DNA of 64,000 nt from positions 535,198-599,197 of the forward strand of contig OZ244928.1 in NCBI GenBank assembly GCA_965221985.1. The letters run 5' to 3'. Below, one piece after another: positions 1 through 64,000 of this stretch. Numbering within the stretch: position 1 is the stretch's first letter; each line of letters begins with the position of its first letter. Origin of the DNA: Gammaproteobacteria bacterium. GTDB taxonomy: Bacteria > Pseudomonadota > Gammaproteobacteria > Steroidobacterales > GCA-2729495. A program made the translations under genes and the position numbers. The notes under the pieces were generated by a model, which saw only the letters and a program-made list of their open reading frames with translations, searched no databases and was not told where the DNA came from.

Positions 1-2285
1 TCATCGTTGAGTAAGTTGGTGACGAAGCCACCGATGCTCCAGCGATCCGCTGCCAAACCTAGCCGCAAATTGACCAGTGTGCGCTCGGAAATTTGACCGA
101 AATTCGCCGATTGCGACCAGCGGTCGCTCTCGTAGATGTAGTCGGTGCGGAAGAAGATTTCGCGATCCTCCCGAATCGGCTTCCGAATAGCAACGCCGAG
201 CGCTACTTGATGCTTAGGCGTACTCGCGATTTCCTTACCCGCCAAATCGCCGTTGCCCGTGCTTTCCAACAAGAATTCATCTTCACCCTCGGTAAATTCA
301 CCAGCTGTAAATCCGTAGCTGGCGAACAGGCTGAGATCTTCGGTCGCCACAAGATTGGCTTCAAGCTCGAAACCACTGACTTCTGATCTACCCTTGTTAC
401 TGATGGCCGTCGTTACCGTCTCGCCACCGCGTTCAAGGGGAACCCTTATCGTCGCGAAGGTGCCCTGATTCTTCCAGTCGATATAGAACACCGCGAAATT
501 CGTGGTTAATCGTTTGTCCAACCAACTGCTCTTGATGCCGAATTCATAGGTCCATTGTTCTTCCTCTTCAACCAAAGCATCTCTATCGGCAACGGCAGTA
601 TCTTGGGTAGAGCAGGCAATATCCGGACCAAAGTACTCATCATTGAATCCGCCAGGCTTATTGCCTTTCGCTGTTAGCCAATAAAAATTCAAATCTTCCT
701 GCGGCTGCCATTGCAATATAAGTCGCGGCGTAAAATTGTCGAACTTCGCGCTAATCGTTGAACAATCATTATTTGCCGGTATTAGGGACTTTTCATCCTC
801 CGACCAGCGCGCTTCGACAGACAGCGTTAATTTCTCCGTTAAATCCCAATCCAATTGACCAAATACCGCGATGTTCTCCAGGAATTCCCACTCCCAATTC
901 GCGAAAGTAGGTGGAATCGCGCCGGCCCCGGTCGAGCCAATCCCAGGAAAACTGCGTTGACGCGTCTTGAATTTCCAATCGTAGTAATAGCCACCGAGTT
1001 GGGCGCGAATCTTTTTGTCAGCCGGCGACGCGATGCGAAGTTCAGCCGACCAGTCGCGCATCGCCGTTTGCTGGAAGAACGAAAAGAGACCAAACAGCGC
1101 GCGCACTTGCTGGTGATCGAGATCGAAGGCCTGCTCAAAATCGTCTTCGCTAATAGAGCCGCGTGCAGTGAGCTGCCAGTCCCCAAATTCTTGCACCCAT
1201 TCCGCCAAAAATCTTTCCGTTTGACGTCGGGTACCCGGCTCAGCAGGCTCAGCATAAAACTCCGCAAGACTTCTTCCAGCCGGAGGAACAGCCTGTATGC
1301 CGGCTCGAAAATCAGGCAAATTGATACGATTCTCGCGATTGCTGGCATCGAATTCACCGCAGAATGCACCTTCGGTATCTCGCCACCAAGCCGGCTCCCC
1401 AGGCTGCTCCGCACCTAAATCATCAGGTGGCAACCAACAATTCAACTCAGTGGTAATCAAACTCGGAAAGTGGCCATCGTCGGCATCAGCAAAGCTGTAT
1501 TTGAGATTGACCTCCGCCCCATCAAACGGCAACCATGTGAGCTTAGCCATGATGTCTTGCGTTTCTTCATTGCCGAGACGGCTATTGTCTCCCTGCTGCG
1601 GCGGATCAATGAAAAATCCTACCGTCGGATAGGCAGTATCTTCACTGAGCGCATTGTGCCACTGGCCACCATACTTCTCCCAATTTGCCGCCACCAGATA
1701 GAGCAGGCGATCTTCAAGAATTGGACCACTAAACCAACCACCAATCTTATAGTTATCGTTTGCGCCTGCCCGTGTATTCAATTCGGCGACAAAGTTGTTA
1801 CTAGGTTTTCTCGTGACATAGTTGACCGCTCCGGCAAAGGTTGCACGACCAAACTGGCTTGATTGAGGACCTCGTATAACCTCGGTGCGTTCCACCGCTT
1901 CAAGCGTGGCCGTGGAAATACTGCTGCGATGAGATACATAAACACCATCGATAAAATAAGAAGCGTTAGGCTCGCCCCGAGTCGCGGGCGCCGCCATCCC
2001 CCGAATGACCGGACGGTCGAGGCGGCGGCCTGTTTGTTGCACGGTATTGAAATTGGGTGTGAAGTAAGCCAAATCGTAGTTGTTGGCAATGCCCCGATGG
2101 CGCAGCTGCTCGCTCGACAGCGCGCTGATAGACAGTGGCACCTCTTGCAAACTTTCCTCGCGCTTACGGGCCGTAACGGTGATTTCGTCTATGGCTTGGG
2201 CCAATACTGAATATGTAGGTGTGCACGATAATATCGTTAGGCACCCGATGGCCCCCCACCGTTGCAACCTATTGAGTGAAATCAT
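1..2285 (-). CDS. TonB-dependent outer membrane receptor. The ATG is at 2283-2285 and the reading frame runs off the window start, so the C-terminus is truncated
   Basis: My reverse-complement translation from 2285 gives MISLNRLQRWGAIGCLTILSCTPTYSVLAQAIDEITVTARKREESLQEVPLSISALSSEQLRHRGIANNYDLAYFTPNFNTVQQTGRRLDRPVIRG, a signal peptide followed by a TonB box/plug. Frame checks at about 1025 and at 1-60 (..GFVTNLLND) are consistent. It is absent from the ORF track because it has no in-window stop. Plus-strand ORFs at 855-2346 are antisense artifacts. Confidence 0.8.
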   Translation of the reverse strand, partial: MISLNRLQRWGAIGCLTILSCTPTYSVLAQAIDEITVTARKREESLQEVPLSISALSSEQLRHRGIANNYDLAYFTPNFNTVQQTGRRLDRPVIRGMAAPATRGEPNASYFIDGVYVSHRSSISTATLEAVERTEVIRGPQSSQFGRATFAGAVNYVTRKPSNNFVAELNTRAGANDNYKIGGWFSGPILEDRLLYLVAANWEKYGGQWHNALSEDTAYPTVGFFIDPPQQGDNSRLGNEETQDIMAKLTWLPFDGAEVNLKYSFADADDGHFPSLITTELNCWLPPDDLGAEQPGEPAWWRDTEGAFCGEFDASNRENRINLPDFRAGIQAVPPAGRSLAEFYAEPAEPGTRRQTERFLAEWVQEFGDWQLTARGSISEDDFEQAFDLDHQQVRALFGLFSFFQQTAMRDWSAELRIASPADKKIRAQLGGYYYDWKFKTRQRSFPGIGSTGAGAIPPTFANWEWEFLENIAVFGQLDWDLTEKLTLSVEARWSEDEKSLIPANNDCSTISAKFDNFTPRLILQWQPQEDLNFYWLTAKGNKPGGFNDEYFGPDIACSTQDTAVADRDALVEEEEQWTYEFGIKSSWLDKRLTTNFAVFYIDWKNQGTFATIRVPLERGGETVTTAISNKGRSEVSGFELEANLVATEDLSLFASYGFTAGEFTEGEDEFLLESTGNGDLAGKEIASTPKHQVALGVAIRKPIREDREIFFRTDYIYESDRWSQSANFGQISERTLVNLRLGLAADRWSIGGFVTNLLND

Positions 2286-2494
2286 CTTGTCGCCCCCCGT
2301 TGGCATACCTCCCACACCCCAAAACCTATGCCTTCTGGCAGATTGAAGCAAATCGCTTAATTCTCTCCATATATCTGTTATCGCTGGAAGTCGTGCCGCA
2401 AGCTCGTCTATCCGAAACGCATAGCTGGCGGCCGCGTCGAAAAGCGGTAGACCTTCAATCTGCGCAATAGAAGCACCCGCAAAAGACTATCGGC

Positions 2495-3049
2495 CTAAGG
2501 ACTCTCCAGACTAAAATCTAGTGTTGCGATGGCCGTATCTTCGATAGAGATTTCAAATCTATACTGACCCGGCACGTCCTCGTCAGTCACTTCCCAAAAA
2601 TGACCAATCAAACCTTCGAAGATGGGTTGCGATTGCGCTGAGATAATGCGGCGGTTTTCACGATCGAGCTGCGAATAGTCGGGCAATTGATTAACCTGCA
2701 CCTGTTCTCGGTAGTGAAAGATCTCCGTCCAAGACACTTCCGTGAGGTCGGTTTCCAGCCATGCGACCCAACCAACTAGCCGCCCAGGCTCTATGGCGAT
2801 CGATTGTTGCGGTACGAAAGTTTCAAGATTTTGGCCAGCCTTCGATCGACTCCCGACTTTAATGCCTGTCACTCTAGTATCTTCTCCAAGCTGAATATCT
2901 AGGTTCATCGGGCTGGCAGGTACTTCGTCGGCCGTCGCAGGCTGGATATTGGACATGCCGTCAAATATGCGAACCCAGACAAAGATCGACAAAGCAATCC
3001 AAGCCACAATAACGATGGCATAAAGGCCTTTTTTGGTCGTAGTTTTCAC
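2495..3049 (-). CDS. Hypothetical protein with an N-terminal TM anchor
   Basis: ORF MKTTTKKGLYAIVIVAWIALSIFVWV.. with a single N-terminal hydrophobic helix. No recognisable family motif. Confidence 0.45.
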   Translation of the reverse strand: MKTTTKKGLYAIVIVAWIALSIFVWVRIFDGMSNIQPATADEVPASPMNLDIQLGEDTRVTGIKVGSRSKAGQNLETFVPQQSIAIEPGRLVGWVAWLETDLTEVSWTEIFHYREQVQVNQLPDYSQLDRENRRIISAQSQPIFEGLIGHFWEVTDEDVPGQYRFEISIEDTAIATLDFSLESP

Positions 3050-3075
3050 ACTCGCAACTTTGTGTCTGCTAGATC

Positions 3076-3840
3076 ATGACTCTTGGGCTTGATAGGCTTG
3101 AATTTGTTGGTTCCCATACAGTAATGAATAGCAACGAACGATTAATTGTCAACAGTATAACGGGCGCTGATCTTGACTTACCCATCGCAGGACCAGGTGG
3201 CCGTAGCTATGCATTCATAATTGACTGGCACATTAGATTTTTTATTGCCCTGTTGTGGCTGGTTGTTGCCATCGGGCTTATATCTCAAACCACGGAATCT
3301 GGTAATTTCACAGATAATCCACTGGCCGGTTTATGGCTACTCGCCGTATTGCCCGCTGCAATCATCTATTTTCTATACCATCCAATTCTCGAGGTGCTCA
3401 TGAAAGGTAGCACACCGGGCAAACGCGTTGCCGATATTAGAATAGTAACCCAGCAAGGCAACATACCTTCAAGTGGAGCACTGATCATAAGAAACGTGTT
3501 TCGGATTTTGGATAGCCTACCGGGTTTCTATGTAATCGGATTAGTAACCACCATATTTACCAAGCAAAGCGTCCGTGTTGGCGACCTAGCAGCGGGCACA
3601 TTGCTGGTTTATCAAAGTCGGGCCAAGAGCGTTTCAATTGACGAAATCACTAGACTCGGCAGGGGCGACAATAACCCGGAAATGGTTGAGTTGATTCAAG
3701 ATGTGCTCGATCGCTGGAATCAACTCGATTCACCAACTCGCCGAAAATTTGCAGCTCGGCTGCTTGCACACGCGGGCATCAACTCGATGCCTAACGAGGA
3801 TGATGATTTGCGCGATCAGATGAAAAAATTGCTAAATTAG
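3076..3840 (+). CDS. RDD family membrane protein
   Basis: C-terminal region GSTPGKRVADIRIV...RVGDLAAGTLLVYQS matches the RDD-domain pattern (R..D..D, GKR..D.R.V ... D..AgT.VV). Multiple TM helices. Confidence 0.7.
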   Translation: MTLGLDRLEFVGSHTVMNSNERLIVNSITGADLDLPIAGPGGRSYAFIIDWHIRFFIALLWLVVAIGLISQTTESGNFTDNPLAGLWLLAVLPAAIIYFLYHPILEVLMKGSTPGKRVADIRIVTQQGNIPSSGALIIRNVFRILDSLPGFYVIGLVTTIFTKQSVRVGDLAAGTLLVYQSRAKSVSIDEITRLGRGDNNPEMVELIQDVLDRWNQLDSPTRRKFAARLLAHAGINSMPNEDDDLRDQMKKLLN

Positions 3841-3846
3841 GCAGTA

Positions 3847-4818
3847 ATGGCTGAAACGTTCGCTATAAAGAAGTGGCTAGAGAATCGTTCCTCGCTATGG
3901 CAAGAGTACGACAAACTATATCAATACACTGAGCGCGGAAAGGGAATTCAAGTAAATCAAGCTGCTGCCTTTGTAAACGGTTATCAGGAAATTGCTCGTG
4001 ATCTAAGCCTTGCCCGTAAATTCATCCCTGACAGCCGCATCTGTCGCTATCTATCCAACATTTACGCCGACTTTCATCAAAGCATCCATCGGCGCCCGCC
4101 GCAATACCTGCGAGGATTCAAACGCTTTTTCCGCGACGAAATACCACAGGCGGTTCACGCAATTCGTTGGCAAATACTTGTCGTCACGGCCATCTTTTTG
4201 GCCAGCGGACTGGCTGGCTGGCTACTGGTATTCAACTTTCCTGAACTCGCCACCCTATTCGCCTCGGAGCGAATGATTGACACTGTTAGCAAGGGCGGGC
4301 TGTGGACAGACGACCTTATCAATATTGTCCCGTCGTCTTTGCTTTCCGTTGGCATATTCACTAACAATATTTCTGTGGCGCTAACCGCCTGTTGCATGGG
4401 GGCACTTTTTGGCCTCGGCACCATCTACATTATTGCACTTAACGGATTAATGCTCGGTGGCATTTTCGCATTCACGTATCAATATCAGCTTGCTCACCGG
4501 CTGTTCGAATTTATCGTGGCACACGGCATTGTCGAACTGAGCGTAATTTGTGTAGCGGGCGCAGTTGGGGCATCCATTGGAGAGGCACTTGCACGGCCGG
4601 GGTTGATTCCGCGGCGCGTCGCCTTCGAGATAGCCGCCAAGCGAGGCATGAAGCTGATGGCAATCTGCATCCTATTTCTAATCGGCGCCGGAATCATTGA
4701 AGGTTATGTGTCACCTAATCCGCTGTTTGGACTAAACAGCCGGATTATTATTGGCATTTGTTACATGCTTTTATTTATAGCTGTACTAGCGGGTCCGTGG
4801 AAGGCCCAAGAGAACTAG
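3847..4818 (+). CDS. SpoIIM-like (DUF95) integral membrane protein
   Basis: Polytopic membrane protein that is the conserved neighbour of an RDD protein in MoxR/DUF58 clusters. The N-terminal soluble part is followed by 5-6 TM helices. Confidence 0.6.
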   Translation: MAETFAIKKWLENRSSLWQEYDKLYQYTERGKGIQVNQAAAFVNGYQEIARDLSLARKFIPDSRICRYLSNIYADFHQSIHRRPPQYLRGFKRFFRDEIPQAVHAIRWQILVVTAIFLASGLAGWLLVFNFPELATLFASERMIDTVSKGGLWTDDLINIVPSSLLSVGIFTNNISVALTACCMGALFGLGTIYIIALNGLMLGGIFAFTYQYQLAHRLFEFIVAHGIVELSVICVAGAVGASIGEALARPGLIPRRVAFEIAAKRGMKLMAICILFLIGAGIIEGYVSPNPLFGLNSRIIIGICYMLLFIAVLAGPWKAQEN

Positions 4819-6113
4819 ATTTGATGCCGCTGTCGTAAGACTTGATAAGAATGCATCACTTTATGTGCTAACTGGTCAGCAGAAGCAGAAATTACGTGGC
4901 AACCTTTCCGGGTAAGCTGTCGGATACCAGCCTCACGGCTGGACAGATATTCCGATGCCGCCAAGCTGATGTAGGGATCAAGCCAATCTTTTGCGCTGAC
5001 CCCAACAAGGTTCCTAACTTTCGCGCTCTCCAAGCTAACAACTAGGGTGGAATGCTTAGGCATTAGCAATTGGACAGCCTGGTTCAGCTGACCGTGGACT
5101 TTCTGCGCATCGATATCCGACAAGATCACCACCAAGCATCGATGATTTAAGCGTTTGCGTAATTGCAACATTGCGCTGATCGGACTCGATTCAACGGCCC
5201 TCGACTTTATCGCGGTCAAAGCATTGCGGACACGTTTAACGCCAGCGATTCCGCGGCCAGGCAGCGCAAGCGACAAGGGCTCATCGGCAAAAACTAGTAG
5301 ACCGACTTTGTCGTCATTGTGCACGGCGAACTCGGTAAGCTGAGCCGCCACATTGGAAAAATGTCCCAAGCGACTCAACCTTCCATCCTTGATTCTGCTA
5401 GCTTTGGATACGTCGATGGCGATCATCAACTCCAGGTGCTGATCTTCCGTCCATTGCCGCGTAATCAATCGCCCTACCCGGGCCGTTGCACGCCAATCGA
5501 TGGCACTGTGAGGATCGCCCACTTGATAATCCCTAAGACTGTGCAATTCCAAGCCACTGCCGATGGGTCTAGCGACGCTTTCACCGCGTTGAAACATACC
5601 CCGGCACTCACCGGCACGGCCCAGATAGTCAGGTGCCACTGTCGTGTGCGTAGACAAATCTTGCTTTTGGTGCCACCAGGAAAAGCCCAGGCAGCCCAAC
5701 ACTCGAAAGTTCAACTTGGGCAATTGCTGATCACCCAATTCCAATGGCGTGAGTCGCTGCGATTCGATGTGATCATCCAGACCCGTCAGTCTCAGATGAT
5801 GGACCTCATCCGGTATTGCTAAGCTTGCCTGGGGCGAAAATCGATATTCCAAATTGATGTCTTGCTGACGATTTTTTCTAAACTTCAACTTAAAGATTTC
5901 CGGGCGGCCGAGATAAATCATGGGGCTGATGTCAGCACTGACACCCAATCTCAATTGACGAGAATTGAACGCTTCATAAATAAGCGCAAGGAGCATCAGG
6001 GCCGCCCCAACTCGCCAAAACAGCGCAGCACCCGTGAAAGAGACCCACTGCGTCGCGATACCGCACAGTGCAATCAGCCCGGCAAAAAATAGACCTCGCA
6101 GGCTAAGACTCAT
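4815..6113 (-). CDS. DUF58 (vWA-like) domain protein
   Basis: ..LELHSLRDYQVGDPHSAIDWRATARVGRLITRQWTEDQ..LMIAIDVS is the typical DUF58 core. Two N-terminal TM helices. Translationally coupled to the upstream MoxR gene. Confidence 0.75.
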   Translation of the reverse strand: MSLSLRGLFFAGLIALCGIATQWVSFTGAALFWRVGAALMLLALIYEAFNSRQLRLGVSADISPMIYLGRPEIFKLKFRKNRQQDINLEYRFSPQASLAIPDEVHHLRLTGLDDHIESQRLTPLELGDQQLPKLNFRVLGCLGFSWWHQKQDLSTHTTVAPDYLGRAGECRGMFQRGESVARPIGSGLELHSLRDYQVGDPHSAIDWRATARVGRLITRQWTEDQHLELMIAIDVSKASRIKDGRLSRLGHFSNVAAQLTEFAVHNDDKVGLLVFADEPLSLALPGRGIAGVKRVRNALTAIKSRAVESSPISAMLQLRKRLNHRCLVVILSDIDAQKVHGQLNQAVQLLMPKHSTLVVSLESAKVRNLVGVSAKDWLDPYISLAASEYLSSREAGIRQLTRKGCHVISASADQLAHKVMHSYQVLRQRHQI

Positions 6114-6119
6114 ACGCGC

Positions 6120-7070
6120 TTAGCGCGGAACTTCAACCGCATCCAACAAAGCATCTACGTGCGCCCCAATATCAAGGCCTTCCAATATTGACTCCGCGTT
6201 TAGTACCAAGCGGTGAGAAATCACGGCCCGCGCAACTCGTTTTACATCATCGGGCAACACGTAGTCACCGCCGCGCAACGCGGCATCGACCCGCGCACAG
6301 CGCGCCAAGGCAAGCGCACCGCGGGTGGAAAGCCCCAGGTCGACTCTATCGCTATCGCGTGTTGCTTGAGCAATGTCCAAGATGTAGCCGATCAATTCCT
6401 TGGACAAATGCACCGATTCGACTTGTTGCCGTGCTTCATCGAGCATTGCTGGACTGATCAGCGGCTCACCGCCATTCGGCTTAGCATTGGCTATGCCAGC
6501 CTGGGCATAAGATTCCAGAACCCGAGTTTCGCTGTCTCGTTCAACGTAATGAATATTAAGCGTCAGCATAAACCGATCGAGCTGTGACTCAGGTAGCGGA
6601 TAGGTGCCCTCGAATTCATGCGGATTTTGGGTAGCCACCACCAAGAAGTTGGTGGGTAGCTCAAAACGATTTCTATCAGCCGACACTTGGCGTTCTTCCA
6701 TGGCCTCCAGTAGGGCGGATTGCGTCTTTGGTCCTGCACGATTGATCTCATCAACCAGAACTACATCCGCAAACAGAGGCCCTCTTTGAAAGACGAACTC
6801 ACCCGAGTTTTGGTCAAAGACATGCACGCCGATAATATCTGCCGGCATAAGATCCGCTGTGCCTTGTATTCTTTGAAACTCACCACCAAGCGCAGCGGCG
6901 AAAGACTTGCTCAACAAGGTCTTGCCCAAACCTGGCGGCCCTTGCAGCAGCACATGACCTTTAGATATCAGGGCCACAAGCAAATAATGAATGACGTCGC
7001 TCAAACCAAACACCACATGGCCAAGCCGCTCTCTTAGACGTATCTCAAGATCTTCTAAATTGGAATTCAT
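6120..7070 (-). CDS. MoxR-family AAA+ ATPase
   Basis: Walker A VLLQGPPGLGKTLLSK, then VLVDEINRAGPKTQSALLEAMEE and the C-terminal MoxR signature. Confidence 0.9.
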   Translation of the reverse strand: MNSNLEDLEIRLRERLGHVVFGLSDVIHYLLVALISKGHVLLQGPPGLGKTLLSKSFAAALGGEFQRIQGTADLMPADIIGVHVFDQNSGEFVFQRGPLFADVVLVDEINRAGPKTQSALLEAMEERQVSADRNRFELPTNFLVVATQNPHEFEGTYPLPESQLDRFMLTLNIHYVERDSETRVLESYAQAGIANAKPNGGEPLISPAMLDEARQQVESVHLSKELIGYILDIAQATRDSDRVDLGLSTRGALALARCARVDAALRGGDYVLPDDVKRVARAVISHRLVLNAESILEGLDIGAHVDALLDAVEVPR

Positions 7071-8329
7071 GCTAAGGCCTTACGGAGTGTATTTATTTGA
7101 TTGTGAAGCTTGATCAAGCTCAGCTTACGGCCAGCCTGCGTTGCCGTGTAAGCCTTTCTAAGTTCGTCCAACTTCTCTTTACGAACTAATGGTGAACGGT
7201 CCAAGACATCCCAAATGGGCTCACCAGTCTCCCGCATACTTCTTTGCCGACGAATATCGTTGAAGAACTTTTCAAACATTCGGCGCGCCGCCTCTGCCGG
7301 TTCAAGCTGCCGTGCGAAAAACCGGCCTATGGCGCGAACGAAATCCTCCTCACCGGCAATTGGTACGGCGGTATTGGGTCCACCAAGCCTATTTGAGAAA
7401 CCGATCAAGTAAAGTAGCCAGAACGCTACAATAAAGTACAAGCTATAGTGGAGTCGTGAGTCCGCAAAAAATGCCTTGGGATCATAGAGCTCGCTTAGTC
7501 CCTGGTGCATATCATCGAATATGAAGAAACCATCCGGCGCCAAATGATAGCGCAGCAAGTTTCCGACGAAGTTTCTGTTCTGCAATTTGCCAATCGCACG
7601 ATTCGAAAAAAGGCTTGAGTATGCGCTGAGAATAATTCGACCAGATCCTCTGCGCTGTTCCCATAAAATGCCTAATTCGGTTTGGCTGCCGCTCGCCAAT
7701 TCGAGTAAGGGTGCGTGCTCCCCCATCAAGATTTTCTGTGGTTTTAGGCCAAAATCCGATTCACCGTAAAGCGTATCAACGCCCTCAAACAGCGGGTGCG
7801 CCAAACTTGGCCGCACGTTAAGGATTGTCTTTTCCACCGGTAAGCTATCTACCAGTACTGACTTTAAGGACTTTGAATTATCGGTATCTGGGTCAACGAA
7901 AGTTGCTAAGGTAATTGACTCCAGATCCTCACGAAAAAACTCCTGGTCACTGCGCAAGGCCCAGGCTGGCACATCGTTTATCGCCGCCACGATCACCAGG
8001 GTGTTCCCCTGAACAACCCACTGGCGTAGCTTGTGAATCTCGTCGAAGCGCGGCCTAGATAAGTGCGGCATCGAGACAAGTAAAATATTACCCTGCTTGG
8101 GCATATTCAGCTCGGAGCTGGCCAGCGCATCGAAACGAAGCCGCAAGCTAAGAGTCCTAAGGCCCGCTCTTTCGAGCCACTGTTGTAAAGCCATGTACCC
8201 GTTTGGCCCCGAATCACGACTGGTCGGCCGCGACAGAGGAGGCATGGGGTTTTGCTTCGGAACAAGAAGAACGTAAACCAAAAGTAGCGCGAGCAGACCA
8301 CCGGCAAGAACTGTTAGGCGCTCATTCAT
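7067..8329 (-). CDS. DUF4350-like protein (MoxR-cluster component)
   Basis: N-terminal TM helix. Assigned from its position and size in the conserved MoxR/DUF58/DUF4129 cluster, with a 4-bp overlap to the neighbouring genes. Confidence 0.5.
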   Translation of the reverse strand: MNERLTVLAGGLLALLLVYVLLVPKQNPMPPLSRPTSRDSGPNGYMALQQWLERAGLRTLSLRLRFDALASSELNMPKQGNILLVSMPHLSRPRFDEIHKLRQWVVQGNTLVIVAAINDVPAWALRSDQEFFREDLESITLATFVDPDTDNSKSLKSVLVDSLPVEKTILNVRPSLAHPLFEGVDTLYGESDFGLKPQKILMGEHAPLLELASGSQTELGILWEQRRGSGRIILSAYSSLFSNRAIGKLQNRNFVGNLLRYHLAPDGFFIFDDMHQGLSELYDPKAFFADSRLHYSLYFIVAFWLLYLIGFSNRLGGPNTAVPIAGEEDFVRAIGRFFARQLEPAEAARRMFEKFFNDIRRQRSMRETGEPIWDVLDRSPLVRKEKLDELRKAYTATQAGRKLSLIKLHNQINTLRKALA

Positions 8330-9258
8330 TACGACATTTTTTCTAGAGACCGCAACAGTAAACGCCCATCGTCTAGCACGGCTGAGAACTCTGTGTTATC
8401 TGGTTGCCACACACCAAACGTTGCCCGCTCGGAAAGTCCTACGACCCGATTGAAAGCTTTGAGCTCGGTTTGCCCGGCAAATGGCTTGGCTAACTTTAGC
8501 TCACGGTGCGTCAGCGCGGCGGAATCACTCAAGCGTTGACGTGTCGACAGCTCAGCTAAGAGACCCCGCAACAACCAACGTGGGCGTTCACCAAGCGATA
8601 CCGTATCAAGTTGTTCCAGGGAAAATTCGACGGCTTGCTGCTGTTCAGTTGTTGATCTAGTGACCAGTGGCTTATTACCCGACCGGAAAGAACGATGCTT
8701 CCACGTGTAGATCAGTAACGCTAGGAGCAGTGCAACGATTATTACGCCACTTAGATAAACGATCGCAATGCCTAGCTTTTCAGAGGTTGCCTCCGGCAAG
8801 CCGAAATTCTCTAGCCAGTCGAGTATCACTTCCCATAGCCCTGGAAAGAACCGATCGAGCTGCGCCTTCATCCAATCTAATAGGCTTTCCCAAGGCGAGA
8901 CTACTGCCGATAAGTCCTGAATGTCGGTCAGTTCCGCGAGGATCGTATCGAGTTGTAGTGGATCGGGTTGCCTTCGCGCCACCTTATCCTGGCCATAGCT
9001 CGATATGACATACAGCAAGTCCTCGAGGTCGGAACCAATAAAATTATCTCTCCAACTGTCTGGCAGAGAATCCGCCCAACCTGTTGCGAGAATGAGCTCA
9101 TCCAGATTGGAACAGGACAGATAAATATCATCGATAGGAACATCAACGTACTCCAATCGATCTAAGCATTCCTGAAGCGCCCCGAATTGCGCGGAAGGCG
9201 CCGCATTGGCTGTCACCCACAGACTCGCGGCCAACACTGAGCAGAGGGATGCGCGCAT
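8329..9258 (-). CDS. DUF4129-like protein (MoxR-cluster component)
   Basis: Signal peptide plus a central TM helix. The assignment is by context. Confidence 0.45.
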   Translation of the reverse strand: MRASLCSVLAASLWVTANAAPSAQFGALQECLDRLEYVDVPIDDIYLSCSNLDELILATGWADSLPDSWRDNFIGSDLEDLLYVISSYGQDKVARRQPDPLQLDTILAELTDIQDLSAVVSPWESLLDWMKAQLDRFFPGLWEVILDWLENFGLPEATSEKLGIAIVYLSGVIIVALLLALLIYTWKHRSFRSGNKPLVTRSTTEQQQAVEFSLEQLDTVSLGERPRWLLRGLLAELSTRQRLSDSAALTHRELKLAKPFAGQTELKAFNRVVGLSERATFGVWQPDNTEFSAVLDDGRLLLRSLEKMS

Positions 9259-10067
9259 TACGCAGCGTCGAGTGAATCCATCCTATTTTCTAGATCCGAA
9301 CCCTTGCGGCGCAATTTCAGGTCCTGCCACATGGCGTAGGGAACCGCATAAAATAGAGGGTAAAGGACGGCACTGATTGCTGGAATAAGAAGAAAATCGA
9401 ACCACCAGGGGGAGGTGGGAATCGTACCAGCTTCATCCACGTCCATGGCAAAAACCCCAGCGACTAGTCCAACTATGGAAAAGAATACAATCGCGATAAT
9501 GAACAGAACCGATAAGATCGCCGCCGTTCGCCACCAATTACCCCAGACCAAATTATGACTTTGCTTGATCGCCGCGAACGGACCACTCCGATCTATGACA
9601 ACAAAGTAGATGGCCGTGTATAGGGATACACTCAAGATAATCCCAGGAATGATCAGCAAGAGAAAGCCGATTCCCAGGAATAAGGTCATTAGAATTACAC
9701 AAACAATTAGCGCGGGCGTACGTTTAATGGCTTGTCCAAAAATTTCACCCAGCGAATTTTCTTGGCCATTGGCAACAGCATCGATTCGCAAAAATATTGC
9801 CGCAATAATCACCATAGAAAAAATCATGCTCAAGATAAAAAGCCCTATAAGATCCGGGCTAAAAATTTGCCCGAATACAAGCTCTGGTGAGGGCTGATCA
9901 GAAGTCATCGCTTCCGCGCGCCTCGTCATGATTATGCTTGGTATAGACCCGATCAGTGCACCAAAAAACGATAAAAACACCACTTGACTGAAGGACTCTT
10001 TGAACAGCTTGAAACCATTATCAAGAACGCCGCCAATGGACTGCGGCGATGAAGGACGTTCATACAT
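9258..10067 (-). CDS. Integral membrane protein (first gene of the MoxR-cluster operon)
   Basis: The ORF extends to 10160, but an internal ATG at 10067 is preceded by GGGGGAG (SD). Six or more TM helices. Confidence 0.5.
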   Translation of the reverse strand: MYERPSSPQSIGGVLDNGFKLFKESFSQVVFLSFFGALIGSIPSIIMTRRAEAMTSDQPSPELVFGQIFSPDLIGLFILSMIFSMVIIAAIFLRIDAVANGQENSLGEIFGQAIKRTPALIVCVILMTLFLGIGFLLLIIPGIILSVSLYTAIYFVVIDRSGPFAAIKQSHNLVWGNWWRTAAILSVLFIIAIVFFSIVGLVAGVFAMDVDEAGTIPTSPWWFDFLLIPAISAVLYPLFYAVPYAMWQDLKLRRKGSDLENRMDSLDAA

Positions 10068-10432
10068 TTGCTGCTCCCCCTGGATTGGAATCCAGTTTCG
10101 AGAGTAGCACATAGCCCCGATATTGGCCCCGACCTCCCCGGCTGATCGTCGCTGACCCAAACATTCGTCACGCTAAGAAGTATAGTATTAGACACCAGTG
10201 CCAAAGGAACCCAGCAGTTAGGTGTGGGCCGCGCCAAGTTGAGCAGATGGCCGTCATCCTGATTGAGCTATTCGGCGTTGAAAGCATCATTGAACATCTC
10301 GGCGTGGAAAGTCGCCCCGCTGTCGTCCCGCGCGTAAACAGGCGAAATGCCTACCAACAGCACAAGCAAGGCTGCCCGCATCGCTTGACCGGAACCGGCG
10401 CGGCCTTAGAGTACCCTACTGCTTCTCTACCG

Positions 10433-12343
10433 ATGGATATCCCCAGCGTGATCACTAGTGTAGCCAGGCCCCTGGGCGGCGCGTTGCTCGTCGCGCTCTC
10501 GACATTGACTTGCGCCAAGCCACTCGCTGCGGAGGAAGGGCTCAGCGATATCGTCGTCACCGCGTCGCGCCTCAACCGTTCGGCGGCCGAGCTAAGCCAG
10601 ACCATCGAAACGGTTTCACACGATGAGATCACATCGCTGCAAGCCGCCAGCGTCGTAGAAGTCCTGCGCCAGTTACCCGGAACCAATGTTATTCAACAGG
10701 GCGGGCGCGGCGGGATCAGCAGTATCCTGCTCCGCGGTGGAGAACCCAATTTCAACGTGGTGCTGATTGACGGTATCCAGGTCAACGACCCGACCAACAC
10801 CCGCGGCGGTTCCTACGATCTTGGTGCGCTGGAACAGTCACAGCTAGAGCAGGTGGAAGTTATTCTGGGCTCAATGTCGCCAGTGTATGGCTCGGACGCG
10901 CTATCCGGCGTGGTCAATTTCATTACGCGGGGGCCGAACTCACCGTCTAGCATCAACATCGAAGCCGGCACGCAGGGTTACGGATCGGCCAGCGCTTTCT
11001 TTGCCAGGCAGTTCGAGACCATCGGGCTTGGTATCGGCGGCAATTTCACGGAGGACGACGGTGACGTGGAAGGCGCCAGTTACCGCTCCGACTCATTGCA
11101 CGGCAGGTTTACCGCGAACTTTGCCGGCGACGGCCGCGCCGGACTGAGCTTCGGCTTCCAGGACTACACAACCACCAGCTTCCCGGAAGACAGCGGCGGC
11201 CCAAAACTCGCTTTGATTCGCGCCGTTGACCAGCGCGACGCCGAAGAGGCCCGGGCCGGGCTGCAACTCAGCTATCCCTTCGCCGACCGCTGGGAAACCG
11301 GCCTCTGGGCCAGCGTCTACCAACGTGAGGAAAGCTACGTCTCGCCGGGTATCGCGCCCGGCCTACTCGACGGCATACCCCCTAATTCCGCCGACACTGA
11401 TTTCGATCGCCGCCAGCTACGGGCTACGCTGCGTACCAGGCTGACGAACCAGTTCACCAGCGTCATCGGTGCCCAGTGGCAGAGCGAGGAAGGCAAGAGT
11501 ATCGGCGAGCTGGATTTCGGCTTTCCGTTACCGACGGATTTCGAGCTCGATCGCGATACCCTTAGCGCATTTGCCGAAGCCAGTTTCGACACCGGGCGCT
11601 TCGCGTTGCAGGGTGGGATCCGCTGGGACGACCCGGACCAGATCAGCAGCGTAGTGACCGGCCGACTTGGCGTGATCTACCGGCTCAGTGACGGCCTGAC
11701 CGAGTTGCGCGCCAACTGGGGCGAGGGATTCAAGGCACCGAGTTTCTTCGCCCTCGCCCACCCGCTGGTGGGCAACCCAAACCTGAAGTCAGAAACCGGC
11801 GACAGCATCGACATCGGTTTGCGCCGGCGGTTCGTCGACGGCGCCGCCAGTATCGACATCACGCTGTTCCGTCACGAGTACGAAAACCTGATCGATTTCG
11901 ATCCGGCAAATTTCACCAACGTCAACCGCGACAGCGTCGAGGCAAGCGGCGCGCAAACCACGGTCACCTACTCGCCGACAACGGGCATCCGCTTACTCGC
12001 CCACCTGACCTGGCTCGACACTGATGTGAAAGACACCAGCACAACGCTTCGCGGACGGCCCGAGTGGCGTGGCGGTGGCTCGTTGGACTGGGAAGTCGTC
12101 AGCAATTGGCGGTGGATCACCCGCATCCTCGCCCTTGACGATTTCTACGAGTCTTCGGTGCCAACGGGCGGTGTGTGGCTGGACGGCTACGTCCGCATGG
12201 ACACTGCCCTCAACTGGCAGGCAAGCGATGCCCTGAGCTTTGGCCTGGCCATCGATAACCTGTTCGACGAGACCTACGAAGAGGCCGCCGGGTTTCCGGC
12301 GGCCGGGATTCGCGGGCGGCTCGCGTTGCGCTACGAGTTCTAG
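10433..12343 (+). CDS. TonB-dependent receptor
   Basis: The ORF starts at 10247, but the signal-peptide start MDIPSVITSVARPLGGALLVALSTLTCAKPLAAEEG begins at 10433. It has the plug motifs DIVVTASR and NVVLIDGIQVND, and ends with the canonical C-terminal LALRYEF. Confidence 0.85.
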   Translation: MDIPSVITSVARPLGGALLVALSTLTCAKPLAAEEGLSDIVVTASRLNRSAAELSQTIETVSHDEITSLQAASVVEVLRQLPGTNVIQQGGRGGISSILLRGGEPNFNVVLIDGIQVNDPTNTRGGSYDLGALEQSQLEQVEVILGSMSPVYGSDALSGVVNFITRGPNSPSSINIEAGTQGYGSASAFFARQFETIGLGIGGNFTEDDGDVEGASYRSDSLHGRFTANFAGDGRAGLSFGFQDYTTTSFPEDSGGPKLALIRAVDQRDAEEARAGLQLSYPFADRWETGLWASVYQREESYVSPGIAPGLLDGIPPNSADTDFDRRQLRATLRTRLTNQFTSVIGAQWQSEEGKSIGELDFGFPLPTDFELDRDTLSAFAEASFDTGRFALQGGIRWDDPDQISSVVTGRLGVIYRLSDGLTELRANWGEGFKAPSFFALAHPLVGNPNLKSETGDSIDIGLRRRFVDGAASIDITLFRHEYENLIDFDPANFTNVNRDSVEASGAQTTVTYSPTTGIRLLAHLTWLDTDVKDTSTTLRGRPEWRGGGSLDWEVVSNWRWITRILALDDFYESSVPTGGVWLDGYVRMDTALNWQASDALSFGLAIDNLFDETYEEAAGFPAAGIRGRLALRYEF

Positions 12344-14637
12344 CGCGCCGCGCCAAAATTCACGCGGGCACCAACACCCCACCAACGCGGCAATCCATAG
12401 GCCTGCTGATTGAAACCAAACACGCCGGAGAAATCGAAGGTATAGCTCTTGTATTCTTCCTCAAAGGCGTTGTTCAGGAATGCGTAAACCTCCCAGGCTC
12501 CATCACCGGAGGTGTAGGAGCTGCGGAAGTTAACTACCGTGTAACCATCTTCCTTTGAGACCGGGTGGTTCTGAATGTCGTACCAGATTTCATTCTGATA
12601 GTTGCCCCAGCCCTGCACCGCCAGGGTGCCACCGAACGCCGGCCATTCGTAACGCGCCAAAGCATTCACGCTCAGTTCCGGTGCGCCCACCATGTTGCGA
12701 TCTTGCCGGGCGTCGCGCGTCACCGTCGGAATATCCTCGGCCGTCGCATCCAGCACGCCGAGGCCCAGTTGCAAGGTCAGGCCATCGATCGGGCGGCTGT
12801 CGATCTCGATCTCGGCACCGTAGACTTCGGCGTCGGCATTGAAGATAACTTGATTTAGGATCAGCCACTGAAAGGTCTGAAAATCCTGATAGTCATAGTA
12901 GAACACCGCCGCGTTCAGGCGGGTTGTGTCTGACAAGATCGTGGACTTTACCCCGAGTTCAAAAGCGTCGAGTGTTTCCGAGTCGAAGGGAATGGTTGGC
13001 AGCGGGTTTTCGCCGAACACCTGGGTGGTGTCCATGAAACCGTTGTTAAAGCCGGCCGATTTTTTGCCGCGCGAATAGGAACCGTACAACAGTACGTCAT
13101 CGGTGGCCGCCCAGTTCAGCTGCAGCTTCCCGGTTACGTAGTCTTCGTCCTGCTTGGCAAGATCACCCGCGCTGCTTTGATTAAACAGCAGCATGTAGTC
13201 CAGGGTCGGACGCGTTGGACTAATCGGCGGCACGGGTACCGTGGCGGTAATACCCGAGCTGTCGATGTTTTGGTAGTCGAGGGTTTTCTCCTCATCCGTC
13301 CAGCGCAAACCGGCGATGACCGTCCAGTTGTCGGCGAACTCGTATTCCACCTGGCCGAACAGATCAACCGATTCGGTTTTTTGAACGTAGTTCGCGTTCA
13401 TTCTTACGAAACCGATCGCATCAGTGTTCAGGCGATAGTCGCCCTCTACCTCGTTGTCGAAGTAGTAGAGACCCGCCAGCCAGTTAAGGCGATCGGCGCT
13501 GCCGGAGATGCGAAACTCCTGCGTAAACGTATCCGTCTCGGCAGCAAACGTCGGTGCAATGAAAGACAACTCCTGCCCCGCACCCAGGAAGGCATTCATA
13601 TCAGTATCTTCTTCCTGCAGACGCTCGACCTTGCCAAAAGCCGTGATCGACTTAAGCTGCAGCTCGCCGATGGACCAGCCGATATCCGCCGTGGCACCAG
13701 AGTTTTCTACCTTCACCCTGCCCGGGCGATCGTAGTCGCCGCTCCAAGGGTCGCCATCGGAATCGCGATATCCGAAGGCGTCGCAACCCGGGCAACTGCC
13801 CCAGAAGTTTTCGCCGGCCGGCAGCGCCAGACTCGTATTGCCGTCGGCGCTGGGCTTGGTTGCCTCATGTTGCCAGGCACCCACCTCGGCATCGTTCTCC
13901 GAGTAATGCCCGCTGATCAGAATGTCGACTTCATCTGAAGGCGTGAACAAAAGCTGCGCGCGCCCCGCGATGGAATCCGCACCGTTGTAGTCCTGCACGC
14001 CCGCCGTGCGGTTCTCTGTCCAACCGTCGTGCTTGTTGTAGCCCAAGGACAATCGGGCCATGACACCGTCAGCCAACGGACCGCCCACCGCGCCCTCGGC
14101 CTTGATCTGGCTGAAGTCGCCCAGCTGCCCATCGACGTAGGCATCAAATTCATCAGTCGGCCGGCGGGTGACGTAGTGGATCACGCCGCCGGTGGAGTTG
14201 CGTCCGAACAGCGCGCCTTGCGGTCCACGCAGCACCTCGATCCGGTCGATATCAAATAACTGCAGCGCCAGGCCACCCATGGCCGGCTTGTAGACGTCGT
14301 CTACGTAGACCGCCACCGGGTTCTCCTGCGCATCGGCGAAATCGTTTAGGCCAACACCGCGCAGAAAGAAGTTGATTTGACTGGATTCCGCCTGCGGCAC
14401 CGTGTAATTCAGGTTCGGTGTCATGTGGGTAACGTCAGTGGTGTTGACGAAACCCAAGGCCTTAATCTGGTCACCACCAAATGCGGTGACCGAAACACCG
14501 ACATCCTGCAGGTTCTGTTCGCGACGTTGCGCGGTCACGACGATGTCTTCAAGAACTCCCTGGGCGGCGGCGAAATCGCCGGCCAGGATCGACAATGCCA
14601 GCGCCGCAATCGGCGCCGCTGATTTTTTACTCCACAT
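12340..14637 (-). CDS. TonB-dependent receptor
   Basis: Signal peptide MWSKKSAAPIAALALSILAGDFAAAQG, then the TonB box/plug DIVVTAQRREQNLQDVGVSV. It converges on the previous gene with overlapping stop codons (CTAG at 12340-12343). Confidence 0.85.
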   Translation of the reverse strand: MWSKKSAAPIAALALSILAGDFAAAQGVLEDIVVTAQRREQNLQDVGVSVTAFGGDQIKALGFVNTTDVTHMTPNLNYTVPQAESSQINFFLRGVGLNDFADAQENPVAVYVDDVYKPAMGGLALQLFDIDRIEVLRGPQGALFGRNSTGGVIHYVTRRPTDEFDAYVDGQLGDFSQIKAEGAVGGPLADGVMARLSLGYNKHDGWTENRTAGVQDYNGADSIAGRAQLLFTPSDEVDILISGHYSENDAEVGAWQHEATKPSADGNTSLALPAGENFWGSCPGCDAFGYRDSDGDPWSGDYDRPGRVKVENSGATADIGWSIGELQLKSITAFGKVERLQEEDTDMNAFLGAGQELSFIAPTFAAETDTFTQEFRISGSADRLNWLAGLYYFDNEVEGDYRLNTDAIGFVRMNANYVQKTESVDLFGQVEYEFADNWTVIAGLRWTDEEKTLDYQNIDSSGITATVPVPPISPTRPTLDYMLLFNQSSAGDLAKQDEDYVTGKLQLNWAATDDVLLYGSYSRGKKSAGFNNGFMDTTQVFGENPLPTIPFDSETLDAFELGVKSTILSDTTRLNAAVFYYDYQDFQTFQWLILNQVIFNADAEVYGAEIEIDSRPIDGLTLQLGLGVLDATAEDIPTVTRDARQDRNMVGAPELSVNALARYEWPAFGGTLAVQGWGNYQNEIWYDIQNHPVSKEDGYTVVNFRSSYTSGDGAWEVYAFLNNAFEEEYKSYTFDFSGVFGFNQQAYGLPRWWGVGARVNFGAAR

Positions 14638-14699
14638 ACTGACTGCCCCCCTGTTGGACATCTGTACTAACCCTATCCTAATACTTGCCGTCTGGCTGT

Positions 14700-15914
14700 C
14701 TAGCTCTCCAACCACGGCCCCCACAGTTGCTGTTTCACGTCCTCCCAGGACGCGTCTTCGTCGCCGCCTGCTTGGAAGCGGCACCCCGGATGCTCGTAGG
14801 CCGGCGGTGTCCAGGTCCCACGGTCCACGAGCCTCTGAATATTGGCGCGATAAATCTCGTCCACCTCCGCATGCGACTTCGGGTCGTCCTTAAGCCACAG
14901 GTTTTTCGGGTGGATGGCTTCTTCATACATGCGGCTGAATAGCTCCACGCGCAGGTCCTTCAGCCAGTTGCTGTTCAGGTTCATGGCGCGGAACTGGCGC
15001 AGCGCCTCGATATCGATGGTGGCGGCAACGATAGTGTTATTGGTGGATGCGCTGTAGGACACGATCTGACCACGGTAGTCAACGATATGCGCGCTGCCGC
15101 CAGCAATGTCCACCGGGTGTTTCGAGGCCGCGCCGAGATAAACCGGGCCCGCATTGGGACACAGCATATAGACTGAGTTGAACTCGGCATGGCCTTGGTT
15201 CTGAATCATCCAGGTACCGCCGCCCGGGTAGCCTGCCGTGGTCATGGGCGTGGCCTCACTGGGGCGATACACGACTTCCGCGCCGTTGAAAGCCAGCGCC
15301 CGCACGGCCTCCGGGTACTCGCCATCACTGCAGCAGATTGTGCCGATGTTGCCGATGTCATCGGTCTTCAGCACCGGATAGAACGCGTCGATGCCGTCCC
15401 CGTATAGTTCAACCCAGCGGTCGTAAACATCATGCGGCGTGCAGGAGCGCTCGCGGCACCAAAGGTGATTTTTTGCCGCCTTGTGCACGACTTCGCCGTT
15501 GGGCCCGATGACGAACAAGGTGTTGAAATAGCGGTCGGCCATTACCTCGGGCCAGCGCGCTTTGCACTGGGCAATAATATAAGTGTCGTAGAGTTTTGCC
15601 AGCCGGCCGAGCTGTTCGGTCTCTTCACCGGGAATGTCGATAAACAGATCGCGAGCTGCCAGCACATGGGGCAGATCGAAAATCTCATCAGTAAACCCGG
15701 TCAGGGCACCTTCGGCCAGGCAGATAACCTTGACCGGCATGTTGATATTGACCATCGACACGCCGGCGTGGATGGCCTCCTCGATGGTCTCCAGATTGTG
15801 ACGAATCTGTCTGCGCTCGGAAATACCATAAATGACAGTGGACAATCCCACCGCCAGGTACGGCGCTACAGGTTTCCCAGCCTGCTGTTGGGGCATTGGC
15901 ACCCAGTCTCCCAT
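14700..15914 (-). CDS. Carbon-nitrogen hydrolase family amidase (aliphatic amidase/formamidase-like)
   Basis: GEETE, YNTLFVIGPNGEVV and IGTICCSDGEYPE align with the AmiE motifs GEETE and ISLIICDDGNYPE, which include the catalytic Cys. Confidence 0.8.
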   Translation of the reverse strand: MGDWVPMPQQQAGKPVAPYLAVGLSTVIYGISERRQIRHNLETIEEAIHAGVSMVNINMPVKVICLAEGALTGFTDEIFDLPHVLAARDLFIDIPGEETEQLGRLAKLYDTYIIAQCKARWPEVMADRYFNTLFVIGPNGEVVHKAAKNHLWCRERSCTPHDVYDRWVELYGDGIDAFYPVLKTDDIGNIGTICCSDGEYPEAVRALAFNGAEVVYRPSEATPMTTAGYPGGGTWMIQNQGHAEFNSVYMLCPNAGPVYLGAASKHPVDIAGGSAHIVDYRGQIVSYSASTNNTIVAATIDIEALRQFRAMNLNSNWLKDLRVELFSRMYEEAIHPKNLWLKDDPKSHAEVDEIYRANIQRLVDRGTWTPPAYEHPGCRFQAGGDEDASWEDVKQQLWGPWLES

Positions 15915-15999
15915 CCCTATGTCCGGTCGATATTAGGTCGACTGACAAAATAGATCAAGCCCGGTAAGATGCTGATTTAGCGGCAGTATCGGGGGCTGC

Positions 16000-16629
16000 A
16001 TGGCAACGGACGGCGAACATTCCAATCTGCACAAGAGCGTGCGGCAGGGTACGGCGCAACGGCGTCCGGGCAAGGCCACTGCGGCACGGCTGGTGGAAAC
16101 CGCTTACGAAATCCTGGAGTCGGAGAACCTCGACCGCTTCAGCATGCGCAAGGTAGCCGAACGTGCCGGCGTCAGCCTGGCCAATCTGCAGTATTACTTC
16201 CCCACTCGCAACGACCTCGCCCACGCGCTGTTCCTCTATGTCGGCGCGCGTTACAAATCTGCCTACGACGCCTGCACCGCCGCCGCGCCGGCCGATCCCG
16301 TCGAGCGCCTGAAGGCAGTGTTGCGCTTTAACCTGCAGGACATCACGCAGCCCTCTACCCGCCGGTTCTTCATGCAATTCTGGGCCCTAATCGGCGCGAT
16401 GGACGATTTCGCGGGCCGCCATCTTGGCGAACTTTATGCCATCGATATCGATCAGCTCAGCGAGCACATTCGTCCGCTGCAACCGGAACTGCCGGAATCC
16501 GAGATCCGCCGTCGCGCGGTGATGATCGCCGGCCTGACCGAGGGACTAACGGTGGTGCTCGGCGATGACGTTGACGGCTCGGTGGTGGAAACCGCGCTTC
16601 AGTTGATGGTGGACATCGCCACAGGTTAG
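16000..16629 (+). CDS. TetR family transcriptional regulator
   Basis: The HTH FSMRKVAERAGVSLANLQYYFPTRNDL. Divergent from the amidase gene. Confidence 0.85.
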   Translation: MATDGEHSNLHKSVRQGTAQRRPGKATAARLVETAYEILESENLDRFSMRKVAERAGVSLANLQYYFPTRNDLAHALFLYVGARYKSAYDACTAAAPADPVERLKAVLRFNLQDITQPSTRRFFMQFWALIGAMDDFAGRHLGELYAIDIDQLSEHIRPLQPELPESEIRRRAVMIAGLTEGLTVVLGDDVDGSVVETALQLMVDIATG

Positions 16630-16646
16630 CGCAACGGGTGCTGAGT

Positions 16647-17804
16647 CTAGACAGATGTCCGGCTACGGCGAACGATAAACAGGAACGCTAGGGTACTCAG
16701 CACGCAGGCAACCCCGGCCATCCACAAAATGCCACTGTAGTCACCGTCGCGGATCAAGCCGGCCGCGACACTGGGGCCGATGGCCGAACCGAGACCTTGC
16801 GCGGCGGTCATCATCACCAGGTAGCGGCCGCGGACGTCTAAATTGGCAATAGCACCCATCTGGTACGACACGCCAACGATGAATAGCGCCTGCATCGCTC
16901 CGGTGCTGGCAAAGTAAATGGCGGCACCAAAGTCGCCGAGCAATGCAAACAGCGCGGCACACTGGCCAAGCATAACGATTAACAACGGCAGATAACGTCC
17001 ATAGCGATCGCTGGCCGCAGCGGCTGCCAGCGCACCAGCAATCGCCATGATCTGCGAGACACCCAGCGCCAAGCCGATGGTGCCGGCAGACAAGCCGCTG
17101 GCCTGGCCGATTCGTTCGACAAACGCCCAGAAGCCGAACACGTTGATGAAGAACACCACGCTTGCGCCAAGACCCAGCCATATCAGTGCGGTGTGCCCGG
17201 CGACGGGCGCCGCGGCGGCACCGTCGGCGGCAACCCGCAATAGTCCGGCCGCCGGAAACCGAAGCAAAGTCAGCATCATGGCAATCGCACCCGCGGCCAG
17301 CATCAAGTAGATCGCCGGCAGGCCCCACCCATCCAGCAACCAGGGCGCGGCAGTAAAGGCTGCAAGCATCATCACGCCCTGCACTGCCTGGGCCAGGCCA
17401 AAAGCTCGATCGGGAGCACGATTGTCGCCGAGCGCGGCCACGGTCACCGCCATCACGCTGCCACCGGCCATGCCGCTGAAAAAACGTAGCACCAACAGTG
17501 GCTCGAAAGTTGTGACAGCAGCACTCGCTGCGTTCAAGGCCGCGTACAGCAGAAACCATCCGGCCAGCGACCGCAGCCAAGACCAACGACGAATCCACAT
17601 GGCAGCGAGTACGGAGGCCACGACCAGCCCAAGCCCTTCCAGGGACGCGATGCTCGCGGCCTGCTGTTCGGTCAATCCGTAACCATCCACCAGCCCGCCA
17701 ACAATCATCGGCATCAGAATGATCGCGGCCGGCCCGAGGGGGTAGACCAGGCAGATCAGTAAGGTAGTCGCCAACCCGTCGTCGAAGGCCCTACCTTGCT
17801 TCAT
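16647..17804 (-). CDS. MFS transporter
   Basis: Twelve-TM hydrophobic profile with Gly/Ala-rich helices. The internal minus ORF 16741-17598 is a frame artifact. Confidence 0.8.
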   Translation of the reverse strand: MKQGRAFDDGLATTLLICLVYPLGPAAIILMPMIVGGLVDGYGLTEQQAASIASLEGLGLVVASVLAAMWIRRWSWLRSLAGWFLLYAALNAASAAVTTFEPLLVLRFFSGMAGGSVMAVTVAALGDNRAPDRAFGLAQAVQGVMMLAAFTAAPWLLDGWGLPAIYLMLAAGAIAMMLTLLRFPAAGLLRVAADGAAAAPVAGHTALIWLGLGASVVFFINVFGFWAFVERIGQASGLSAGTIGLALGVSQIMAIAGALAAAAASDRYGRYLPLLIVMLGQCAALFALLGDFGAAIYFASTGAMQALFIVGVSYQMGAIANLDVRGRYLVMMTAAQGLGSAIGPSVAAGLIRDGDYSGILWMAGVACVLSTLAFLFIVRRSRTSV

Positions 17805-17820
17805 CGAATTAACGCCCGGT

Positions 17821-18645
17821 TCACTGCGCCGTCAGGCCGCCATCGATAACAAACTCCGCGCCGGTGACGAAACGCGCAGCATCTGAAGCCAGGAACAGAA
17901 TCATCGCCGCGATGTCGCGGGGCTGGCCGATCTCCGGCAATACCTGCATGTCCATGTAGAACTGCATGGCCTCATCAATACTCCCGACCATACCCTTGTC
18001 GCGCATGTCCACTAGCTCCTGCTCGAACATGGGTGTGAGTGTATTGCCGGGATGTACGGTATTCACGCGCACACCATACGCCTTGCGACCGCACTCCACT
18101 GCCACGCTCTTGCTGAACAAACGCACCGCACCCTTAGTCGAACAATAGGCCGTGAGTTCTTCCGCGCCGATGATACCGCCCACCGAAGACAGGTTGATGA
18201 TGGCACCACCGCGCCCGCCGCGCCCGCCGGGGCGCATCACATCCACCGCTTCGCGCGTGCCGATGAATACGCTTTCCAGGTTAACCGCGTGAACTCGCCG
18301 CCAGTCATCAAGGGTGGTTTCCAACAAGGTCTTCACGATGGCGACACCGGCATTGTTCACCAACACGTCGAGTCCGCCGTGACGATCAATCACACCGCCG
18401 ATTGCCGCGCGCCACTGCGCCTCATCGGTAACATCCAGTGGCACAAACTCAGCTTTACCACCGGCGGCGACAATATCGGCAACAACCTGGTTCGCAGCGT
18501 CGGCATCAATGTCGGCAACGGCCACTGCCGCGCCATGCTCTGCCAGCACCGCCGCGCAGGCGGCACCGATGCCCTTGGCGGCACCCGTAACCAGGGCCAC
18601 TTTGCCCTGGACATGAATCGCGGGTTGCCGCTCCAGGGCGTTCAC
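17821..18645 (-). CDS. SDR family oxidoreductase
   Basis: VALVTGAAKGIGAACA (TGxxxGxG) and the catalytic YCSTK. Confidence 0.85.
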   Translation of the reverse strand: MNALERQPAIHVQGKVALVTGAAKGIGAACAAVLAEHGAAVAVADIDADAANQVVADIVAAGGKAEFVPLDVTDEAQWRAAIGGVIDRHGGLDVLVNNAGVAIVKTLLETTLDDWRRVHAVNLESVFIGTREAVDVMRPGGRGGRGGAIINLSSVGGIIGAEELTAYCSTKGAVRLFSKSVAVECGRKAYGVRVNTVHPGNTLTPMFEQELVDMRDKGMVGSIDEAMQFYMDMQVLPEIGQPRDIAAMILFLASDAARFVTGAEFVIDGGLTAQ

Positions 18646-20528
18646 GACCGGTTCAGCAAATAGATCACGCTCGGTGCTGAACCACCGCGGCCCTCCATCG
18701 CCTTGTGCTTGGTCAGCCAGTCAGGCGGCACCAGTTCCGGGAAATTGCCCAGCCCGAGAACAATGTCGAGCTTGTCGTCGCCGTTGACATCAGCCGCTTC
18801 GATGGATGTCCAGGGGCTGAAAAACTCCGTGGGTATGGACTGCGGAGTGAATTCAAAACCGCCGTCATTTTTCAGGTAAACGAAACTCTCGGGCTCGTCC
18901 TGGTTCCACTGCGGAAACAGTGCGATGACCGCGATGTCCGGATCGCCATCGGCGTCGAAATCCTCAACCACCGAGCGAATTGCACCGTGCATGCGGTAGT
19001 AGTACTGCGGCGAGAACTTCAGATCACCGTCGTTGCGCCAGACCCGAATACCATGTTGCGGCCGCGGTGCCGGTACAACGTTAATCACATGGTTGCCCGC
19101 CACGTTATCGCCATTGATGACCACTAGGTCGGCGTCGCCGTCACCGTCAAAATCGGCGGCCCGCAAACTGTTGCCACCCCAGGACGGACGATTCTCATCG
19201 ATGATCAGTTTGCGGTAGGTTTCGTCACCGTTGTTAACGTAGAGCTGCAGCTCCTGCTTGCCCTGGGCCACGACCGTGGCGATGTCCGGCAAATCATCGC
19301 CGTTGAAATCCGCGATGGTGCTACCGATCATTCCGGAATCTGTCGCGATGATGGACTCGCGCAACGCGCCGGGGAGCACACCAGGCTCGATTTTCGCCGG
19401 CGCATCCTGCCAGGCGTCGGCGAAATCAGGCGTCTGGTAGAAGATCGTCAGTTCGCTGTTGGCATCTTCAAAAATGCCGTCGCCGAAGGCATTGGCGACG
19501 ATGTCGTCCAGACCGTCGCCGTTCATGTCGTGACGGTGATGTTGTACGAAACGCTGTCTACCATTCACCAACATGCGCGCGCGCAATTCACCATCCTCGA
19601 GCGTCCAGTCGCTGATTCGTGCTATGCCGACACGGCTCATGGGGAAACGGCCGTGCTCCACAATGCGCGCGCCGGTTTCAGTCAAGGCCATGTCTATGGC
19701 ATCGCTATCCAAACGAGTCTCGGCAAGACGCTCGCCGGAATCCAAGTCGAACAACACAACATCGTCCCAGTCCTCGAAGCCTTCGCGGCGCTCACCGCCG
19801 CCGACCCAGTCGTCGATAACGGTCCGGCCCACGTAGATTTGCTGACGGCCGGGATCAACCAAAGTGGCCAAAACCAGGCCGTTCGGTTCTAAGTCTAAAT
19901 TCGGTACCACGGCCTCGAAGGTGTCGGCCACCGGTGGCTTCGGCCCCTGCATCTCCATCTCCTGCCAGGGCCGCGCATTACTAACGTAGTACTCGCGCAT
20001 ACGCCGCCACTCGTCGGCCGTCATCAACGGTGCTGGCGGAATATACTGCTTGAACGGATAGAGATCGCGGAAATAGCCGTTGCTGTCGTAGAGGAAATAG
20101 CGCTTGGTGTAGTCGGGCACTGGTTCCATCATCGGCGGTGCAGGCTCGGTGCGCATGTCGGGAAATTCATCGCCCTTCATGCCCACATAGTTGCCCATGT
20201 AGTGCAGCGCGAACGACCAGTACTCGCGCGAAAGGTCTTCGGGTTCCGGTGCCAGGTGGCAACGCACGCAGTGCATTTCCACCAGCTGCTCAACACTAAT
20301 TTCCGCCGCGGCGGCAGGCTGCGTAGTGGCCGTGGCGGACTCGTCCGCCACCTCTTCGGAGTCGCGCGGCGATTCGCAGCCGACGCAAAACACAATCGAA
20401 AGCAGACCCAATATTGCCAAGGCTGATCGCGGCAACGGTAAGCAATTTTCTCTGATCAGTTTTATCACGCTACACCCCCTGCAGCAGCCGCTACGCGCGG
20501 CCAAATCGCCAGACACCGCCAGCGACAA
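18642..20528 (-). CDS. FG-GAP repeat (integrin-alpha beta-propeller) protein with an N-terminal CXXCH heme-binding motif. Probably a lipoprotein
   Basis: CVRCH at the N-terminus. Repeats DMNGDGLDDIV, DFNGDDLPDIA, DFDGDGDADLV, DFDADGDPDIAV, DVNGDDKLDIV. The candidate lipobox LSIVFCVGC. The true start may lie internal to the ORF. Confidence 0.7.
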   Translation of the reverse strand: MSLAVSGDLAARSGCCRGCSVIKLIRENCLPLPRSALAILGLLSIVFCVGCESPRDSEEVADESATATTQPAAAAEISVEQLVEMHCVRCHLAPEPEDLSREYWSFALHYMGNYVGMKGDEFPDMRTEPAPPMMEPVPDYTKRYFLYDSNGYFRDLYPFKQYIPPAPLMTADEWRRMREYYVSNARPWQEMEMQGPKPPVADTFEAVVPNLDLEPNGLVLATLVDPGRQQIYVGRTVIDDWVGGGERREGFEDWDDVVLFDLDSGERLAETRLDSDAIDMALTETGARIVEHGRFPMSRVGIARISDWTLEDGELRARMLVNGRQRFVQHHRHDMNGDGLDDIVANAFGDGIFEDANSELTIFYQTPDFADAWQDAPAKIEPGVLPGALRESIIATDSGMIGSTIADFNGDDLPDIATVVAQGKQELQLYVNNGDETYRKLIIDENRPSWGGNSLRAADFDGDGDADLVVINGDNVAGNHVINVVPAPRPQHGIRVWRNDGDLKFSPQYYYRMHGAIRSVVEDFDADGDPDIAVIALFPQWNQDEPESFVYLKNDGGFEFTPQSIPTEFFSPWTSIEAADVNGDDKLDIVLGLGNFPELVPPDWLTKHKAMEGRGGSAPSVIYLLNRS

Positions 20529-20629
20529 TAAACCGCTGCGCTGGCTGGCTCAAGGTGGACTGCACCCGCGCAGGCAGCGAGGACTTTCAATCGAGTATGC
20601 TGATGATGGATTCGGGAGGCAGCAAACCC

Positions 20630-21682
20630 ATGGAAATCGAAATCATCATCGGCTGCGAAATGCATCCGGACGAGGTCGCCGACTATGCGGTCGCGGCGGA
20701 GAAGGCCGGCGTGCGCACACTTTGGCACTCCAACCTGCCAAACGGCTGGGACCCGTTCCTGGGCTTGTCGAAGGCCGCGCAGTCAACCAGCCGCATCAAG
20801 CTCGGAGTGTTGGCGCTCAGCCCTTACGAGATGCATCCTGTGCGCATCGCGTACTCGATCATCAGCCTCAACGAGATGGCGGCGGGCCGGACCATTCTTG
20901 GCTTGGGCGGCGGCGGTGCAATGGCACTGGCGACCACGGAACGCCCCGAGGGCGCGAGTCTGGATTTCGGCAGCATGCGCATCGTCCGCGGTGTGCGGGA
21001 GGCAACGGAAATCATCTTGATGATGGCCTCCGGCGAGTTTCACCAAGGCTACCGTGGCGAAGTATTCAGCGTGAACTCGCCTTTCAAGCTCGACTTCATG
21101 CAGCATCCGCGGCCGCAGGTATTTACCTGCTCCATGGGACCGCAGATGCTACGCATGGGCGGCCGCATCGCCGATGGCTTGCAAATTGGCGACGTCACCG
21201 CCGACCGCCTGCCCGAGGTCATGGCGAACATCGAAGCCGGGTTGGCAAAGCGCAGTCAGCCCGCCGAGGATTTCCGCGTCGGCAATTTCTGGGCTTGGCA
21301 CATCAAACCAAACCGTGAAGCCTCTATGCACGAAGCGCGGGTCGGCCTGTTCGCCCGGGCCGAAGTCATCCCCCCGCATATCGGCCTGGACCACCTACTC
21401 GAACCGGACGAGGCACAACTGGTACGCGACAACTATCGCAACTTTCTAATCGCCGGCGTCACAAAAACCGGCGACATCAAGGATGTCCCGCCAGAGCTAG
21501 TGCAGAAACTCATCGACAATGTCAGCTCATCGGGCGACTACGGCGACATCGACCGCGAGGTAGAACGCTTCAAAGCGATGGAACGCGCCGGGCTAACCGA
21601 CCTGGCCTTACGCGTATTCGACAATCCCTGGGAATCCCTAGAAACCATCCGCACGCGGGTTATGCCGCATTTCTTAGTTTAG
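20630..21682 (+). CDS. LLM-class (luciferase-like) flavin/F420-dependent oxidoreductase
   Basis: MEIEIIIGCEMHPDEVADYAVAAEKAGVRTLWHSNLP.. is a TIM-barrel LLM pattern. The ORF begins at 20555, and the probable start is at 20630. Confidence 0.7.
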   Translation: MEIEIIIGCEMHPDEVADYAVAAEKAGVRTLWHSNLPNGWDPFLGLSKAAQSTSRIKLGVLALSPYEMHPVRIAYSIISLNEMAAGRTILGLGGGGAMALATTERPEGASLDFGSMRIVRGVREATEIILMMASGEFHQGYRGEVFSVNSPFKLDFMQHPRPQVFTCSMGPQMLRMGGRIADGLQIGDVTADRLPEVMANIEAGLAKRSQPAEDFRVGNFWAWHIKPNREASMHEARVGLFARAEVIPPHIGLDHLLEPDEAQLVRDNYRNFLIAGVTKTGDIKDVPPELVQKLIDNVSSSGDYGDIDREVERFKAMERAGLTDLALRVFDNPWESLETIRTRVMPHFLV

Positions 21683-21998
21683 GACGACAGTAACCAAAAC
21701 ACCTCTTCGTGTTCGTGCATGGTTGTTTCCTCTTTAGTACCCGCGGCACAATGAGGTCTTGATGCGGTTGAACGTCCAGCGCACTGCGTTCGTGATGCTG
21801 AATTTTTCCGGAAGCGACGGTAAATGAAAATTGCCGAAACGCCGATTGATCTGACAAGCGCAGAACCTTCAATTCGTAATCATCATCACTCAGATTACTC
21901 ATGGCGAAGGCTTGGATTGCGATCAGTAAAAAATGAACAGAGAAGCCCTTCCCTTACCAACAACCTTGACTCGTCTTTCCAGGTGATTCACAGATAAG

Positions 21999-22277
21999 TT
22001 ACTTCAGTTTACGCCAGCGAACACCGCGACCGCGACCCTTTGGCTCGATGAGCCCTTCCTTTTTCATTGCCCGAAGCACAAGCCGAATCGTCTCTCTACT
22101 AACATCTGGACACTCGCGTTCAATGTCGACGATTCGAAAAGGTTTGATCTTTCGTTCTACGGCCTCTCTGACACGCTGCGACTTTGAGATGCCAGGCTGA
22201 CTAAGATTTCCGACACGGTCTTCCAATTCCTTGTAGGCACGCAATAGCACACCCCAAAAGTACTCGAGCCATGGCAT
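21999..22277 (-). pseudogene. Remnant encoding a winged-helix DNA-binding domain (gene fragment)
   Basis: RIVDIERECPDVSRETIRLVLRAMKKEGLIEPKGRGRGVRWRKL looks like the C-terminal wHTH of larger proteins. It is only 92 aa, in a decayed low-GC region. Confidence 0.35.
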
Positions 22278-22285
22278 GACATTGT

Positions 22286-22325
22286 GAGCAATATGGTGCC
22301 AGTCATTAGTTTATTAGTTTTCGGA
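22286..22325. repeat. Direct repeat copy 1 (about 36-40 bp) GAGCAATATGGTGCCAGTCATTAGTTTATTAGTTTTCGG
   Basis: Near-identical to 23450-23501. Confidence 0.7.
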
Positions 22326-22675
22326 GCGCCAACCTCCCTATCGCATTCACTAAAACCCGCACGACAATCCGACCTCCAGCCTGCCATTTTCGGCAAAAAT
22401 GAATCATACGTGTAATAGCGCCCAGGGTCGTCGTGGTCTATCCACACTTCAGATGCGGTGCAAGCGAACGACCTCGCCTTCGGTCGTTAAGGCATTCGCA
22501 ACGAAGTCGCGCTTGTCCGCATAGAGCCAGTATGCGACTCCGAGCAGGAGTAGGCCAAGCACAGTAAGTAGGTATTTAGCGTGTTGTAGCTACGCACCGG
22601 TTGAATTTCCTCCGTTTTGCCTATCGCATCTTACAGGTACCGGTTCTAACATTTTGCAATTTTCCTGCTAGATAC

Positions 22676-22930
22676 TCAGATCGTTTGTTTGGTCACGCGA
22701 TAACTAGCGAGGGACTGGCCGACTATCTTAGCCTCGATGACGCCTACCGCTTTTCCTTGCAAAAACAGCGGATAGTCTGCGTGACCATGGCCCGAATTCA
22801 GCGGAAACTCGCGGATAGCGCACGACTTAGAAATATCGTGATCGCCGAAATTACATAAATGCCAACCAGCTGCTTCTAGCAGCCGATCAATCTCTTCGCG
22901 GGCTTTGTCTTCAGGGCCAGCCGGACTCAT
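22676..22930 (-). pseudogene. Type I restriction enzyme R subunit (HsdR) N-terminal fragment
   Basis: EDKAREEIDRLLEAAGWHL...ADYPLFLQGKAVGVIEAK is the HSDR_N pattern. Only 84 aa with no helicase part. Confidence 0.5.
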
Positions 22931-22987
22931 TATTATGAGTGCCTTCCGTATGCACCCAATTCTAGCCGCAATGCGTCTCTATCTCGC

Positions 22988-23215
22988 ATGAGCAAGGCAG
23001 ACAGTCTGAAAGAAGAAATTGGCTGGCTAAAAGTAGTATTTACTTTGCTTGTAGCCGTTGATATTTCCCTGATCGGATGGCTGGCTCAAAACTATATCGA
23101 TGCGAATATTGTTGTTTTTGCAATAGGATGCTTTGCTACAATTGTGGTTACCAGCATCGCGATCTGGTCGAACCGTAGGGCTTATCGACGGATAAAGGAA
23201 CTAGAAGACTTATAA
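22988..23215 (+). CDS. Small two-TM membrane protein
   Basis: A 75-aa ORF with two hydrophobic helices. Weak support. Confidence 0.3.
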   Translation: MSKADSLKEEIGWLKVVFTLLVAVDISLIGWLAQNYIDANIVVFAIGCFATIVVTSIAIWSNRRAYRRIKELEDL

Positions 23216-23449
23216 ATGGAATATGCAGTTGCAGCCTGTTTAGCGATTTTCATCGGCGGCTTGGTCTGGTGCGTCTACGTCGGTGCTACGTTTCGCGATT
23301 CCGACAAATTCTAAGGACGAAGCGCCGCACTCGCACTTCTCCCTATACGGATGTGTTTTGATTGGCGATGCGGGTAGCACACGCGAAATCACCAGGCACT
23401 GATAGATCGAGCCGACACCGTACTTTTCCAATCAGGCGGGAGCAATATG

Positions 23450-23501
23450 GTGCCCAATATGGTGCCGGTCATTAGTTTATTAGTTTTCCGGTTAATTCAT
23501 C
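23450..23501. repeat. Direct repeat copy 2, with an internal 12-bp tandem duplication AATATGGTGCC
   Basis: GAGCAATATGGTGCCCAATATGGTGCCGGTCATTAGTTTATTAGTTTTCCGG, compared with copy 1. Confidence 0.7.
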
Positions 23502-23842
23502 GGATGTTGTGTTGCCCCAGCTTTACCCGCTCCGGCCACCCTAGAAAGCCTCAACTATCGGAACATTGCCGCCTTTGGCAATCTTTGCGACGAAAGGCGA
23601 CGGATGTTTCGCGGTTAAGTGAAAGATTTTTGGCACGGCACCAGCCAACCGTAACGACTGCTTCTATCCGAACATCCACGACAACCACCAGCAGCAAGTG
23701 CCCAAAAAACCGGAAAATGGGCGAGGCTAGGGCGGGTGTGCTGATAGCTGAACCGCAAATGGATGGAAGCCTCATGGTGTGAGCCTTCCGACTGGTAATG
23801 TGGCAGGGCGGACTTGGCTGCGGATCCCGATTTAGCACAACC

Positions 23843-24667
23843 ATGAAATATGCGATTGTAGATGGGCAACGCCGGGAGGCTCACCCGGATCTTTCAGGTA
23901 ATTGCCCGGTTTGCCAACGCCCCATGGTGGCAAAGTGCGGAGAAATAAAAATCTGGCACTGGGCTCACCGCGGAAGAAGAACGTGTGATCCGTGGTGGGA
24001 GAATGAAACCGAGTGGCACCGTGCTTGGAAAGGCCTGTTTCCCGACGACTGGCTAGAAGTCGTCCACAGATCGGAAAGCGGCGAGAAACACATCGCGGAC
24101 GTGAAGACTGACCAAGGGTGGGTAGTAGAGTTCCAGCATTCCTACCTCAAACCCGAAGAGCGCCGCGCTCGAAATGCCTTTTACCCCAAGCTAGTCTGGG
24201 TTGTGGATGGCGCAAGGCGAAAGAGAGATAAACCGCAGTTCGATGAATCATTGAAAAAGGCGCTTCGCGTCAGCGAGCCGGAGGAACCGTCAGTAGTGCG
24301 TCTCCCTTTCCCCGACGACTGTTCGCTTCTTCGAGAATGGTCAGAATGCCGCGGTCCCGTTTTCTTCGATTTTGGCGAGGGAGATAACCCGCAAAAGGCT
24401 GCGCTGTGGTGCCTTTACCCAGCAGGCCTCAATCGCTACAGGCACGTCATACCCTTCCGGCGCCAGCCGTTTGCTGCACTTTTTAAGGGCGAGGCGTTCG
24501 AGAAAGAACTTGATGGACCCGGCCAAATTGTTTCGCGTGACCATTCACGCCGGCGGGCTGAGAAGCGGCAGCAAGCCGCTCGGCAACCGCAAATCCGCCG
24601 CCGCGGGAAACGCCCGGAGAGCTTTCAGCAATACTTAGCCCGAAAGAACCGTCGGAAACGCTTCTAG
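23843..24667 (+). CDS. Competence CoiA-like family protein
   Basis: MKYAIVDGQRREAHPDLSGNCPVCQRPMVAKCGEIKIWHWAHRG..WHRAWK matches the CoiA N-terminal motif. Confidence 0.7.
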   Translation: MKYAIVDGQRREAHPDLSGNCPVCQRPMVAKCGEIKIWHWAHRGRRTCDPWWENETEWHRAWKGLFPDDWLEVVHRSESGEKHIADVKTDQGWVVEFQHSYLKPEERRARNAFYPKLVWVVDGARRKRDKPQFDESLKKALRVSEPEEPSVVRLPFPDDCSLLREWSECRGPVFFDFGEGDNPQKAALWCLYPAGLNRYRHVIPFRRQPFAALFKGEAFEKELDGPGQIVSRDHSRRRAEKRQQAARQPQIRRRGKRPESFQQYLARKNRRKRF

Positions 24668-24736
24668 GCAATATCGCAATATCAAGCCCAAGAACTCTGG
24701 CCCCCTCAAATACGGCCTTTCGATATCGATTAAATA

Positions 24737-24782
24737 CTTGATATACCAATCTTTTTCGCTATAATTCTGTATGTATATACAG
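24737..24782 (+). promoter_or_regulatory. Sigma70 promoter with an overlapping LexA (SOS) box
   Basis: -35 TTGATA at 24737-24742, a 17-bp spacer, -10 TATAAT at 24760-24765, and CTGTatgtatatACAG at 24767-24782 (CTGT-N8-ACAG). It lies 10 bp upstream of the HNH gene ATG at 24793. Confidence 0.65.
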
Positions 24783-24792
24783 TAATTAGAGC

Positions 24793-26169
24793 ATGTCCAT
24801 GTCACCCGAAAAATCGCAGCTGCAGGAAGTCGAACCACCCATTACAGACCTGGAGCAAGCCATCACGCAGTTAGCCGGCCACCTCAACGCGGGTGCCTAC
24901 GAACTGATTCGGCTCATCGGGGATTTTGATCGGCGCGGGGGTTGGGCGCGTCAGGGCATTACGTCTTGTGCCCATTGGCTAAACTGGAAAATTGGCCTGG
25001 CCATGGGTGCGGGGCGCGAGAAAGTACGGGTCGCGCGGGCCTTGCCAGACTTGCCCAAGATTTCGGCTGCTTTTGCGGCCGGAAAAATTAGCTATTCGAA
25101 AGTTCGCGCCATGACGCGTATCGCGACGCCGAACAATGAAGACAGTCTCCTTAATATCGCCTTGCATGGCACGGCTAATCATATGGAAAAATTGGTTAGG
25201 GGCATGCGGTTTTGCGAGCGCGCGGAGCAACTAAAACAAGCCAATGAAAATCATGACGCGAGGCGAGTGCATTGGTACCACGACGAAACGGGCCAACTGC
25301 AACTGCATGCGAACTTGCCGCCCGAACTCGGTGCGCTGGTCGTCGAGGCCTTGGAAGCAGCGCGGAATGATTTGCCGGACGCGGACGACGTTTCCGCGGA
25401 AACGCCAAAGGCGCACGCAGACTTTCCGGAAAACAATCTAGACAATCATCGAGCCGACGCGCTAGTACTGCTAGCTGAAGCCTTCTTGGCAAGTGGCCCC
25501 GCCTCACTAAAAGGCAGCGATGCGCATCACGTTGTGGTGCACGTTTCCGCGGAAACCTTGTGCGATGGTTTTTCATCTGTGGATAACGAGGATTGCTGCG
25601 AGCTAGAAGGCGGTCCGGGCTTGCCACCGGAAACAGTGCGCCGGCTGACTTGCGATTCTAGTTTGGTTGGTCTGGTAAAAAATGCCAACGGCGATGTGCT
25701 GGATGTGGGCCGCAAGACTCGCGGTATACCAACCCCCATGCGGCGAGCTTTGATAGCGCGGGATCGTGGTTGCCGGTTTCCCGGTTGTACGCATACCCGC
25801 TATGTTGATGGGCACCATATCCAGCATTGGGCCCAGGGGGGTGAAACGAAACTATCGAATTTGTTGTTGTTGTGCCGGCGGCATCACCGGTTAATCCACG
25901 AAGGTGGTTTTCAAATCAGCCGTCACGCCTCGGGTTTGAGCTTTCGAGATCCAAACGGCCAGACAATTCAGCCCGACTGCAATGATACAGAGGGCAACAT
26001 CGAAGCTTTGCTGCGCAAGCAGCTTGAACATGGATTACAAATTGACCCTGAAACCGCGGTTACACGCTGGGCAGGCGAGACCATGGACTACGACATGGCC
26101 ATTGAAGGGTTGATGCGCGACCGCGATCGTTTGGGAATGGGCGGACAGTCTACTCAATTAAATCAGTAA
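24793..26169 (+). CDS. DUF222 domain protein with a C-terminal HNH endonuclease
   Basis: CRFPGCTHTRYVDGHHIQHWAQGGETKLSNLLLLCRRHHRLIHEGGF is an HNH motif. The N-terminal part is DUF222-like. Confidence 0.8.
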   Translation: MSMSPEKSQLQEVEPPITDLEQAITQLAGHLNAGAYELIRLIGDFDRRGGWARQGITSCAHWLNWKIGLAMGAGREKVRVARALPDLPKISAAFAAGKISYSKVRAMTRIATPNNEDSLLNIALHGTANHMEKLVRGMRFCERAEQLKQANENHDARRVHWYHDETGQLQLHANLPPELGALVVEALEAARNDLPDADDVSAETPKAHADFPENNLDNHRADALVLLAEAFLASGPASLKGSDAHHVVVHVSAETLCDGFSSVDNEDCCELEGGPGLPPETVRRLTCDSSLVGLVKNANGDVLDVGRKTRGIPTPMRRALIARDRGCRFPGCTHTRYVDGHHIQHWAQGGETKLSNLLLLCRRHHRLIHEGGFQISRHASGLSFRDPNGQTIQPDCNDTEGNIEALLRKQLEHGLQIDPETAVTRWAGETMDYDMAIEGLMRDRDRLGMGGQSTQLNQ

Positions 26170-26566
26170 ACTGTCCCTGCAATTAGTTTAGATCGATTTT
26201 CGGCGAACCCATCCAAGTATCGCCAATGCGGAGCCGAACAGCCAAAACGTTTCGTTTCTTAAGTCCCCTGCCATAAAAGCGTAAAAACACTATTTATGGG
26301 TCATCAGGAGCCAAACCGATCTGCCAGAACATCTTGTTTATTCTTAGTTTAAGCACAATCGATATTATGAATATGCTACACATGCACCAAACTCAAAACA
26401 AATTGTTCTAAGCTGACGGCTAAGAAGAATGCTGCCTACTTCTAATTTGGAATGTGAGGGGGGCAGTTTACAAATATGGCAATAGGGAAATCGGCGAAAG
26501 CACGGCGCGGAGTCTCCTATCGCTTTTTAAATTTCCAAACTGTCCCGGCAATTCCGAGGTTCAGCT

Positions 26567-26989
26567 ATGAAAAACTTAATCATCCTGGCGACGATACAGA
26601 TCTCCTGGGCGCAAGCACGGCTATTCGACATGGATCGTACATTTACGGTGGCCAAGCTTCGCAATTATGCGAAAACAACTGCGGACTATGAACAAGCCGG
26701 ATTGGCGCTTGCCGAGGCGGCCAAGCGCGCGACCATCATTATAACCACACATTGGCTACAGGCTACACAACTACCCGGCGATTCTGTCCTAGCCTGTGGC
26801 CGCCACGTCAATGAGATGAACGCCTGGAGATGGATTAGATTTAAAGGTGAATTGCCAGACGAATCTGAAGTTGTGGCGGCTGTTACCGGCAAAACGCTCA
26901 ATGCGTTGCTGGGATGTTTGCAGGATGTGGAGGCGAACGATGAAGCATCATCTGAATCTACGGCAGGCGACGGTGGAAAAGACGAGTAG
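26567..26989 (+). CDS. Hypothetical protein
   Basis: A 140-aa ORF in an AT-rich region with no family motif. Confidence 0.3.
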   Translation: MKNLIILATIQISWAQARLFDMDRTFTVAKLRNYAKTTADYEQAGLALAEAAKRATIIITTHWLQATQLPGDSVLACGRHVNEMNAWRWIRFKGELPDESEVVAAVTGKTLNALLGCLQDVEANDEASSESTAGDGGKDE

Positions 26990-27076
26990 GCTAGCCGGCG
27001 CCGAGGATCTCTTGGTGCCAATAGTGTTGACTATGTGTCCGGAACAAGCTGTAAACCATGTGACCGGGTAGCACCT

Positions 27077-27130
27077 TTGAAAAGATGGTGGCCAGGGGCG
27101 GAATCGAACCACCGACACGCGGATTTTCAG
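27077..27130. repeat. attL: 54-bp direct repeat identical to the 3' end of tRNA-Phe plus 8 bp (copy of 41605-41658)
   Basis: GAAAAGATGGTGGCCAGGGGCGGAATCGAACCACCGACACGCGGATTTTCAGT is identical at both loci. Confidence 0.75.
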
Positions 27131-27132
27131 TT

Positions 27133-27250
27133 CGACCGGTGACCGCCCTAGGCTATATTTTTCAATAGGTTACCGGGACGTTCGTTGCGAATTTGCACCA
27201 CTTTGCGGGACTTTGCGGAGCTCACTTACGCAAAACTCCCGCGACAGCTA
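27133..27250. repeat. Island-end conserved segment of about 120 bp, with a second diverged copy at about 36540-36660
   Basis: cgaccggtgaccgccctaggctatatttttcaataggttaccgggacgttcgttgcgaatttgcaccactttgcgggactttgcggagctcacttacgcaaaactc, compared with the 36.5-kb copy. Confidence 0.6.
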
Positions 27251-27300
27251 TCCGGCCTTTTTGATATACAAGCCAAACTTCGATTCACGTTGAAACTACG

Positions 27301-27699
27301 TTGCAAGAAGAACCATTGGACATTGCTGGCCGAATTCGTGCCGCTCGCATGCGCGCACAAATGGAACCCGCCGCTCTTAGAGCTCGATTGCGGGAGTACG
27401 GGATTGACCTTTCCAAGACCGGCCTGCATCGTCTGGAAACGACAGAACCGAAGAATCCGAATCTCAAGCTCATCGAGGCTATCGCCGAGATCACGAACGT
27501 TTCGCCCGGTTGGATACTTTTCGGCAAGGGGCCCTCTGTCCCCGACTCTGAAGTAGGTTCGGCAATTCGTAGTCGCGTCATCGATACTATCGAGCTGATG
27601 GCTGGCGCACTCGACCTTACAGCGCGGCAGGAATCGACGTTACATAACTGGTTGAAGTCTGTCCGGACAACAAAGCCAAAACGAATCAAGAAACCTTAG
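27301..27699 (+). CDS. XRE/Cro-CI-type HTH transcriptional regulator
   Basis: The HTH IAGRIRAARMRAQMEPAALRARLREYGIDLSKTGLHRLE. Confidence 0.6.
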   Translation: MQEEPLDIAGRIRAARMRAQMEPAALRARLREYGIDLSKTGLHRLETTEPKNPNLKLIEAIAEITNVSPGWILFGKGPSVPDSEVGSAIRSRVIDTIELMAGALDLTARQESTLHNWLKSVRTTKPKRIKKP

Positions 27700-28031
27700 T
27701 CATTCAGACTCTGTTCACATTTTCGGAACGTTTGTTCACTTTAGCGGTTGACAGATCGCATTCTGTGCGTATACTCGCGCCCACTATGAATTACTTCATC
27801 CAACAACTCGGTTTATCAACCGCCGCCAAACGGCGCTGGCAGTTGTATGCCAACGTCGATGGGGACGGTGGCGCGCGCCTGTCCGGTATGAACGTCATAC
27901 CGGCGCATATCGCGTTTGACCGTTGTGATTCGCTCGCCACGAATAGTGGGGAACCGATGACTTAGCCTTCCTAAGAACATTTTCTCGGAAGGCTCGAATA
28001 TCGAACCTTCCAGGAAAGCTCCAACAAGAGA

Positions 28032-28066
28032 CCCCGGTCGGTTCACACCCACCGGGGTTTTTTTAT
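28032..28066 (+). terminator. Rho-independent terminator
   Basis: CCCCGGTcggttcacacccACCGGGG followed by TTTTTTTAT. Confidence 0.5.
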
Positions 28067-28187
28067 GTCCCGGCGGAACGCTCTTTAACAATGTGGATTG
28101 TGTAGACGTTGGGGCAGAGTCTTTCATCAGGAATGGCTGCGGCACTCAGACCCGGCTGCGCGCGCACGCGCCTGCCCCTACGATATT

Positions 28188-28264
<77 letters not shown>

Positions 28265-28270
28265 GTTTTC

Positions 28271-28355
28271 GGAGAGGTTTTCACTGGCAAGAAGCCCTGG
28301 CTGTAAACCAGGCGCCTAATGGGCTTTGTGGGTTCGACTCCTACCCTCTCCACCA
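28271..28355 (+). tRNA. tRNA-Tyr(GUA), long variable arm, CCA encoded
   Basis: Acceptor GGAGAGG/CCTCTCC. Anticodon stem CCTGG/CCAGG with loop CTGTAAA. T-loop GGTTCGACTCC. Confidence 0.8.
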
Positions 28356-28358
28356 AAT

Positions 28359-28434
28359 GGATCGGTAGCTCAATCGGTAGAGCGGTCGGCTGAAGACCGA
28401 CGCGTCGGTGGTTCAATTCCATCCCGGTCCACCA
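28359..28434 (+). tRNA. tRNA-Phe(GAA), CCA encoded (island copy, distinct from the attachment-site tRNA-Phe)
   Basis: Anticodon stem GTCGG/CCGAC with loop CTGAAGA. T-loop GGTTCAATTCC. Confidence 0.85.
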
Positions 28435-28435
28435 A

Positions 28436-28510
28436 TGGCATGTAGCTCAATGGTAGAGCGTCCGCCTGTTAAGCGGAAAGGTGTAGGTTCGAGTCCTACC
28501 GTGCCAGCCA
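28436..28510 (+). tRNA. tRNA-Asn(GUU), CCA encoded
   Basis: Anticodon stem TCCGC/GCGGA with loop CTGTTAA. T-loop GGTTCGAGTCC. Confidence 0.85.
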
Positions 28511-28516
28511 GATTCT

Positions 28517-28592
28517 GGGGGATTAGTTCAGTTGGTTGAACGTCGTCTTTGCAAGGCGAATGAGCGCGGTTCGAATCCGCGATCCTCCACCA
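28517..28592 (+). tRNA. tRNA-Ala(UGC), CCA encoded
   Basis: Acceptor GGGGGAT/ATCCTCC. Anticodon loop TTTGCAA. T-loop GGTTCGAATCC. Confidence 0.75.
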
Positions 28593-29065
28593 ATCCACGA
28601 CTATCGGCTTCGGCCGAGGTTGTGACTAGCGGCCTGGCGCTGCTAACCGTCGGCAACGGCGGGAAAGGAACGCTCCCATGGCGTTTCGCCGAAACTTAGG
28701 TTTCGGTCATTCCAGGCAAGTTCGGCCTCCCTTAGTTCTCGGCATTGCCGGGGATAGCGGCCAAGCGATGCGCGGAAGTAGTGCGACTGACGCACCGACT
28801 AACGTCGGGAATGCGGGTCCGCGAAAGAACACGTGGTGGTGCTACCCGCTACACCAACATCGTCAACCGTGAGAGGTAACGAATAGTGCAGGTAAGTGCG
28901 AGCTTTGCAGGCGAGTGCGACTGCGCAGAGGGCGAGGGTTCTGGCGTGCAGCCAGCGTCCTCGTCATCGGTCAAGTAACCGGCAGGTGAACGACATTCGG
29001 CGTGTTGTATTTCGTTGCCCAAAAGGCAACGAAGCGACTGAGGCGCGCACGTCGCAATGGGACTA

Positions 29066-29140
29066 GCGTTTTTAGCTCAGTGGTAGAGCTATCGACTTCT
29101 ACTCGATTGGTCGCGGGTTCGAATCCCGCATTACGCACCA
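29066..29140 (+). tRNA. tRNA-Arg(UCU)-like with two acceptor-stem mismatches. Possibly a pseudo or non-canonical tRNA
   Basis: D GCTCAGTGGTAGAGC. Anticodon stem ATCGA/TCGAT with loop CTTCTAC. T-arm GCGGGTTCGAATCCCGC. Acceptor GCGTTTT/ATTACGC with U-U at 5-68 and 6-67. Confidence 0.5.
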
Positions 29141-29492
29141 AACAGTAAACGCAAAGACGCGCCCCGGTACGTGTCGAAAGTGGCTTAAGGCCGAAGCCTT
29201 CGGGTAATTCGGCGGTTTGAACAGCCGCAAGCTGTTCTGACCTTGGCAGTGCGCCGCACGGTTGGGTAGCCCCCATTCAGAGCCTCGCAAGGCTCACGGT
29301 AAGCAAATTGCTGACTAGATGCGTACGACGAGTGAATCGCCTCACTCTGAAAAAGGCAGTCATGACTAACTACCGTCATGCCGGCGCAAGCCGGGTGGCG
29401 GTGGACACACGGGCAACTGTCGCCGTGCAGGCGGCAGGTACTCCCGCAAAAGGTTGGTCGCAAACGGCCTAGTCTCAGCCGTTTTCTATTTC

Positions 29493-29567
29493 GCTGCGGT
29501 AGCTCAATGGCAGAGCATCGGATTGTCGATCCGAAAGATGTCGGTTCAAGTCCGATTCGCAGCGCCA
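29493..29567 (+). tRNA. tRNA-Asp(GUC), CCA encoded
   Basis: Anticodon stem TCGGA/TCCGA with loop TTGTCGA. T-loop GGTTCAAGTCC. Confidence 0.85.
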
Positions 29568-29575
29568 GTTTCCAT

Positions 29576-29651
29576 GATCCGGTGGGCGAATGGTTAAGCC
29601 ACGAGGCCTTCAACCTCGTAATTGCAGGTTCGAATCCTGTCCGGATTACCA
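29576..29651 (+). tRNA. tRNA-Glu(UUC) with C33 in place of the universal U33, CCA encoded
   Basis: Anticodon stem CGAGG/CCTCG with loop CCTTCAA. T-loop GGTTCGAATCC. Acceptor GATCCGG/CCGGATT. Confidence 0.65.
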
Positions 29652-29726
29652 CACATGCGAGTTTGTACTACTCGCAATTCGATCGTCGCGAAGCGACTCA
29701 TTCTTAAACAGGCTCGAGGAGGACAC

Positions 29727-29954
29727 ATGAACATCAAAGATATTGTGAAAGACAACACCGTTCGATTTGTTCGGTATCGACAAGGAATCGCCTACTACGG
29801 CGTGAATGTACCAGCAGGCGGCGCGTATGTTTTCCCTGTTCCGCTCGAGGACATCGGTGACGCAACCCTTGAGCTCGAAGACAGAGCAATCATGTTTATG
29901 CGCTACATCAAACGCGCAATCAGCGACGGGTCATTTGTTCCTCTGGCGTCATGA
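29727..29954 (+). CDS. Small hypothetical protein (75 aa) embedded in the tRNA array
   Basis: Strong RBS GAGGAGGA 6 nt upstream of ATG 29727 (MNIKDIVKDNTVRFVRYRQGIAYYGVNVPAGGAY..). The track ORF 29622-29954 is a spurious N-terminal extension that runs through tRNA-Glu. Confidence 0.45.
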   Translation: MNIKDIVKDNTVRFVRYRQGIAYYGVNVPAGGAYVFPVPLEDIGDATLELEDRAIMFMRYIKRAISDGSFVPLAS

Positions 29955-29960
29955 CTTTGT

Positions 29961-30036
29961 AGACCGATAGCTCAGTGAGTAGAGCGCGCGACTGATATTC
30001 GCGAGGTCGGCTGTGCAACTCAGCCTCGGTCTACCA
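29961..30036 (+). tRNA. tRNA-Ile(GAU) with an atypical T-loop (TGCAACT), CCA encoded
   Basis: D GCTCAGTGAGTAGAGC. Anticodon stem CGCGA/TCGCG with loop CTGATAT. T-stem GGCTG/CAGCC. Confidence 0.6.
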
Positions 30037-30042
30037 CTTTTT

Positions 30043-30120
30043 CTGGAAGTAGCTCAGCCTGGTCAGAGTCCTCGGCTTGGAACCGAGATGCCGCTGGTTC
30101 GAATCCAGCCTTCCAGACCA
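30043..30120 (+). tRNA. tRNA-Pro(UGG), CCA encoded
   Basis: Acceptor CTGGAAG/CTTCCAG. Anticodon stem CTCGG/CCGAG with loop CTTGGAA. T-loop GGTTCGAATCC. Confidence 0.8.
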
Positions 30121-30128
30121 AATTCAAA

Positions 30129-30216
30129 GGAGACTCGCAAGGTCGGCGTGCTTATCCGGTTTGAACCCGGTGATGTCCTTACGGACGTGGGGGTTCGATC
30201 CCCTCAGTCTCCGCCA
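30129..30216 (+). tRNA. tRNA-Ser(UGA), long variable arm, CCA encoded
   Basis: Acceptor GGAGACT/AGTCTCC. Anticodon loop TTTGAAC. Variable-arm hairpin GTCCttacGGAC. T-loop GGTTCGATCCC. Confidence 0.7.
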
Positions 30217-30225
30217 ACAAACATT

Positions 30226-30301
30226 GGTGAATGTAGCTTAACGGCAAAGCCCCAGACCGTGAATCTGGTTGATATCGGTTCGAGTCCGTTCATTCACCCC
30301 A
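30226..30301 (+). tRNA. tRNA-His(GUG) with encoded G-1 and C33, CCA encoded
   Basis: An extra 5' G before acceptor GTGAATG/CATTCAC. Anticodon stem CCAGA/TCTGG with loop CCGTGAA. T-loop GGTTCGAGTCC. Confidence 0.7.
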
Positions 30302-30308
30302 ATCAACT

Positions 30309-30398
30309 GGAGAAGTGGCCGAGTGGCTTAAGGCACTCGTTTGCTAAACGAGAGGGGCGTGCCGTCCCACCCAGGTTCGAATCCTGGCTTCTCCGCCA
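30309..30398 (+). tRNA. tRNA-Ser(GCU), long variable arm, CCA encoded
   Basis: Acceptor GGAGAAG/CTTCTCC. Anticodon stem CTCGT/ACGAG with loop TTGCTAA. T-loop GGTTCGAATCC. Confidence 0.8.
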
Positions 30399-30401
30399 CA
30401 T

Positions 30402-30478
30402 CCGCCTGTAGCTCAGTTGGATAGAGCGGCTGGCTTCGAACCAGCAGGACGGGGGTTTGAGTCCCTCCAGGCGGTCCA
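30402..30478 (+). tRNA. tRNA-Arg(UCG), T-loop TTTGAGT, CCA encoded
   Basis: Acceptor CCGCCTG/CAGGCGG. D GCTCAGTTGGATAGAGC. Anticodon stem GCTGG/CCAGC with loop CTTCGAA. Confidence 0.7.
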
Positions 30479-30480
30479 CT

Positions 30481-30554
30481 CCGCTCTTGGCATAGTGGCT
30501 GTGCACCTGGCTTTTAACCAGGTGACGGGAGTTCGATTCTCTCAGGGCGGACCA
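30481..30554 (+). tRNA. tRNA-Lys(UUU), CCA encoded
   Basis: Anticodon stem CCTGG/CCAGG with loop CTTTTAA. T-loop GAGTTCGATTCTC. Confidence 0.75.
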
Positions 30555-30561
30555 ATTCAAT

Positions 30562-30637
30562 GCGGGCATAGCTCAATCGGTAGAGCACGACGGCGCCACC
30601 GTCGGGGTTGTGGATTCAATCTCCACTGCCCGCACCA
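30562..30637 (+). tRNA. tRNA-Gly(GCC) with C33, CCA encoded
   Basis: Acceptor GCGGGCA/TGCCCGC. D GCTCAATCGGTAGAGC. Anticodon stem CGACG/CGTCG with loop GCGCCAC. Confidence 0.65.
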
Positions 30638-30638
30638 A

Positions 30639-30709
30639 TGAGAGGGAGGCGGTCTCACGCGGGGCTCATAACCCCGCTTTCGCCGGTTCGAATCCGGCCC
30701 TCTCGACCA
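30639..30709 (+). tRNA. tRNA-Met-like (CAU) with a shortened D-arm. Possibly a non-canonical or pseudo-tRNA
   Basis: Acceptor TGAGAGG/CCTCTCG. Anticodon stem CGGGG/CCCCG with loop CTCATAA. T-arm GCCGGTTCGAATCCGGC with ACCA. Only about 11 nt lie between position 9 and the anticodon stem. Confidence 0.45.
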
Positions 30710-30712
30710 TGT

Positions 30713-30789
30713 TGTCCGATAGCTCAGTTGGTTAGAGCGCCGCTCTTACAAAGCGGAGGTCGTCGGTTCGAATCCGTCTCGGACTACCA
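30713..30789 (+). tRNA. tRNA-Val(UAC), CCA encoded, with a 1-72 mismatch
   Basis: D GCTCAGTTGGTTAGAGC. Anticodon stem CCGCT/AGCGG with loop CTTACAA. T-loop GGTTCGAATCC. Confidence 0.7.
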
Positions 30790-30898
30790 GGGTTGGGCAC
30801 GCGCGCGGTGTTCAGCGGTTCGGGTTTTGATCCCGTCTGGCACACTCACGCTCCCATCGCACGGTGTGTACCGAGCGTACCGTTAGCACTCAACCACC

Positions 30899-30975
30899 AC
30901 GGGAAATTAGCTCAGTGGGTAGAGCATCAGACCTGTAATCTGACTGTCGCAAGTTCGACTCTTGCATTTCCGCCA
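30899..30975 (+). tRNA. tRNA-Thr(UGU)-like with C33, a G1-G72 mismatch and no discriminator. Questionable functionality
   Basis: D GCTCAGTGGGTAGAGC. Anticodon stem TCAGA/TCTGA with loop CCTGTAA. T-arm GCAAGTTCGACTCTTGC. Confidence 0.4.
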
Positions 30976-31502
30976 ATGCCCTGTCACGGCATCAAGGCAA
31001 GGCTTCGGCCTGCGGTTCGAATCCGCTCCCGGGCGAGGATATCGCCCCACCCGTGTCCGTTGTCGGCAAAGACGTTCGACGATCCGCAAGGACGTCGAAC
31101 CTCCGAGCAGCACGACTGTTGCCGATCAGTGATCCGCCGCGTCGATCCTGCATGTCGCCCACGTCGCATCCGCCCGATACTCGCGAACGCTTTGGTGATC
31201 GCGGGCGAAAGCCGACGCCCCGTGCACGATGTGCCCGATTGGCCGGCGCCATCGATCTGCGGCACTCCTGTGACAGCGGACACACATATTCATACGATCG
31301 GGCCACAAGTGGCCCGGGCTCTCTAAACCATAGACGACAAAGGAGGTGATCCGAAGTGGCTGGTCTCAGTCGACTGGCAGAAGTAGAACGGCGCATTCAG
31401 GAGCAAAAGTCCAGCCACCAAGCGGCCCGACCTTTGCGCACTTTGCGTCCAAACCAACGACCGTCATTTGACGGAAACAACAACGAAGAAGGAGAACGCA
31501 CA

Positions 31503-32645
31503 ATGTGGTTCTACAACAAGTTCATCGTGCGCAAGCACGAACGCGGTCTCCTGTTTAAGGATGGAGACTTCATCAAGTTCGTGGCACCGGGAACATATCG
31601 TTACTTCAGCCTGCGTCGCCGCTACGCGGTTGAGCGCTTCGACCTGTCGGTCGCTGCGTTCGAACACCGCCTGGCCGACTATCTGGTTGAGGCCGAGCGC
31701 GCTGAGGTCGATCGCCTGTTTCACGTCGTTGAAACCAACGCCGATGAAGTAGCGCTGGTCTACCTCAACGAGCGTGCCTCGGCCGTGCTCGCACCGGCGG
31801 AGCGCAAGCTCTACTGGAAAGGTGTGGTCAAGGTTCGTGTTGAGCGCTTCGACCTCAATGAGGGCATTGCGCTTGATGCGCGCCTGACCAAGCGCCTTGT
31901 AAACGGCCGCGATGCGAAGGTACTCGCGGTTGTCGACAAGGCGGTCTACGCACGCATCGTACCCGACGGTCACGTAGGTCTGCTGTACGTGGATGGTGAA
32001 CTCACCGATACCCTGGCAGCCGGCCTGCATGCCTTTTGGAACGTTGCCCACGCCGTTGGCGTGGAGCTTGTGGACCTGCGTGTCAAAGCACTGGAAGTTC
32101 AAGGTCAGGAAATCCTGACCAAGGACAAAGTGGCACTGCGTATCAACGTAACCGCTACTTACCAGTACATTGACGCCGCCAAAGCCGTTCGCGCGGTCAA
32201 GGATCCGCTGGATCAACTATACAAAGAGATCCAGTTTGGTCTACGCGCGGCTGTGGGTACCCGCAAGCTGGATGCGCTGCTCGAGGATAAGACTGCGATC
32301 GACCGCGACATTGCGGATCACCTTGGCAAGCGTTTCGCTGAGATCGGCCTCAGCGTGATCAGCGTAGGCGTGAAAGACATCATCTTGCCCGGCGATATGA
32401 AAGACCTGCTGGGCAAGGTTGTTGAAGCCGAAAAAGCGGCACAAGCGAATGTTATTCGCCGCCGCGAAGAGACAAACGCAACTCGCTCGCTGCTGAACAC
32501 CGCGAAAGTGATGGAAAGCAACAACGTAGCTCTGCGTCTCAAAGAGCTGGAGACTCTCGAGAAGATCACCGAAAACGTAGGCGATCTATCTGTCGTGGGT
32601 GGTCTCGACGCTCTGCTGAATGGACTGGTAAACATCAAGTCTTGA
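31503..32645 (+). CDS. SPFH/band-7 (stomatin-prohibitin-flotillin-HflKC, slipin-like) domain protein
   Basis: KDKVALRINVTATYQYIDAAKAVRAV..DPLDQLYKEIQFGLRAAVGTRKLDALLEDK..IDRDI..FAEIGLSVISVGVKDIILPGDMKDLLGKVVEAEKAAQANVIRRREETNA. An alternative GTG start at 31356 is preceded by a perfect anti-16S SD (AAGGAGGTGATC). Confidence 0.8.
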   Translation: MWFYNKFIVRKHERGLLFKDGDFIKFVAPGTYRYFSLRRRYAVERFDLSVAAFEHRLADYLVEAERAEVDRLFHVVETNADEVALVYLNERASAVLAPAERKLYWKGVVKVRVERFDLNEGIALDARLTKRLVNGRDAKVLAVVDKAVYARIVPDGHVGLLYVDGELTDTLAAGLHAFWNVAHAVGVELVDLRVKALEVQGQEILTKDKVALRINVTATYQYIDAAKAVRAVKDPLDQLYKEIQFGLRAAVGTRKLDALLEDKTAIDRDIADHLGKRFAEIGLSVISVGVKDIILPGDMKDLLGKVVEAEKAAQANVIRRREETNATRSLLNTAKVMESNNVALRLKELETLEKITENVGDLSVVGGLDALLNGLVNIKS

Positions 32646-32652
32646 TTCAGCA

Positions 32653-32690
32653 CCGGGAGGGTGTGCAACGCGCCCTCCCAACTTTTTCTA
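32653..32690 (+). terminator. Rho-independent terminator after the SPFH gene
   Basis: GGGAGGGtgtgcaacgcgCCCTCCC followed by AACTTTTTCT. Confidence 0.6.
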
Positions 32691-32691
32691 C

Positions 32692-32768
32692 ACGGCTGTA
32701 GCTCAGCGGATTAGAGCGCGACTCTGCGAAGGTCGAGGTCACAGGTTCGAATCCTGTCAGCTGTACCA
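32692..32768 (+). tRNA. tRNA-Arg(GCG), an unusual anticodon for bacteria, CCA encoded
   Basis: D GCTCAGCGGATTAGAGC. Anticodon stem CGACT/GGTCG with loop CTGCGAA. T-loop GGTTCGAATCC. Confidence 0.6.
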
Positions 32769-32776
32769 ATTACTAT

Positions 32777-32850
32777 TCGGCGCTCGTCCAATGGCAGGAT
32801 GCGAGACTTTGAATCTCGAGATCGTGGTTCGAGTCCACGGCGCCGAGCCA
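32777..32850 (+). tRNA. tRNA-Gln(UUG), CCA encoded
   Basis: Acceptor TCGGCGC/GCGCCGA. Anticodon stem CGAGA/TCTCG with loop CTTTGAA. T-loop GGTTCGAGTCC. Confidence 0.8.
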
Positions 32851-32857
32851 GGACAAA

Positions 32858-32931
32858 TGGTCAGTCGTCTAATGGTAGGACTGCGGCTTCCAAACCCGCT
32901 AATCGGCGTTCGAATCGTCGCTGGCCAGCCA
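32858..32931 (+). tRNA. tRNA-Trp(CCA), CCA encoded
   Basis: Acceptor TGGTCAG/CTGGCCA. Anticodon loop TTCCAAA. T-loop GCGTTCGAATCGTC. Confidence 0.7.
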
Positions 32932-32934
32932 CTT

Positions 32935-33008
32935 CATGCCGTGGCCGAACGGTTAGGCGCGAGGTTGCAACCCTCGTCATCTCGGTTCAAGTCCGAGCGG
33001 CATGTCCA
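32935..33008 (+). tRNA. tRNA-Cys(GCA), CCA encoded
   Basis: Acceptor CATGCCG/CGGCATG. Anticodon stem CGAGG/CCTCG with loop TTGCAAC. T-loop GGTTCAAGTCC. Confidence 0.75.
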
Positions 33009-33012
33009 ACTC

Positions 33013-33091
33013 TCCCCAGTAGCTCAGCCAGGTGTAGAGCAACCGTCTTATATGCGGTTGGTCGCTGGTTCAATTCCAGCCTGGGGGACCA
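33013..33091 (+). tRNA. tRNA-Ile(UAU)? A rare AUA-decoding anticodon. CCA encoded
   Basis: D GCTCAGCCAGGTGTAGAGC. Anticodon stem ACCGT/GCGGT with loop CTTATAT. T-loop GGTTCAATTCC. Confidence 0.55.
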
Positions 33092-33092
33092 A

Positions 33093-33170
33093 ACCCTCGT
33101 AGCTCAATGGATCCAGAGCACCGAGCTTCTACCTCGGGTGTTGCAGGTTCGAGTCCTGCCGAGGGTGCCA
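33093..33170 (+). tRNA. tRNA-Arg(UCU), CCA encoded
   Basis: Acceptor ACCCTCG/CGAGGGT. Anticodon stem CCGAG/CTCGG with loop CTTCTAC. T-loop GGTTCGAGTCC. Confidence 0.8.
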
Positions 33171-33178
33171 ACAACTAA

Positions 33179-33257
33179 GGCCGTCTGACGGGAACTAGGC
33201 ATACCTACCTGTCTTAGAAACAGGTGTTTCTCGGTTCGACTCCGAGGGCGGCTACCA
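33179..33257 (+). tRNA. Non-canonical tRNA-Leu(UAG)-like: short variable arm and an atypical D-arm. CCA encoded
   Basis: Anticodon stem CCTGT/ACAGG with loop CTTAGAA. T-arm CTCGGTTCGACTCCGAG. D-region TGACGGGAACTAGGCATACCT has no clear 4-bp D-stem. Confidence 0.5.
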
Positions 33258-33262
33258 ACATT

Positions 33263-33340
33263 GCGGATCTGAAGGGAACAGGCATACCTCGATGGCTTAA
33301 AACCATTGGCATCCCGGTTCGATTCCGGGGGTCCGCACCA
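33263..33340 (+). tRNA. Non-canonical tRNA-Leu(UAA)-like, CCA encoded
   Basis: Acceptor GCGGATC/GGTCCGC. Anticodon stem GATGG/CCATT with loop CTTAAAA. T-arm CCCGGTTCGATTCCGGG. D-region TGAAGGGAACAGGCATACCT. Confidence 0.5.
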
Positions 33341-33341
33341 C

Positions 33342-33419
33342 GCGCAGGTGACGGGAACGGCATACCTGGGTAGCTCAAAACTACTTGCTTCCGCGTTCGA
33401 ATCGCGGGCTGCGCACCAA
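33342..33419 (+). tRNA. Non-canonical tRNA-Leu(CAA)-like, CCA encoded
   Basis: Anticodon stem GGTAG/CTACT with loop CTCAAAA. T-arm CCGCGTTCGAATCGCGG. D-region TGACGGGAACGGCATACCT. Confidence 0.5.
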
Positions 33420-33423
33420 CTAC

Positions 33424-33502
33424 GCGGATCTGAAGGGAATTGGTTATACCTCGGTGGCTCAGACCCACCGGCATCCCGGTTCGACTCCGGGGGTCCGTAC
33501 CA
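33424..33502 (+). tRNA. Non-canonical tRNA-Leu(CAG)-like, CCA encoded
   Basis: Anticodon stem GGTGG/CCACC with loop CTCAGAC. T-arm CCCGGTTCGACTCCGGG. D-region TGAAGGGAATTGGTTATACCT. Confidence 0.5.
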
Positions 33503-33506
33503 AATC

Positions 33507-34115
33507 ATGTCTACACAATTCGCATTGTCACTACGAGAAATGACGATGACCGAAAGGATTCTAAAACTGGATGTAGGCGGACGACCGATTGCGTGGATTA
33601 CGCGCGAGGACGGTGCCCTACTGTACTGCCGCGAACAGGTAGCGTGGGAGGCTGGAGTTGAAGAGATCATTCTTCGTGGCGGCTACTCACGGCGCACTGG
33701 TCTTCGGTCAGTCCTGCGTGTGAATTCTATCGTCGCAACAACCGCGGTAGACAAGGGCGCGGACGACTGGTCCGGTACTCCGGCGCTAACCAATCCGCGC
33801 CTTTTCCGTCGAGACGACTACATGTGTCTCTACTGCGGTGAGGCTCTGCCGCCAAGGTTACTCACCCGCGATCACGTGATTCCTCTGTCAGCAGGCGGTC
33901 AGGACACCTGGGAAAACGTTGTGTCGGCATGCCGGCCCTGCAATCACAGGAAAGACAACCACTCGCTGGAAGTCATTGGAATGCGACTCCTGGCTGTGCC
34001 CTATGCACCGAACCGTGCCGAGGGCCTGATCCTGGAAAACCGCCGCATTCTGACGGACCAGATGGAGTTCCTGCGATCACGCGTCGGCTCAGGCAGCCGG
34101 CTGCGTGTACCATAA
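33507..34115 (+). CDS. HNH endonuclease
   Basis: CLYCGEALPPRLLTRDHVIPLSAGGQDTWENVVSACRPCNHRKDNH. The track ORF 33306-34115 is an N-terminal extension that reads through the upstream tRNAs. The start was chosen at the first ATG after the array. Confidence 0.75.
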   Translation: MSTQFALSLREMTMTERILKLDVGGRPIAWITREDGALLYCREQVAWEAGVEEIILRGGYSRRTGLRSVLRVNSIVATTAVDKGADDWSGTPALTNPRLFRRDDYMCLYCGEALPPRLLTRDHVIPLSAGGQDTWENVVSACRPCNHRKDNHSLEVIGMRLLAVPYAPNRAEGLILENRRILTDQMEFLRSRVGSGSRLRVP

Positions 34116-35543
34116 ATGGACAAGGACAAGACAATGTCATTTTTGCAAGAAGTACAGAAAGTATCGGATGCACACTACGTGCTACCAAAGATCGGTGACA
34201 TGCGCACTGAGGTGCACGCGTACCTGTCCGAAGCTCTGTTTGCGCAAACCGATGAAGCGCTGTGGCGTCAGGCCGCACAGGCGGCCGCCTACCCAGGCAT
34301 GATTGGCCTTTACTTGATGCCTGACACACACCTGGGCTACGGCATCCCGGTCGGCGGCGTTGCCGTGACCGAAGACGTCATCATCCAGGCCGGCAGCGGT
34401 TACGATATTTCATGCGGTGTCGTGTACCTGAAGGTGCCAAACCTGACGGCTGCAGATGTCGCCGACTGGGACAAGCGTCGCCGCTGGATCTATGAAGTCG
34501 AGCTGCGCATCGCGACTGGTATCGGTAGCGATCGTCCGAAACACATGCCTCGCATTGCGGACACCAAGATCGAGGACATCTTTCGCTATGGTGCGCAGGC
34601 CATCGGCGTGCATGCGGACGTTTGCGAACGTCAGTACATCGACGTGGACGAACAAGTGCTGGATACCGATCGTATCGAGCGTGCTCGCAACAAGGCGGGG
34701 CCACAGATTGGTTCGGTCGGTGGCGGCAACCACTTCGTGGAAATGCAGGTCGACGTCAACGACGGTTCGGTCTGGGTGATGATTCACTGTGGCAGTCGTG
34801 GTTACGGCTGGCAAACGGCGAACCATTACTTCTATGAAGGTGCGGCGCTGCGCGGCCTAGCGAAGAATCGTCGCGAGGAGTCGTGGCTCCGCGCAGACGA
34901 GCTCTTGGGCCGCGAATACTGGGCCCACCACAACTCGGCAGCGAACTATGCCGTGGCGAATCGTCACATCATCGTTCGTGGTGTGCAAAAAGCACTTGAG
35001 AACGTCTTCAATGCAACCGGTGAGGTCTTCTACGAGATCTCGCACAACCTGGTGCAGGAAGAGACGCTTGTGCTGCCGGACGGCACTACCAAGAAGGGAT
35101 TCGTCCACCGAAAGGGCGCGACCCGCGCATTTCCGGCGGGACACCCTGACCTGGTGGGCACAAAGTGGGAAGACACGGGTCATCCATGCCTTGTGCCAGG
35201 CTCAATGCTAGACGGTGCGGCCATCCTTTACCCGTTGAAGGGTGCGTACCAGTCAGGTTGCTCTGTGAACCATGGTTCCGGACGTGTGATGGCGCGTGGC
35301 CAGGCCAAGCGTGAGCTGGCCGAGCTGCATGACGATATCGACGCCGAAATGCGCCACATCAAGCGTACGCTGGGTGGCGTAGAGGTAGAAGGCATCGTCG
35401 GCAACACACGGCGCACGCCGCTGGATGAGTGCGGCCACGTCTACAAGGATTTGGACGAGGTACTGCGCGTGCTGGAGACAGAAGGCATTGCTCGCGTAGC
35501 AAACCGAATGTACCCAGTGGCCAATATTAAGGGCACCGATTGA
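34116..35543 (+). CDS. rtcB: RtcB-family RNA 3'-phosphate ligase (tRNA-splicing/repair ligase)
   Basis: GGGNHFVEMQV, HCGSRGYG and VNHGSGRVMARG, with a length of 475 aa. Confidence 0.85.
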   Translation: MDKDKTMSFLQEVQKVSDAHYVLPKIGDMRTEVHAYLSEALFAQTDEALWRQAAQAAAYPGMIGLYLMPDTHLGYGIPVGGVAVTEDVIIQAGSGYDISCGVVYLKVPNLTAADVADWDKRRRWIYEVELRIATGIGSDRPKHMPRIADTKIEDIFRYGAQAIGVHADVCERQYIDVDEQVLDTDRIERARNKAGPQIGSVGGGNHFVEMQVDVNDGSVWVMIHCGSRGYGWQTANHYFYEGAALRGLAKNRREESWLRADELLGREYWAHHNSAANYAVANRHIIVRGVQKALENVFNATGEVFYEISHNLVQEETLVLPDGTTKKGFVHRKGATRAFPAGHPDLVGTKWEDTGHPCLVPGSMLDGAAILYPLKGAYQSGCSVNHGSGRVMARGQAKRELAELHDDIDAEMRHIKRTLGGVEVEGIVGNTRRTPLDECGHVYKDLDEVLRVLETEGIARVANRMYPVANIKGTD

Positions 35544-35559
35544 GGTGCCCCTCTTTTTT
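35526..35559 (+). terminator. Rho-independent terminator overlapping the rtcB stop codon
   Basis: GGGCACCgattgaGGTGCCC followed by CTCTTTTTT. Confidence 0.6.
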
Positions 35560-35570
35560 GGAAACTGGTC

Positions 35571-36497
35571 ATGCAGCTGGTTGAAGCCAAGGAGATCATA
35601 GAGTGTCTGCCGAGGAGTAAAACGCGGTTTTACTACTTCAAGGACCGGTATGCGTTGTTGTTGCTGAGTCTAGTTACCCGCAATCACGCATCGAAAAAGG
35701 ATCTCCGCACGACGCGCTTTGCCAAACTTCTCGAAAAGGATGTTGTCCGGGAAGCGCTTAGTCAGTCTCGTGGAGAAGAGCTGACTGCCGAAGTCTTCGA
35801 CACTGTATGGCCGGTACGTTATGAGTGCTACTTCCTCACGCTAGCGATTTGGGGATCAAAGAACAGAGATTCCTGGTATCAAACCTCACGCCGAGGTTTC
35901 AATCTCGTTCTCCAACTCAACTTCTCGTCAGAACACGACGAACCGTATAAGAGGCTTGTGGATCCAAATGACGCTCGCCCGTTTGAGTATGGTGGGCATC
36001 CTGTCGCGGACGGTCGTTTCCACACGCTTGCCTGGGCGCGACTGGACATCGATCTTGCGAACGACGAGGCACTCATTGAGGAAGTACAAAACGACTGGAT
36101 AAGGGAGGCACTATGGGCACGGCGAGTTGCCGTACGAGAACAAGGTCCGATTTACTATTGGGGGTCAAAGGTTGAGAACGACCGGGTAATCCGCTACGTC
36201 GATAACGTGCTACGGCAACACGAGGGCATCTGGCACGAAGCGACGCTCTCTGCGGCAATCTGGTTTTTGCGTTGCGAGATAGGCGTGAGGAACATCTACT
36301 ACCACACCTATGAATCCGGCGCGCGCTTAAAGTCGATTCAGTACAGCATGCCGCCGCGGTCAGTTTATTCCAGGCTTCCGCGGCGATTCTGTTTCAAAGA
36401 GACGGACGAAGTGCCTAGATTCTTGGCTATGAATAGTAGATCTCGAGTTTGGCAGCAGCAGCTGGATCAGGCACGTTTCTTTGAGATCAGGCTGTAG
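35571..36497 (+). CDS. Hypothetical protein, the last gene of the tRNA-array/RtcB module
   Basis: A 308-aa ORF with no recognised motif. Same strand and tightly spaced after rtcB. Confidence 0.5.
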   Translation: MQLVEAKEIIECLPRSKTRFYYFKDRYALLLLSLVTRNHASKKDLRTTRFAKLLEKDVVREALSQSRGEELTAEVFDTVWPVRYECYFLTLAIWGSKNRDSWYQTSRRGFNLVLQLNFSSEHDEPYKRLVDPNDARPFEYGGHPVADGRFHTLAWARLDIDLANDEALIEEVQNDWIREALWARRVAVREQGPIYYWGSKVENDRVIRYVDNVLRQHEGIWHEATLSAAIWFLRCEIGVRNIYYHTYESGARLKSIQYSMPPRSVYSRLPRRFCFKETDEVPRFLAMNSRSRVWQQQLDQARFFEIRL

Positions 36498-36660
36498 GGG
36501 AGAGACAGGGGGCAAATTCGATACGCGGACACGGGGATTTTCCGTTCGATCGGTGACTGCCCTAGGCTATATTTTTCAATAGTCTACTGGGACGTTCGTT
36601 TCGAATTCGTACTACTTTGCGGGACTTTGCATAGCCCATCTACGCAAAACTCACGAACGC
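36497..36660. repeat. Degenerate internal copy of attL plus the island-end segment (diverged tRNA-Phe 3' remnant followed by a 120-bp conserved block)
   Basis: gggggcaaattcgatacgcggacacggggattttccgttcgatcggtgactgccctaggctatatttttcaatag.., compared with 27087-27250. Confidence 0.55.
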
Positions 36661-37100
36661 TTGCCGAGGTCGACATGACATCGGCATACAAGGTCACAAA
36701 TGACGAATCGAAGTCCTTCTCGCTGACACGAGCTTCGTTCAGAACCAATGGTCAAAACGCTATTTCTATCGGGCACCGGCGTCGTGGTGGGCCTGAGGGA
36801 ATGAGTATCAACCCACTGGCGGCGGCGGCAACGGTGGTGTCAACAAGCGAATAACCCATTGCCGCCCGCTACGACCGACTCAAGAGAAGACGTCGGGTTG
36901 CATGCGTGCCTCGGATGGAACTGGCACACCACGGTGCATGGCCGATACCTTTACGAGCCGAAACAAGATTGCGCTCAATCAAGTAGTTGACCGCAGGATT
37001 AACGCGCCTTGGTCAATGAGCTGGGGCGCGAGAGTCACCTGCACAACACCGATGACCTGGAACCCGGCGAGTGGTTTATCGACTACGAGCTCGCCGTTTC

Positions 37101-37613
37101 TTAGTCGGCATCCAAGCGCAGTAAGCCCAGCTTGACCAGGCGAATAGTCATCGCCTGTTCGCTGACTTCAAAGCGCAACGCCAGTAACGCGATGTCCAAG
37201 TCCGACAGCGAGTCGTTGGGCACGGCACTGCGCACCATGTCTTCCGGCATGAGTAGCTCAGCGGCAAAACGATTCGCTTGGATTTCCTGAATATCAGTGC
37301 CTGCTCCGGCAACGGCACCACGCTGAAACGCTTGATCGACGAACAGCTGGTCGTCACCTTCTTTGCAATGCAGGAAATAGTGACCGCACTCGTGGGCCGC
37401 CGTAAAACGTTGTCGGTTCGGATGGTGCGTGCTGTTGATCGCGATCGTGGCTTGGCCGTCCTCGATCAGCAGCAATCCGGAATCGGCATCGTCCATGTCT
37501 TCGAAAGCGAGATTGATGTCTCGCTCTTCAATAATGCGAAACACGTTTACGGCAGGCACGGTGACTTTATGTGCACGCAATAGCTCCGAAACTTCGGCTA
37601 AGTCACTCATCAT
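37101..37613 (-). CDS. ImmA/IrrE family metallo-endopeptidase
   Basis: The HEXXH motif in TAAHECGHYFLH. Confidence 0.75.
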   Translation of the reverse strand: MMSDLAEVSELLRAHKVTVPAVNVFRIIEERDINLAFEDMDDADSGLLLIEDGQATIAINSTHHPNRQRFTAAHECGHYFLHCKEGDDQLFVDQAFQRGAVAGAGTDIQEIQANRFAAELLMPEDMVRSAVPNDSLSDLDIALLALRFEVSEQAMTIRLVKLGLLRLDAD

Positions 37614-37646
37614 TCACTCCAATGGTCGGGCGCGGAGGAAGCACCG

Positions 37647-38381
37647 CTATGCTCGTTTCAACCGCAAACTCTTAATGACGGTAGCGGTCTTATCGCCACT
37701 CACGCGGTGTACGGTGTCGCCAACTTCGACTGACGTCGAGTCCTCGGCGAAGACGGACTCGAGGTTCGGCAGAACGTCATCCAGGTCAATGCCGAAAAAA
37801 TCACACACGCGATAGATAACGAAAGCCTGCGTATGTTTGCGATACACCTTCAATGCCCGGATACGTGTCGCATCGTCGATCGCCGTGTATTGGAACCGCT
37901 TGATCCGTCGGCCTGCTTTATCTCTAAAAAATAGGAACTTGACGTCAACTTGCACCTGATGGCCGGGGACGGTCTTTTCGTAGCGTTTGAAGGTGCTGGG
38001 CGATCGTTTAGGCGCTCCCGCAGGAAGACGACTCAAGCCGTTTCGCTTCAGCACTCCGAAAATGCCAGTTGGAGATACTTTCATGCCGTAGTAACGCTGC
38101 AGGTACCAGCTAATTCTCAGTTGCCCCAGGCCGAACTCACGTCGGATGTAGAGGATCTTTTCCTCGACGTCTTTCGGTACTCGGATTTTGGGATTCTCCG
38201 GACAAGGCTTCGAGTTGATCAGCGCCTCAGGTCCGCCTGTTTCGAACTGCTTCTTCCAACGATAAAAGCTATCTCGAGAAACACCGTATTTACGGCACGT
38301 ATGGCTGACATTTCCTGATTGTTTGGCGTGTTCAAGCACCTTCGTTTTTCGACGAATATCGGCTTCTGCTTGTCGATTCAT
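37647..38381 (-). pseudogene. IS481-family transposase, truncated (N-terminal HTH plus the start of the DDE core)
   Basis: The N-terminus ..GNVSHTCRKYGVSRDSFYRWKKQFE..GHQVQVDVKF..QYTAIDDATR parallels the intact transposase at 56495-57535, then diverges after about 200 aa. Only 244 aa. Confidence 0.6.
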
Positions 38382-38390
38382 TGTTCCCTC

Positions 38391-38426
38391 CTGACAGGTT
38401 CATTGATTCTAGAATGAACTGTCAGG
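38391..38426. repeat. Perfect 12-bp inverted repeat CTGACAGGTTCAT/ATGAACTGTCAG at the terminus of the truncated IS copy
   Basis: ctgacaggttcattgattctagaatgaactgtcagg. The CTGACA motif is shared with the ends of the intact IS. Confidence 0.5.
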
Positions 38427-38489
38427 CAAGGTCGGGAGTTTCAGAAGTAGTATCTGCGAAATAGACGCTACTTCAGGTACTCGAAGCAT

Positions 38490-38876
38490 TCATGGATCTG
38501 CCGTTGATGGCTTCCAGAGCACGAATGAGTTGTCGCTCGTGCAACCCATAGCCTCGATTATCTTGTTGTTATCGAGATCTGGAAATTGGGTCTGCAGTTC
38601 TTGAAGCAACCCAACCCGTTCGGCTGCCTCGTGCGAGACTACACATCCATCTGTGTCCGACGTTTTGAAGACGAACAACACGTCCTCGGCAAATGGCCCA
38701 TCGCTAGTAGTAACAATTCCGATTTCAGAGATGTCGGACCAACGGACCTCGATTCGCGAGTGCCCATCAATCTGCACGATGCCATCGTCGTTCAACTCCG
38801 TGGTTTCTCGTTCGCGCTTTATCACAAACGGTGCCAAGACGACGACGAATGCGATTCCGCCAAGAACCAACGGCAA
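38490..38876 (-). CDS. Hypothetical protein with an N-terminal TM helix
   Basis: A 128-aa ORF. Confidence 0.3.
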   Translation of the reverse strand: MPLVLGGIAFVVVLAPFVIKRERETTELNDDGIVQIDGHSRIEVRWSDISEIGIVTTSDGPFAEDVLFVFKTSDTDGCVVSHEAAERVGLLQELQTQFPDLDNNKIIEAMGCTSDNSFVLWKPSTADP

Positions 38877-39142
38877 TATCCATGATGCCGCTCCGGCTGC
38901 CGCTTTGTAGGCCAGATACGCGGCCGGTAGCCCGAATACGGCAACCTAAAACCATGCTATCGGCCTTCTCGGAAGAGGATCACCAATTGCCGTCATTTTC
39001 GATTGAACAACCAATTCATTCCAAACCTATAACTGTCCGGGCTATTCGCGGAATGGGTTCCGCCTTCGATTGTGGCTGTCTTGATTGCCCACGGAGCATC
39101 GTCACGATCTTCCCAAGCCGCAAACCACTCAAGCGCAGCTTC

Positions 39143-39853
39143 TCATAGTCGCGGCATGTCGTGTGTGCCGCTGGTCACTACTAGACCCAAGTCCGTACGG
39201 GTTGATTGCTCAGCCTTGGAGAAGAACATTTCACGCCCTGGATCAAACGTCGGATTGCTGGCGATTCGGCCCCAAAACAGATCCGGGTCGACGAAAGCCG
39301 AGTAGAGCACCATGTGGCCGCCTCTGCTTTGTCCGAAAAGAACACGACGGGTTGAGTCGGCCAGATACCGCGTTTCCACTTCTGGCAGAAGCTCCGATTG
39401 CAGGAAGGACAGAAACAACGGTGCTCCGCCTTGTTCGCTCGTCGCGTCCGAAGCTGGCGCGGAAAAGTCGAATCCGCGCTTATTCGTTGCCGGATCAAAA
39501 GAACCGTAAGCGATCCCGACAATAATCGCCTTCGGCAAGTCTTCGTCGAGACTTAGAAACAAGTGATTGCCTGCCAGAATTGGAAACAGCGAATCTCCGT
39601 CGAGCAGATAGATGACCGTATACTTAAGACTCTCAGATGGATCATATCCTTCCGGCAAACTCACGTAGATATGAAACGGCCGCCCAACGAAACGAGAGTC
39701 GAGCTTAAAATAGTCGCCAGAAATTGCGGGCAAATGATCGAGCGGAACGGTCGATTTGGAATGGACTATCGACGGTGGCGCTTCAGATCGACACCCGAGA
39801 AGGACCAACAAGGCCAATAGCAAAATGGAGAATTGATACGTTGGTCTATGCAA
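39143..39853 (-). CDS. Alpha/beta hydrolase, putative esterase family (secreted)
   Basis: Signal peptide, then the nucleophile elbow GQSRGG (GxSxG) and YLLDGDS. Confidence 0.65.
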   Translation of the reverse strand: MHRPTYQFSILLLALLVLLGCRSEAPPSIVHSKSTVPLDHLPAISGDYFKLDSRFVGRPFHIYVSLPEGYDPSESLKYTVIYLLDGDSLFPILAGNHLFLSLDEDLPKAIIVGIAYGSFDPATNKRGFDFSAPASDATSEQGGAPLFLSFLQSELLPEVETRYLADSTRRVLFGQSRGGHMVLYSAFVDPDLFWGRIASNPTFDPGREMFFSKAEQSTRTDLGLVVTSGTHDMPRL

Positions 39854-40237
39854 TCGCGATCACCACCGGAATCTGTCGGTTAGTGTCCCAGCTGACAAGT
39901 CGGCTATTCGAAAATAGTCTGTATCAGTCCGTCTCAATCAACGGATTAACTCTACCGTACTGGAGTTATTTTTGTTGCAAATCTCGATTTGAGAAATTAT
40001 AAAGTAGTCGTTCTGCGATTTTCCGCGAATTATTTAAGAGTCGACTAGCAACTACAAAGACTCGGATCGACAAAGCGTCGATGCCCCTCGGGCTAACAAC
40101 GCCCGTGACCCCAGTTCCAATCTCGGAACATCCTTGTCGCGAATCACTCGCGACCGAAAATATCTGGCAGCAACTTTTTTTAGCGCTTCTTTTCCGCAGG
40201 CGGAAACTTCGCTTGCGTCTGGATTTTGGAGGTCTAC

Positions 40238-40603
40238 ATGGGAAATAAACCGAGCATCATTCCGCCGCGGCTCATACGGTTCCGCGACGCGCCCAGCTAT
40301 CTGGGCATGGACCGGAATCGGTTCAACAAAGAGATCCGGCCCTACCTAACCGAGGTGAGGGTCGGTGTACAAGGCAGGGCATTTGACCGGCTTGAACTGG
40401 ACGACATGGCAGAGCAGTATATTGCTTGCAACGGACGTCCCGGTCGACTCAAAGGAGAACGACTATGGGACGAAAACGAACGCCCGGCCTCGTCAAGAAA
40501 GGCGAAGTCTGGCACATCGACAAACGTATCGAAGGGCAACGGGTTTGCGTCAGTTGTGGCACAACTCGACTTGAAGAAGCGGAGCGATTCCTCTCAAAAC
40601 TAA
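40238..40603 (+). CDS. Putative AlpA/excisionase-like DNA-binding protein
   Basis: RLIRFRDAPSYLGMDRNRFNKEIRPYLTEVRVG resembles AlpA-family HTH proteins. Immediately upstream of the integrase, and overlapping it. Confidence 0.35.
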   Translation: MGNKPSIIPPRLIRFRDAPSYLGMDRNRFNKEIRPYLTEVRVGVQGRAFDRLELDDMAEQYIACNGRPGRLKGERLWDENERPASSRKAKSGTSTNVSKGNGFASVVAQLDLKKRSDSSQN

Positions 40604-41547
40604 TCGAGGATACTCGCAATGCAAAGATCTATGGAGTAAGGCCGGAACGGAGCTTTGAAGAGGCCGCAATCAAATTCGTCGAAGAGAATCAGCACAAGCG
40701 ATCACTCAGAAGCGACATTGGCCTCCTCAAGCAACTGATGCCGTGGATTGGTACGCTGCCTTTGCAGCGCATCCATCTTGGCACCTTACAACCCTACATC
40801 GATCACAAACGAAAGGAGGGAAGAGCACCTGGGACGATCAATCACGGATTGAAGGTGGTTCGACGCATCCTGAATCTCGCCGAAGCCGAGTGGATGGATG
40901 AACACGGCCTAACCTGGCTCGAGCGAGCACCACGGATCAAGTTGCTGCCCGATACCAACAAGCGGCAACCATATCCGCTGAGTTGGGATGAACAGCAAAG
41001 GTTGTTCTCAGCATTACCGTCGCATCTGGCCGAAATGGCGTTGTTCACCGTCAACACCGGATGCCGCGATAGCGAAGTTTGCAACCTGCGTTGGGATTGG
41101 GAAGTGAAGGTCCCCGAACTCGACACGTGCGTATTCATCGTGCCGGGATCATTCGTCAAGAACGGTGATGAGCGACTGGTAGTCTTGAACGACATCGCGA
41201 GCTCCGTCGTGGAATCGCGTCGCGGTAAGCACGCGACACACGTTTTCGCGTACAAGGACAAACCGATCGCCCGGATGCTGAACAGCTCCTGGTGCCGGGT
41301 TCGCAAAGTCGTCGAGCTACCGAAAGTTCGTGTTCACGACTTGAAGCACACCTTCGGCCGACGTCTTCGGGCCGCCGGCGTGAGCTTCGAGGACCGGCAG
41401 GACTTACTCGGCCATCGCTCCGGACGAATGACCACACACTACTCGGCCGCTGAGCTGACAAAACTCATCGAAGCTGCGAACCGTGTGTGTGAACGAGAAG
41501 GTAACAAGCTCGAGCTCGTGGTATTGCGACGGCTCAGCGTAAGCTGA
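40465..41547 (+). CDS. int: Tyrosine-type site-specific integrase
   Basis: The C-terminal catalytic region VHDLKHTFGRRLRAAGVSFEDRQDLLGHRSGRMTTHYSAAEL (R..H..R..Y). SD AAGGAG before ATG 40465. The track ORF starts at TTG 40426. Confidence 0.85.
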   Translation: MGRKRTPGLVKKGEVWHIDKRIEGQRVCVSCGTTRLEEAERFLSKLIEDTRNAKIYGVRPERSFEEAAIKFVEENQHKRSLRSDIGLLKQLMPWIGTLPLQRIHLGTLQPYIDHKRKEGRAPGTINHGLKVVRRILNLAEAEWMDEHGLTWLERAPRIKLLPDTNKRQPYPLSWDEQQRLFSALPSHLAEMALFTVNTGCRDSEVCNLRWDWEVKVPELDTCVFIVPGSFVKNGDERLVVLNDIASSVVESRRGKHATHVFAYKDKPIARMLNSSWCRVRKVVELPKVRVHDLKHTFGRRLRAAGVSFEDRQDLLGHRSGRMTTHYSAAELTKLIEAANRVCEREGNKLELVVLRRLSVS

Positions 41548-41604
41548 CTCGCGCAAAATTCACGAAAAGGGTTGAGAGAAAAACTTGGATACGACGCAAG
41601 TCGT

Positions 41605-41688
<84 letters not shown>

Positions 41689-41869
41689 ATTTTTTGGCTA
41701 TCGCGGTGTTGTGCCGCGGGTCGGGCGTGGGGCCGACGGAGCGGGGTATTAAAGCCGCTGGGGCTTGTGTGCGTCAAGGTATAATCGTTCTAACAATATG
41801 CCGCTGATTGGCTGATTTTCTAAGAAGTTTTGACAGCGGGCGCGTGGCTCTCTAATCTCGCCACTATCT

Positions 41870-43216
41870 TTGCAGTGCGGCTTGGGGCCGTTGCTGCCGA
41901 CAATTTCCGCTTTTTTACTTATGGCTGTTCGTTCCGAAGACTTGTCTGCCGACGATTCTGTATTTGACCTGGATCGGCGCTATAGCGCCGTTCGTGAGAC
42001 CAGCATGGCTTTGTGCCGCACCTTGGAGCCTGAGGATTTCGTGGTGCAGTCCATGCCTAGTGTCAGTCCGGCTAAGTGGCATTTGGCCCATACCACCTGG
42101 TTTTTCGAGCAATTCGTGCTGGTGGAGCATGCCCCCGACTACAGCGTCTTGAACGAGCAATATGCCTATCTGTTTAACTCTTATTATCACAGTAAGGGCC
42201 AGATGCATCCGCGCGCCGAGCGGGGACTGCTGTCGCGGCCGACGGTGCGTGAGATCGAGGCCTATCGGGAGCACGTGGATGAAGCCATCCTGTCGCTGCT
42301 GGAAAACGAAACCTCATCCGCGGTGGCCAAGCTCATTGAATTGGGTCTAAACCATGAGCAACAGCATCAAGAACTGATGTTGACGGACATCAAGCACGTA
42401 TTTTCGGTCAATCCTTTGCGGCCGGCCCTGGTGGATGCGCAGTTTGGACATCGTCTAACACCGATTCCGGATTTGGGCTACGAACAATTTGACGGCGGTA
42501 TTATTGAAATTGGGGCCACCGCCCAGGACGACTTTGCCTTCGATAACGAAACGCCTCGGCACCGCAGCTTGTTGCGGCCCTATCAACTGGGCAACCGCTT
42601 GGTAACGAACGGCGAGTATCGTGCCTTTATACGCTCGGGTGCTTATGCCGACAGTCAGCTTTGGTTGGCGGACGGCTGGGCTTGGGTGCAGAAACAGCAA
42701 ATCGAACGGCCCTTGTACTGGTCGCAGGATCTAAAACGCGAGTTCACCTTGAGTGGTATTCGTCAATTGGATGCGGATGCGCCCGTTTGTCATGTGAGCT
42801 TTTACGAAGCCGACGCCTACGCGCGTTGGGCCGGTGCCAGGCTGCCCACGGAAGCGGAATGGGAATTCGCCGCCGCGCAGGCTCCCGTCGATGGCAACCT
42901 GATTAATCGCGGTAAATTGCATCCGCAACCCTTAAAGCGGCGCGAACATCCGGTGGCGCAGTTATTCGGCGATGTTTGGGAATGGACCGCCTCCAGCTAT
43001 TCGGCCTATCCGGGATTCAAACCACTGGAAGGCTCATTGGGGGAATACAACGGCAAATTCATGTGCAACCAAATGGTTTGCCGGGGCGGCTCCTGCGTTA
43101 CACCGCCGGATCATATCCGCGCCAGCTACCGAAACTTTTTCTACCCGCAGGAGCGTTGGCAGTTTTTCGGTATTCGTCTCGCCAAGGATAGCGGGCCAAA
43201 TCAAGCTGACGAGTGA
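41870..43216 (+). CDS. egtB: Ergothioneine biosynthesis sulfoxide synthase EgtB (DinB_2 plus FGE-sulfatase domains)
   Basis: KWHLAHTTWFFEQFVL, NGEYRAFIRSGAY and GDVWEWTASSY. The true start is possibly at an internal Met (about 41921). Confidence 0.8.
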   Translation: MQCGLGPLLPTISAFLLMAVRSEDLSADDSVFDLDRRYSAVRETSMALCRTLEPEDFVVQSMPSVSPAKWHLAHTTWFFEQFVLVEHAPDYSVLNEQYAYLFNSYYHSKGQMHPRAERGLLSRPTVREIEAYREHVDEAILSLLENETSSAVAKLIELGLNHEQQHQELMLTDIKHVFSVNPLRPALVDAQFGHRLTPIPDLGYEQFDGGIIEIGATAQDDFAFDNETPRHRSLLRPYQLGNRLVTNGEYRAFIRSGAYADSQLWLADGWAWVQKQQIERPLYWSQDLKREFTLSGIRQLDADAPVCHVSFYEADAYARWAGARLPTEAEWEFAAAQAPVDGNLINRGKLHPQPLKRREHPVAQLFGDVWEWTASSYSAYPGFKPLEGSLGEYNGKFMCNQMVCRGGSCVTPPDHIRASYRNFFYPQERWQFFGIRLAKDSGPNQADE

Positions 43217-44178
43217 ACACCTCCAGCGCCATGTCCCTGAGCGAAGACTCTGGGCAAGAAGACGAAGTTGCGGCGATTCTCGCCGGTCTCAATAAACAAC
43301 CCAAGACTGTCTCGGCTAAGTATTTCTACGATGAGCGGGGCTCGCGGCTGTTCGATGAGATTTGCGAACAACCTGAATATTACCTAACGCGCACTGAACT
43401 GGGCATCATGCGGGCTCATTTATCTGAGATCGCGGCGGCCATTGGCTCACGGGCCACGCTAATCGAATACGGGTCCGGCTCTAGTATAAAGACGAAAGAG
43501 TTGCTCGATGCCTTGGAGCAGCCGACAGCCTATATCCCCGTGGATATTTCGGGTGAGCATTTACAGTCGGTGGCGAAACAATTGACGGAAAGCTATCCCA
43601 ATATTGAAGTGTTGCCCGTGTGCGCTGACTTTACGCAGCACATTTCGCTACCCCAGCCCCAGGGCGATGCAGACCGCCGGATTGTATACTTCCCCGGCTC
43701 TACCATTGGTAATTTCTCGCGACCACAGGCGCTGAAGCTGCTAAAGAAAATCCATCATGAGGCTGGCCCAAAGGGTGGCCTATTGATTGGCGTTGATTTG
43801 ATTAAGGATGACCAGGAGTTGGAAGAAGCCTATAACGATTCCGCCGGCATTACAGCCGAGTTCAACCTTAACTTGTTGCGGCATTTAAACCGCGAATTTG
43901 ATAGCGATTTTGATTTACAAGCGTTCGAACACAAAGCTATTTACGATGCGGCCAATCAGCGCATCGAGATGCGCCTGATTAGTCAAAAAGATCAGAACGT
44001 CGAAATCCAGGGCGAAGTGTTGAAGCTAAGAGCTGGCGAATACATTGTCACCGAACATTCCCACAAGTATTCACGCCAGGGCTTTGCGGCCATGGCGAAA
44101 GAATCGGGATTCACGGTACGCCGTGTTTGGACTGATGCCAAGGAACTGTTTAGCGTGCAGTTCTTGGCAACTGCTTAG
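43213..44178 (+). CDS. egtD: L-histidine N-alpha-methyltransferase EgtD
   Basis: YFYDERGSRLFDEICEQPEYYLTRTELGIM.. Four-bp overlap with egtB. Confidence 0.8.
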   Translation: MNTSSAMSLSEDSGQEDEVAAILAGLNKQPKTVSAKYFYDERGSRLFDEICEQPEYYLTRTELGIMRAHLSEIAAAIGSRATLIEYGSGSSIKTKELLDALEQPTAYIPVDISGEHLQSVAKQLTESYPNIEVLPVCADFTQHISLPQPQGDADRRIVYFPGSTIGNFSRPQALKLLKKIHHEAGPKGGLLIGVDLIKDDQELEEAYNDSAGITAEFNLNLLRHLNREFDSDFDLQAFEHKAIYDAANQRIEMRLISQKDQNVEIQGEVLKLRAGEYIVTEHSHKYSRQGFAAMAKESGFTVRRVWTDAKELFSVQFLATA

Positions 44179-44181
44179 ATT

Positions 44182-44448
44182 CTATTCCGGCACATACTCG
44201 GCGGGCTTTTCCGCGCCGCCCGAGAACAAGAATTTCTCCATTTCGGTTTCGAGAAACTCGCGGGCTTTGGGTTCTATGGGTGTTAGCCGGTACTCATTAA
44301 TTAGCATGGTCTGATGAGCCAGCCATTGTTGCCAGGCTTCTTTAGATATTTCTTCGAAGATCCGCTGACCAATTTTGCCCGGATAGGGTGGATAGTCGAG
44401 ACCTTCGGTTTCGACACCCAGTAACACGCATTTCACTTGGCGGCTCAT
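44182..44448 (-). CDS. yggX: Fe(2+)-trafficking / oxidative-damage protection protein YggX
   Basis: [52 protein letters not shown].. is very similar to E. coli YggX. Confidence 0.85.
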
Positions 44449-45512
44449 AGTTCAGCTCCAATTTCTTCCAGTAACCGAGACACCGGGGCGGCGAGACCGA
44501 CCTTGTCTGGGTCGCGAAGGTTATACCAAAGCCACTGATCCGTCTCCATGACTCGATCAGGCAGCGATTCAAACCGCACAAGCACAGGGGTCATGGATAG
44601 ATCGAAGTGCGTGAATCCGTGAGCAATGCTTGGGCGCACTTCTAGTTCTACTGGCGAGATACCGAGCTGCTGGGCGCAAAATTGCGTGGCCTCTTCCGGT
44701 TTACCGGCTTCGGGTAAGCCCCAAAGACCACCCCATATGCCCTCGCTGGGACGCTTGTGCAAAAGCACGCGACCATCTTTGCGCAAGACCACGAAGACCG
44801 CGGTGGCGCGTTGTGGCCGCTTGCGCTTGGGCGCACGGCCAGGCAATTCAGTTTGGCGGCCTTGCACATAGGCGGTACACATAGTTTGCAAGGGGCAACC
44901 GGCACATAAGGGCTTACCGCGGCGGCAGAGGCTAGCACCTAGATCCATGATGGCTTGGGTGTAGTTCGCCGTTTGTTTTTCCGGAGTGCATGACTCCGCG
45001 TGGTCCCAAAGTTCCCGGGCGACGGCAGCTTTGCCGGGCCAGCCTGACACATTAAATACACGAGCTAGTACGCGCTTGGCATTGCCATCGAGGATGGGGT
45101 GGCGTTGGTTGCAAGCCAAGGCCAGTATGGCACCGGCGGTTGAACGCCCAATGCCCGGCAAGGCGACGAGTTCGTCAAAGTTTATGGGCAAGCTTTGCGA
45201 AGATGTTTCGGCCACTATACAAGCCGCGCGATGCATGTTTCTTGCGCGAGCGTAATAACCAAGACCGGACCATTGGTGTAGAACTTCGTCCAAGGGCGCG
45301 GCGGCCAATTCGACAATACTCGGGAAGCGCGCCATGAACCGATCGTAGTAGCGGGCCACCGTGGCGACTTGGGTCTGTTGCAGCATGATTTCCGACACCC
45401 AAACTCGATAAGGCGTTGGGTCTTGCTGCCAAGGTAAATCTTTACGGCCATGACGCCGCCACCACGCAAGTAGCGAGGGCGCAAGTTGGCTGTGACGCGG
45501 ATCGGCGGACAT
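44445..45512 (-). CDS. mutY: A/G-specific adenine DNA glycosylase MutY
   Basis: [16 protein letters not shown] and LGYYARARN, an FeS Cys cluster, and a C-terminal NUDIX-like domain. Confidence 0.9.
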
Positions 45513-45529
45513 GTTATTAAGTTGTCTTG

Positions 45530-48007
45530 CTAGCCGCCAAGTAGATCGCGGATGCCCCGTTTGATCATATCGCGGGACGATTCTTCTTCCGGTTCTGGCT
45601 CTGGCTCCGGCTCCGCGGGAGTTGCAGGCGCTGGGGCTTCTTCCGGTGATGCTTGGGAACCCTCTTCAGGCTGCGGTGCCGCTTCTGGTTCTGATTCCTT
45701 GCGACCCAGGCCAAGACGGTCTAGCAATCGCCGCTTAGCTTTTTCCACGGCGAGGTTCTTGGCCAGATCAGCCAGATCGACACCAATCTTGGGTGATTCC
45801 AGCGTGCCGCCAATGGTTAAGGGAATGCGCAGCCCCAGCAGGTCGTCATAGGTTTCGCCGTCGGCGAAGGTCGGTATTTCAAATACTTTTGCGTCTAAAC
45901 GATAGTCCAAGGTTTGGTTCACTACATCGAGATCGCCGCGGCCGCTTAAGCGTAGGAAGGGGATTTCGGCGAATATGTTCTCGCTGCGTAAGTTACCGCC
46001 TTGTAGGCGGCCATCTATTTTAAGCGCCTTGATCGCCGTTTCATTGGGCCCCGTGGCAGCGGGCAATGGCTTACGGCGTATGCGTGCGCGGGCCACACGA
46101 ATTTCTTGCCAAATATCCATGCCTTTATACACGCCGTCCGCCAAGTCGATGGATAAATTGCCCTTTAGGGTTGGCAATAACTCGTCCTGATCCAGACCGG
46201 TGCCACTGGCTTGAATTTGTGCCGCCATTAGGCCCGTGAGTTGATCCAACTCGGCAAAGTCCATGAGCAAGCCATTGGCCTGCACCGCGGCTAGGGATTG
46301 ATTCAACTTAACGCGTGGCTTGTCACCGCTTAGGTTAATGGTAACGCCGCCGCGATAGTTGCCGCCGTAGAGATTCGCGGTGGCGGGTTCGAAAAGAATC
46401 ACACCGTCTTTGGCGCTTACTTGGGCCGCGAAATCTTGTAGCTGGGTACCAGCGACTTGCAGGGCGCTCACTTTGATATCGCCGTTTAGGTTGAGATCGC
46501 GCAGCGCGCTGTAGTCATCGCCCTTGGTGACTGTACCGGCCGGTTTTGCCTCGTCGCCTTGGGAATCGCCGCTGGCTTTATCAGGAGCCAGATAGCGATC
46601 CAGATCTACCTGGTCGGCGTCCAAATCGAACCTTAGCTTTGGCTTGGCCAAGTTGATTGCGCTCAGAGATCCACTGACCTTGGTATCGTCAAGTCCAAGC
46701 TGCAAGTTGCTCAAATCGATACGATCATCGCCGAGCTGCCAGTTGCCGCTGCCGGAAAACTTCTTTAGCACCGCGGCATCGGAAGTTTCCGGCGGCGACT
46801 CACCGAAGGCGGTTAATAAATCGCGGGGGGAAACCTGCCCCAGTTTAAAACTACCCGCAATCTTGCTCTTACCCGCTTCCCAACGGCCACCTCCCAGCAA
46901 ATCCAGCGGCGCACCGGCAACACTCGCTTTCGCGTTTAACGCATCAAGGCTGATGGCGCCGGTATCTGCCGCATAGCTCAAGCTATGCAAATCACCCTGG
47001 CCGGTGGATTTACCGGCGGGCAGATCGCCGCCGCTGGCCTGGATATTGAACTTCGGCGAGGTGGCGGTTACTTCTAAAGGTTCCGCCGCGGACAAATTAA
47101 GCGCCAGCACCTCGACGTCCGCGTCTAGTTGGCCGCCCTCGCCCAGTGGGCCGTTCTTGCCGCTTAGGGTAAAGCTTAGATTCTCGCCCTGGGTCAGAAT
47201 CTCATCGCTAAAATCCACACTTAGGTTCGGTGCCTTTACGCCTAAATCAACGTCACCCCATTCGGCACTCACCAGCGCGATGTCCCCACTCAGGTCCTCC
47301 AAGCGTAAGCCCACGAGTTCTGGATCCAGCATGGCATCGGCGGTAAATTGCACATCCGCACGGGAATCCGCGATACGATCCACCAGACCGAAGGATGTTT
47401 CTAAATTGAATTGCTTGCCGGGTTCCAGGTCTCCGGTCTTCAAATTGAAATTTTCGAGCCGATAATCAAGCTTATCAATTTCATCACGCAAAGTGACATT
47501 GGCATTGACGATGTCAATCTCCTCGATGGCCAAGGCCTGGAAGTCTTCGTTATCGTCTTTGGTGTCGTCGGGCCCACGTCCCGATTCTTCGTCTTGCTCG
47601 TCGCTACCCATGAGCCGCCAATTCTCGGCACCATCGGCTAGCCGCAAAATCTCAACATCCAGGCCCTCTAGCTTGAGCTCGGCAATGCGCAACTCGCGGC
47701 GCGTGATCAATGGCCACAGCTGCAAACCCAAACGGGCGGAATCGACACTCGCGAAGTGCGGCGCCTCGAATCCGGGTGGATTGCTTAAGGTGGTGCGCCC
47801 GAGCGAAATAGCACAACAGGGCACAAGGTTCAGCGACAAATCACCATCGATGTTGAGCTGGCGCCCCGTTTGCTCCTCAACGGCCTGCGCAATTTCATCG
47901 CGGTAGTCGTTGGGCTCAACGAAAAATAGTAACCCGCCAACCAAAAAGGCCAGGCCAACAACAATCACGACCAGCAGACCGAGGCCGAGCTTAAATAGCA
48001 TCCTCAT
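45530..48007 (-). CDS. asmA: AsmA family outer-membrane biogenesis protein
   Basis: The N-terminal TM anchor MRMLFKLGLGLLVVIVVGLAFLVGGLLFF followed by the AsmA N-domain, with an acidic/Pro-rich C-terminus. Confidence 0.8.
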   Translation of the reverse strand: MRMLFKLGLGLLVVIVVGLAFLVGGLLFFVEPNDYRDEIAQAVEEQTGRQLNIDGDLSLNLVPCCAISLGRTTLSNPPGFEAPHFASVDSARLGLQLWPLITRRELRIAELKLEGLDVEILRLADGAENWRLMGSDEQDEESGRGPDDTKDDNEDFQALAIEEIDIVNANVTLRDEIDKLDYRLENFNLKTGDLEPGKQFNLETSFGLVDRIADSRADVQFTADAMLDPELVGLRLEDLSGDIALVSAEWGDVDLGVKAPNLSVDFSDEILTQGENLSFTLSGKNGPLGEGGQLDADVEVLALNLSAAEPLEVTATSPKFNIQASGGDLPAGKSTGQGDLHSLSYAADTGAISLDALNAKASVAGAPLDLLGGGRWEAGKSKIAGSFKLGQVSPRDLLTAFGESPPETSDAAVLKKFSGSGNWQLGDDRIDLSNLQLGLDDTKVSGSLSAINLAKPKLRFDLDADQVDLDRYLAPDKASGDSQGDEAKPAGTVTKGDDYSALRDLNLNGDIKVSALQVAGTQLQDFAAQVSAKDGVILFEPATANLYGGNYRGGVTINLSGDKPRVKLNQSLAAVQANGLLMDFAELDQLTGLMAAQIQASGTGLDQDELLPTLKGNLSIDLADGVYKGMDIWQEIRVARARIRRKPLPAATGPNETAIKALKIDGRLQGGNLRSENIFAEIPFLRLSGRGDLDVVNQTLDYRLDAKVFEIPTFADGETYDDLLGLRIPLTIGGTLESPKIGVDLADLAKNLAVEKAKRRLLDRLGLGRKESEPEAAPQPEEGSQASPEEAPAPATPAEPEPEPEPEEESSRDMIKRGIRDLLGG

Positions 48008-48063
48008 GGGAACTATTAGAGCATTACCGCGCTAGGCGGCCAACCGGAAATCGAGCGTGCTGC

Positions 48064-48549
48064 TTAGCAGCTGGTCTGGGTAACCGTCAGAACTGGATTG
48101 TCGCCCATCTGGCTGGGTGGTTGGTAGGTCACACCGCAGCCGCCACTTCGGGCATCGCGATGCCGCCAGCTACCGCGATCGAAAATAAAGGCTTGAGTTT
48201 CAGGCTGACCCAGCGCTGAGGCGATGGTCGCAGCTGATGGAAAGCCATGGACCATGGCCACATCGCCTGAGCCAAGCCGCAAGATCGGCGGACGTTCCCT
48301 GGCCTGCCAAATGGCGTGGGCAACCTGGGTGGCACTCTCTACATTAGCGGCCAGGGATTGAACCTCTGCATGTCGTGCCTCGGAAGAGAAACTAAGGTGC
48401 CTGGGCACCGCCAACATGGCCAGAACACTAAAGCAGGCGACGACCACTGCCACATCGACACCACTGATGCCGCGTTGCGGTCGCATTGCTTGACTCTTTA
48501 TTAAGTGTTTCTTCGGCACCGGACTTATGACAGCTCGTACAAGGCGCAC
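48064..48549 (-). CDS. Possible prepilin-type (pseudopilin-like) protein
   Basis: RGISGVDVAVVVACFSVLAMLAVP resembles a prepilin leader with a hydrophobic helix, but carries D rather than E at +5. Weak. Overlaps a second doubtful minus ORF at 48428-48943. Confidence 0.3.
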   Translation of the reverse strand: MRLVRAVISPVPKKHLIKSQAMRPQRGISGVDVAVVVACFSVLAMLAVPRHLSFSSEARHAEVQSLAANVESATQVAHAIWQARERPPILRLGSGDVAMVHGFPSAATIASALGQPETQAFIFDRGSWRHRDARSGGCGVTYQPPSQMGDNPVLTVTQTSC

Positions 48550-49162
48550 AACTGTCGTCCTTGTGGCCGGTGACTGTCTGTGACGCCGTTCTCACTCCGG
48601 ACGTACGGTGAACCTGCGCGCGAACAATTTTTCCCAGTTGACGATACTGGGTCAAGGCAAAGTACGGCGCCAGCACGATGAACGGCGCGGCAAGCACGGC
48701 ATATCGCGCCAGACCTTGCAAATCGAAATGCCAACTGAGGCTGCGCGACGATATGACCAGCAGCAGCGTCAGCCAGAGCAACAGCCGGCTGCTAGGTTCC
48801 ACGCAGAGCTGTAGCAAAGCGCGGCAACGCAAGCGAAAACGATCCAGGGCTGAGAAATGAACAAAGCCACGTACCGGGCGGTCCAAGCTTAGTAAGCCCC
48901 ATCCGCGACGCCAATTTCGAAGCACTCCCACAAACCTAAGCACAACATTCCATTGACTGTGACGCCAGTCACAAAACGGGGCGCAGCAAAGAGATTTACA
49001 GGCACGGCGCTATAAAAAGCCTCGTCTGGGAATCGTTATTCTGTCAACTGTGAAAACAGTCTCAATGTTTACCGAAGCTATCCAGTAGGCTGCTCCGATG
49101 CCATGTGGCATGTCGTTGCGCCATCCCAGTCGGGAATCGGTCGCGACACTTTGTGCGTGTAC

Positions 49163-50893
49163 ATGAAACTGTTGTTGGTCGAGGACAATTTTGACGATGC
49201 GGAATTTCTAGCCGCATCCATGCGTCGTCAGCAGGTGAAAGACCTGGACATGACCCACGTGGCAGCGTTAAGTGATGCGGTACAAGCCATCGAAAAGGAC
49301 CGCTTCGACGTCATTCTGCTCGACTTGCACCTGCCTGATGGCTCGGGGTTGGAGTGCGTCGACACAATACAGTCTGCTGATCCGAGCATTCCCATCGTTG
49401 TTCTAAGTGGACAAAACGATGAGGAATTTGCCTTGAGCATCCTGACCATGGGCGTGCAGGACTACCTCGTGAAATGGGAAAGTGAGACTCGCAGCATGCT
49501 GCGGACGATTCGTTATGCCGTGGAGCGGAAGCGTAGCGAACTACGGCTCAATTATCTGGCCCAATACGATCCCCTCACGGAAATACCCAATCGGCAATAC
49601 TTCCAAGATCAGTTAGAACGCGCGACGGCGCGCGCCCGTCGCGAAGCAAAGAAAATCGCGCTGATGTTTCTAGATCTAGACCAATTCAAAGTCGTTAATG
49701 ACACCCTCGGGCATAAAGCGGGGGATGATCTGCTGCGCGAAATGGCTAAGCGACTGCGTAAATGCATTCGCGGCGGCGACGTCGTGGCCCGGCTGGGCGG
49801 GGACGAATTCGCCGTACTGCTCGAAGGGCTGGGTGGCGCGCTGGAAGCCGAAGTTGTCGCCAAGGGGATACTGAACGTCGTCGCCGAGCCTTTCAACGTC
49901 GATGGACGCGAGATTCAAGTCACCACGAGCATTGGGATCACGGTTTACCCCAACGACAACAGCAATGTTGAAACCCTGGTGAAGAATGCGGATATCGCTA
50001 TGTACCAGGCGAAGGAAAAAGGCCGCAACAACTTCAAATTCTTCACCGAGGATATGCATCGCGAGCTTATGGAATACCACGATCTCGAACAAGACATCCG
50101 TGATGCCATTAGTCGAGAAGCGTTCAGTATCGTCTATCAACCGAAAGTCAATTTGGTTAGCCGGAAGCTAGAAGGCCTAGAAGCGCTGTTGCGCTGGAAT
50201 TGCCCAGACCGCGGCGCGGTATCGCCAGCGGAATTCATACCCATCGCGGAGCAAAGCGGCCACATCGTACCCCTCGGCTATTGGGTATTCAATGAAGTCT
50301 GCCGAACTATCAATCGCTGGCAGGCCGCGGGCATGCCGGTGGTGCCGGTATCCGTAAATGTTTCGGCGCGCCAATTCGAGAAGCCCGAGTTTTTTAAACG
50401 CGTGTCCGAGATTCTTCGCCGCCATGCCATTGAGCCCGGTCTGGTGGAGATAGAACTCACTGAAGGGATGCTAATGCGCGACATCGACAACGCGCAACGG
50501 ATTCTGCAGCAGCTAAAGAATATTGGCGTGCGTGTCTCCATCGATGATTTCGGCACTGGCCATTCTTGTTTGAACTATTTGCGACGCTTTCCCATTGATG
50601 TGCTGAAGATTGACAAGTCATTTATAGACGATGTTGACGGGACTGAAGATAGCGCCATCATCATTGAAGCAATTATCTCGCTAGCGAAAAGTCTGCACCT
50701 CGATACTGTGGCAGAAGGAGTTGAAAATAGACAACAGCTTAATTTCTTGGTCGAGCGCGGCTGCGTAGTCGCCCAAGGTTTCTTGTTCGGCCAGCCTCTA
50801 TTGGAAAGAGAGGTATTGCCGTTTTTGGCGGATCTCATTGAAGATAGCGCCGGCTTTGCCACCGAACGCTTGGAAGCGTCACAAATCGCATAG
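49163..50893 (+). CDS. Response-regulator receiver plus GGDEF plus EAL protein (c-di-GMP turnover)
   Basis: REC MKLLLVEDNFDD..ILLDLHLPDGSG, GGDEF RLGGDEFAVLL, and EAL EALLRW..DDFGTG. Confidence 0.9.
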   Translation: MKLLLVEDNFDDAEFLAASMRRQQVKDLDMTHVAALSDAVQAIEKDRFDVILLDLHLPDGSGLECVDTIQSADPSIPIVVLSGQNDEEFALSILTMGVQDYLVKWESETRSMLRTIRYAVERKRSELRLNYLAQYDPLTEIPNRQYFQDQLERATARARREAKKIALMFLDLDQFKVVNDTLGHKAGDDLLREMAKRLRKCIRGGDVVARLGGDEFAVLLEGLGGALEAEVVAKGILNVVAEPFNVDGREIQVTTSIGITVYPNDNSNVETLVKNADIAMYQAKEKGRNNFKFFTEDMHRELMEYHDLEQDIRDAISREAFSIVYQPKVNLVSRKLEGLEALLRWNCPDRGAVSPAEFIPIAEQSGHIVPLGYWVFNEVCRTINRWQAAGMPVVPVSVNVSARQFEKPEFFKRVSEILRRHAIEPGLVEIELTEGMLMRDIDNAQRILQQLKNIGVRVSIDDFGTGHSCLNYLRRFPIDVLKIDKSFIDDVDGTEDSAIIIEAIISLAKSLHLDTVAEGVENRQQLNFLVERGCVVAQGFLFGQPLLEREVLPFLADLIEDSAGFATERLEASQIA

Positions 50894-50902
50894 GAACACA
50901 GC

Positions 50903-52471
50903 ATGGCCAATCTCAAGCACACCACTGCGAGCAACCAGCAAATCTCAGACATGCAACTACTGCTTGAGACCACCGGTGTGGGCATGTGGTCCTACGACAG
51001 TGCTACTAACGCCTTCACCCTCGATCAAACTTGCCGCGAAATGTTCGACTTGGGCGAAGGCCAGGAACTGAGCATGGAGTGGATGCAACAAGTTATTCAC
51101 CCGGATGATATCGGGCCCTATTGGGCAGCCGTGCAAGAGTCGATAAAAATCGGAATATTCGAGACCAGTTATCGCGTGTTATGCAGAGATGGTTCGACGA
51201 AATTCATCATCGGCCGCGGCCGAGCATACAAGGCCACACCTGACACGCCTATCGTGACGAAGGGTGTTTGCATTGATGTTAGTGACCGCAGGCAATTAGA
51301 ACAGCAACTGCATACGGTTGAATCGCGCATGCAGCACGTGGCTGACAATGTGCCCGGTCTATTTTCTTACCTGGACGCGGACTATCGGGTGCAATTCCTG
51401 AATGCGCAATACCGCAAACTAATCAAATACCGCAAGCAAGACTATGCCGGGAAGCACTTTAGCGAGATCCTAGGTACAGAAGAGTTTAAACAGCGCAAGC
51501 CTCGGTACGACGAAGCCTTGGCTGGCGGATCGGTCAACCATGAAGCGCAAAGAGTCGCACCGGACGGTTCGGTTACTTATTACGCTGTTAATCATCAGCC
51601 TCATCGTGATAAAGACGGCAACATCTGCGGTGTTTTGTCACTCGCCATTGACATCACCGAACGACGTGATTTTCAAGTTGCCCTAGAAGCCAAATCCGCC
51701 GAGCTGGCACGTTCTAATCACGATCTAGAGCAATTCGCTTACGTTGCTTCGCACGATTTGAAAGCCCCCTTGCGGGCTATCGAGGTCTTGGTTCAGTGGC
51801 TCAGCGAAGACCTCAAGGACAACCAAGAAGGTGAAGTTCAAGAAAACTTGGCGCTACTCGCACAGAGAACGAAGCGACTAAACCGACTACTGGATGACCT
51901 GCTGGCCTATTCGCGGGCCGGCCGCCTCATGGGCGAATGCCGGGAGGTCGATACGAAGTTGCTAGTCAAGGATATTGCGCTACTTCTATCGCCGCGCCCG
52001 GAGATGAAAATCATAGCTGACGAGAGTTTGCCCCTGATGATTGCGCATTCGGCACCCTTAGAACAAGTACTGCGGAATCTCATTAATAATGCGATCAAGC
52101 ATCATCCGGATCAGTCAGGATCAATACATGTTTCCGCGCAAGATCAGGGCAACACGATTCTCTTTACGGTGGCGGACGATGGCGCAGGCATCCCTGAAGA
52201 ATACGCTGAAAAAGTCTTCCAAATGTTCCAAACACTGCAGCCGCGCGACGAACGCGAAGGTAGCGGCATGGGCCTTGCCATCGTCAAGCGTATTGTTGAC
52301 TGGCAAGGTGGAAACATCTGGTTCCATCCCGGACCTAACGGAAAAGGCACAGTATTTAAATTCACCTGGGAAAAACTTTCGGAGCTGCCCGCGGATCGTA
52401 CAGTTAGCATAACGCGTTCGGAAGTTGATGAATGGAGTAAAGATGAAGCCCGTGAACATATTGCTAGTTGA
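50903..52471 (+). CDS. PAS-domain sensor histidine kinase
   Basis: The H-box ASHDLKAPLRAI, with N and G boxes (NLINNAIKH, DDGAGIP, GSGMGLAIV). Confidence 0.85.
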   Translation: MANLKHTTASNQQISDMQLLLETTGVGMWSYDSATNAFTLDQTCREMFDLGEGQELSMEWMQQVIHPDDIGPYWAAVQESIKIGIFETSYRVLCRDGSTKFIIGRGRAYKATPDTPIVTKGVCIDVSDRRQLEQQLHTVESRMQHVADNVPGLFSYLDADYRVQFLNAQYRKLIKYRKQDYAGKHFSEILGTEEFKQRKPRYDEALAGGSVNHEAQRVAPDGSVTYYAVNHQPHRDKDGNICGVLSLAIDITERRDFQVALEAKSAELARSNHDLEQFAYVASHDLKAPLRAIEVLVQWLSEDLKDNQEGEVQENLALLAQRTKRLNRLLDDLLAYSRAGRLMGECREVDTKLLVKDIALLLSPRPEMKIIADESLPLMIAHSAPLEQVLRNLINNAIKHHPDQSGSIHVSAQDQGNTILFTVADDGAGIPEEYAEKVFQMFQTLQPRDEREGSGMGLAIVKRIVDWQGGNIWFHPGPNGKGTVFKFTWEKLSELPADRTVSITRSEVDEWSKDEAREHIAS

Positions 52472-52895
52472 AGACGACCGGGTAGACGCGAAGGCCTTCC
52501 TGCGGGCCATAAAATCGGTTGGTTTTGATAATCCCGTAACCGTAGTCTGCGATGGTGTAGAGGCCTGGGACCTGCTTAAAGGCAATAGCGCCACCGGCAA
52601 ATTCCCCCGTCCCAGCATCGTCGTTCTCGATGTCAACATGCCTCGTATGACCGGCATCGAGCTACTGAGCAAAATTCGCAAAGATGAGGAATTGAGTGAC
52701 CTAGTGGTCTTCATGCTCACTACTTCGGACGATCAGCAAGACATCAGCGGCGCCTACGAACTCAACGTTGCCGGCTACATGCTCAAATCAGAATTAGGCC
52801 AAACCTTCATCAAGGCGGTAGAGCTTCTGAATCAATATTGGCAAGTCGTGGAGCTACCCTCAGGGGCCAAACAAATCACTAACCACGCGGCTTGA
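52443..52895 (+). CDS. Single-domain response regulator (CheY-like)
   Basis: ILLVEDDRVDA..VVLDVNMPRMTGIELLSKIR. The ORF begins at 52425. Confidence 0.8.
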   Translation: MKPVNILLVEDDRVDAKAFLRAIKSVGFDNPVTVVCDGVEAWDLLKGNSATGKFPRPSIVVLDVNMPRMTGIELLSKIRKDEELSDLVVFMLTTSDDQQDISGAYELNVAGYMLKSELGQTFIKAVELLNQYWQVVELPSGAKQITNHAA

Positions 52896-52965
52896 AACAT
52901 CTGGAGCGAGTGACGGGAATCGAACCCGCGTCATCAGCTTGGGAAGCTGAGGCCCTGCCATTAGA
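52892..52965 (-). tRNA. tRNA-Gly(CCC), CCA encoded
   Basis: Reverse complement: GCGGGTGTCGTCTAATGGCAGGGCCTCAGCTTCCCAAGCTGATGACGCGGGTTCGATTCCCGTCACTCGCTCCA. Confidence 0.85.
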
Positions 52966-53120
52966 CGACACCCGCAAGATGCCTGGTTTTCGGGGATTCT
53001 ACAGTCGAACGATGTGACGAGTCACGATCAGGTGGCGACCAAATACTCTGTGATTCTTTGTCGTAGGGCGTATATTCATCAGCAATAATTCGCACTCTAA
53101 GATCAGCAGGAGTCATTCCC

Positions 53121-54731
53121 ATGCATATCGCAATCATATTTCCTATGGAAACCGTCCGCATCTCATACGAGAAGCCAGAATATGTATGGGGTCGTGCCGT
53201 GGCCAATCATTCGTTCCTGCTGGGACTGATTGAATCGGCTATGGAACATCAGATCACTTTGTTCGTCCAGACTCGGGCAGACATCGAGCTTCTCAGAAAG
53301 ACCTTGCTAGCGAACCACGATTCGGAAATTGCCGTTGTGCCGACCCTTGAGATCCCGAGCTTTCTCCGGCAGGCACCGATTGATGTACTTCATAATCTTG
53401 ACCCTAACATGGCGATTTCCGCTCATATTCGTAATTCTATCTCAGAGAATACTTTTGTCATTACGGGGCTGACACACTCACTCGCCAATAAACATTTTCT
53501 ATCGTGGGCTCTGCGCGGCAGCGCGAACGGTATTACTGAAACCGACTGCTTGATATGCACAACTCCAACAGCAAAAACCGTAATTGATTCAGCGTTTTCA
53601 CGCATGCACCAAACTCAACCCGGCTTTTCAGCGCCACAGACGGCCGTCATTCCTCTCGGTACATCGGCACAACCTTATCGCGACGGGCAAAAACCTGACC
53701 GATCTCGGTTCGGATTGAAAGAGAACGAGTTCGTGATTCTGTCGCTGGCGAGATTTAACCCACAGTTCAAGTTTGATTACTTGCCGCTTCTAAATCTCTT
53801 GCAGCTGTTACTTGGGGCATCTGACCAACCCATTCGGCTCGTTCTGGCCGGCGCATCTGACGATGGCAGTTACAGTGATCTTGTCAAAAATTGGGTTGAT
53901 CGCCTTGATCTGCAGGAATCAGTTCGCTTTGTACTCGATCCTACAGATTCGACAAAGGCAGAGCTATACAAGGCTGCTGACGTGTTTCTAACTCTAAGCG
54001 ACAATATTCAGGAAACATTTGGCTTGACGGTCGTCGAAGCTTTGGCCTCTGGGCTACCTGTCGTTGCCAGCGACTGGAATGGTTACAAAGCACTAATAGA
54101 AGACGGTGTCACCGGATTCCTTGTGCCTACCATGACACTCGCACCGGACGTTCAATGGGAAGCTACTCTAAGCCTACTCGAGGATTCTGCAATGCATATG
54201 TATTGCGCGCAAACAACGGCGGTGGACCTCCCCGCCGCCTGCGCATCGCTGTTGAAAATTGCCGACGACGAGGATCTGGCAAATCGCATGAGAAAAGCGG
54301 CGTCTGAAAGCGCAAGTCGATACGACTGGAGCGTTGTTACAGGCGAATACGTAGATTTGTGGACGAAGCTGGTTTCGGAAAACCGACAGAAGAATAAGGG
54401 CGTTTCAAAAACACCGGCGAGAAGCAGTAACTTGCGTGTACTGGAAGACTTTGCAGAGTACCCCACGTCGCAGCTATCGACCGATGAATGCTTTGTGACT
54501 AGCGCGCTTGGTCGGCAAGTAATTCAGCGCAAACGCCAACTCTACCTGTATGGCCAGCTTGCGGAAATAATGAATCTAAGAATCCTAAATGGATTGCTCG
54601 CTTTATGCAGCATTCCTCGCGAAACCCGGTTTCTATTCGATCATGCTGGCAAGAATCTGGAGACATCCGACTCGGAAGTCTCGATAAACCTCATGTGGCT
54701 ATACAAGTACGGATTGATTGAAAGAATTTAA
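53121..54731 (+). CDS. Glycosyltransferase family 4 (GT1-type) protein with an N-terminal extension
   Basis: ETFGLTVVEALASGLPVVASDWNGYKALIEDGVTGFLV is the Glycos_transf_1 motif. Confidence 0.8.
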   Translation: MHIAIIFPMETVRISYEKPEYVWGRAVANHSFLLGLIESAMEHQITLFVQTRADIELLRKTLLANHDSEIAVVPTLEIPSFLRQAPIDVLHNLDPNMAISAHIRNSISENTFVITGLTHSLANKHFLSWALRGSANGITETDCLICTTPTAKTVIDSAFSRMHQTQPGFSAPQTAVIPLGTSAQPYRDGQKPDRSRFGLKENEFVILSLARFNPQFKFDYLPLLNLLQLLLGASDQPIRLVLAGASDDGSYSDLVKNWVDRLDLQESVRFVLDPTDSTKAELYKAADVFLTLSDNIQETFGLTVVEALASGLPVVASDWNGYKALIEDGVTGFLVPTMTLAPDVQWEATLSLLEDSAMHMYCAQTTAVDLPAACASLLKIADDEDLANRMRKAASESASRYDWSVVTGEYVDLWTKLVSENRQKNKGVSKTPARSSNLRVLEDFAEYPTSQLSTDECFVTSALGRQVIQRKRQLYLYGQLAEIMNLRILNGLLALCSIPRETRFLFDHAGKNLETSDSEVSINLMWLYKYGLIERI

Positions 54732-54746
54732 GGTCGCAACGAACTC

Positions 54747-55136
54747 GTGTCAGGAATTTCTCAGGCGCATACAAACAGCCTCATAGGCCTTGGATGCGCA
54801 AATGCAAACCGCGCGAAAATAGCTATATTAGTTATAACCGGCAAGAGCCACTACGTCAGCTGTGCTTCGTCGGATGAAAATCAATTCGTCGAGAAGTCAT
54901 TCGTACTTCTTTTCCGGTTGCCGTTTCGACAATCGCGGGGTTGTTCTAAAATCACCTTTCCCACGAATCCGGTACTCGATATAGAAAACGTATTCGTTGG
55001 TTCGTTCGTCAAAGACCTGGCCTATCTCCCTGAATTGGGATTTGATCTTGTAACGCGCCCAAACACTTCATCGAAGACAGCCAATAGTCAAGTGCGTTTG
55101 TTCATTCGATTCTCCTTTCCGGTATTTATCGGATAG
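54747..55136 (+). CDS. Hypothetical protein
   Basis: A 129-aa ORF with low support. Confidence 0.25.
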   Translation: MSGISQAHTNSLIGLGCANANRAKIAILVITGKSHYVSCASSDENQFVEKSFVLLFRLPFRQSRGCSKITFPTNPVLDIENVFVGSFVKDLAYLPELGFDLVTRPNTSSKTANSQVRLFIRFSFPVFIG

Positions 55137-55283
55137 GAAAACCACTGGAATCGGCGAAGTGTCGTGCTAAATCTCTACCACTTTGAGATCGGACGGTAGA
55201 AACGGTTCTAGCTACGGGGTTCTCAGAGGTACGTCATCAGACCGGAGGCTTCAATCGTGCAATCTGCCAGGACTGGCCTGTAG

Positions 55284-56228
55284 CTAGTTCTTTGAAGCAT
55301 GGACGATCACGCTCTCCCAGTTCGGACTGGAAGTTCCGGCTAATCTTCGCTCAACCCCACTATGAGAACCTTCCCTAAACTTTTCGATAGAAAAGCCAAT
55401 GTCGCTTAAACAATGCTGTACTTCATTGTGCCTATATCTGACCTTTCCACTTCCGTAATATCGATTCAACGGTGAATGTTCTGAGGCATCATAACCCACG
55501 TTATCGTCATAGCAAAGAATCTGAAACACAAAGTGTCCGCCAGTCGAAAGCACGCGATAAGCTTCTCTAAAGTACTCCCACGTTACCTCATCAGGACAAT
55601 GCTGAAAGACGAGAAAAGAGATAACCAGATCCATGGCATCGTCATCTATCCCGACAAGGCGCGAATCAGTCCTGCGCAAATGCACGTTTTTACGGCCAGA
55701 CAAATAATTTCGGGCTCTTTCGAGCATCTTCTCTGATACATCAAACCCTGTAACGCTTGCTACCCGATGAGAAAGAGGCAGCTCAAGGCGGCCCATACCA
55801 CATCCTATATTGACGACATTCCAACTGGGATCCAGCGTCAAAATATTATTCAGCGCCTCAATTCCTTCGCGACCGGCCACGCTGAACTCTTCCATTGTCT
55901 TGGTTTCATTGTCGATTACGAAAGCTGCATCGGAATCCGTGCCCTGGGCAAGGCAATCCCACGCTAGTCGCATATTCGTTTCGTGATCTACATCCTCTGA
56001 AACAAGCACAAGGCCGTGAATCATCATATCCAAGAACTGCCTAGCCTGATCCGACCCCCCGGCTTCGTCAATCGCCTCGCTTATAGTATGAGGCAATGAA
56101 AAAAGCTGAAGAAGAGATACTGCATCACTTGATGCAGTCCATTGCGCGTTTACGCCATTGAAGATGCGAACGTTACCGTTCGATTGCGGAGAAAACTGAA
56201 CGGAAGACGATAGAACGTAGCGCAACAT
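55284..56228 (-). CDS. Class I SAM-dependent methyltransferase
   Basis: Motif I VVNIGCGMGRLELPLS and the post-I acidic DVS. Confidence 0.75.
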   Translation of the reverse strand: MLRYVLSSSVQFSPQSNGNVRIFNGVNAQWTASSDAVSLLQLFSLPHTISEAIDEAGGSDQARQFLDMMIHGLVLVSEDVDHETNMRLAWDCLAQGTDSDAAFVIDNETKTMEEFSVAGREGIEALNNILTLDPSWNVVNIGCGMGRLELPLSHRVASVTGFDVSEKMLERARNYLSGRKNVHLRRTDSRLVGIDDDAMDLVISFLVFQHCPDEVTWEYFREAYRVLSTGGHFVFQILCYDDNVGYDASEHSPLNRYYGSGKVRYRHNEVQHCLSDIGFSIEKFREGSHSGVERRLAGTSSPNWESVIVHASKN

Positions 56229-56445
56229 CAGCAGGACCTGGCAAAAACGGAGTTCGTAAAAACTATACTAAAAACTGTGTGAGGAATAGTGTCGGTCGAA
56301 ATGAATAGCAACAAGCACACAAAGCCCTATTCAATCCTCAGTGTTTGATTAGAAATCGGATAGACGATGCATAGGTTTAGGTACCTACTTAAATCCTAAA
56401 TACAATGGCATCTGAATCTTCGGTACCGCCTTACCTGTAATAGTC

Positions 56446-57618
56446 GCGACCCGATCTGACAGTTACCGATCCTGATGGTCGTGCATGTGTCAGATCAGTT
56501 CAACGTACCGACCTTTGCCTCCCACAGTTCGCGTCCTTCGCGCAAAGTCTGCATAGGAGTTCTGCCGCAACACATCTTACCCTGATGCGAGCGATTGTTG
56601 TTGTAGTCGTCGACCCAGGCATCTAGGTCAGCCTGCAACGCGTCGAGTTCTGAGTACACTTTCTTTCGGAAAGCGATCTCGTAGAACTCCTCTTTCACTG
56701 TTCGATGGAAGCGTTCGCAGATACCGTTTGTCTGCGGACTGTAGGCCTTTGTCTTCGTATGCTCGATGTCATTGACTGCCAAGTACAACTGGTAGTCGTG
56801 ACGCTCAGCACGCCCACAGAACTCAGTGCCACGGTCTGTCAAGATACGGATCAGGTCGACCCCGTTTTCCTCCAGCATCGGCAGTACACGATCATTGAGA
56901 AGATCCGCAGCCGTTATCGGTGTCTTGGTCGTGTACAGCTTGCAGGCAGCGACTTTCGCGTAGGTGTCCACGAACGTCTGCTGATAGATGCGGCCAATGC
57001 CCTTGATCGTGCCGACGTAGTACGTGTCCTGCGATCCGAGGTACCCAGGGTGCTCGGTCTCGATCTCGCCGTGGACTTCGTCTGAAGCGCGCTGCCGTTC
57101 CAGTGCGACGACTTGGGCCTCAGTCAGAACGATACCTTCCTCGGCCACTTTCGCTTCCAGGGCCTTGAGTCGGAGCTTGCGACTCTGCAGCTTGTGACGA
57201 AGCCAGATGCTACGTACGCCGCTGGGTGACACGAACACCCCGGTTTTCCTCAGCTCGTTGCTGACGCGGACCTGGCCGTGAGCCGGGTACTCCAGGGCGA
57301 AGTCCAGCACCGCCTGCTCTACCTGCGGCTCCACACGGTTCTTCGGATTGGGTTTACGCCGGGTCTTTTCCAGCAGCGCTTCAACGCCACCTTCATCTCG
57401 AGCCGATTGATAACGATAAAACGTGTCACGTGACACGCCCATCATCTGACAGGCTTTGGATACATTGCCGAGTTCTTCGGCGAGATTTAGCAGTCCAATC
57501 TTGTTTCGTATGATTCTCTGTGTAGACTGGTTCATGAGGGTTATCCTTATGGTTTTGATTGAAAGTTCGCACTTCCATCAAAACCGATAACCCTCGCTCT
57601 TTTCAAGCCAGGTGTCAG
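56446..57618. mobile_element. IS481-family insertion sequence (about 1.17 kb) with terminal inverted repeats CTGACAG.../...GTGTCAG
   Basis: IRL ctgacagtt at 56446 and IRR ..ggtgtcag at 57618, enclosing an intact 346-aa transposase. No clear target-site duplication was found. Confidence 0.5.
56495..57535 (-). CDS. IS481-family transposase (HTH plus DDE integrase core)
   Basis: N-terminal HTH GNVSKACQMMGVSRDTFYRY, and the DDE core ..GSQDTYYVG..LTDRGTEF..AYSPQTNGICERFHRT. Confidence 0.85.
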   Translation of the reverse strand: MNQSTQRIIRNKIGLLNLAEELGNVSKACQMMGVSRDTFYRYQSARDEGGVEALLEKTRRKPNPKNRVEPQVEQAVLDFALEYPAHGQVRVSNELRKTGVFVSPSGVRSIWLRHKLQSRKLRLKALEAKVAEEGIVLTEAQVVALERQRASDEVHGEIETEHPGYLGSQDTYYVGTIKGIGRIYQQTFVDTYAKVAACKLYTTKTPITAADLLNDRVLPMLEENGVDLIRILTDRGTEFCGRAERHDYQLYLAVNDIEHTKTKAYSPQTNGICERFHRTVKEEFYEIAFRKKVYSELDALQADLDAWVDDYNNNRSHQGKMCCGRTPMQTLREGRELWEAKVGTLN

Positions 57619-57630
57619 ATCAAGTCGAAA

Positions 57631-58914
57631 CTATTTCACCTTACCATAGCTGTCGCTCGTCAACAAATAAGCGTAGCCCCTTTGATTCAAGAAATGAAAA
57701 AGTTTCTTGAGCTCCTGCCTTATGAAATCCGTGTTCACACCGGGCACTTTTTGTAGAACCTCCTCGTACATTTCACTTATTCGCGTTACCCCGTCCATTC
57801 TCTCAATCAACGCCCTATTCAAGTCAGTTACCGGTATTGATAGTGTTCCGGTCCCGTCATCATACTCAAACATCTGGCCAGGGATCATCTGTTCGGCTAT
57901 TGCCTCTTGCTTTCCATATAGACTCCAAAATAGAAGTATCGAATTGTCTTCTTCATCAAGAGTGGCCAATACGTCAGGCTGCCTTGATAGATAGAACTCG
58001 TGTTTTGAGTTGACGCACCCGAGCTGTTCCGCAATATACTGTTTCTGCCGCACGTCCATACTAGCCAAGCGATTTCGAATATCAGGGTCGGCAACAAAAC
58101 TTGCAGGATCGTATAAATGCGATCTAATTGGGAATCCTGCTATGTTGAGAGACACGGACTCCGCGAGCGAATACAACTCTTGCACATCGAAACATCGATC
58201 CTGACTGTGCAACAAAAGATCATACAGGCCGGCATCGCCGTAGCCGTCAGACGATATCTCCCCTTTCCATTTGGCGAAATTCCGATAGAAGCTATTCGTA
58301 GCAGGCAGAGCGGTGAGCAAGTCTCTCGCCCTCGAGATTTTCTCGGCGCTGTCGATGGAATCTGGCAAATAGGTCCTTAACAAGCTCTGCATGTCGTAAA
58401 CCTCTCGCCGAGCATATTTGCCATACAGCATAAGAAACATCGCGCCGTCATCCTTCAGTACATGCTCCAAAGCAGCTAACCCTGCTTCAGTCGATTCCAG
58501 GTGATGAAGAACCCCGATGCAGTTTATGAAATCGAATTTCCCAAGATCGAGCCGTGGAGCATTCAATAGTGAATCGGTAATCCAGCGGATGTTCTTGAGC
58601 CCTCTTTGGCGAGCCCTTTCTTCAGCGATAGCTCTAGATGATTCCGAAAAATCCAGATAGACAACCTCTGCGTTGCAGTCCCTTAACTGCTCGGCCAGAT
58701 AAATAGTGCTGTCTCCGGTTCCCCCTCCGGCAACAAGACAACGAAATTCTGAGCGAAAATCCCTATTCCCGCTGAAGCAATAGTGGTTCAGTACGACCAG
58801 ATTATCGCCAAGGGTATGTACCAACCGCCGACTTTCATCATTCGGATCTCTGGGTGGGTATGGAAGTTCCTCGTACTGCTGTTTTACAGATCCGAGAAAA
58901 CTGTTTCGAGGCAT
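57631..58914 (-). CDS. Class I SAM-dependent methyltransferase with a C-terminal extension domain
   Basis: Motif I CLVAGGGTGDSTIYLAEQL and ..VVYLDFS. Confidence 0.7.
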   Translation of the reverse strand: MPRNSFLGSVKQQYEELPYPPRDPNDESRRLVHTLGDNLVVLNHYCFSGNRDFRSEFRCLVAGGGTGDSTIYLAEQLRDCNAEVVYLDFSESSRAIAEERARQRGLKNIRWITDSLLNAPRLDLGKFDFINCIGVLHHLESTEAGLAALEHVLKDDGAMFLMLYGKYARREVYDMQSLLRTYLPDSIDSAEKISRARDLLTALPATNSFYRNFAKWKGEISSDGYGDAGLYDLLLHSQDRCFDVQELYSLAESVSLNIAGFPIRSHLYDPASFVADPDIRNRLASMDVRQKQYIAEQLGCVNSKHEFYLSRQPDVLATLDEEDNSILLFWSLYGKQEAIAEQMIPGQMFEYDDGTGTLSIPVTDLNRALIERMDGVTRISEMYEEVLQKVPGVNTDFIRQELKKLFHFLNQRGYAYLLTSDSYGKVK

Positions 58915-59536
58915 AGAAGGTCCTAAGCGAGTAAAGGCATTGTCTGTCGCACGTTCTAATAGCTGACGGAAGCAGATGCCTAGTTTGCAGAGATTCTACA
59001 GTCTGGCAGTGTGACCAGTCACGGGTTTCGGGTCGGTTCGTCCGATATCTTCATGAAATTGCCAGATTTACTAGTTTACAGCGTTCGTGGGGGCGATTTC
59101 TGACTATGCTCGTTCGTCCTTTCATCGAGATCCTGGCCAACTTTTCGGAATCGCGAATCACGTTTATTCTCGATTCCAAGCGCAGCATCAAGGATGACCA
59201 ATAATCGTATTTCTTTGCTAATTTCAATTCTCCCTTACCAATATTTATGAGGGCGGAAAATTATTGGAATCGACGATGAATCGGCACAAACCTTTACCGC
59301 TTTTAGATCGCACCGGTGAACTGCCTGTATCTATCGGGTTCTCAGAGTTACACCATCAGATATAAGAGCTTCGGGGCTAGCGACGGGAACCGACTCTGAG
59401 CCATGTCGAGAAACGGTACGAGTACGATCTGAAACCGATCATTTCCAGCCTGTAATCTACGGGAATCCACCAGTAGACTGGGTTTGACTAGTATTAGTTT
59501 CATTGAAGTGTCCCGCGGAATGTTAGTAAGTCTCGG

Positions 59537-60991
59537 TCACTCGGCGCCAAATTTTCTTTTAAGAAGATCTAATCGACGATACATTTCGTCACTCGCAAAG
59601 CCGAGGTCCACGATCGCATCGAGTCGATTCCGGGCCGAGGCGCCGTAATAAAATGATGAATAGGCTGCTAGCCGCTCAAGTTCTTCGAGGCTCGCTGCCA
59701 ATGCCCAGTTTTCGAACATCTCACCCGGAGCCAGATAATCAAAACGCGAGGAAGGCGCGAGAAACGGCTCGGTCGTATCGAGCCGTTTCTTCTCCATAAT
59801 TTGCATTGTGAGCTGGTTTAACGCTTGTACCGCTATTAAGCGGGCACCAAATGCTGCGGCTATACGGGCCAGAGTCGCGAGTCTCAGACCCGACGGCTCG
59901 CGCTGACACACGCGCTGCATTATGCCGAGACTGCGCTCCAGTGCCGCGAACCGTGTTGCAGTATCAGTCGCCTCATCCCGACTAAGTGCGAATAGAGACA
60001 ATGCCTGTAGAACCTGATCGCTGCTACCCCCTGCGGCTGCGTTCATCCACGAATCGCCCAAGAGTTTTCCATAGGCCGTCGAAAACAACATTGCCTCCCA
60101 TCCAGAAACATCGCCTCCGTCCCCACCAAACTCATTGGCAATAGAATCCAAGCGAGAATTCTCGGAAAGCTGGGCTGCGGTTACCAGGAGCTGGCGACTG
60201 GCGAGCCCCTCAGCCATGTCGGCTTTGCAACAAAACAGGTTCAGCAGATACTCATCTGCTTGCTTATTGCGCTCAAACGGCACCAGGAGATCGATACCAG
60301 GAACCAAACGATAAGATGAGTAGCCGATTACCGAGAATGTCTCTACTAGATCACTTACTTGATCATTTTGCAGGCTCTCCTCGGCCTTGACTTCATACTG
60401 CACCAACGGCGATTCTTCCTCGAAAAATCGGCGCCCTCCCTCTACAATTTTCTTCTCCGCGCCCTCTGCGTCAATTTTTACAAAGGCGATATTGCCCCAG
60501 TCCCACTTGGCATAGCACTCGTCGAGCGTGCGAACTTTTACCGTTTCGGATCTTACGGCGGAGCCCTTCGAGTCTACCAAGGCATTAAGTTCTGAATTTT
60601 CGTGAGTTTGTAGCTGTGCCGTGCCACTCTGGTCTGACAGTGCGCGTCGAATCACAGTAACGTGCTCGAAGTCGTTTTCTGCAATACTGCGGGCCAAATA
60701 ATCTGCTGTAGATGAAGTTGGCTCAAATGCCAGGACGCGACCGCTCGGACCTACCGCCTTTGCCATAGACATGGCATACACGCCATAGTTTGCCCCAATA
60801 TCGATTACGCATTGCCCCGACGTCAACAAGTGACGAAGAAACTTGACTTCGTCTTCAAACCAGTCACCTTGCTCTTCGAGGACGTACGGCGTTATCAGGT
60901 CAAGCGAATCCGGTACTACTACTTTCGCCCCGTCTGTGAGCGTGCAAATCTTTACGCTACTCGCTTCCCTCTGATCTCCGATTGGCATCAA
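59537..60991 (-). CDS. FkbM-family methyltransferase with a large C-terminal domain
   Basis: VIDIGANYGVYAMSMAKAVGPSGRVLAFEP is the FkbM motif. Confidence 0.75.
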   Translation of the reverse strand: MMPIGDQREASSVKICTLTDGAKVVVPDSLDLITPYVLEEQGDWFEDEVKFLRHLLTSGQCVIDIGANYGVYAMSMAKAVGPSGRVLAFEPTSSTADYLARSIAENDFEHVTVIRRALSDQSGTAQLQTHENSELNALVDSKGSAVRSETVKVRTLDECYAKWDWGNIAFVKIDAEGAEKKIVEGGRRFFEEESPLVQYEVKAEESLQNDQVSDLVETFSVIGYSSYRLVPGIDLLVPFERNKQADEYLLNLFCCKADMAEGLASRQLLVTAAQLSENSRLDSIANEFGGDGGDVSGWEAMLFSTAYGKLLGDSWMNAAAGGSSDQVLQALSLFALSRDEATDTATRFAALERSLGIMQRVCQREPSGLRLATLARIAAAFGARLIAVQALNQLTMQIMEKKRLDTTEPFLAPSSRFDYLAPGEMFENWALAASLEELERLAAYSSFYYGASARNRLDAIVDLGFASDEMYRRLDLLKRKFGAE

Positions 60992-61608
60992 GCAGATCCT
61001 GAAACTGGCAGCTGATAGTCGAAATACTCAAGATCTTTGCTAAATATCTGGTCCAGTAGTCTGAGCGCTTCCGTACCTATGACATGATTAGGAAGCACGC
61101 TTGGAGACCTCTCGTGATGCGCCAAGGACATAGATGGAAGGCCGAGCGTCTGAGATATTTTCGCAAACACTACATCGAGCTCTTCAAATTTGCCAATGTA
61201 GTCTAGCTCTTCATCGAGCATATTCAGATACACGGCATTTGGCAGGGAGGCCGTACTTTCGACGCTAGTATTGAAACGATGATCATGCTCGACCGTAATT
61301 GGATACCCGAACTTCTGCATGTAGCCTCGCAAAAAATCAGTATAGGTTTTGACAGCTTGCAAGTTATCAACAAAGTACGCTGAATATTTCAGAGCCGAAA
61401 GCATTCGCGTGAACGGGTCACGAACGATGCTGAACTTGAAGTAAGAATCCCAGTAATCTTTATAAAGACTGCGCGCCTGACTTGCGATCAAGTGTTTGGT
61501 AGCTGGCTCTATACTCCACCAATCCTGGCCACAAATTGCATGCTCAATACTCGTTCCTGCGGTCCGTGGGATGTGAATATAGATGCATTTAAACTGGTGG
61601 GAGATCAT
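60988..61608 (-). CDS. Sulfotransferase family protein
   Basis: IHIPRTAGTSIEHAI is a PAPS-binding 5'-PSB-like loop, as in Sulfotransfer_2/3 proteins. Confidence 0.55.
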   Translation of the reverse strand: MISHQFKCIYIHIPRTAGTSIEHAICGQDWWSIEPATKHLIASQARSLYKDYWDSYFKFSIVRDPFTRMLSALKYSAYFVDNLQAVKTYTDFLRGYMQKFGYPITVEHDHRFNTSVESTASLPNAVYLNMLDEELDYIGKFEELDVVFAKISQTLGLPSMSLAHHERSPSVLPNHVIGTEALRLLDQIFSKDLEYFDYQLPVSGSA

Positions 61609-61865
61609 TGTCGATGAAAAAATACGGCCCGGTAGACCGCAATATTAGCAGTTTGCGACTATTTGACGAATGCGTATAGATCGGAGAGCGACGCCAGAAT
61701 AGCATTGGATAGAGAGTCACGACACAAGCCCGGCCGGCAGTGGAATTGCCCCATACGATGTATCTAAGTGGAGTAATCCGACACGCTGCGGTAGAAGCTG
61801 TGTATATCTAAGGGCAAGGGGAGATTGCTATAATCTATCAATGGTAAAAATAAAGAGACGCTCTC

Positions 61866-62162
61866 TTGCAGAATCAAGACCCGCCACAAGATCAAGTATT
61901 GGCTCTCATCGACTCCTATAATCAGGCAAGATTCCAGCAAGCATTGAACAAGGCTGCGGAACTACTGCAAAAATTCCCTAATTTATTCCCTAATTCTTTC
62001 ATTCTTTATAGTCTTCTCGGTGGTGCGAATGAAAATTTGGGACAACTCGATGCCGCCATAGACAGCTACAAGCAGGCTCTCAAAATTAGACCTGACTATG
62101 CCGAGGGCTACTACATTATAGGTAACCATCATTCTATACAAAACAAGTGGCAGTCAAATTAG
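61866..62162 (+). CDS. TPR-repeat protein (short, possibly a fragment)
   Basis: AIDSYKQALKIRPDYAEGYYIIGN is a TPR motif. Confidence 0.35.
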   Translation: MQNQDPPQDQVLALIDSYNQARFQQALNKAAELLQKFPNLFPNSFILYSLLGGANENLGQLDAAIDSYKQALKIRPDYAEGYYIIGNHHSIQNKWQSN

Positions 62163-62220
62163 TGGGCATTTGACTGGCAAGCAACCTATTTGCAGACGAG
62201 CTTTTACAAGGAAACCCAAT

Positions 62221-63201
62221 CTACGAGACACGTCGAAGAATCGAGTCTTGCGAGCAGGTCACATTTCTTCCAAAGTAGTCACAGTAATAGGTATCAACCC
62301 TATAGCTTTCTGGATAATCGCCAATAAAACGTGCGATTTCATCCGATTTGTCTTCCCAATCCTCAACTATCAGATAATCGTTCACTGAAATATGGCGATG
62401 CAGGTGGCTTAATACACCGTGAACATTGATATGAGCATCCTCTACGACCAACCAAGGATGCGGCAGCTTAACAAGCAGCTCATCGGTAAACACATCCTGT
62501 ACGAAATTGCAGTCGCCGACCAAGAAATTCACGTCTTCGGATTTCATTCGTGGTGAGTTGATGTCCAGCGAGAATATTTCGCAATCGATGGCGAATGCCT
62601 TTGCGAGATCTGCCATCCAGACGGCACTGGCTCCATTTCCAGAGCCGATCTCAATGATCGTTCGCGGCTTCAGCTCCCAAATAAGCATTTGGTAGATAGC
62701 CATATCAAACGCTGTCTTGTAAAGGTTTTCGCCCTTCCAAGAAACGCAATCGAAGCGCCCCTGACTCATTGCAAAAGACCTGTGTCTTTCATGTTCGGTA
62801 AGAAAACCGACATCAGTCGTATCAAACACTGACTTCACAACTTTTTGGCGCTCATCATATGGAATAAAGCGCCCGCGATCGTAATCCACTATCTGAGCCA
62901 CTAGGCGCTCGACATCCCATCGAGAAATAACTTTCGTCAGAGAGTCAATGATGCTGCCGAGATCTGCATCCGGAGCCATCGCAGACATACTTGCTTGAGT
63001 AAGGGCGAACGCGGCCTTTAGCTCCTGATCTCTAAACGTTGGGATATTCTGCTGTCCATCCAACTTCGATTGCCAGGCAGAGAGAAATTCATCAAATGCG
63101 CCCCGAAGCGTCGGGCCATCAATATAGTATTTGTTGCTGCTCATACAAGATTCCAGATTTCTGTTTTCAGATTCAAAATTCCAAATTCTGCATTTTTTCA
63201 C
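62221..63201 (-). CDS. CmcI/TylF-like class I SAM-dependent O-methyltransferase
   Basis: IIEIGSGNGASAVWMADL..LDIN..FLVGDCNFVQ..WLVVEDAHINVHG is the CmcI-family pattern. Confidence 0.6.
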   Translation of the reverse strand: MKKCRIWNFESENRNLESCMSSNKYYIDGPTLRGAFDEFLSAWQSKLDGQQNIPTFRDQELKAAFALTQASMSAMAPDADLGSIIDSLTKVISRWDVERLVAQIVDYDRGRFIPYDERQKVVKSVFDTTDVGFLTEHERHRSFAMSQGRFDCVSWKGENLYKTAFDMAIYQMLIWELKPRTIIEIGSGNGASAVWMADLAKAFAIDCEIFSLDINSPRMKSEDVNFLVGDCNFVQDVFTDELLVKLPHPWLVVEDAHINVHGVLSHLHRHISVNDYLIVEDWEDKSDEIARFIGDYPESYRVDTYYCDYFGRNVTCSQDSILRRVS

Positions 63202-63419
63202 GCGCTCTCATCAATGAGGGATTGGATTGTAGCGGCCAATGGGCTGTCTAGAGATATCCGCATTGTTTGGCCCCACTATATCCAACCAGCCATTTAAGCG
63301 CGATATTGAAACAAGCCAATGTATCTACTTTGCATGGGTGGCAGAGGACGACTGGTTAAATTCTTATAGCCAAGTGCGGTCTAGTATACTGGCAAAGTGT
63401 TTATGCGGGTGTCAGAACG

Positions 63420-64000
63420 ATGGATTTTATCTATGTACGGAAGAACGCTATTCCAGATGATTTTTGCGATGATCTTATAGAAATTTTTGAGGGCCATGCC
63501 GGAGTAAATGCTGGGATAAGTAGCGACGGGGTGAATCTGAAGAAAAAGCGCAGTCGCGATTTGACATTGGAAAGATTCGACGACCTAAAAGAAGTCCGCC
63601 AGAAACTACTCGACTTCTCACTCGATCATCTCACCGACTATTTTATCAAGTATCCATACGTAGGCAGCATGAATCCCACTCTTAGAAGTAGTGATACGGG
63701 AAAAGAAACCGAGATAACAATTGATAACATCTCAAGCATCAATCGAGATGTTTCGAAGATGCTTGTTCAACGCCTATTCAGATCTGGCACTATCAATATA
63801 CAAAAATATGATGCTCGTATTGGCGGCTACCCTCATTGGCATTCGGAGATTTATCCAGATTCAGAATTTGAAGGGCTACATCGAATAGTTTTTTGGATGT
63901 ACTACTTGAATGATGTAGAAGAGGGAGGCGAAACAGAGTTCTATTTCCAGCAAGAATCCTTCCGGCCAACTAAGGGCACGATGCTTATTGCACCCGCTGG
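63420..64000 (+). CDS. Putative 2OG-Fe(II) oxygenase superfamily protein (partial, runs off the window end)
   Basis: My translation from ATG 63420 gives MDFIYVRKNAIPDDFCDDLIEIFEG...RIGGYPHWHSEIYPD...GGETEFYFQQ..KGTMLIAPA. The HxE and GG.TEF pattern is reminiscent of PhyH/2OG-FeII_Oxy_5. There is no stop within the window. Confidence 0.4.
   Translation, partial: MDFIYVRKNAIPDDFCDDLIEIFEGHAGVNAGISSDGVNLKKKRSRDLTLERFDDLKEVRQKLLDFSLDHLTDYFIKYPYVGSMNPTLRSSDTGKETEITIDNISSINRDVSKMLVQRLFRSGTINIQKYDARIGGYPHWHSEIYPDSEFEGLHRIVFWMYYLNDVEEGGETEFYFQQESFRPTKGTMLIAPA

Follow-up and report, generated by a model that had tools for sequence, protein, structure and literature searches.

The window analysed here is a 64,000-nucleotide stretch of bacterial DNA in which 29 tRNA genes lie on a horizontally acquired island. 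A reading of the window as a phage genome was rejected: it is bacterial chromosome, with host genes on both sides of the array. The island (approximately 14.5 kb) is of the integrase type, is inserted in the host tRNA-Phe gene, and carries a GOLLD RNA together with genes for an HNH endonuclease and RtcB. Its main features are as follows:

27077..27131, no strand: attL, a 55-bp exact direct repeat at the left island end, identical to 41604-41658
27748..27775, plus strand: predicted near-consensus sigma-70-like promoter (TTGACA-16-TATACT, 11/12 matches; consensus match only)
28188..28592, plus strand: first tRNA block, Thr(UGU), Tyr(GUA), Phe(GAA), Asn(GUU), Ala(UGC)
28995..29481, plus strand: conserved domain of GOLLD RNA (RF02032, 154.9 bits, GA 150, E = 2.5e-43)
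29066..29140, plus strand: tRNA-like gene with anticodon UCU, inside the GOLLD linker region
31356..32645, plus strand: SPFH/Band-7 protein gene, interrupting the array and kept in related islands
32655-32679: strong terminator-like hairpin 3' of the SPFH/Band-7 gene
32692..33170, plus strand: second tRNA block, Arg(GCG), Gln, Trp, Cys, Ile(UAU), Arg(UCU)
33179..33502, plus strand: four type I tRNALeu genes, UAG (33179-33257), UAA (33263-33340), CAA (33342-33418), CAG (33424-33502)
33546..34115, plus strand: HNH endonuclease gene (HNH_5, E = 4.6e-14), beside the array in relatives too
34116..35543, plus strand: RtcB RNA ligase gene (PF01139, E = 4.9e-87), kept in relatives
37101..37613, minus strand: CapP/IrrE-like M78 peptidase gene (capP, E = 8.5e-33)
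40426..41547, plus strand: tyrosine integrase gene (Phage_integrase, E = 3.1e-16), adjoining attR
41604..41658, no strand: attR, the second 55-bp copy, within the intact host tRNA-Phe(GAA) gene (41613-41688, minus strand)

Within the attL repeat, the 3'-terminal 46 nt of tRNA-Phe are duplicated, the predicted promoter lies approximately 410 nt upstream of the first tRNA of the array, and the M78 peptidase is a possible stress-responsive regulator. Many Gamma- and Betaproteobacteria MAGs contain syntenic arrays accompanied by HNH and RtcB (74-97% identity), and arrays of this kind are found in very different phyla. Array tRNAs were identified using ARAGORN calls and Rfam covariance models; the relatives are labelled L122, L124, L150, L157, L174, L177, and L188. 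The array covers all 20 amino acids; a Gly(UCC) gene that is present in relatives is absent here. In the first block, Tyr(GUA) keeps its long arm, Phe(GAA) has G37, and Ala(UGC) carries G3:U70. The second block holds Arg(GCG) and Ile(UAU), which an earlier note on this DNA had rightly called rare anticodons. That note had also seen acceptor mismatches in the Arg(UCU) gene at 29066: there are two (U.U at 5-68 and 6-67), and the gene is the GOLLD linker tRNA, whose anticodon differs in every island examined (CAG in L150, with both U.U mismatches kept; UAG in L124, with one acceptor mismatch). The 400-nt non-coding stretch upstream of the conserved domain (28593-28994) may be the variable 5' part of GOLLD.

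Individual array genes discussed below are:

29493..29567, plus strand: tRNA-Asp(GUC) with G37, loop UUGUCGA
29576..29651, plus strand: tRNA-Glu(UUC) with C33, loop CCUUCAA
29961..30036, plus strand: tRNA-Ile(GAU), T-loop UGCAACU (G55), D-loop AGUGAGUA with AG replacing G18G19
30043..30120, plus strand: tRNA-Pro(UGG) with A37 (bacteria usually have G37)
30226..30301, plus strand: tRNA-His(GUG) with encoded G-1, C73, and C33, loop CCGUGAA
30402..30478, plus strand: tRNA-Arg(UCG), T-loop UUUGAGU (U56)
30562..30637, plus strand: tRNA-Gly(GCC) with G32 and C33, loop GCGCCAC
30639..30709, plus strand: Met-like tRNA(CAU) with truncated D-arm (RF00005, 36.4 bits, GA 29)
30713..30789, plus strand: tRNA-Val(UAC) with mismatches U1.U72 and, in the T stem, U50.U64
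30901..30974, plus strand: 'Thr(UGU)' gene, formerly CAU, with C33 and G1.G72, loop CCUGUAA

At position 33, where published papers describe U as nearly universal, ARAGORN places C in Glu, His, Gly, and the Thr-like gene at 30901, and U in the remaining 24 tRNAs that it calls; the earlier note had listed the same four genes, and neither ARAGORN nor Rfam assigns them the standard U33. C33 is more frequent in the array (4/28) than among control viral-contig tRNAs (14/592; Fisher p = 0.007), and is enriched ahead of G34 (12.7% versus 3-4% ahead of other bases, p = 6e-13). His orthologs have C33 in 15 of 18 cases, with position 32 varying among C, A, and U, and the Gly(GCC) loop is common to L157, L122, and L150, more distant orthologs having U33. 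Among the 93-100% identical Glu orthologs, eight have U and five, like the window copy, have C, a split that could be neutral drift. C33 is recurrent and isoacceptor-specific, as are the swaps at nucleotide 37 and the A18.G55 elbow of Ile described below; the Asn, Asp, and Tyr array tRNAs keep U33. In yeast tRNALeu(GAG), C33 is reported to be natural and nearly neutral.

Swaps of nucleotide 37 are systematic, giving G37 in Phe and Asp and A37 in Pro and Leu-CUN. Asp genes have G37 in 29 of 42 array members versus A37 in 12 of 13 control viral genes, and Pro genes have A37 in 17 of 27 versus G37 in 19 of 21 controls. The island tRNAPhe and the host tRNA-Phe, the sole host isoacceptor in the window and hence the one host comparison made there, have different nucleotides at this position.

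The unusual T-loops that the earlier note gave for Ile(GAU) and Arg(UCG) are present as described. In the Ile elbow, G55 covaries with A18 replacing G18 (A18.G55); the paired T-loop and D-loop changes are also found in L157, L122, L150, L188, and L177, and loss of the D-loop GG accompanies G55 in 57 of 74 tRNAs versus 80 of 2294 with U55 (p = 8e-61). The Arg(UCG) T-loop is shared with L150 only, other orthologs having UUCRAGU. The Met-like tRNA(CAU), missed by ARAGORN and found by RF00005 at 30639-30706, does have the truncated D-arm attributed to it: a 3-bp GAG/CUC stem and a 5-nt loop, with 14 nt separating the acceptor and anticodon stems. It also has U1.G72 and an anticodon stem whose lowest three pairs are G-C, and it is kept in at least 12 related islands.

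The four Leu genes are 77-79 nt long, are without a long arm, and have a common D region, UGA-M-GGGAAY(N)GGCAUACCU, so that ARAGORN and Rfam agree with the earlier note on both the short variable loop and the peculiar D region. The 5-nt variable region counted there in standard numbering corresponds, under a strict fold, to a 4-nt loop (G-N-N-U) plus the paired 26:44; because 26:44 pairs, the anticodon stem has 6 bp. Three of the four genes fall below the threshold of the general tRNA covariance model, with which UAG scores 38.8 bits, CAA scores 14.4 bits, and CAG gives no match; UAA is best matched by tRNA-Sec (30.8 bits, below that model's GA of 47).

These genes belong to a widespread family of arm-less (type I) tRNALeu found in phages and array islands. 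Across its 140 non-redundant members, 18 of 18 stem pairs covary (92-100% paired, 3-6 pair types each), as does 26:44, and the G and U of the variable loop G-N-N-U are invariant. A73 occurs in 138/140; nucleotide 35 is A in 140/140, followed by A or G at nucleotide 36, so that the arm-less body carries no anticodons other than those of Leu. Because the search pattern was the D-arm motif itself, the conservation of that motif is to some degree circular; the pattern did not include the UGA beside it in viral matches, A73, the anticodons, or the variable loop. The D region aligns with the D arms of type II tRNALeu at the same loci, and the family retains the bacterial tRNALeu D arm (3-bp stem, G13, A14, A15, G18G19, A20a) along with U48 (the A15:U48 pair) and A73; it thus retains the E. 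coli LeuRS determinants that a review of tRNA identity lists. Matches occur in 101 phage records, including Acinetobacter and Aeromonas phages, and among the GenBank matches listed, similar genes are annotated as tRNA-Leu in Streptomyces phages and Salmonella phage Arash. In the T5-like phage OSYSP, both tRNALeu genes (2/2) are type I, as are 15/50 in the viral tRNALeu control sample. An OSYSP tRNALeu with a swapped anticodon has been reported to insert Leu in E. coli. The type I tRNALeu(CAA) of S. coelicolor, however, is not charged by E. coli LeuRS, and arm loss is therefore not automatically tolerated. Bacterial LeuRS reads the retained D-arm elements, U48, and A73, and neither the long arm nor the anticodon; the host enzyme would charge all four genes, which would jointly read the six Leu codons.

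A minority of deviations are of a different character. The Val acceptor mismatch of the earlier note, U1.U72, is confined to the window, L157, and L122, most other orthologs having U1-A72, and Val U50.U64 is found in the window copy only. His likewise has U50.U64 in the window, and Leu(CAA) has G7.G66, a mismatch lacking in the L157 copy. For the Thr-like gene, previously placed at 30899, the acceptor mismatch and C33 stand, but the start is at 30901 and the orthologs carry CAU (loop CCCAUAA in L157 and L122, 97% identical; CUCAUAA in L174); it is a tRNA(CAU) gene with a changed anticodon. The two Val mismatches, Leu(CAA) G7.G66, and the CAU-to-UGU change are recent lesions. Those of the window copy (Val U50.U64, Leu(CAA) G7.G66, the lost CAU), with the missing Gly(UCC), may therefore reflect relaxed selection in this host.

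The earlier note had left the choice between degenerate pseudo-tRNAs and deliberately altered tRNAs. Degeneration fits the minority just described, together with the GOLLD linker tRNA, and alteration fits most features: other genomes carry syntenic arrays, at 72-97% identity, that retain the arm-less Leu design, His C33, the truncated Met-like gene, and the G55 T-loop of Ile, with compensatory changes in the stems, and synthetase identity marks are intact (His G-1 and C73, Ala G3:U70, Leu A73). We therefore favor, at a probability of roughly 0.7 and from sequence comparison, the reading that the array genes are genuine tRNAs from lineages of mobile elements, that most of their oddities are inherited family traits compatible with function, and that together they resemble a functional reserve kit for translation. 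Such a kit would have little need of host enzymes that modify the anticodon loop and would be unlike host tRNAs at positions that tRNA-targeting enzymes read, with RtcB at hand to repair cleaved tRNAs; the recent lesions and the non-decoding linker tRNA would be its exceptions. That the array is instead a silent passenger with accumulated damage seems to us improbable. The window mismatches (in Val, Leu(CAA), and His), the lost CAU anticodon, and the missing Gly(UCC) do point that way, as does the often cryptic state of long arrays, 3/26 genes of the Anabaena array being pseudogenes. Decay would nevertheless leave unexplained why the main oddities are common to many diverged relatives, why identity marks survive, and why the arm-less body carries Leu anticodons in 140/140 cases, and a related type I tRNALeu functions in E. 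coli. Equally hard to credit is a role outside translation, with the variants serving tRNA-cleaving enzymes as decoys, or a GOLLD nanocage as cargo or partners. A sponge role has been proposed for the Anabaena array tRNAs, GOLLD forms a cage inside which linked tRNAs may be held, and its linker tRNA has no fixed anticodon; decoding is favored by the strict link of arm-less body to Leu anticodons, by the retained identity marks, and by an array that covers all 20 amino acids.

Within the favored reading of a spare decoding kit, escape from tRNA-targeting nucleases, the idea raised in the earlier note, might drive the changes in the anticodon loop (positions 32, 33, 37, and 38), and possibly also the T-loop changes and the loss of the Leu arm; this is a plausible sub-hypothesis rather than an alternative, and we hold it tentatively. 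Published comparisons find phage and host tRNAs to differ at nuclease sites, and phage tRNAs are reported to neutralise PARIS and retron defence systems. A repair ligase, RtcB, is a conserved neighbour, isoacceptor-specific C33 with a hypervariable His position 32 is as expected in an arms race, and position 37 distinguishes the island tRNAPhe from that of the host. On the other hand, no nuclease was identified within the island, Asn, Asp, and Tyr retain U33, and the variants could equally reflect drift or a lack of dependence on modification enzymes. Colicin E5, moreover, accepts either pyrimidine at position 33. In published ASL assays, U33C gives no protection from gamma-toxin. A rather doubtful further proposal is that the variants would free the set from host-specific modification enzymes, leaving it functional in any host after transfer. 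Ile(UAU) does not need TilS, Arg(GCG) does not need TadA, TrmD is bypassed through A37 in Pro and Leu-CUN and MiaA through G37 in Phe, and Tgt reads U33-G34-U35, such that His C33 should block it; the spread of arrays over very different phyla is also consistent with this proposal. Against it, U33 is retained in the remaining queuosine tRNAs (Asn, Asp, Tyr), and tRNAPro without m1G37 normally leads to frameshifting.

Long tRNA arrays are described in the literature as usually silent; 23/26 tRNAs of the Anabaena array are aminoacylated in vivo, and short-arm tRNALeu have previously been noted in mycobacterial arrays. The island described here is of a known kind, a horizontally transferred long tRNA array whose neighbours are the same as in long arrays published earlier.

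The tRNA array lies on an island of approximately 14.5 kb bounded by an exact 55-bp direct repeat, one copy of which falls inside the intact host tRNA-Phe gene, beside a tyrosine integrase. The features of the island that matter here are:

27077-27131: left copy of the 55-bp direct repeat (attL)
27748-27775: promoter-like near-consensus site upstream of the array
28188-33502 (+): tRNA array
28995-29481: GOLLD RNA, inside the array
29066-29140 (+): Arg(UCU) tRNA gene
30639-30706 (+): Met-like CAU tRNA gene
33179-33502 (+): four consecutive Leu-anticodon tRNA genes
33546-34115: HNH endonuclease gene
34116-35543: RtcB gene
35571-36497 (+): 308-aa ORF directly downstream of RtcB
37101-37613 (-): CapP/IrrE-like peptidase gene
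37647-38381 (-): truncated IS481 transposase gene
41604-41658: right copy of the repeat, in tRNA-Phe
Within the island: SPFH gene

ARAGORN folds 28 tRNA genes in the array, all on the + strand, and Rfam adds the Met-like gene, whose 36.4 bits exceed the gathering score of 29. We define an L-array as at least 20 tRNA genes at no fewer than two per kb, closely spaced on one strand; here, 29 such genes are present at about 5 per kb. Horizontal transfer, a further mark of L-arrays, is evident from the att repeat, the integrase, and syntenic arrays in other lineages, and the neighboring HNH and RtcB genes are the kind of endonuclease and RNA-repair genes expected there. As regards the remaining mark (silence in normal conditions, induction by translational stress, and tRNAs charged in vivo), the one thing found in the window is the promoter-like site. 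The closest relative is a Woeseiaceae metagenome-assembled genome (locus L157).

A phage origin of the window was ruled out, as megablast of the array against phage genomes returned no match and the flanking genes are bacterial (TonB-dependent receptors, AsmA, a GGDEF/EAL regulator, and MutY-like and EgtB/EgtD-like genes); tblastn likewise gave no phage match for a large ORF, which proved to be the host AsmA. Searches of the island with PADLOC, NCBIfam and Pfam for a tRNA-cleaving toxin returned none, yielding only the generic HNH, the CapP-like peptidase and the IS481 fragment. The peptidase gene adjoins the truncated transposase gene, and may be one member of a damage-responsive regulator pair whose partner has been disrupted. 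The 308-aa ORF has no match in Pfam, NCBIfam or PADLOC, and BLAST matches in relatives stop at about 35560, just before it. To the left of attL (21700-27076) lie a DUF222-HNH gene (24793-26169), a CoiA-like gene (23798-24667) and several small ORFs; the same site may hold a second mobile element, older than this island.

An earlier note, made by eye from the sequence, had described many of the array tRNAs as non-canonical, and had offered degenerate pseudo-tRNAs or deliberately altered tRNAs as explanations. One such case, four Leu-anticodon genes sharing a peculiar D region and lacking the long variable arm, is borne out by ARAGORN folds of 77-79 nt. Covariance-model scoring treats these genes poorly: with the general tRNA model Leu(UAG) scores 38.8 bits, Leu(CAA) 14.4 bits and Leu(CAG) has no match, and the best match of Leu(UAA) is to tRNA-Sec at 30.8 bits, under the tRNA-Sec threshold. 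A first scan of viral contigs for the D motif (pattern GGGAAYNGGCATACCT) gave many matches, of which about half were chance occurrences in coding DNA and had to be removed by reference to tRNA context; the genome scan used a longer pattern. The remaining viral matches are all of one gene type. Its acceptor stem has 7 bp and its anticodon stem 6 bp, the D region reads UGA-M-GGGAAYNGGCAUACCU (an invariance that partly reflects the way members were collected), the anticodon is one for Leu, the variable loop has 4 nt, and a T arm and A73 follow. The stricter scan, using one genome per species, identified 69 loci, of which almost all are tRNA arrays, mostly in Gamma- and Betaproteobacteria and also in Meiothermus/Calidithermus, Actinomycetota, Terriglobia and Nitrospiraceae.

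Across 140 non-redundant arm-less members, each of the 18 stem pairs is paired in 92-100% of sequences with three to six pair types, the 26:44 pair covaries, the variable loop reads G-N-N-U, and A73 is present in 138. Position 35 is A throughout and position 36 either A or G, so that only Leu anticodons occur on this body. Alignment of the D region to the D arm of ordinary long-arm tRNALeu at the same loci (UG-GYG-GAAUYGGYAGA-CRC) shows that A14, A15, G18G19 and A20a are retained. The window genes have a Leu anticodon and a variable region of at most 5 nt, which makes them type I, together with A73, U8:A14, A15:U48, G18G19 and A20a; one blemish, G7.G66 in Leu(CAA), is confined to the window copy. 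In E. coli, leucine identity is reported to reside in A14, A15, G18G19 and A20a plus U48 and A73, and neither the arm nor the anticodon matters (PMC9976931). We infer that LeuRS recognizes the arm-less tRNAs by the D-loop elements, U48 and A73 that they retain. Published experiments bear on leucylation in both directions: a tRNALeu of the T5-like phage OSYSP, both of whose tRNALeu genes are arm-less with a D-loop as in the window, inserts leucine at TCG in E. coli after an anticodon swap (PMC13596443), but E. coli LeuRS fails to charge the type I tRNALeu(CAA) of Streptomyces coelicolor (PMC6614811).

GenBank already labels similar genes tRNA-Leu, among the matches listed those of Streptomyces phages and Salmonella phage Arash, and one GenBank search returned matches in 101 phage records, including Acinetobacter and Aeromonas phages. 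In a control sample of viral tRNALeu genes chosen by an unrelated motif, 15/50 are arm-less. A recent identity review describes tRNALeu as long-armed everywhere except in animal mitochondria (PMC9976931); here the arm-less form accounts for about 30% of tRNALeu genes in the viral-contig control and predominates in this family of array islands, and covariance-model callers under-score it.

The second recurrent trait is C33 in place of the near-universal U33, which the folds place, as the note had it, in Glu (CCUUCAA), His (CCGUGAA), Gly (GCGCCAC) and a gene at 30901 (CCUGUAA). These are 4/28 array genes versus 14/592 control viral-contig tRNAs (p = 0.007). Among genome arrays the distribution depends on isoacceptor:

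C33 in tRNAs of genome arrays
His(GUG): 21/46
Ile(GAU): 12/39
Leu(GAG): 8/18
Gly(GCC): 7/27
Glu(UUC): 6/24
Leu(UAA), Leu(UAG), Leu(CAA), Trp, Phe, Asn, Lys(UUU), Pro(UGG): 0

Where G34 follows, C33 is four times as frequent as before other bases (12.7% versus 3-4%, p = 6e-13). Among tRNAHis orthologs from window-related islands, it is found in 15/18 while position 32 may be C, A or U, and retention beside a varying neighbor points to selection for C33 in tRNAHis. In these islands, tRNAGlu copies that are 93-100% identical have C in the window and five relatives and U in eight, and C33 in tRNAGly is limited to the four closest arrays. Arm-less Leu(GAG) genes carry the C33 loop UCGAGAR in seven viral contigs (L006, L016, L032, L049, L070, L094 and L096) and U33 in a few others (L048 and L098). 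An account of C33 as general avoidance of queuosine insertion was discarded, since U33 is retained in Asn, Asp and Tyr. In a published assay, anticodon stem-loop cleavage by gamma-toxin was unchanged by U33C, and yeast tRNALeu(GAG) carries C33 naturally, where it is nearly neutral (PMC13492127). Our search of the accessible literature, from which most subscription-journal papers are absent, found no description of position-33 variation in phage or array tRNAs.

On the other side of the anticodon, the purine at position 37 departs from the bacterial norm in particular isoacceptors, a swap that is systematic in array islands and that control viral tRNAs do not show:

Purine at position 37 in array islands and control viral tRNAs
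Pro(UGG): A37 in 17/27 from islands; G37 in 19/21 controls
Leu(NAG): A37 in 81/94 from islands
Phe: G37 in 16/21 from islands; A37 in 15/19 controls
Asp: G37 in 29/42 from islands; A37 in 12/13 controls

The window follows the island pattern (28359-28434, 29493-29567, 30043-30120 and 33179-33502; compared with loci L121-L189). For Phe, the sole host isoacceptor compared, the island loop is CUGAAGA versus CUGAAAA in the host. We take these swaps to be of a kind that would bypass m1G37 (TrmD) and i6A37 (MiaA).

The unusual T-loops reported for Ile(GAU), UGCAACU, and Arg(UCG), UUUGAGU, both reappear in the folds. The Ile loop, which places G at position 55, is retained in five related islands, always with AG replacing G18G19. 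Over all tRNAs collected (L001-L310), the D-loop GG is lost in 57/74 with G55 versus 80/2294 with U55 (p = 8e-61); this covarying combination is an alternative elbow rather than damage. [quoted passage not shown]

The folds also reproduce two U.U acceptor mismatches in Arg(UCU) at 29066, U1.U72 in Val and G1.G72 in the 30901 gene. In Val, U1.U72 is shared with L157 and L122 only, and a further U50.U64 occurs in the window copy only. For the 30901 gene, described earlier as Thr-like, 97% identical orthologs in L157 and L122 carry a CAU loop (CCCAUAA) and that of L174 reads CUCAUAA, so the window copy has changed its anticodon. With this CAU altered to UGU, the window set lacks an ordinary elongator-type CAU gene. 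The Met-like gene does have a truncated D-arm and, together with a GGG/CCC anticodon stem, is kept in at least 12 islands. Bacterial initiators have a mismatch at 1-72, an A11:U24 pair and an anticodon stem that ends at its bottom in three G-C pairs. Of these hallmarks the gene has the GGG/CCC; its 1-72 pair is a U.G wobble, and the D-arm has no clear 11:24 pair. Both rare anticodons listed in the note, Ile(UAU) and Arg(GCG), are present, and in these arrays they are common. A Gly(UCC) gene, located between Pro and Ser/His in relatives (L157, L174, L121, L148, L124 and L165), is absent from the window (30120-30129). Non-coding DNA at 30790-30900 and 30975-31060, 78-86% conserved in close relatives, contains the T-arm-like motifs GGTTCGGGTTTTGATCCCG and GCGGTTCGAATCCGC; these stretches may be tRNA remnants, and tRNA models gave no match in 30790-30900 or 30975-31030.

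The mismatched Arg gene lies in the GOLLD linker. GOLLD RNA (RF02032) scores 154.9 bits, above its gathering score of 150, and lies, as is typical for this RNA, in a tRNA island (prophages being the other usual location), with the tRNA at 29066-29140 aligning to its optional linker tRNA; a 400-nt non-coding stretch upstream, from 28593, may be the variable 5' half. GOLLD is above threshold in two other array loci as well, L150, whose linker tRNA retains both U.U mismatches with anticodon CAG, and L124, with anticodon UAG and one acceptor mismatch. Arg 29066 is a module of GOLLD and not a stable isoacceptor.

Taken as pseudogenes, these tRNAs should have lost pairing or identity marks and show no conservation. 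That description fits Val, the 30901 gene and the GOLLD linker tRNA in part, and does not fit the Leu set, His, Glu, Gly, Ile or the Met-like gene. What the data establish is the extent of the island, how the families are related, the covariation and the patterns tied to particular isoacceptors; beyond this, the variant tRNAs are probably charged and used in decoding. Why such variants would be selected is a matter for speculation: resistance to tRNA-targeting enzymes, independence of modification enzymes, or both, and RtcB as a conserved neighbor fits a setting of either repair or conflict, although the searches of the island recovered no tRNA nuclease. A more novel and less likely reading, at a probability of roughly 0.3, is that mobile-element tRNA sets share design rules that would render them independent of host modification enzymes and poor substrates for immune and toxin enzymes. 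Such rules would comprise tRNALeu stripped of its arm to the LeuRS determinants only, an A18.G55 elbow, C33 ahead of G34 (most of all in tRNAHis), and swapped purines at position 37 by which TrmD and MiaA are bypassed. Mammalian SLFN11 picks out long-arm (type II) tRNAs, and the enzymes evaded might include nucleases with that preference.

Recognizing these features as lineage traits keeps working tRNAs from being mislabeled as pseudogenes. They also offer contrast pairs (C33 versus U33 tRNAHis, armed versus arm-less tRNALeu, and G55/A18 versus U55/G18) that could settle whether mobile tRNA sets serve to resist tRNA-targeting defenses, to be portable between hosts, or both. The array type, its GOLLD/HNH/RtcB neighborhood, the linker tRNA, and the occurrence of tRNALeu with a short loop, both in arrays and in S. 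coelicolor, are already published; in the accessible literature we did not find the breadth and identity set of the arm-less family, the C33 pattern, the A18.G55 covariation or the purine-37 swaps.

Among known systems, the window resembles the L-arrays exemplified by the trn operon of Anabaena PCC 7120 (Santamaria-Gomez 2021, PMC8421152; Tran 2016, PMC4758250), in which dozens of tRNA genes on one strand together serve almost every amino acid, with horizontal transfer and with HNH and RtcB nearby. Cyanobacterial arrays likewise have HNH and RtcB neighbors, and 23/26 Anabaena array tRNAs are charged in vivo. The window differs in its Gammaproteobacteria-type chromosome, integrase island in tRNA-Phe, GOLLD RNA and SPFH gene, and the Anabaena paper does not mention U33/C33, tRNALeu or GOLLD. 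Mycobacterial arrays (Behra 2019, PMC6582537; Morgado 2020, cited in PMC12286853) share GOLLD within the array, a pseudo-tRNA within GOLLD, HNH nearby and the rare tRNAIle(UAU), but differ in phylum and sequences; U33 is not mentioned there, and we found in that work no account of purine-37 swaps, the A18.G55 elbow, the pattern of C33 or retained LeuRS determinants. The phage tRNAs of van den Berg 2023 (PMC10264068) are also a mobile-element set with anticodon loops unlike those of host isoacceptors, compared there with known VapC, PrrC and colicin sites; position 33 and the variable arm are not mentioned. Yeast tRNALeu(GAG) (PMC13492127) has C33 before G34, a combination also present in the arm-less Leu(GAG) genes of phages and arrays (UCGAGAG), but is eukaryotic and type II, with no known link to conflict systems. 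The chromosomal type I tRNALeu(CAA) of S. coelicolor (Fan 2019, PMC6614811) is likewise bacterial, has a variable loop of 5 nt, is found alongside type II tRNALeu in a cell with one LeuRS, and is leucylated in vitro; unlike the window genes it is housekeeping, the authors' knock-out having failed, and it requires a specialized leucine-specific domain of LeuRS. The tRNALeu of OSYSP (MF402939.1) differs from the window genes in its AUG/CAU D stem and in having no extra nucleotide after G9, but shares A73, the D-loop GAAUUGGCAUA, a length of 77 nt and the absence of a long arm. In recoded E. coli, where it served as tRNALeu(CGA), it inserts leucine whatever its anticodon (PMC13596443). Arm-less, anticodon-blind Leu tRNAs are already in use in genetic-code engineering.

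Follow-up and report, generated by a model that had tools for sequence, protein, structure and literature searches.

Within a 64,000-nucleotide stretch of DNA from a Gammaproteobacteria bacterium (hereafter the window), a mobile island of 14.5 kb is integrated at the host tRNA-Phe gene and carries a four-gene tRNA module as its cargo. We read the island as the fusion of an L-array-type tRNA array, with a GOLLD RNA inside it, to a Band-7/SPFH-RtcB RNA-repair system, and propose, with a probability of roughly 60%, that it constitutes a portable replace-and-repair kit for translation RNAs. Pfam and ARAGORN confirm the original prediction that genes for an SPFH protein, an HNH endonuclease, an RtcB ligase, and a 308-aa protein (UNK) are interleaved with the array, all on the plus strand (Table 1). 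The limits first given for the module, 31503-36497, were too narrow, as the island extends over 27132-41603.

Table 1. Features of the island and its borders, in window coordinates
Feature	Position	Strand	Basis or remark
att repeat, distal	27077..27131	.	copy of the tRNA-Phe 3' 46 nt plus 9 nt; left end of island
Candidate sigma-70 promoter of array	27748..27775	+	TTGACA-16-TATACT; 11/12 consensus matches
tRNA block 1	28188..30974	+	19 tRNAs including atypical Met(CAT); ARAGORN, Rfam, sequence inspection
GOLLD RNA	28995..29481	+	Rfam RF02032, 154.9 bits (gathering score 150), E=2.7e-42
Conserved structured RNA, ~340 nt, upstream of SPFH	30977..31317	+	covariation, alignment A2
'Super' Shine-Dalgarno AAAGGAGGTGATCC, 13 nt	31338..31351	+	invariant in 11 loci
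Soluble SPFH/Band-7 ('slipin') gene	31356..32645	+	PF01145 Band_7, 94.8 bits; 429 aa from GTG 31356 (most likely start)
Terminator-like hairpin after SPFH	32655..32679	+	11-bp stem, 8 GC pairs, then T-run
tRNA block 2	32692..33502	+	10 tRNAs; ARAGORN
HNH endonuclease	33507..34115	+	202 aa; Pfam HNH/HNH_5, 47-52 bits; PHROG HNH families
RtcB RNA ligase, long archaeal/human type	34116..35543	+	PF01139, 293 bits
Terminator-like hairpin overlapping RtcB stop codon	35531..35550	+	7-bp stem, then T-run; 20 nt before the 308-aa gene
UNK, 308 aa, unannotated family	35571..36497	+	GNAT-like core fold (predicted); recurrent RtcB/RNA-repair neighbor
Peptidase_M78/IrrE-like gene	37101..37613 (pair 37101..38381)	-	Pfam
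HTH protein	37647..38381	-	Pfam
Tyrosine integrase of island	40426..41547	+	PF00589, 60 bits; adjoins tRNA-Phe
Host tRNA-Phe(GAA)	41613..41688 (with repeat, 41604..41688)	-	ARAGORN; proximal att repeat 41604-41658 inside

The island and its tRNA array

A perfect direct repeat of 55 bp (27077-27131 and 41604-41658), the integrase, and the insertion into tRNA-Phe attest to the horizontal origin that characterizes L-type arrays. The Peptidase_M78/IrrE-like and HTH genes are possible regulators of the island, and a weak XRE-type HTH ORF (27301-27699; HTH matches below the Pfam cut-offs) lies just 5' of the candidate array promoter. The array itself comprises 29 tRNAs in 5.3 kb on the plus strand, 28 found by ARAGORN and one by Rfam only. 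More than 20 tightly packed same-strand tRNAs for most amino acids, together with a linked HNH endonuclease at 33507-34115, place it among the L-type arrays. It had been described as a complete spare tRNA set. To reach all 20 amino acids, however, the 29 tRNAs must include the atypical tRNA-Met(CAT) at 30639-30709, which scores low in Rfam (36 bits) and is detected by ARAGORN at relaxed settings only. The 3' CCA is encoded in 28 of the 29, the exception being Thr-TGT (30901-30974), the last of block 1. Block 2 opens with Arg(GCG) and closes with four class-I-like tRNA-Leu with short variable loops, an order kept in related loci. Because several members are atypical (the four Leu and Met), the array tRNAs may not all be decoded normally.

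The GOLLD match spans the full RF02032 model (positions 1-416), and its linker embeds tRNA-Arg(TCT) at 29066-29140. Apart from the window, only one of 14 related array-type loci scanned reaches the Rfam gathering score for GOLLD; the related array L053 holds a second GOLLD (185 bits). This RNA has been found within tRNA arrays (PMC6582537; PMC12286853) and is typically carried by phage or prophage (PMC12286853). Another reading is that the island is a phage-derived translation booster or anti-defense cassette, the remnant of a phage module or a satellite rather than a host stress system, which would sustain phage translation through a fit to codon usage and evasion of host defenses that cleave tRNA. 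The array tRNA-Phe, identical to the host copy at 61 of 76 positions, differs from it in the anticodon loop (G37 versus A37), and RtcBs of the same clade as the window's, at 60-74% identity, were found on 12 IMG/VR contigs, two of which carry 15-16 tRNAs plus HNH; a 94-kb viral contig combines 36 tRNAs with HNH and SPFH. These observations, like the phage association of GOLLD, fit such a cassette; the phage versions of the module and the divergent tRNA-Phe also fit the kit. We consider the cassette unlikely: the island is just 14.5 kb, and domain and PHROG profile scans of it detected no phage structural or replication genes; UNK was not found in INPHARED phages, PLSDB plasmids, or IMG/VR; and the region gave no megablast match in the phage collection.

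The SPFH gene and the RNA upstream of it

The SPFH gene had been placed at 31503-32645. Its family, strand, and location between the two tRNA blocks stand, but sequence comparison indicates that translation most likely begins upstream, at GTG 31356. The invariant AAAGGAGGTGATCC, which is complementary to the last ~13 nt at the 3' end of 16S rRNA, stands before this codon. When the window is compared with 10 relatives, 9 of the 11 loci have an upstream ORF that continues in frame into SPFH, giving proteins of 428-436 aa. The Met at ATG 31503 is internal and conserved, has a Shine-Dalgarno sequence of its own, and could start a 380-aa form; homologues are called in databases as either 380 or 428-430 aa. 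In the protein, a basic N-terminal tail of 49 aa leads into the Band_7 core, and a long helix forms the C-terminal part; the AlphaFold2 model is poor outside the core. No transmembrane segment was detected (Kyte-Doolittle 19-residue maximum 1.47). A membrane SPFH of the slipin/stomatin type was rejected, as no hydrophobic segment provides the N-terminal anchor; the 'slipin family' annotation in databases derives solely from homology.

Preceding the gene is a conserved structured RNA that comprises a tRNA T-arm-like minihelix (31008-31034) with the invariant GCGGTTCGAATCCGC, followed by an irregular, elongated rod at 31053-31283 and, on the 3' side, a hairpin at 31298-31317. RNAalifold predicted 68 pairs from the alignment of 11 loci, of which 40 show compensatory changes. 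Paired cells amounted to 88%, compared with 33-43% in slid controls, and the covariation score was 0.483 versus ~0.1 in controls, a value reached by none of 500 shuffles. The RNA matched no Rfam family, and nhmmer found it solely upstream of SPFH genes. The element AAGGAGGTGAT, which occurs once in the window, was found 13 times in 1.34 Mb of related loci, 11 of them upstream of SPFH; the spacing there is 158-182 nt except in L006, a deleted locus, where it is 65 nt.

HNH, RtcB, and the 308-aa protein

It is the HNH gene, not rtcB as first stated, that immediately follows the last tRNA; the RtcB start at 34116 abuts the HNH stop codon at 34115. Alternative HNH starts lie at 33540 and 33546. 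Homologues of this endonuclease (45-90% identity) occupy the same place in related arrays, being present in 12 of 16. RtcB aligns with Pyrococcus horikoshii RtcB (4dwr/1uc2) at 183 bits, with the Cys/His metal and guanylylation motifs matched and the catalytic Cys, Asn-His, and His motifs intact, including the NHGSGR histidine. The PF01145 gene lies 1.5 kb upstream on the same strand, giving a Band-7/SPFH-beside-RtcB arrangement, and none of the four module proteins has a membrane segment. The terminators predicted at 32653 and 35526 correspond to the two terminator-like hairpins in Table 1. They do not bracket all four genes, since the 308-aa gene starts beyond the second hairpin, which separates it from rtcB.

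The conserved motifs suggest ligase chemistry like that of the E. coli/Salmonella rtcBA-rtcR operon. Unlike that operon, neither the RtcA cyclase nor the sigma-54 activator RtcR was found as a domain in any island ORF scanned or near the viral RtcB relatives. An RtcA/RtcR context combined with a general lack of tRNA arrays had been named beforehand as refuting the proposed repair/replacement system, and the relatives do not refute it in this way: on phage contigs they neighbor Tpt1, Thg1, SpoU, tRNA-binding, and L/F-transferase genes, and sometimes tRNA arrays. In 9 of the 12 viral loci, however, no tRNA lies within 10 kb.

UNK was rightly described as an unknown protein. The ORF at 35571-36497 had no match in Pfam, PHROGs, NCBIfam, or PADLOC, 32 family members gave no Pfam or NCBIfam match even at E<=1, and an hmmsearch against PDB sequences returned nothing at E<=10. 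The family comprises ~830 clusters at 50% identity, and its predicted fold contains the GNAT core. We sought the acetyl-CoA pyrophosphate-binding motif (Q/R-x-x-G-x-G/A) after strand β4; the predicted β4/α3 junction carries an invariant E170-E171-x-Q173-x-D175-W176 without glycines, and H245...G250...K254 comes after a later strand. Of 80 genome loci with UNK, 39 have an RtcB no more than three genes away, whereas 29 have no RtcB, SPFH, or array nearby.

GNAT-fold toxins that act on aminoacyl-tRNA exist, TacT and AtaT acetylating this substrate. One could thus picture a selfish addiction module in which HNH or UNK is the toxin and the tRNA array plus RtcB the antidote, stabilizing the island. 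Consistent with such a module, HNH is conserved with arrays (PMC8421152) and translationally juxtaposed to RtcB, and UNK alleles are highly divergent, with dS saturated compared with an SPFH dS of 0.30, as in conflict genes. We regard it as quite improbable. UNK matches no toxin family, its 308 aa appear to lack an acetyl-CoA motif, no small antitoxin-like partner gene is apparent, UNK and HNH are also found separately, and UNK accompanies genuine repair systems (PrfH, Pnkp/Hen1, Ro60) rather than toxin-antitoxin modules. The toxin-like module offered as an alternative in the original prediction finds no backing in PADLOC, which was empty save for generic HNH matches. A TacT/AtaT-type GNAT toxin (~170 aa plus a small antitoxin) was also rejected as the identity of UNK given its length, the lack of acetyltransferase, PADLOC, or toxin profile matches, and its repair-gene neighbors.

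Conservation, known systems, and proposed function

At least 16 other genomes share the order tRNA block, SPFH, tRNA block, HNH, optional RtcB, UNK. These array loci span diverse, unrelated taxa, with SPFH identities of 42-98%, and SPFH, HNH, and the tRNA arrays travel together. The same order in many unrelated genomes argues that the arrangement is not due to chance. Of 16 array loci, 8 have no RtcB and only four have one of the long clade, so an array need not depend on ligation by a linked RtcB. The patchy presence of RtcB, along with several-fold dS differences between adjacent genes of a mosaic module, could also mean that the four proteins are unrelated passengers of a mobile tRNA array with no joint function. 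We find this very improbable, given that order and strand are kept across such deeply diverged loci, that RtcB-UNK and SPFH-RtcB links recur independently beyond arrays, and that Anabaena co-regulates the same families though they are scattered in its genome (PMC10272220).

The assertion that no named system matches this gene combination did not survive comparison, as it corresponds to L-arrays and to the Band-7/RtcB/b7a-tRNA repair system that Burroughs & Aravind predicted in 2016 (NAR 44:8525, known here via 10.1101/312249 and PMC6514570); the combination is largely known, and earlier papers connect most of its parts. Association with HNH and rtcB, and induction by translational stress from a normally silent state, have been described for L-arrays (PMC8421152). 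In the Anabaena TrcR regulon, a trn array and genes for RtcB, HNH, slipin, and GNAT proteins are co-repressed (PMC10272220), and the same set of functions is co-induced under translational stress (PMC8421152; PMC10272220); in a trcR background, deletion of the array or rtcB left the tested antibiotic phenotypes unchanged (PMC10272220). The window shares with these systems more than 20 same-strand tRNAs, horizontal spread, a linked HNH, rtcB nearby or co-regulated, and slipin/SPFH and GNAT-type genes, which in Anabaena belong to one regulon. Unlike Anabaena, the window has all the functions side by side on a single tRNA-Phe island of 14.5 kb, its host is Gram-negative and probably a gammaproteobacterium, the island revealed no TrcR-type RHH repressor, and the GNAT-like UNK has no sequence match to annotated GNATs.

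The Band-7/RtcB system, as citing papers describe it, likewise groups RtcB with a Band-7 protein and with a tRNA-like RNA, and a minimal version, tRNA-Met(CAT)-SPFH-RtcB-UNK, occurs in loci L059 and L064. In Pseudomonas aeruginosa, too, an SPFH gene is located in the rtc locus (PMC13086221). The window's SPFH gene has tRNAs on both sides and, upstream, a structured RNA that includes a T-arm mimic, b7a-tRNA being known here by the citing papers' description. Relative to that description, the window has a 29-tRNA array in place of, or in addition to, the single tRNA-like gene, and the ~340-nt RNA contains only a T-arm-like minihelix. Mycobacterium arrays (PMC6582537; Morgado et al. 2020 via PMC12286853) resemble the window in their ~30 tRNAs, GOLLD with embedded tRNA, HNH, and horizontal origin, but belong to another phylum; SPFH, RtcB, and UNK have not been reported from them. 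Members of the UNK family are inserted in RtcB-PrfH operons (L012-L016, L034, L036, L044) and in Ro60/Y-RNA-RtcB(-Hen1-Pnkp) operons (L038, L047) of the kinds described in PMC6514570 and 10.1101/312249. The window, unlike these, lacks PrfH, Ro60, Hen1, and Pnkp, and its long archaeal-type RtcB is 21-31% identical to theirs. Measured against the 2016 system as citing papers present it, two elements are new: the GNAT-like UNK family, which neighbors RtcB in four or more repair architectures (among them RtcB-PrfH, Ro60-RtcB-Hen1-Pnkp, and tRNA-SPFH-RtcB), and the covariation-supported RNA with the 13-nt super Shine-Dalgarno before SPFH.

The tRNA repair/replacement reading is supported by its comparative context, namely the UNK-RtcB linkage, the joint travel of SPFH, HNH, and array, and the Anabaena co-induction; the accompanying claim that no named system matches and the toxin alternative are not supported. 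In the replace-and-repair kit that we propose, the trigger would be damage to translation RNAs or a block of translation, with anticodon nucleases, ribotoxins, and ribosome-targeting antibiotics among the possible causes. The array would yield long precursor transcripts that are processed to a fresh, sequence-divergent tRNA pool, and RtcB would rejoin 2',3'-cyclic-phosphate/5'-OH breaks in tRNA or rRNA. Soluble SPFH, produced from an exceptionally strong ribosome-binding site, may form an oligomeric scaffold with the partly tRNA-like upstream RNA, which would parallel Ro60 and Y RNA. UNK may be an accessory enzyme in RtcB-centered repair, most likely acylating or otherwise modifying an RNA end, aminoacyl-tRNA, or protein partner, and HNH could serve array propagation by homing or the processing or cleavage of nucleic acids. 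The island would spread through integrase-mediated insertion, its parts being shuffled among arrays.

Gene content and limits of the island

The four ORFs of the original prediction are all present, encoding a Band-7 (SPFH) protein, an HNH endonuclease, the RNA ligase RtcB, and an unannotated 308-aa protein, here termed UNK. Pfam matches scored 94.8 bits for Band_7, 47-52 bits for HNH/HNH_5, and 293 bits for RtcB. RtcB had been placed directly after the last tRNA gene; it instead adjoins the HNH stop codon. Terminator-like hairpins occur where they had been proposed to bracket the module, but the second separates RtcB from UNK and thus leaves UNK outside. The perfect att repeat and the tyrosine integrase identify the module as cargo of a ~14.5-kb integrative island. 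TonB-dependent receptor and AsmA genes flank the island, marking the host as Gram-negative. The island's own genes have their nearest relatives in Woeseiaceae and other Gammaproteobacteria. An addiction module stabilizing the island is an improbable reading of this mobile cargo. The Peptidase_M78/IrrE-like, HTH, and XRE-type genes within the island are candidate regulators of the array. Outside it, the CoiA_N-like and DUF222-HNH genes could be what is left of a different mobile element in the same hotspot. The FGE-sulfatase/DinB_2 and Methyltransf_33 pair looks like EgtB/EgtD (ergothioneine synthesis); these two are host genes with no relation to the island.

Features of the island and its surroundings (window positions)
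Feature	Position	Strand	Remarks
CoiA_N-like gene + DUF222-HNH ("13E12-type") gene	23798-26169	+	lower GC; just beyond left att repeat
att repeat, perfect 55-bp direct	27077-27131 and 41604-41658		3' 46 nt of tRNA-Phe(GAA) + 9 nt
XRE-type HTH ORF	27301-27699	+	weak match; directly 5' of promoter-like site
Promoter-like site	27748-27775		strong
tRNA block 1	28188-30974	+	
GOLLD RNA (RF02032)	28995-29481	+	inside block 1; 154.9 bits vs gathering score 150
tRNA-Met(CAT)	30639-30709	+	36 bits; permissive Rfam scan (30639-30706)
tRNA-Thr(TGT)	30901-30974	+	directly precedes structured RNA
Structured RNA (~340 nt)	30977-31317	+	upstream of SPFH; T-arm-like minihelix, long rod, 3' hairpin
T-arm-like minihelix	31008-31034	+	invariant GCGGTTCGAATCCGC
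Long rod	31053-31283	+	
3' hairpin	31298-31317	+	
Shine-Dalgarno sequence	31338-31351	+	AAAGGAGGTGATCC
SPFH ORF	31356-32645	+	probable GTG start
Terminator-like hairpin	32655-32679		
tRNA block 2	32692-33502	+	
Four consecutive tRNA-Leu (TAG, TAA, CAA, CAG)	33179-33502	+	short variable loops, large D-loops, A73
HNH ORF	33507-34115	+	
RtcB ORF	34116-35543	+	
Terminator-like hairpin	35531-35550		separates RtcB from UNK
UNK ORF	35571-36497	+	
Peptidase_M78/IrrE-like gene + HTH gene	37101-38381	-	within island
Tyrosine integrase	40426-41547		
FGE-sulfatase/DinB_2 gene + Methyltransf_33 gene	41870-44178	+	right of tRNA-Phe

ARAGORN places 28 tRNA genes in the two blocks, and a further, atypical tRNA-Met(CAT) has a stunted D-arm and an initiator-like GGGG/CCCC anticodon stem. 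The 3' CCA is encoded in 28 of these 29 tRNAs, tRNA-Thr(TGT) being the sole exception. The array tRNA-Phe matches the host copy at 61 of 76 positions and carries G37 where the host has A37. With their loop proportions, the four tRNA-Leu genes have a class I-like appearance, and the Rfam tRNA model misses all of them; in related arrays, the equivalent run likewise stands before HNH. A tRNA-Arg(TCT) is embedded within the GOLLD RNA of the window. A second GOLLD (185 bits) lies in the related Microbulbifer flavimaris array (L053, 5906-6378). A scan of 13 further array-type loci gave no GOLLD hit at or above the gathering score.

An SPFH gene with a structured upstream RNA

The start of the SPFH gene, originally set at 31503, is probably GTG 31356, as judged from an upstream motif and an in-frame extension of the ORF. 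The motif AAAGGAGGTGATCC is a 13-14-nt Shine-Dalgarno sequence, invariant across 11 loci and fully complementary to the 3' tail of 16S rRNA. The start codon next to the motif begins an ORF that continues in frame into SPFH in nine of the 11 loci (10 relatives plus the window), for a total of 428-436 aa. Across 1.34 Mb of related loci, 11 of 13 occurrences of AAGGAGGTGAT lie upstream of a conserved internal Met of SPFH, at a distance of 158-182 nt in ten cases and 65 nt in a locus with a deletion (L006). Database gene calls for SPFH homologues are divided between 380 aa and 428-430 aa. The great strength and the conservation of the ribosome-binding site are also noteworthy. Because SPFH lacks any hydrophobic segment, it is classed as a soluble SPFH protein rather than a membrane slipin. 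Its AlphaFold2 model (429 aa) is confident only in the SPFH core and a long C-terminal helix, with pLDDT below 50 for the N-terminal 160 residues.

The ~370 nt that separate the Shine-Dalgarno sequence from tRNA block 1 are conserved, and most of this stretch is predicted to fold into a structured RNA. RNAalifold on 11 loci gave 68 pairs, of which 40 show compensatory changes; 88% of cells were paired, against 33-43% on sliding partners, and the covariation score of 0.483 (versus ~0.1) was reached by none of 500 shuffles. By nhmmer, the RNA was found only upstream of SPFH genes, and an Rfam scan returned no match at its position. This RNA may be equivalent to the "b7a-tRNA," the tRNA-like RNA of a predicted Band-7/RtcB repair system, or an extension of it.

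The UNK family and its association with RtcB

UNK matched nothing in Pfam, PHROGs, NCBIfam, or PADLOC, and no sequence profile ties it to any family. Its homologues, unnamed and ~307 aa long, number more than 800; clustering at 50% identity gives 829 groups, and none shows a domain fusion. The AlphaFold2 model is of high confidence (pLDDT 90.2, pTM 0.91), and Foldseek comparisons with PDB and BFVD agree, weakly, with a GNAT-like fold; no canonical acetyl-CoA loop is evident. The many invariant polar residues (H122, H143, R157, D159, E170, E171, Q173, D175, H245, and K254) suggest from sequence that UNK is an enzyme. UNK is 54-64% identical to its counterparts in three related loci (L005, L002, and L007), with saturated synonymous divergence, whereas SPFH and RtcB there are 88-98% identical. 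Relative to L005, dS is 0.30 for SPFH, 0.94 for RtcB, and saturated for UNK. Such unequal values indicate a mosaic module whose UNK alleles are much older or swapped; they appear to be either swapped or fast-evolving.

A scan of the genome collection retrieved 314 UNK relatives, and the best 80 of the 314 were taken as loci. RtcB of any clade lay within ~3 genes of UNK in 39 of the 80 loci, and 31 of these 39 had no array. We infer that chance would bring a given gene this close to RtcB (three genes or fewer) in far fewer than 1% of cases, making UNK an RtcB or RNA-repair accessory. SPFH was nearby in 21 loci, HNH in 18, and a same-strand array of at least five tRNAs in 16; RtcB, SPFH, and array were all missing in 29 of the 80. 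The array loci share the order of the window (tRNA block, SPFH, second tRNA block, HNH, optional RtcB, UNK), often with Arg(GCG) first and Leu genes last in the second block. Beside this shared order, the view that the cargo genes are unrelated passengers is highly improbable. Contexts without an array include RtcB-PrfH-UNK (7 Desulfobacterota loci), Ro60/TROVE-UNK-RtcB-Hen1-Pnkp (L038 and L047), RtcB-UNK (Microbulbifer, Hahella, and Thiotrichaceae), tRNA-Met(CAT)-SPFH-RtcB-UNK (L059 and L064), and UNK adjoining an RsmB/F methyltransferase (Hyphomicrobiales).

The RtcB of the island is of the long archaeal/human type, scoring 183 bits to Pyrococcus horikoshii RtcB with catalytic motifs aligned. 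Relatives at 60-74% identity reside on 12 IMG/VR contigs, many of 130-435 kb. Two of these 12 loci have 15-16 tRNAs and HNH, and nine have no tRNA within 10 kb. Neighboring genes encode Tpt1/KptA, SpoU, Thg1, L/F-transferase, tRNA-binding, and cyclic-phosphate-receiver proteins; RtcA, RtcR, and archease were absent around the viral RtcBs. On viral contigs L083 (IMG/VR UViG_3300007072_000340), L096, and L097, the module takes one of two forms: 36 tRNAs enclosing an HNH gene and ending in SPFH, on a 94-kb contig, or the long RtcB beside its 15-16 tRNAs and HNH. Phages have versions of the module, but these lack UNK, which tblastn and pattern searches did not find in the phage, plasmid, or IMG/VR collections. 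Megablast with 27500-37000 gave no match in the phage collection and only a 52-bp tRNA-like match in the plasmid collection. A phage-derived anti-defence cassette is an unlikely explanation of the module.

Relationship to known systems and proposed role

The combination is real and coherent but less novel than originally proposed, as it falls among known kinds: L-arrays and the Band-7/RtcB system. L-arrays spread horizontally and are tied to an HNH gene and rtcB; in Anabaena, translational stress induces them (PMC8421152). There, TrcR represses the trn array, RtcB (77-fold derepressed), HNH all8564, two GNAT genes, and the slipin alr0740 with hypothetical alr0739 (PMC10272220); this is the functional set of the island, but scattered in the Anabaena genome. 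The RtcB/Band-7/"b7a-tRNA" repair system, an analogue of Ro60/Y RNA, was predicted by Burroughs and Aravind in 2016, as relayed in later work (10.1101/312249, PMC6514570). The SPFH protein PaFlo8 of Pseudomonas aeruginosa lies in an rtc locus (PMC13086221), and mycobacterial GOLLD occurs inside tRNA arrays with an HNH gene (PMC6582537; Morgado 2020, as cited in PMC12286853). The searchable literature held no paper joining "tRNA array" and "SPFH," and both the UNK family and the RNA upstream of SPFH appear undescribed in accessible databases and literature.

On the reading with the most support, the island is a mobile kit for the supply and repair of translation RNAs, with activities deduced from anatomy, conservation, and contexts. 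The array would provide a fresh tRNA pool and RtcB the center of repair, with SPFH and its upstream RNA as putative scaffold and cofactor, UNK as a presumed accessory enzyme, and HNH acting in homing or processing. SPFH proteins are a cage-forming family and GOLLD is a nanocage RNA. A bolder proposal, a long shot when taken as a whole, is that SPFH, the ~340-nt RNA, GOLLD, RtcB, and UNK form a vault-like RNP compartment that sequesters, repairs, or re-charges tRNAs during attack. UNK would then be a new RNA-end- or aminoacyl-tRNA-modifying enzyme common to most RtcB repair systems, and the 13-nt anti-16S sequence might, beyond ribosome binding, tether or splint damaged 16S 3' ends.

Function is unsettled for tRNA arrays, GOLLD RNA, bacterial RtcB, and soluble SPFH proteins alike, and the island joins all of them. 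It also packs two uncharacterized parts, a widespread GNAT-like RtcB-associated family and a covariation-supported RNA. Because all parts lie within 14.5 kb with defined ends, they could be moved to a model host as a single unit and dissected. If the repair and replacement model is true, the island would represent a transferable mechanism of resistance to tRNA-targeting toxins and defences, and would give a role to the UNK family, which is named in no database.
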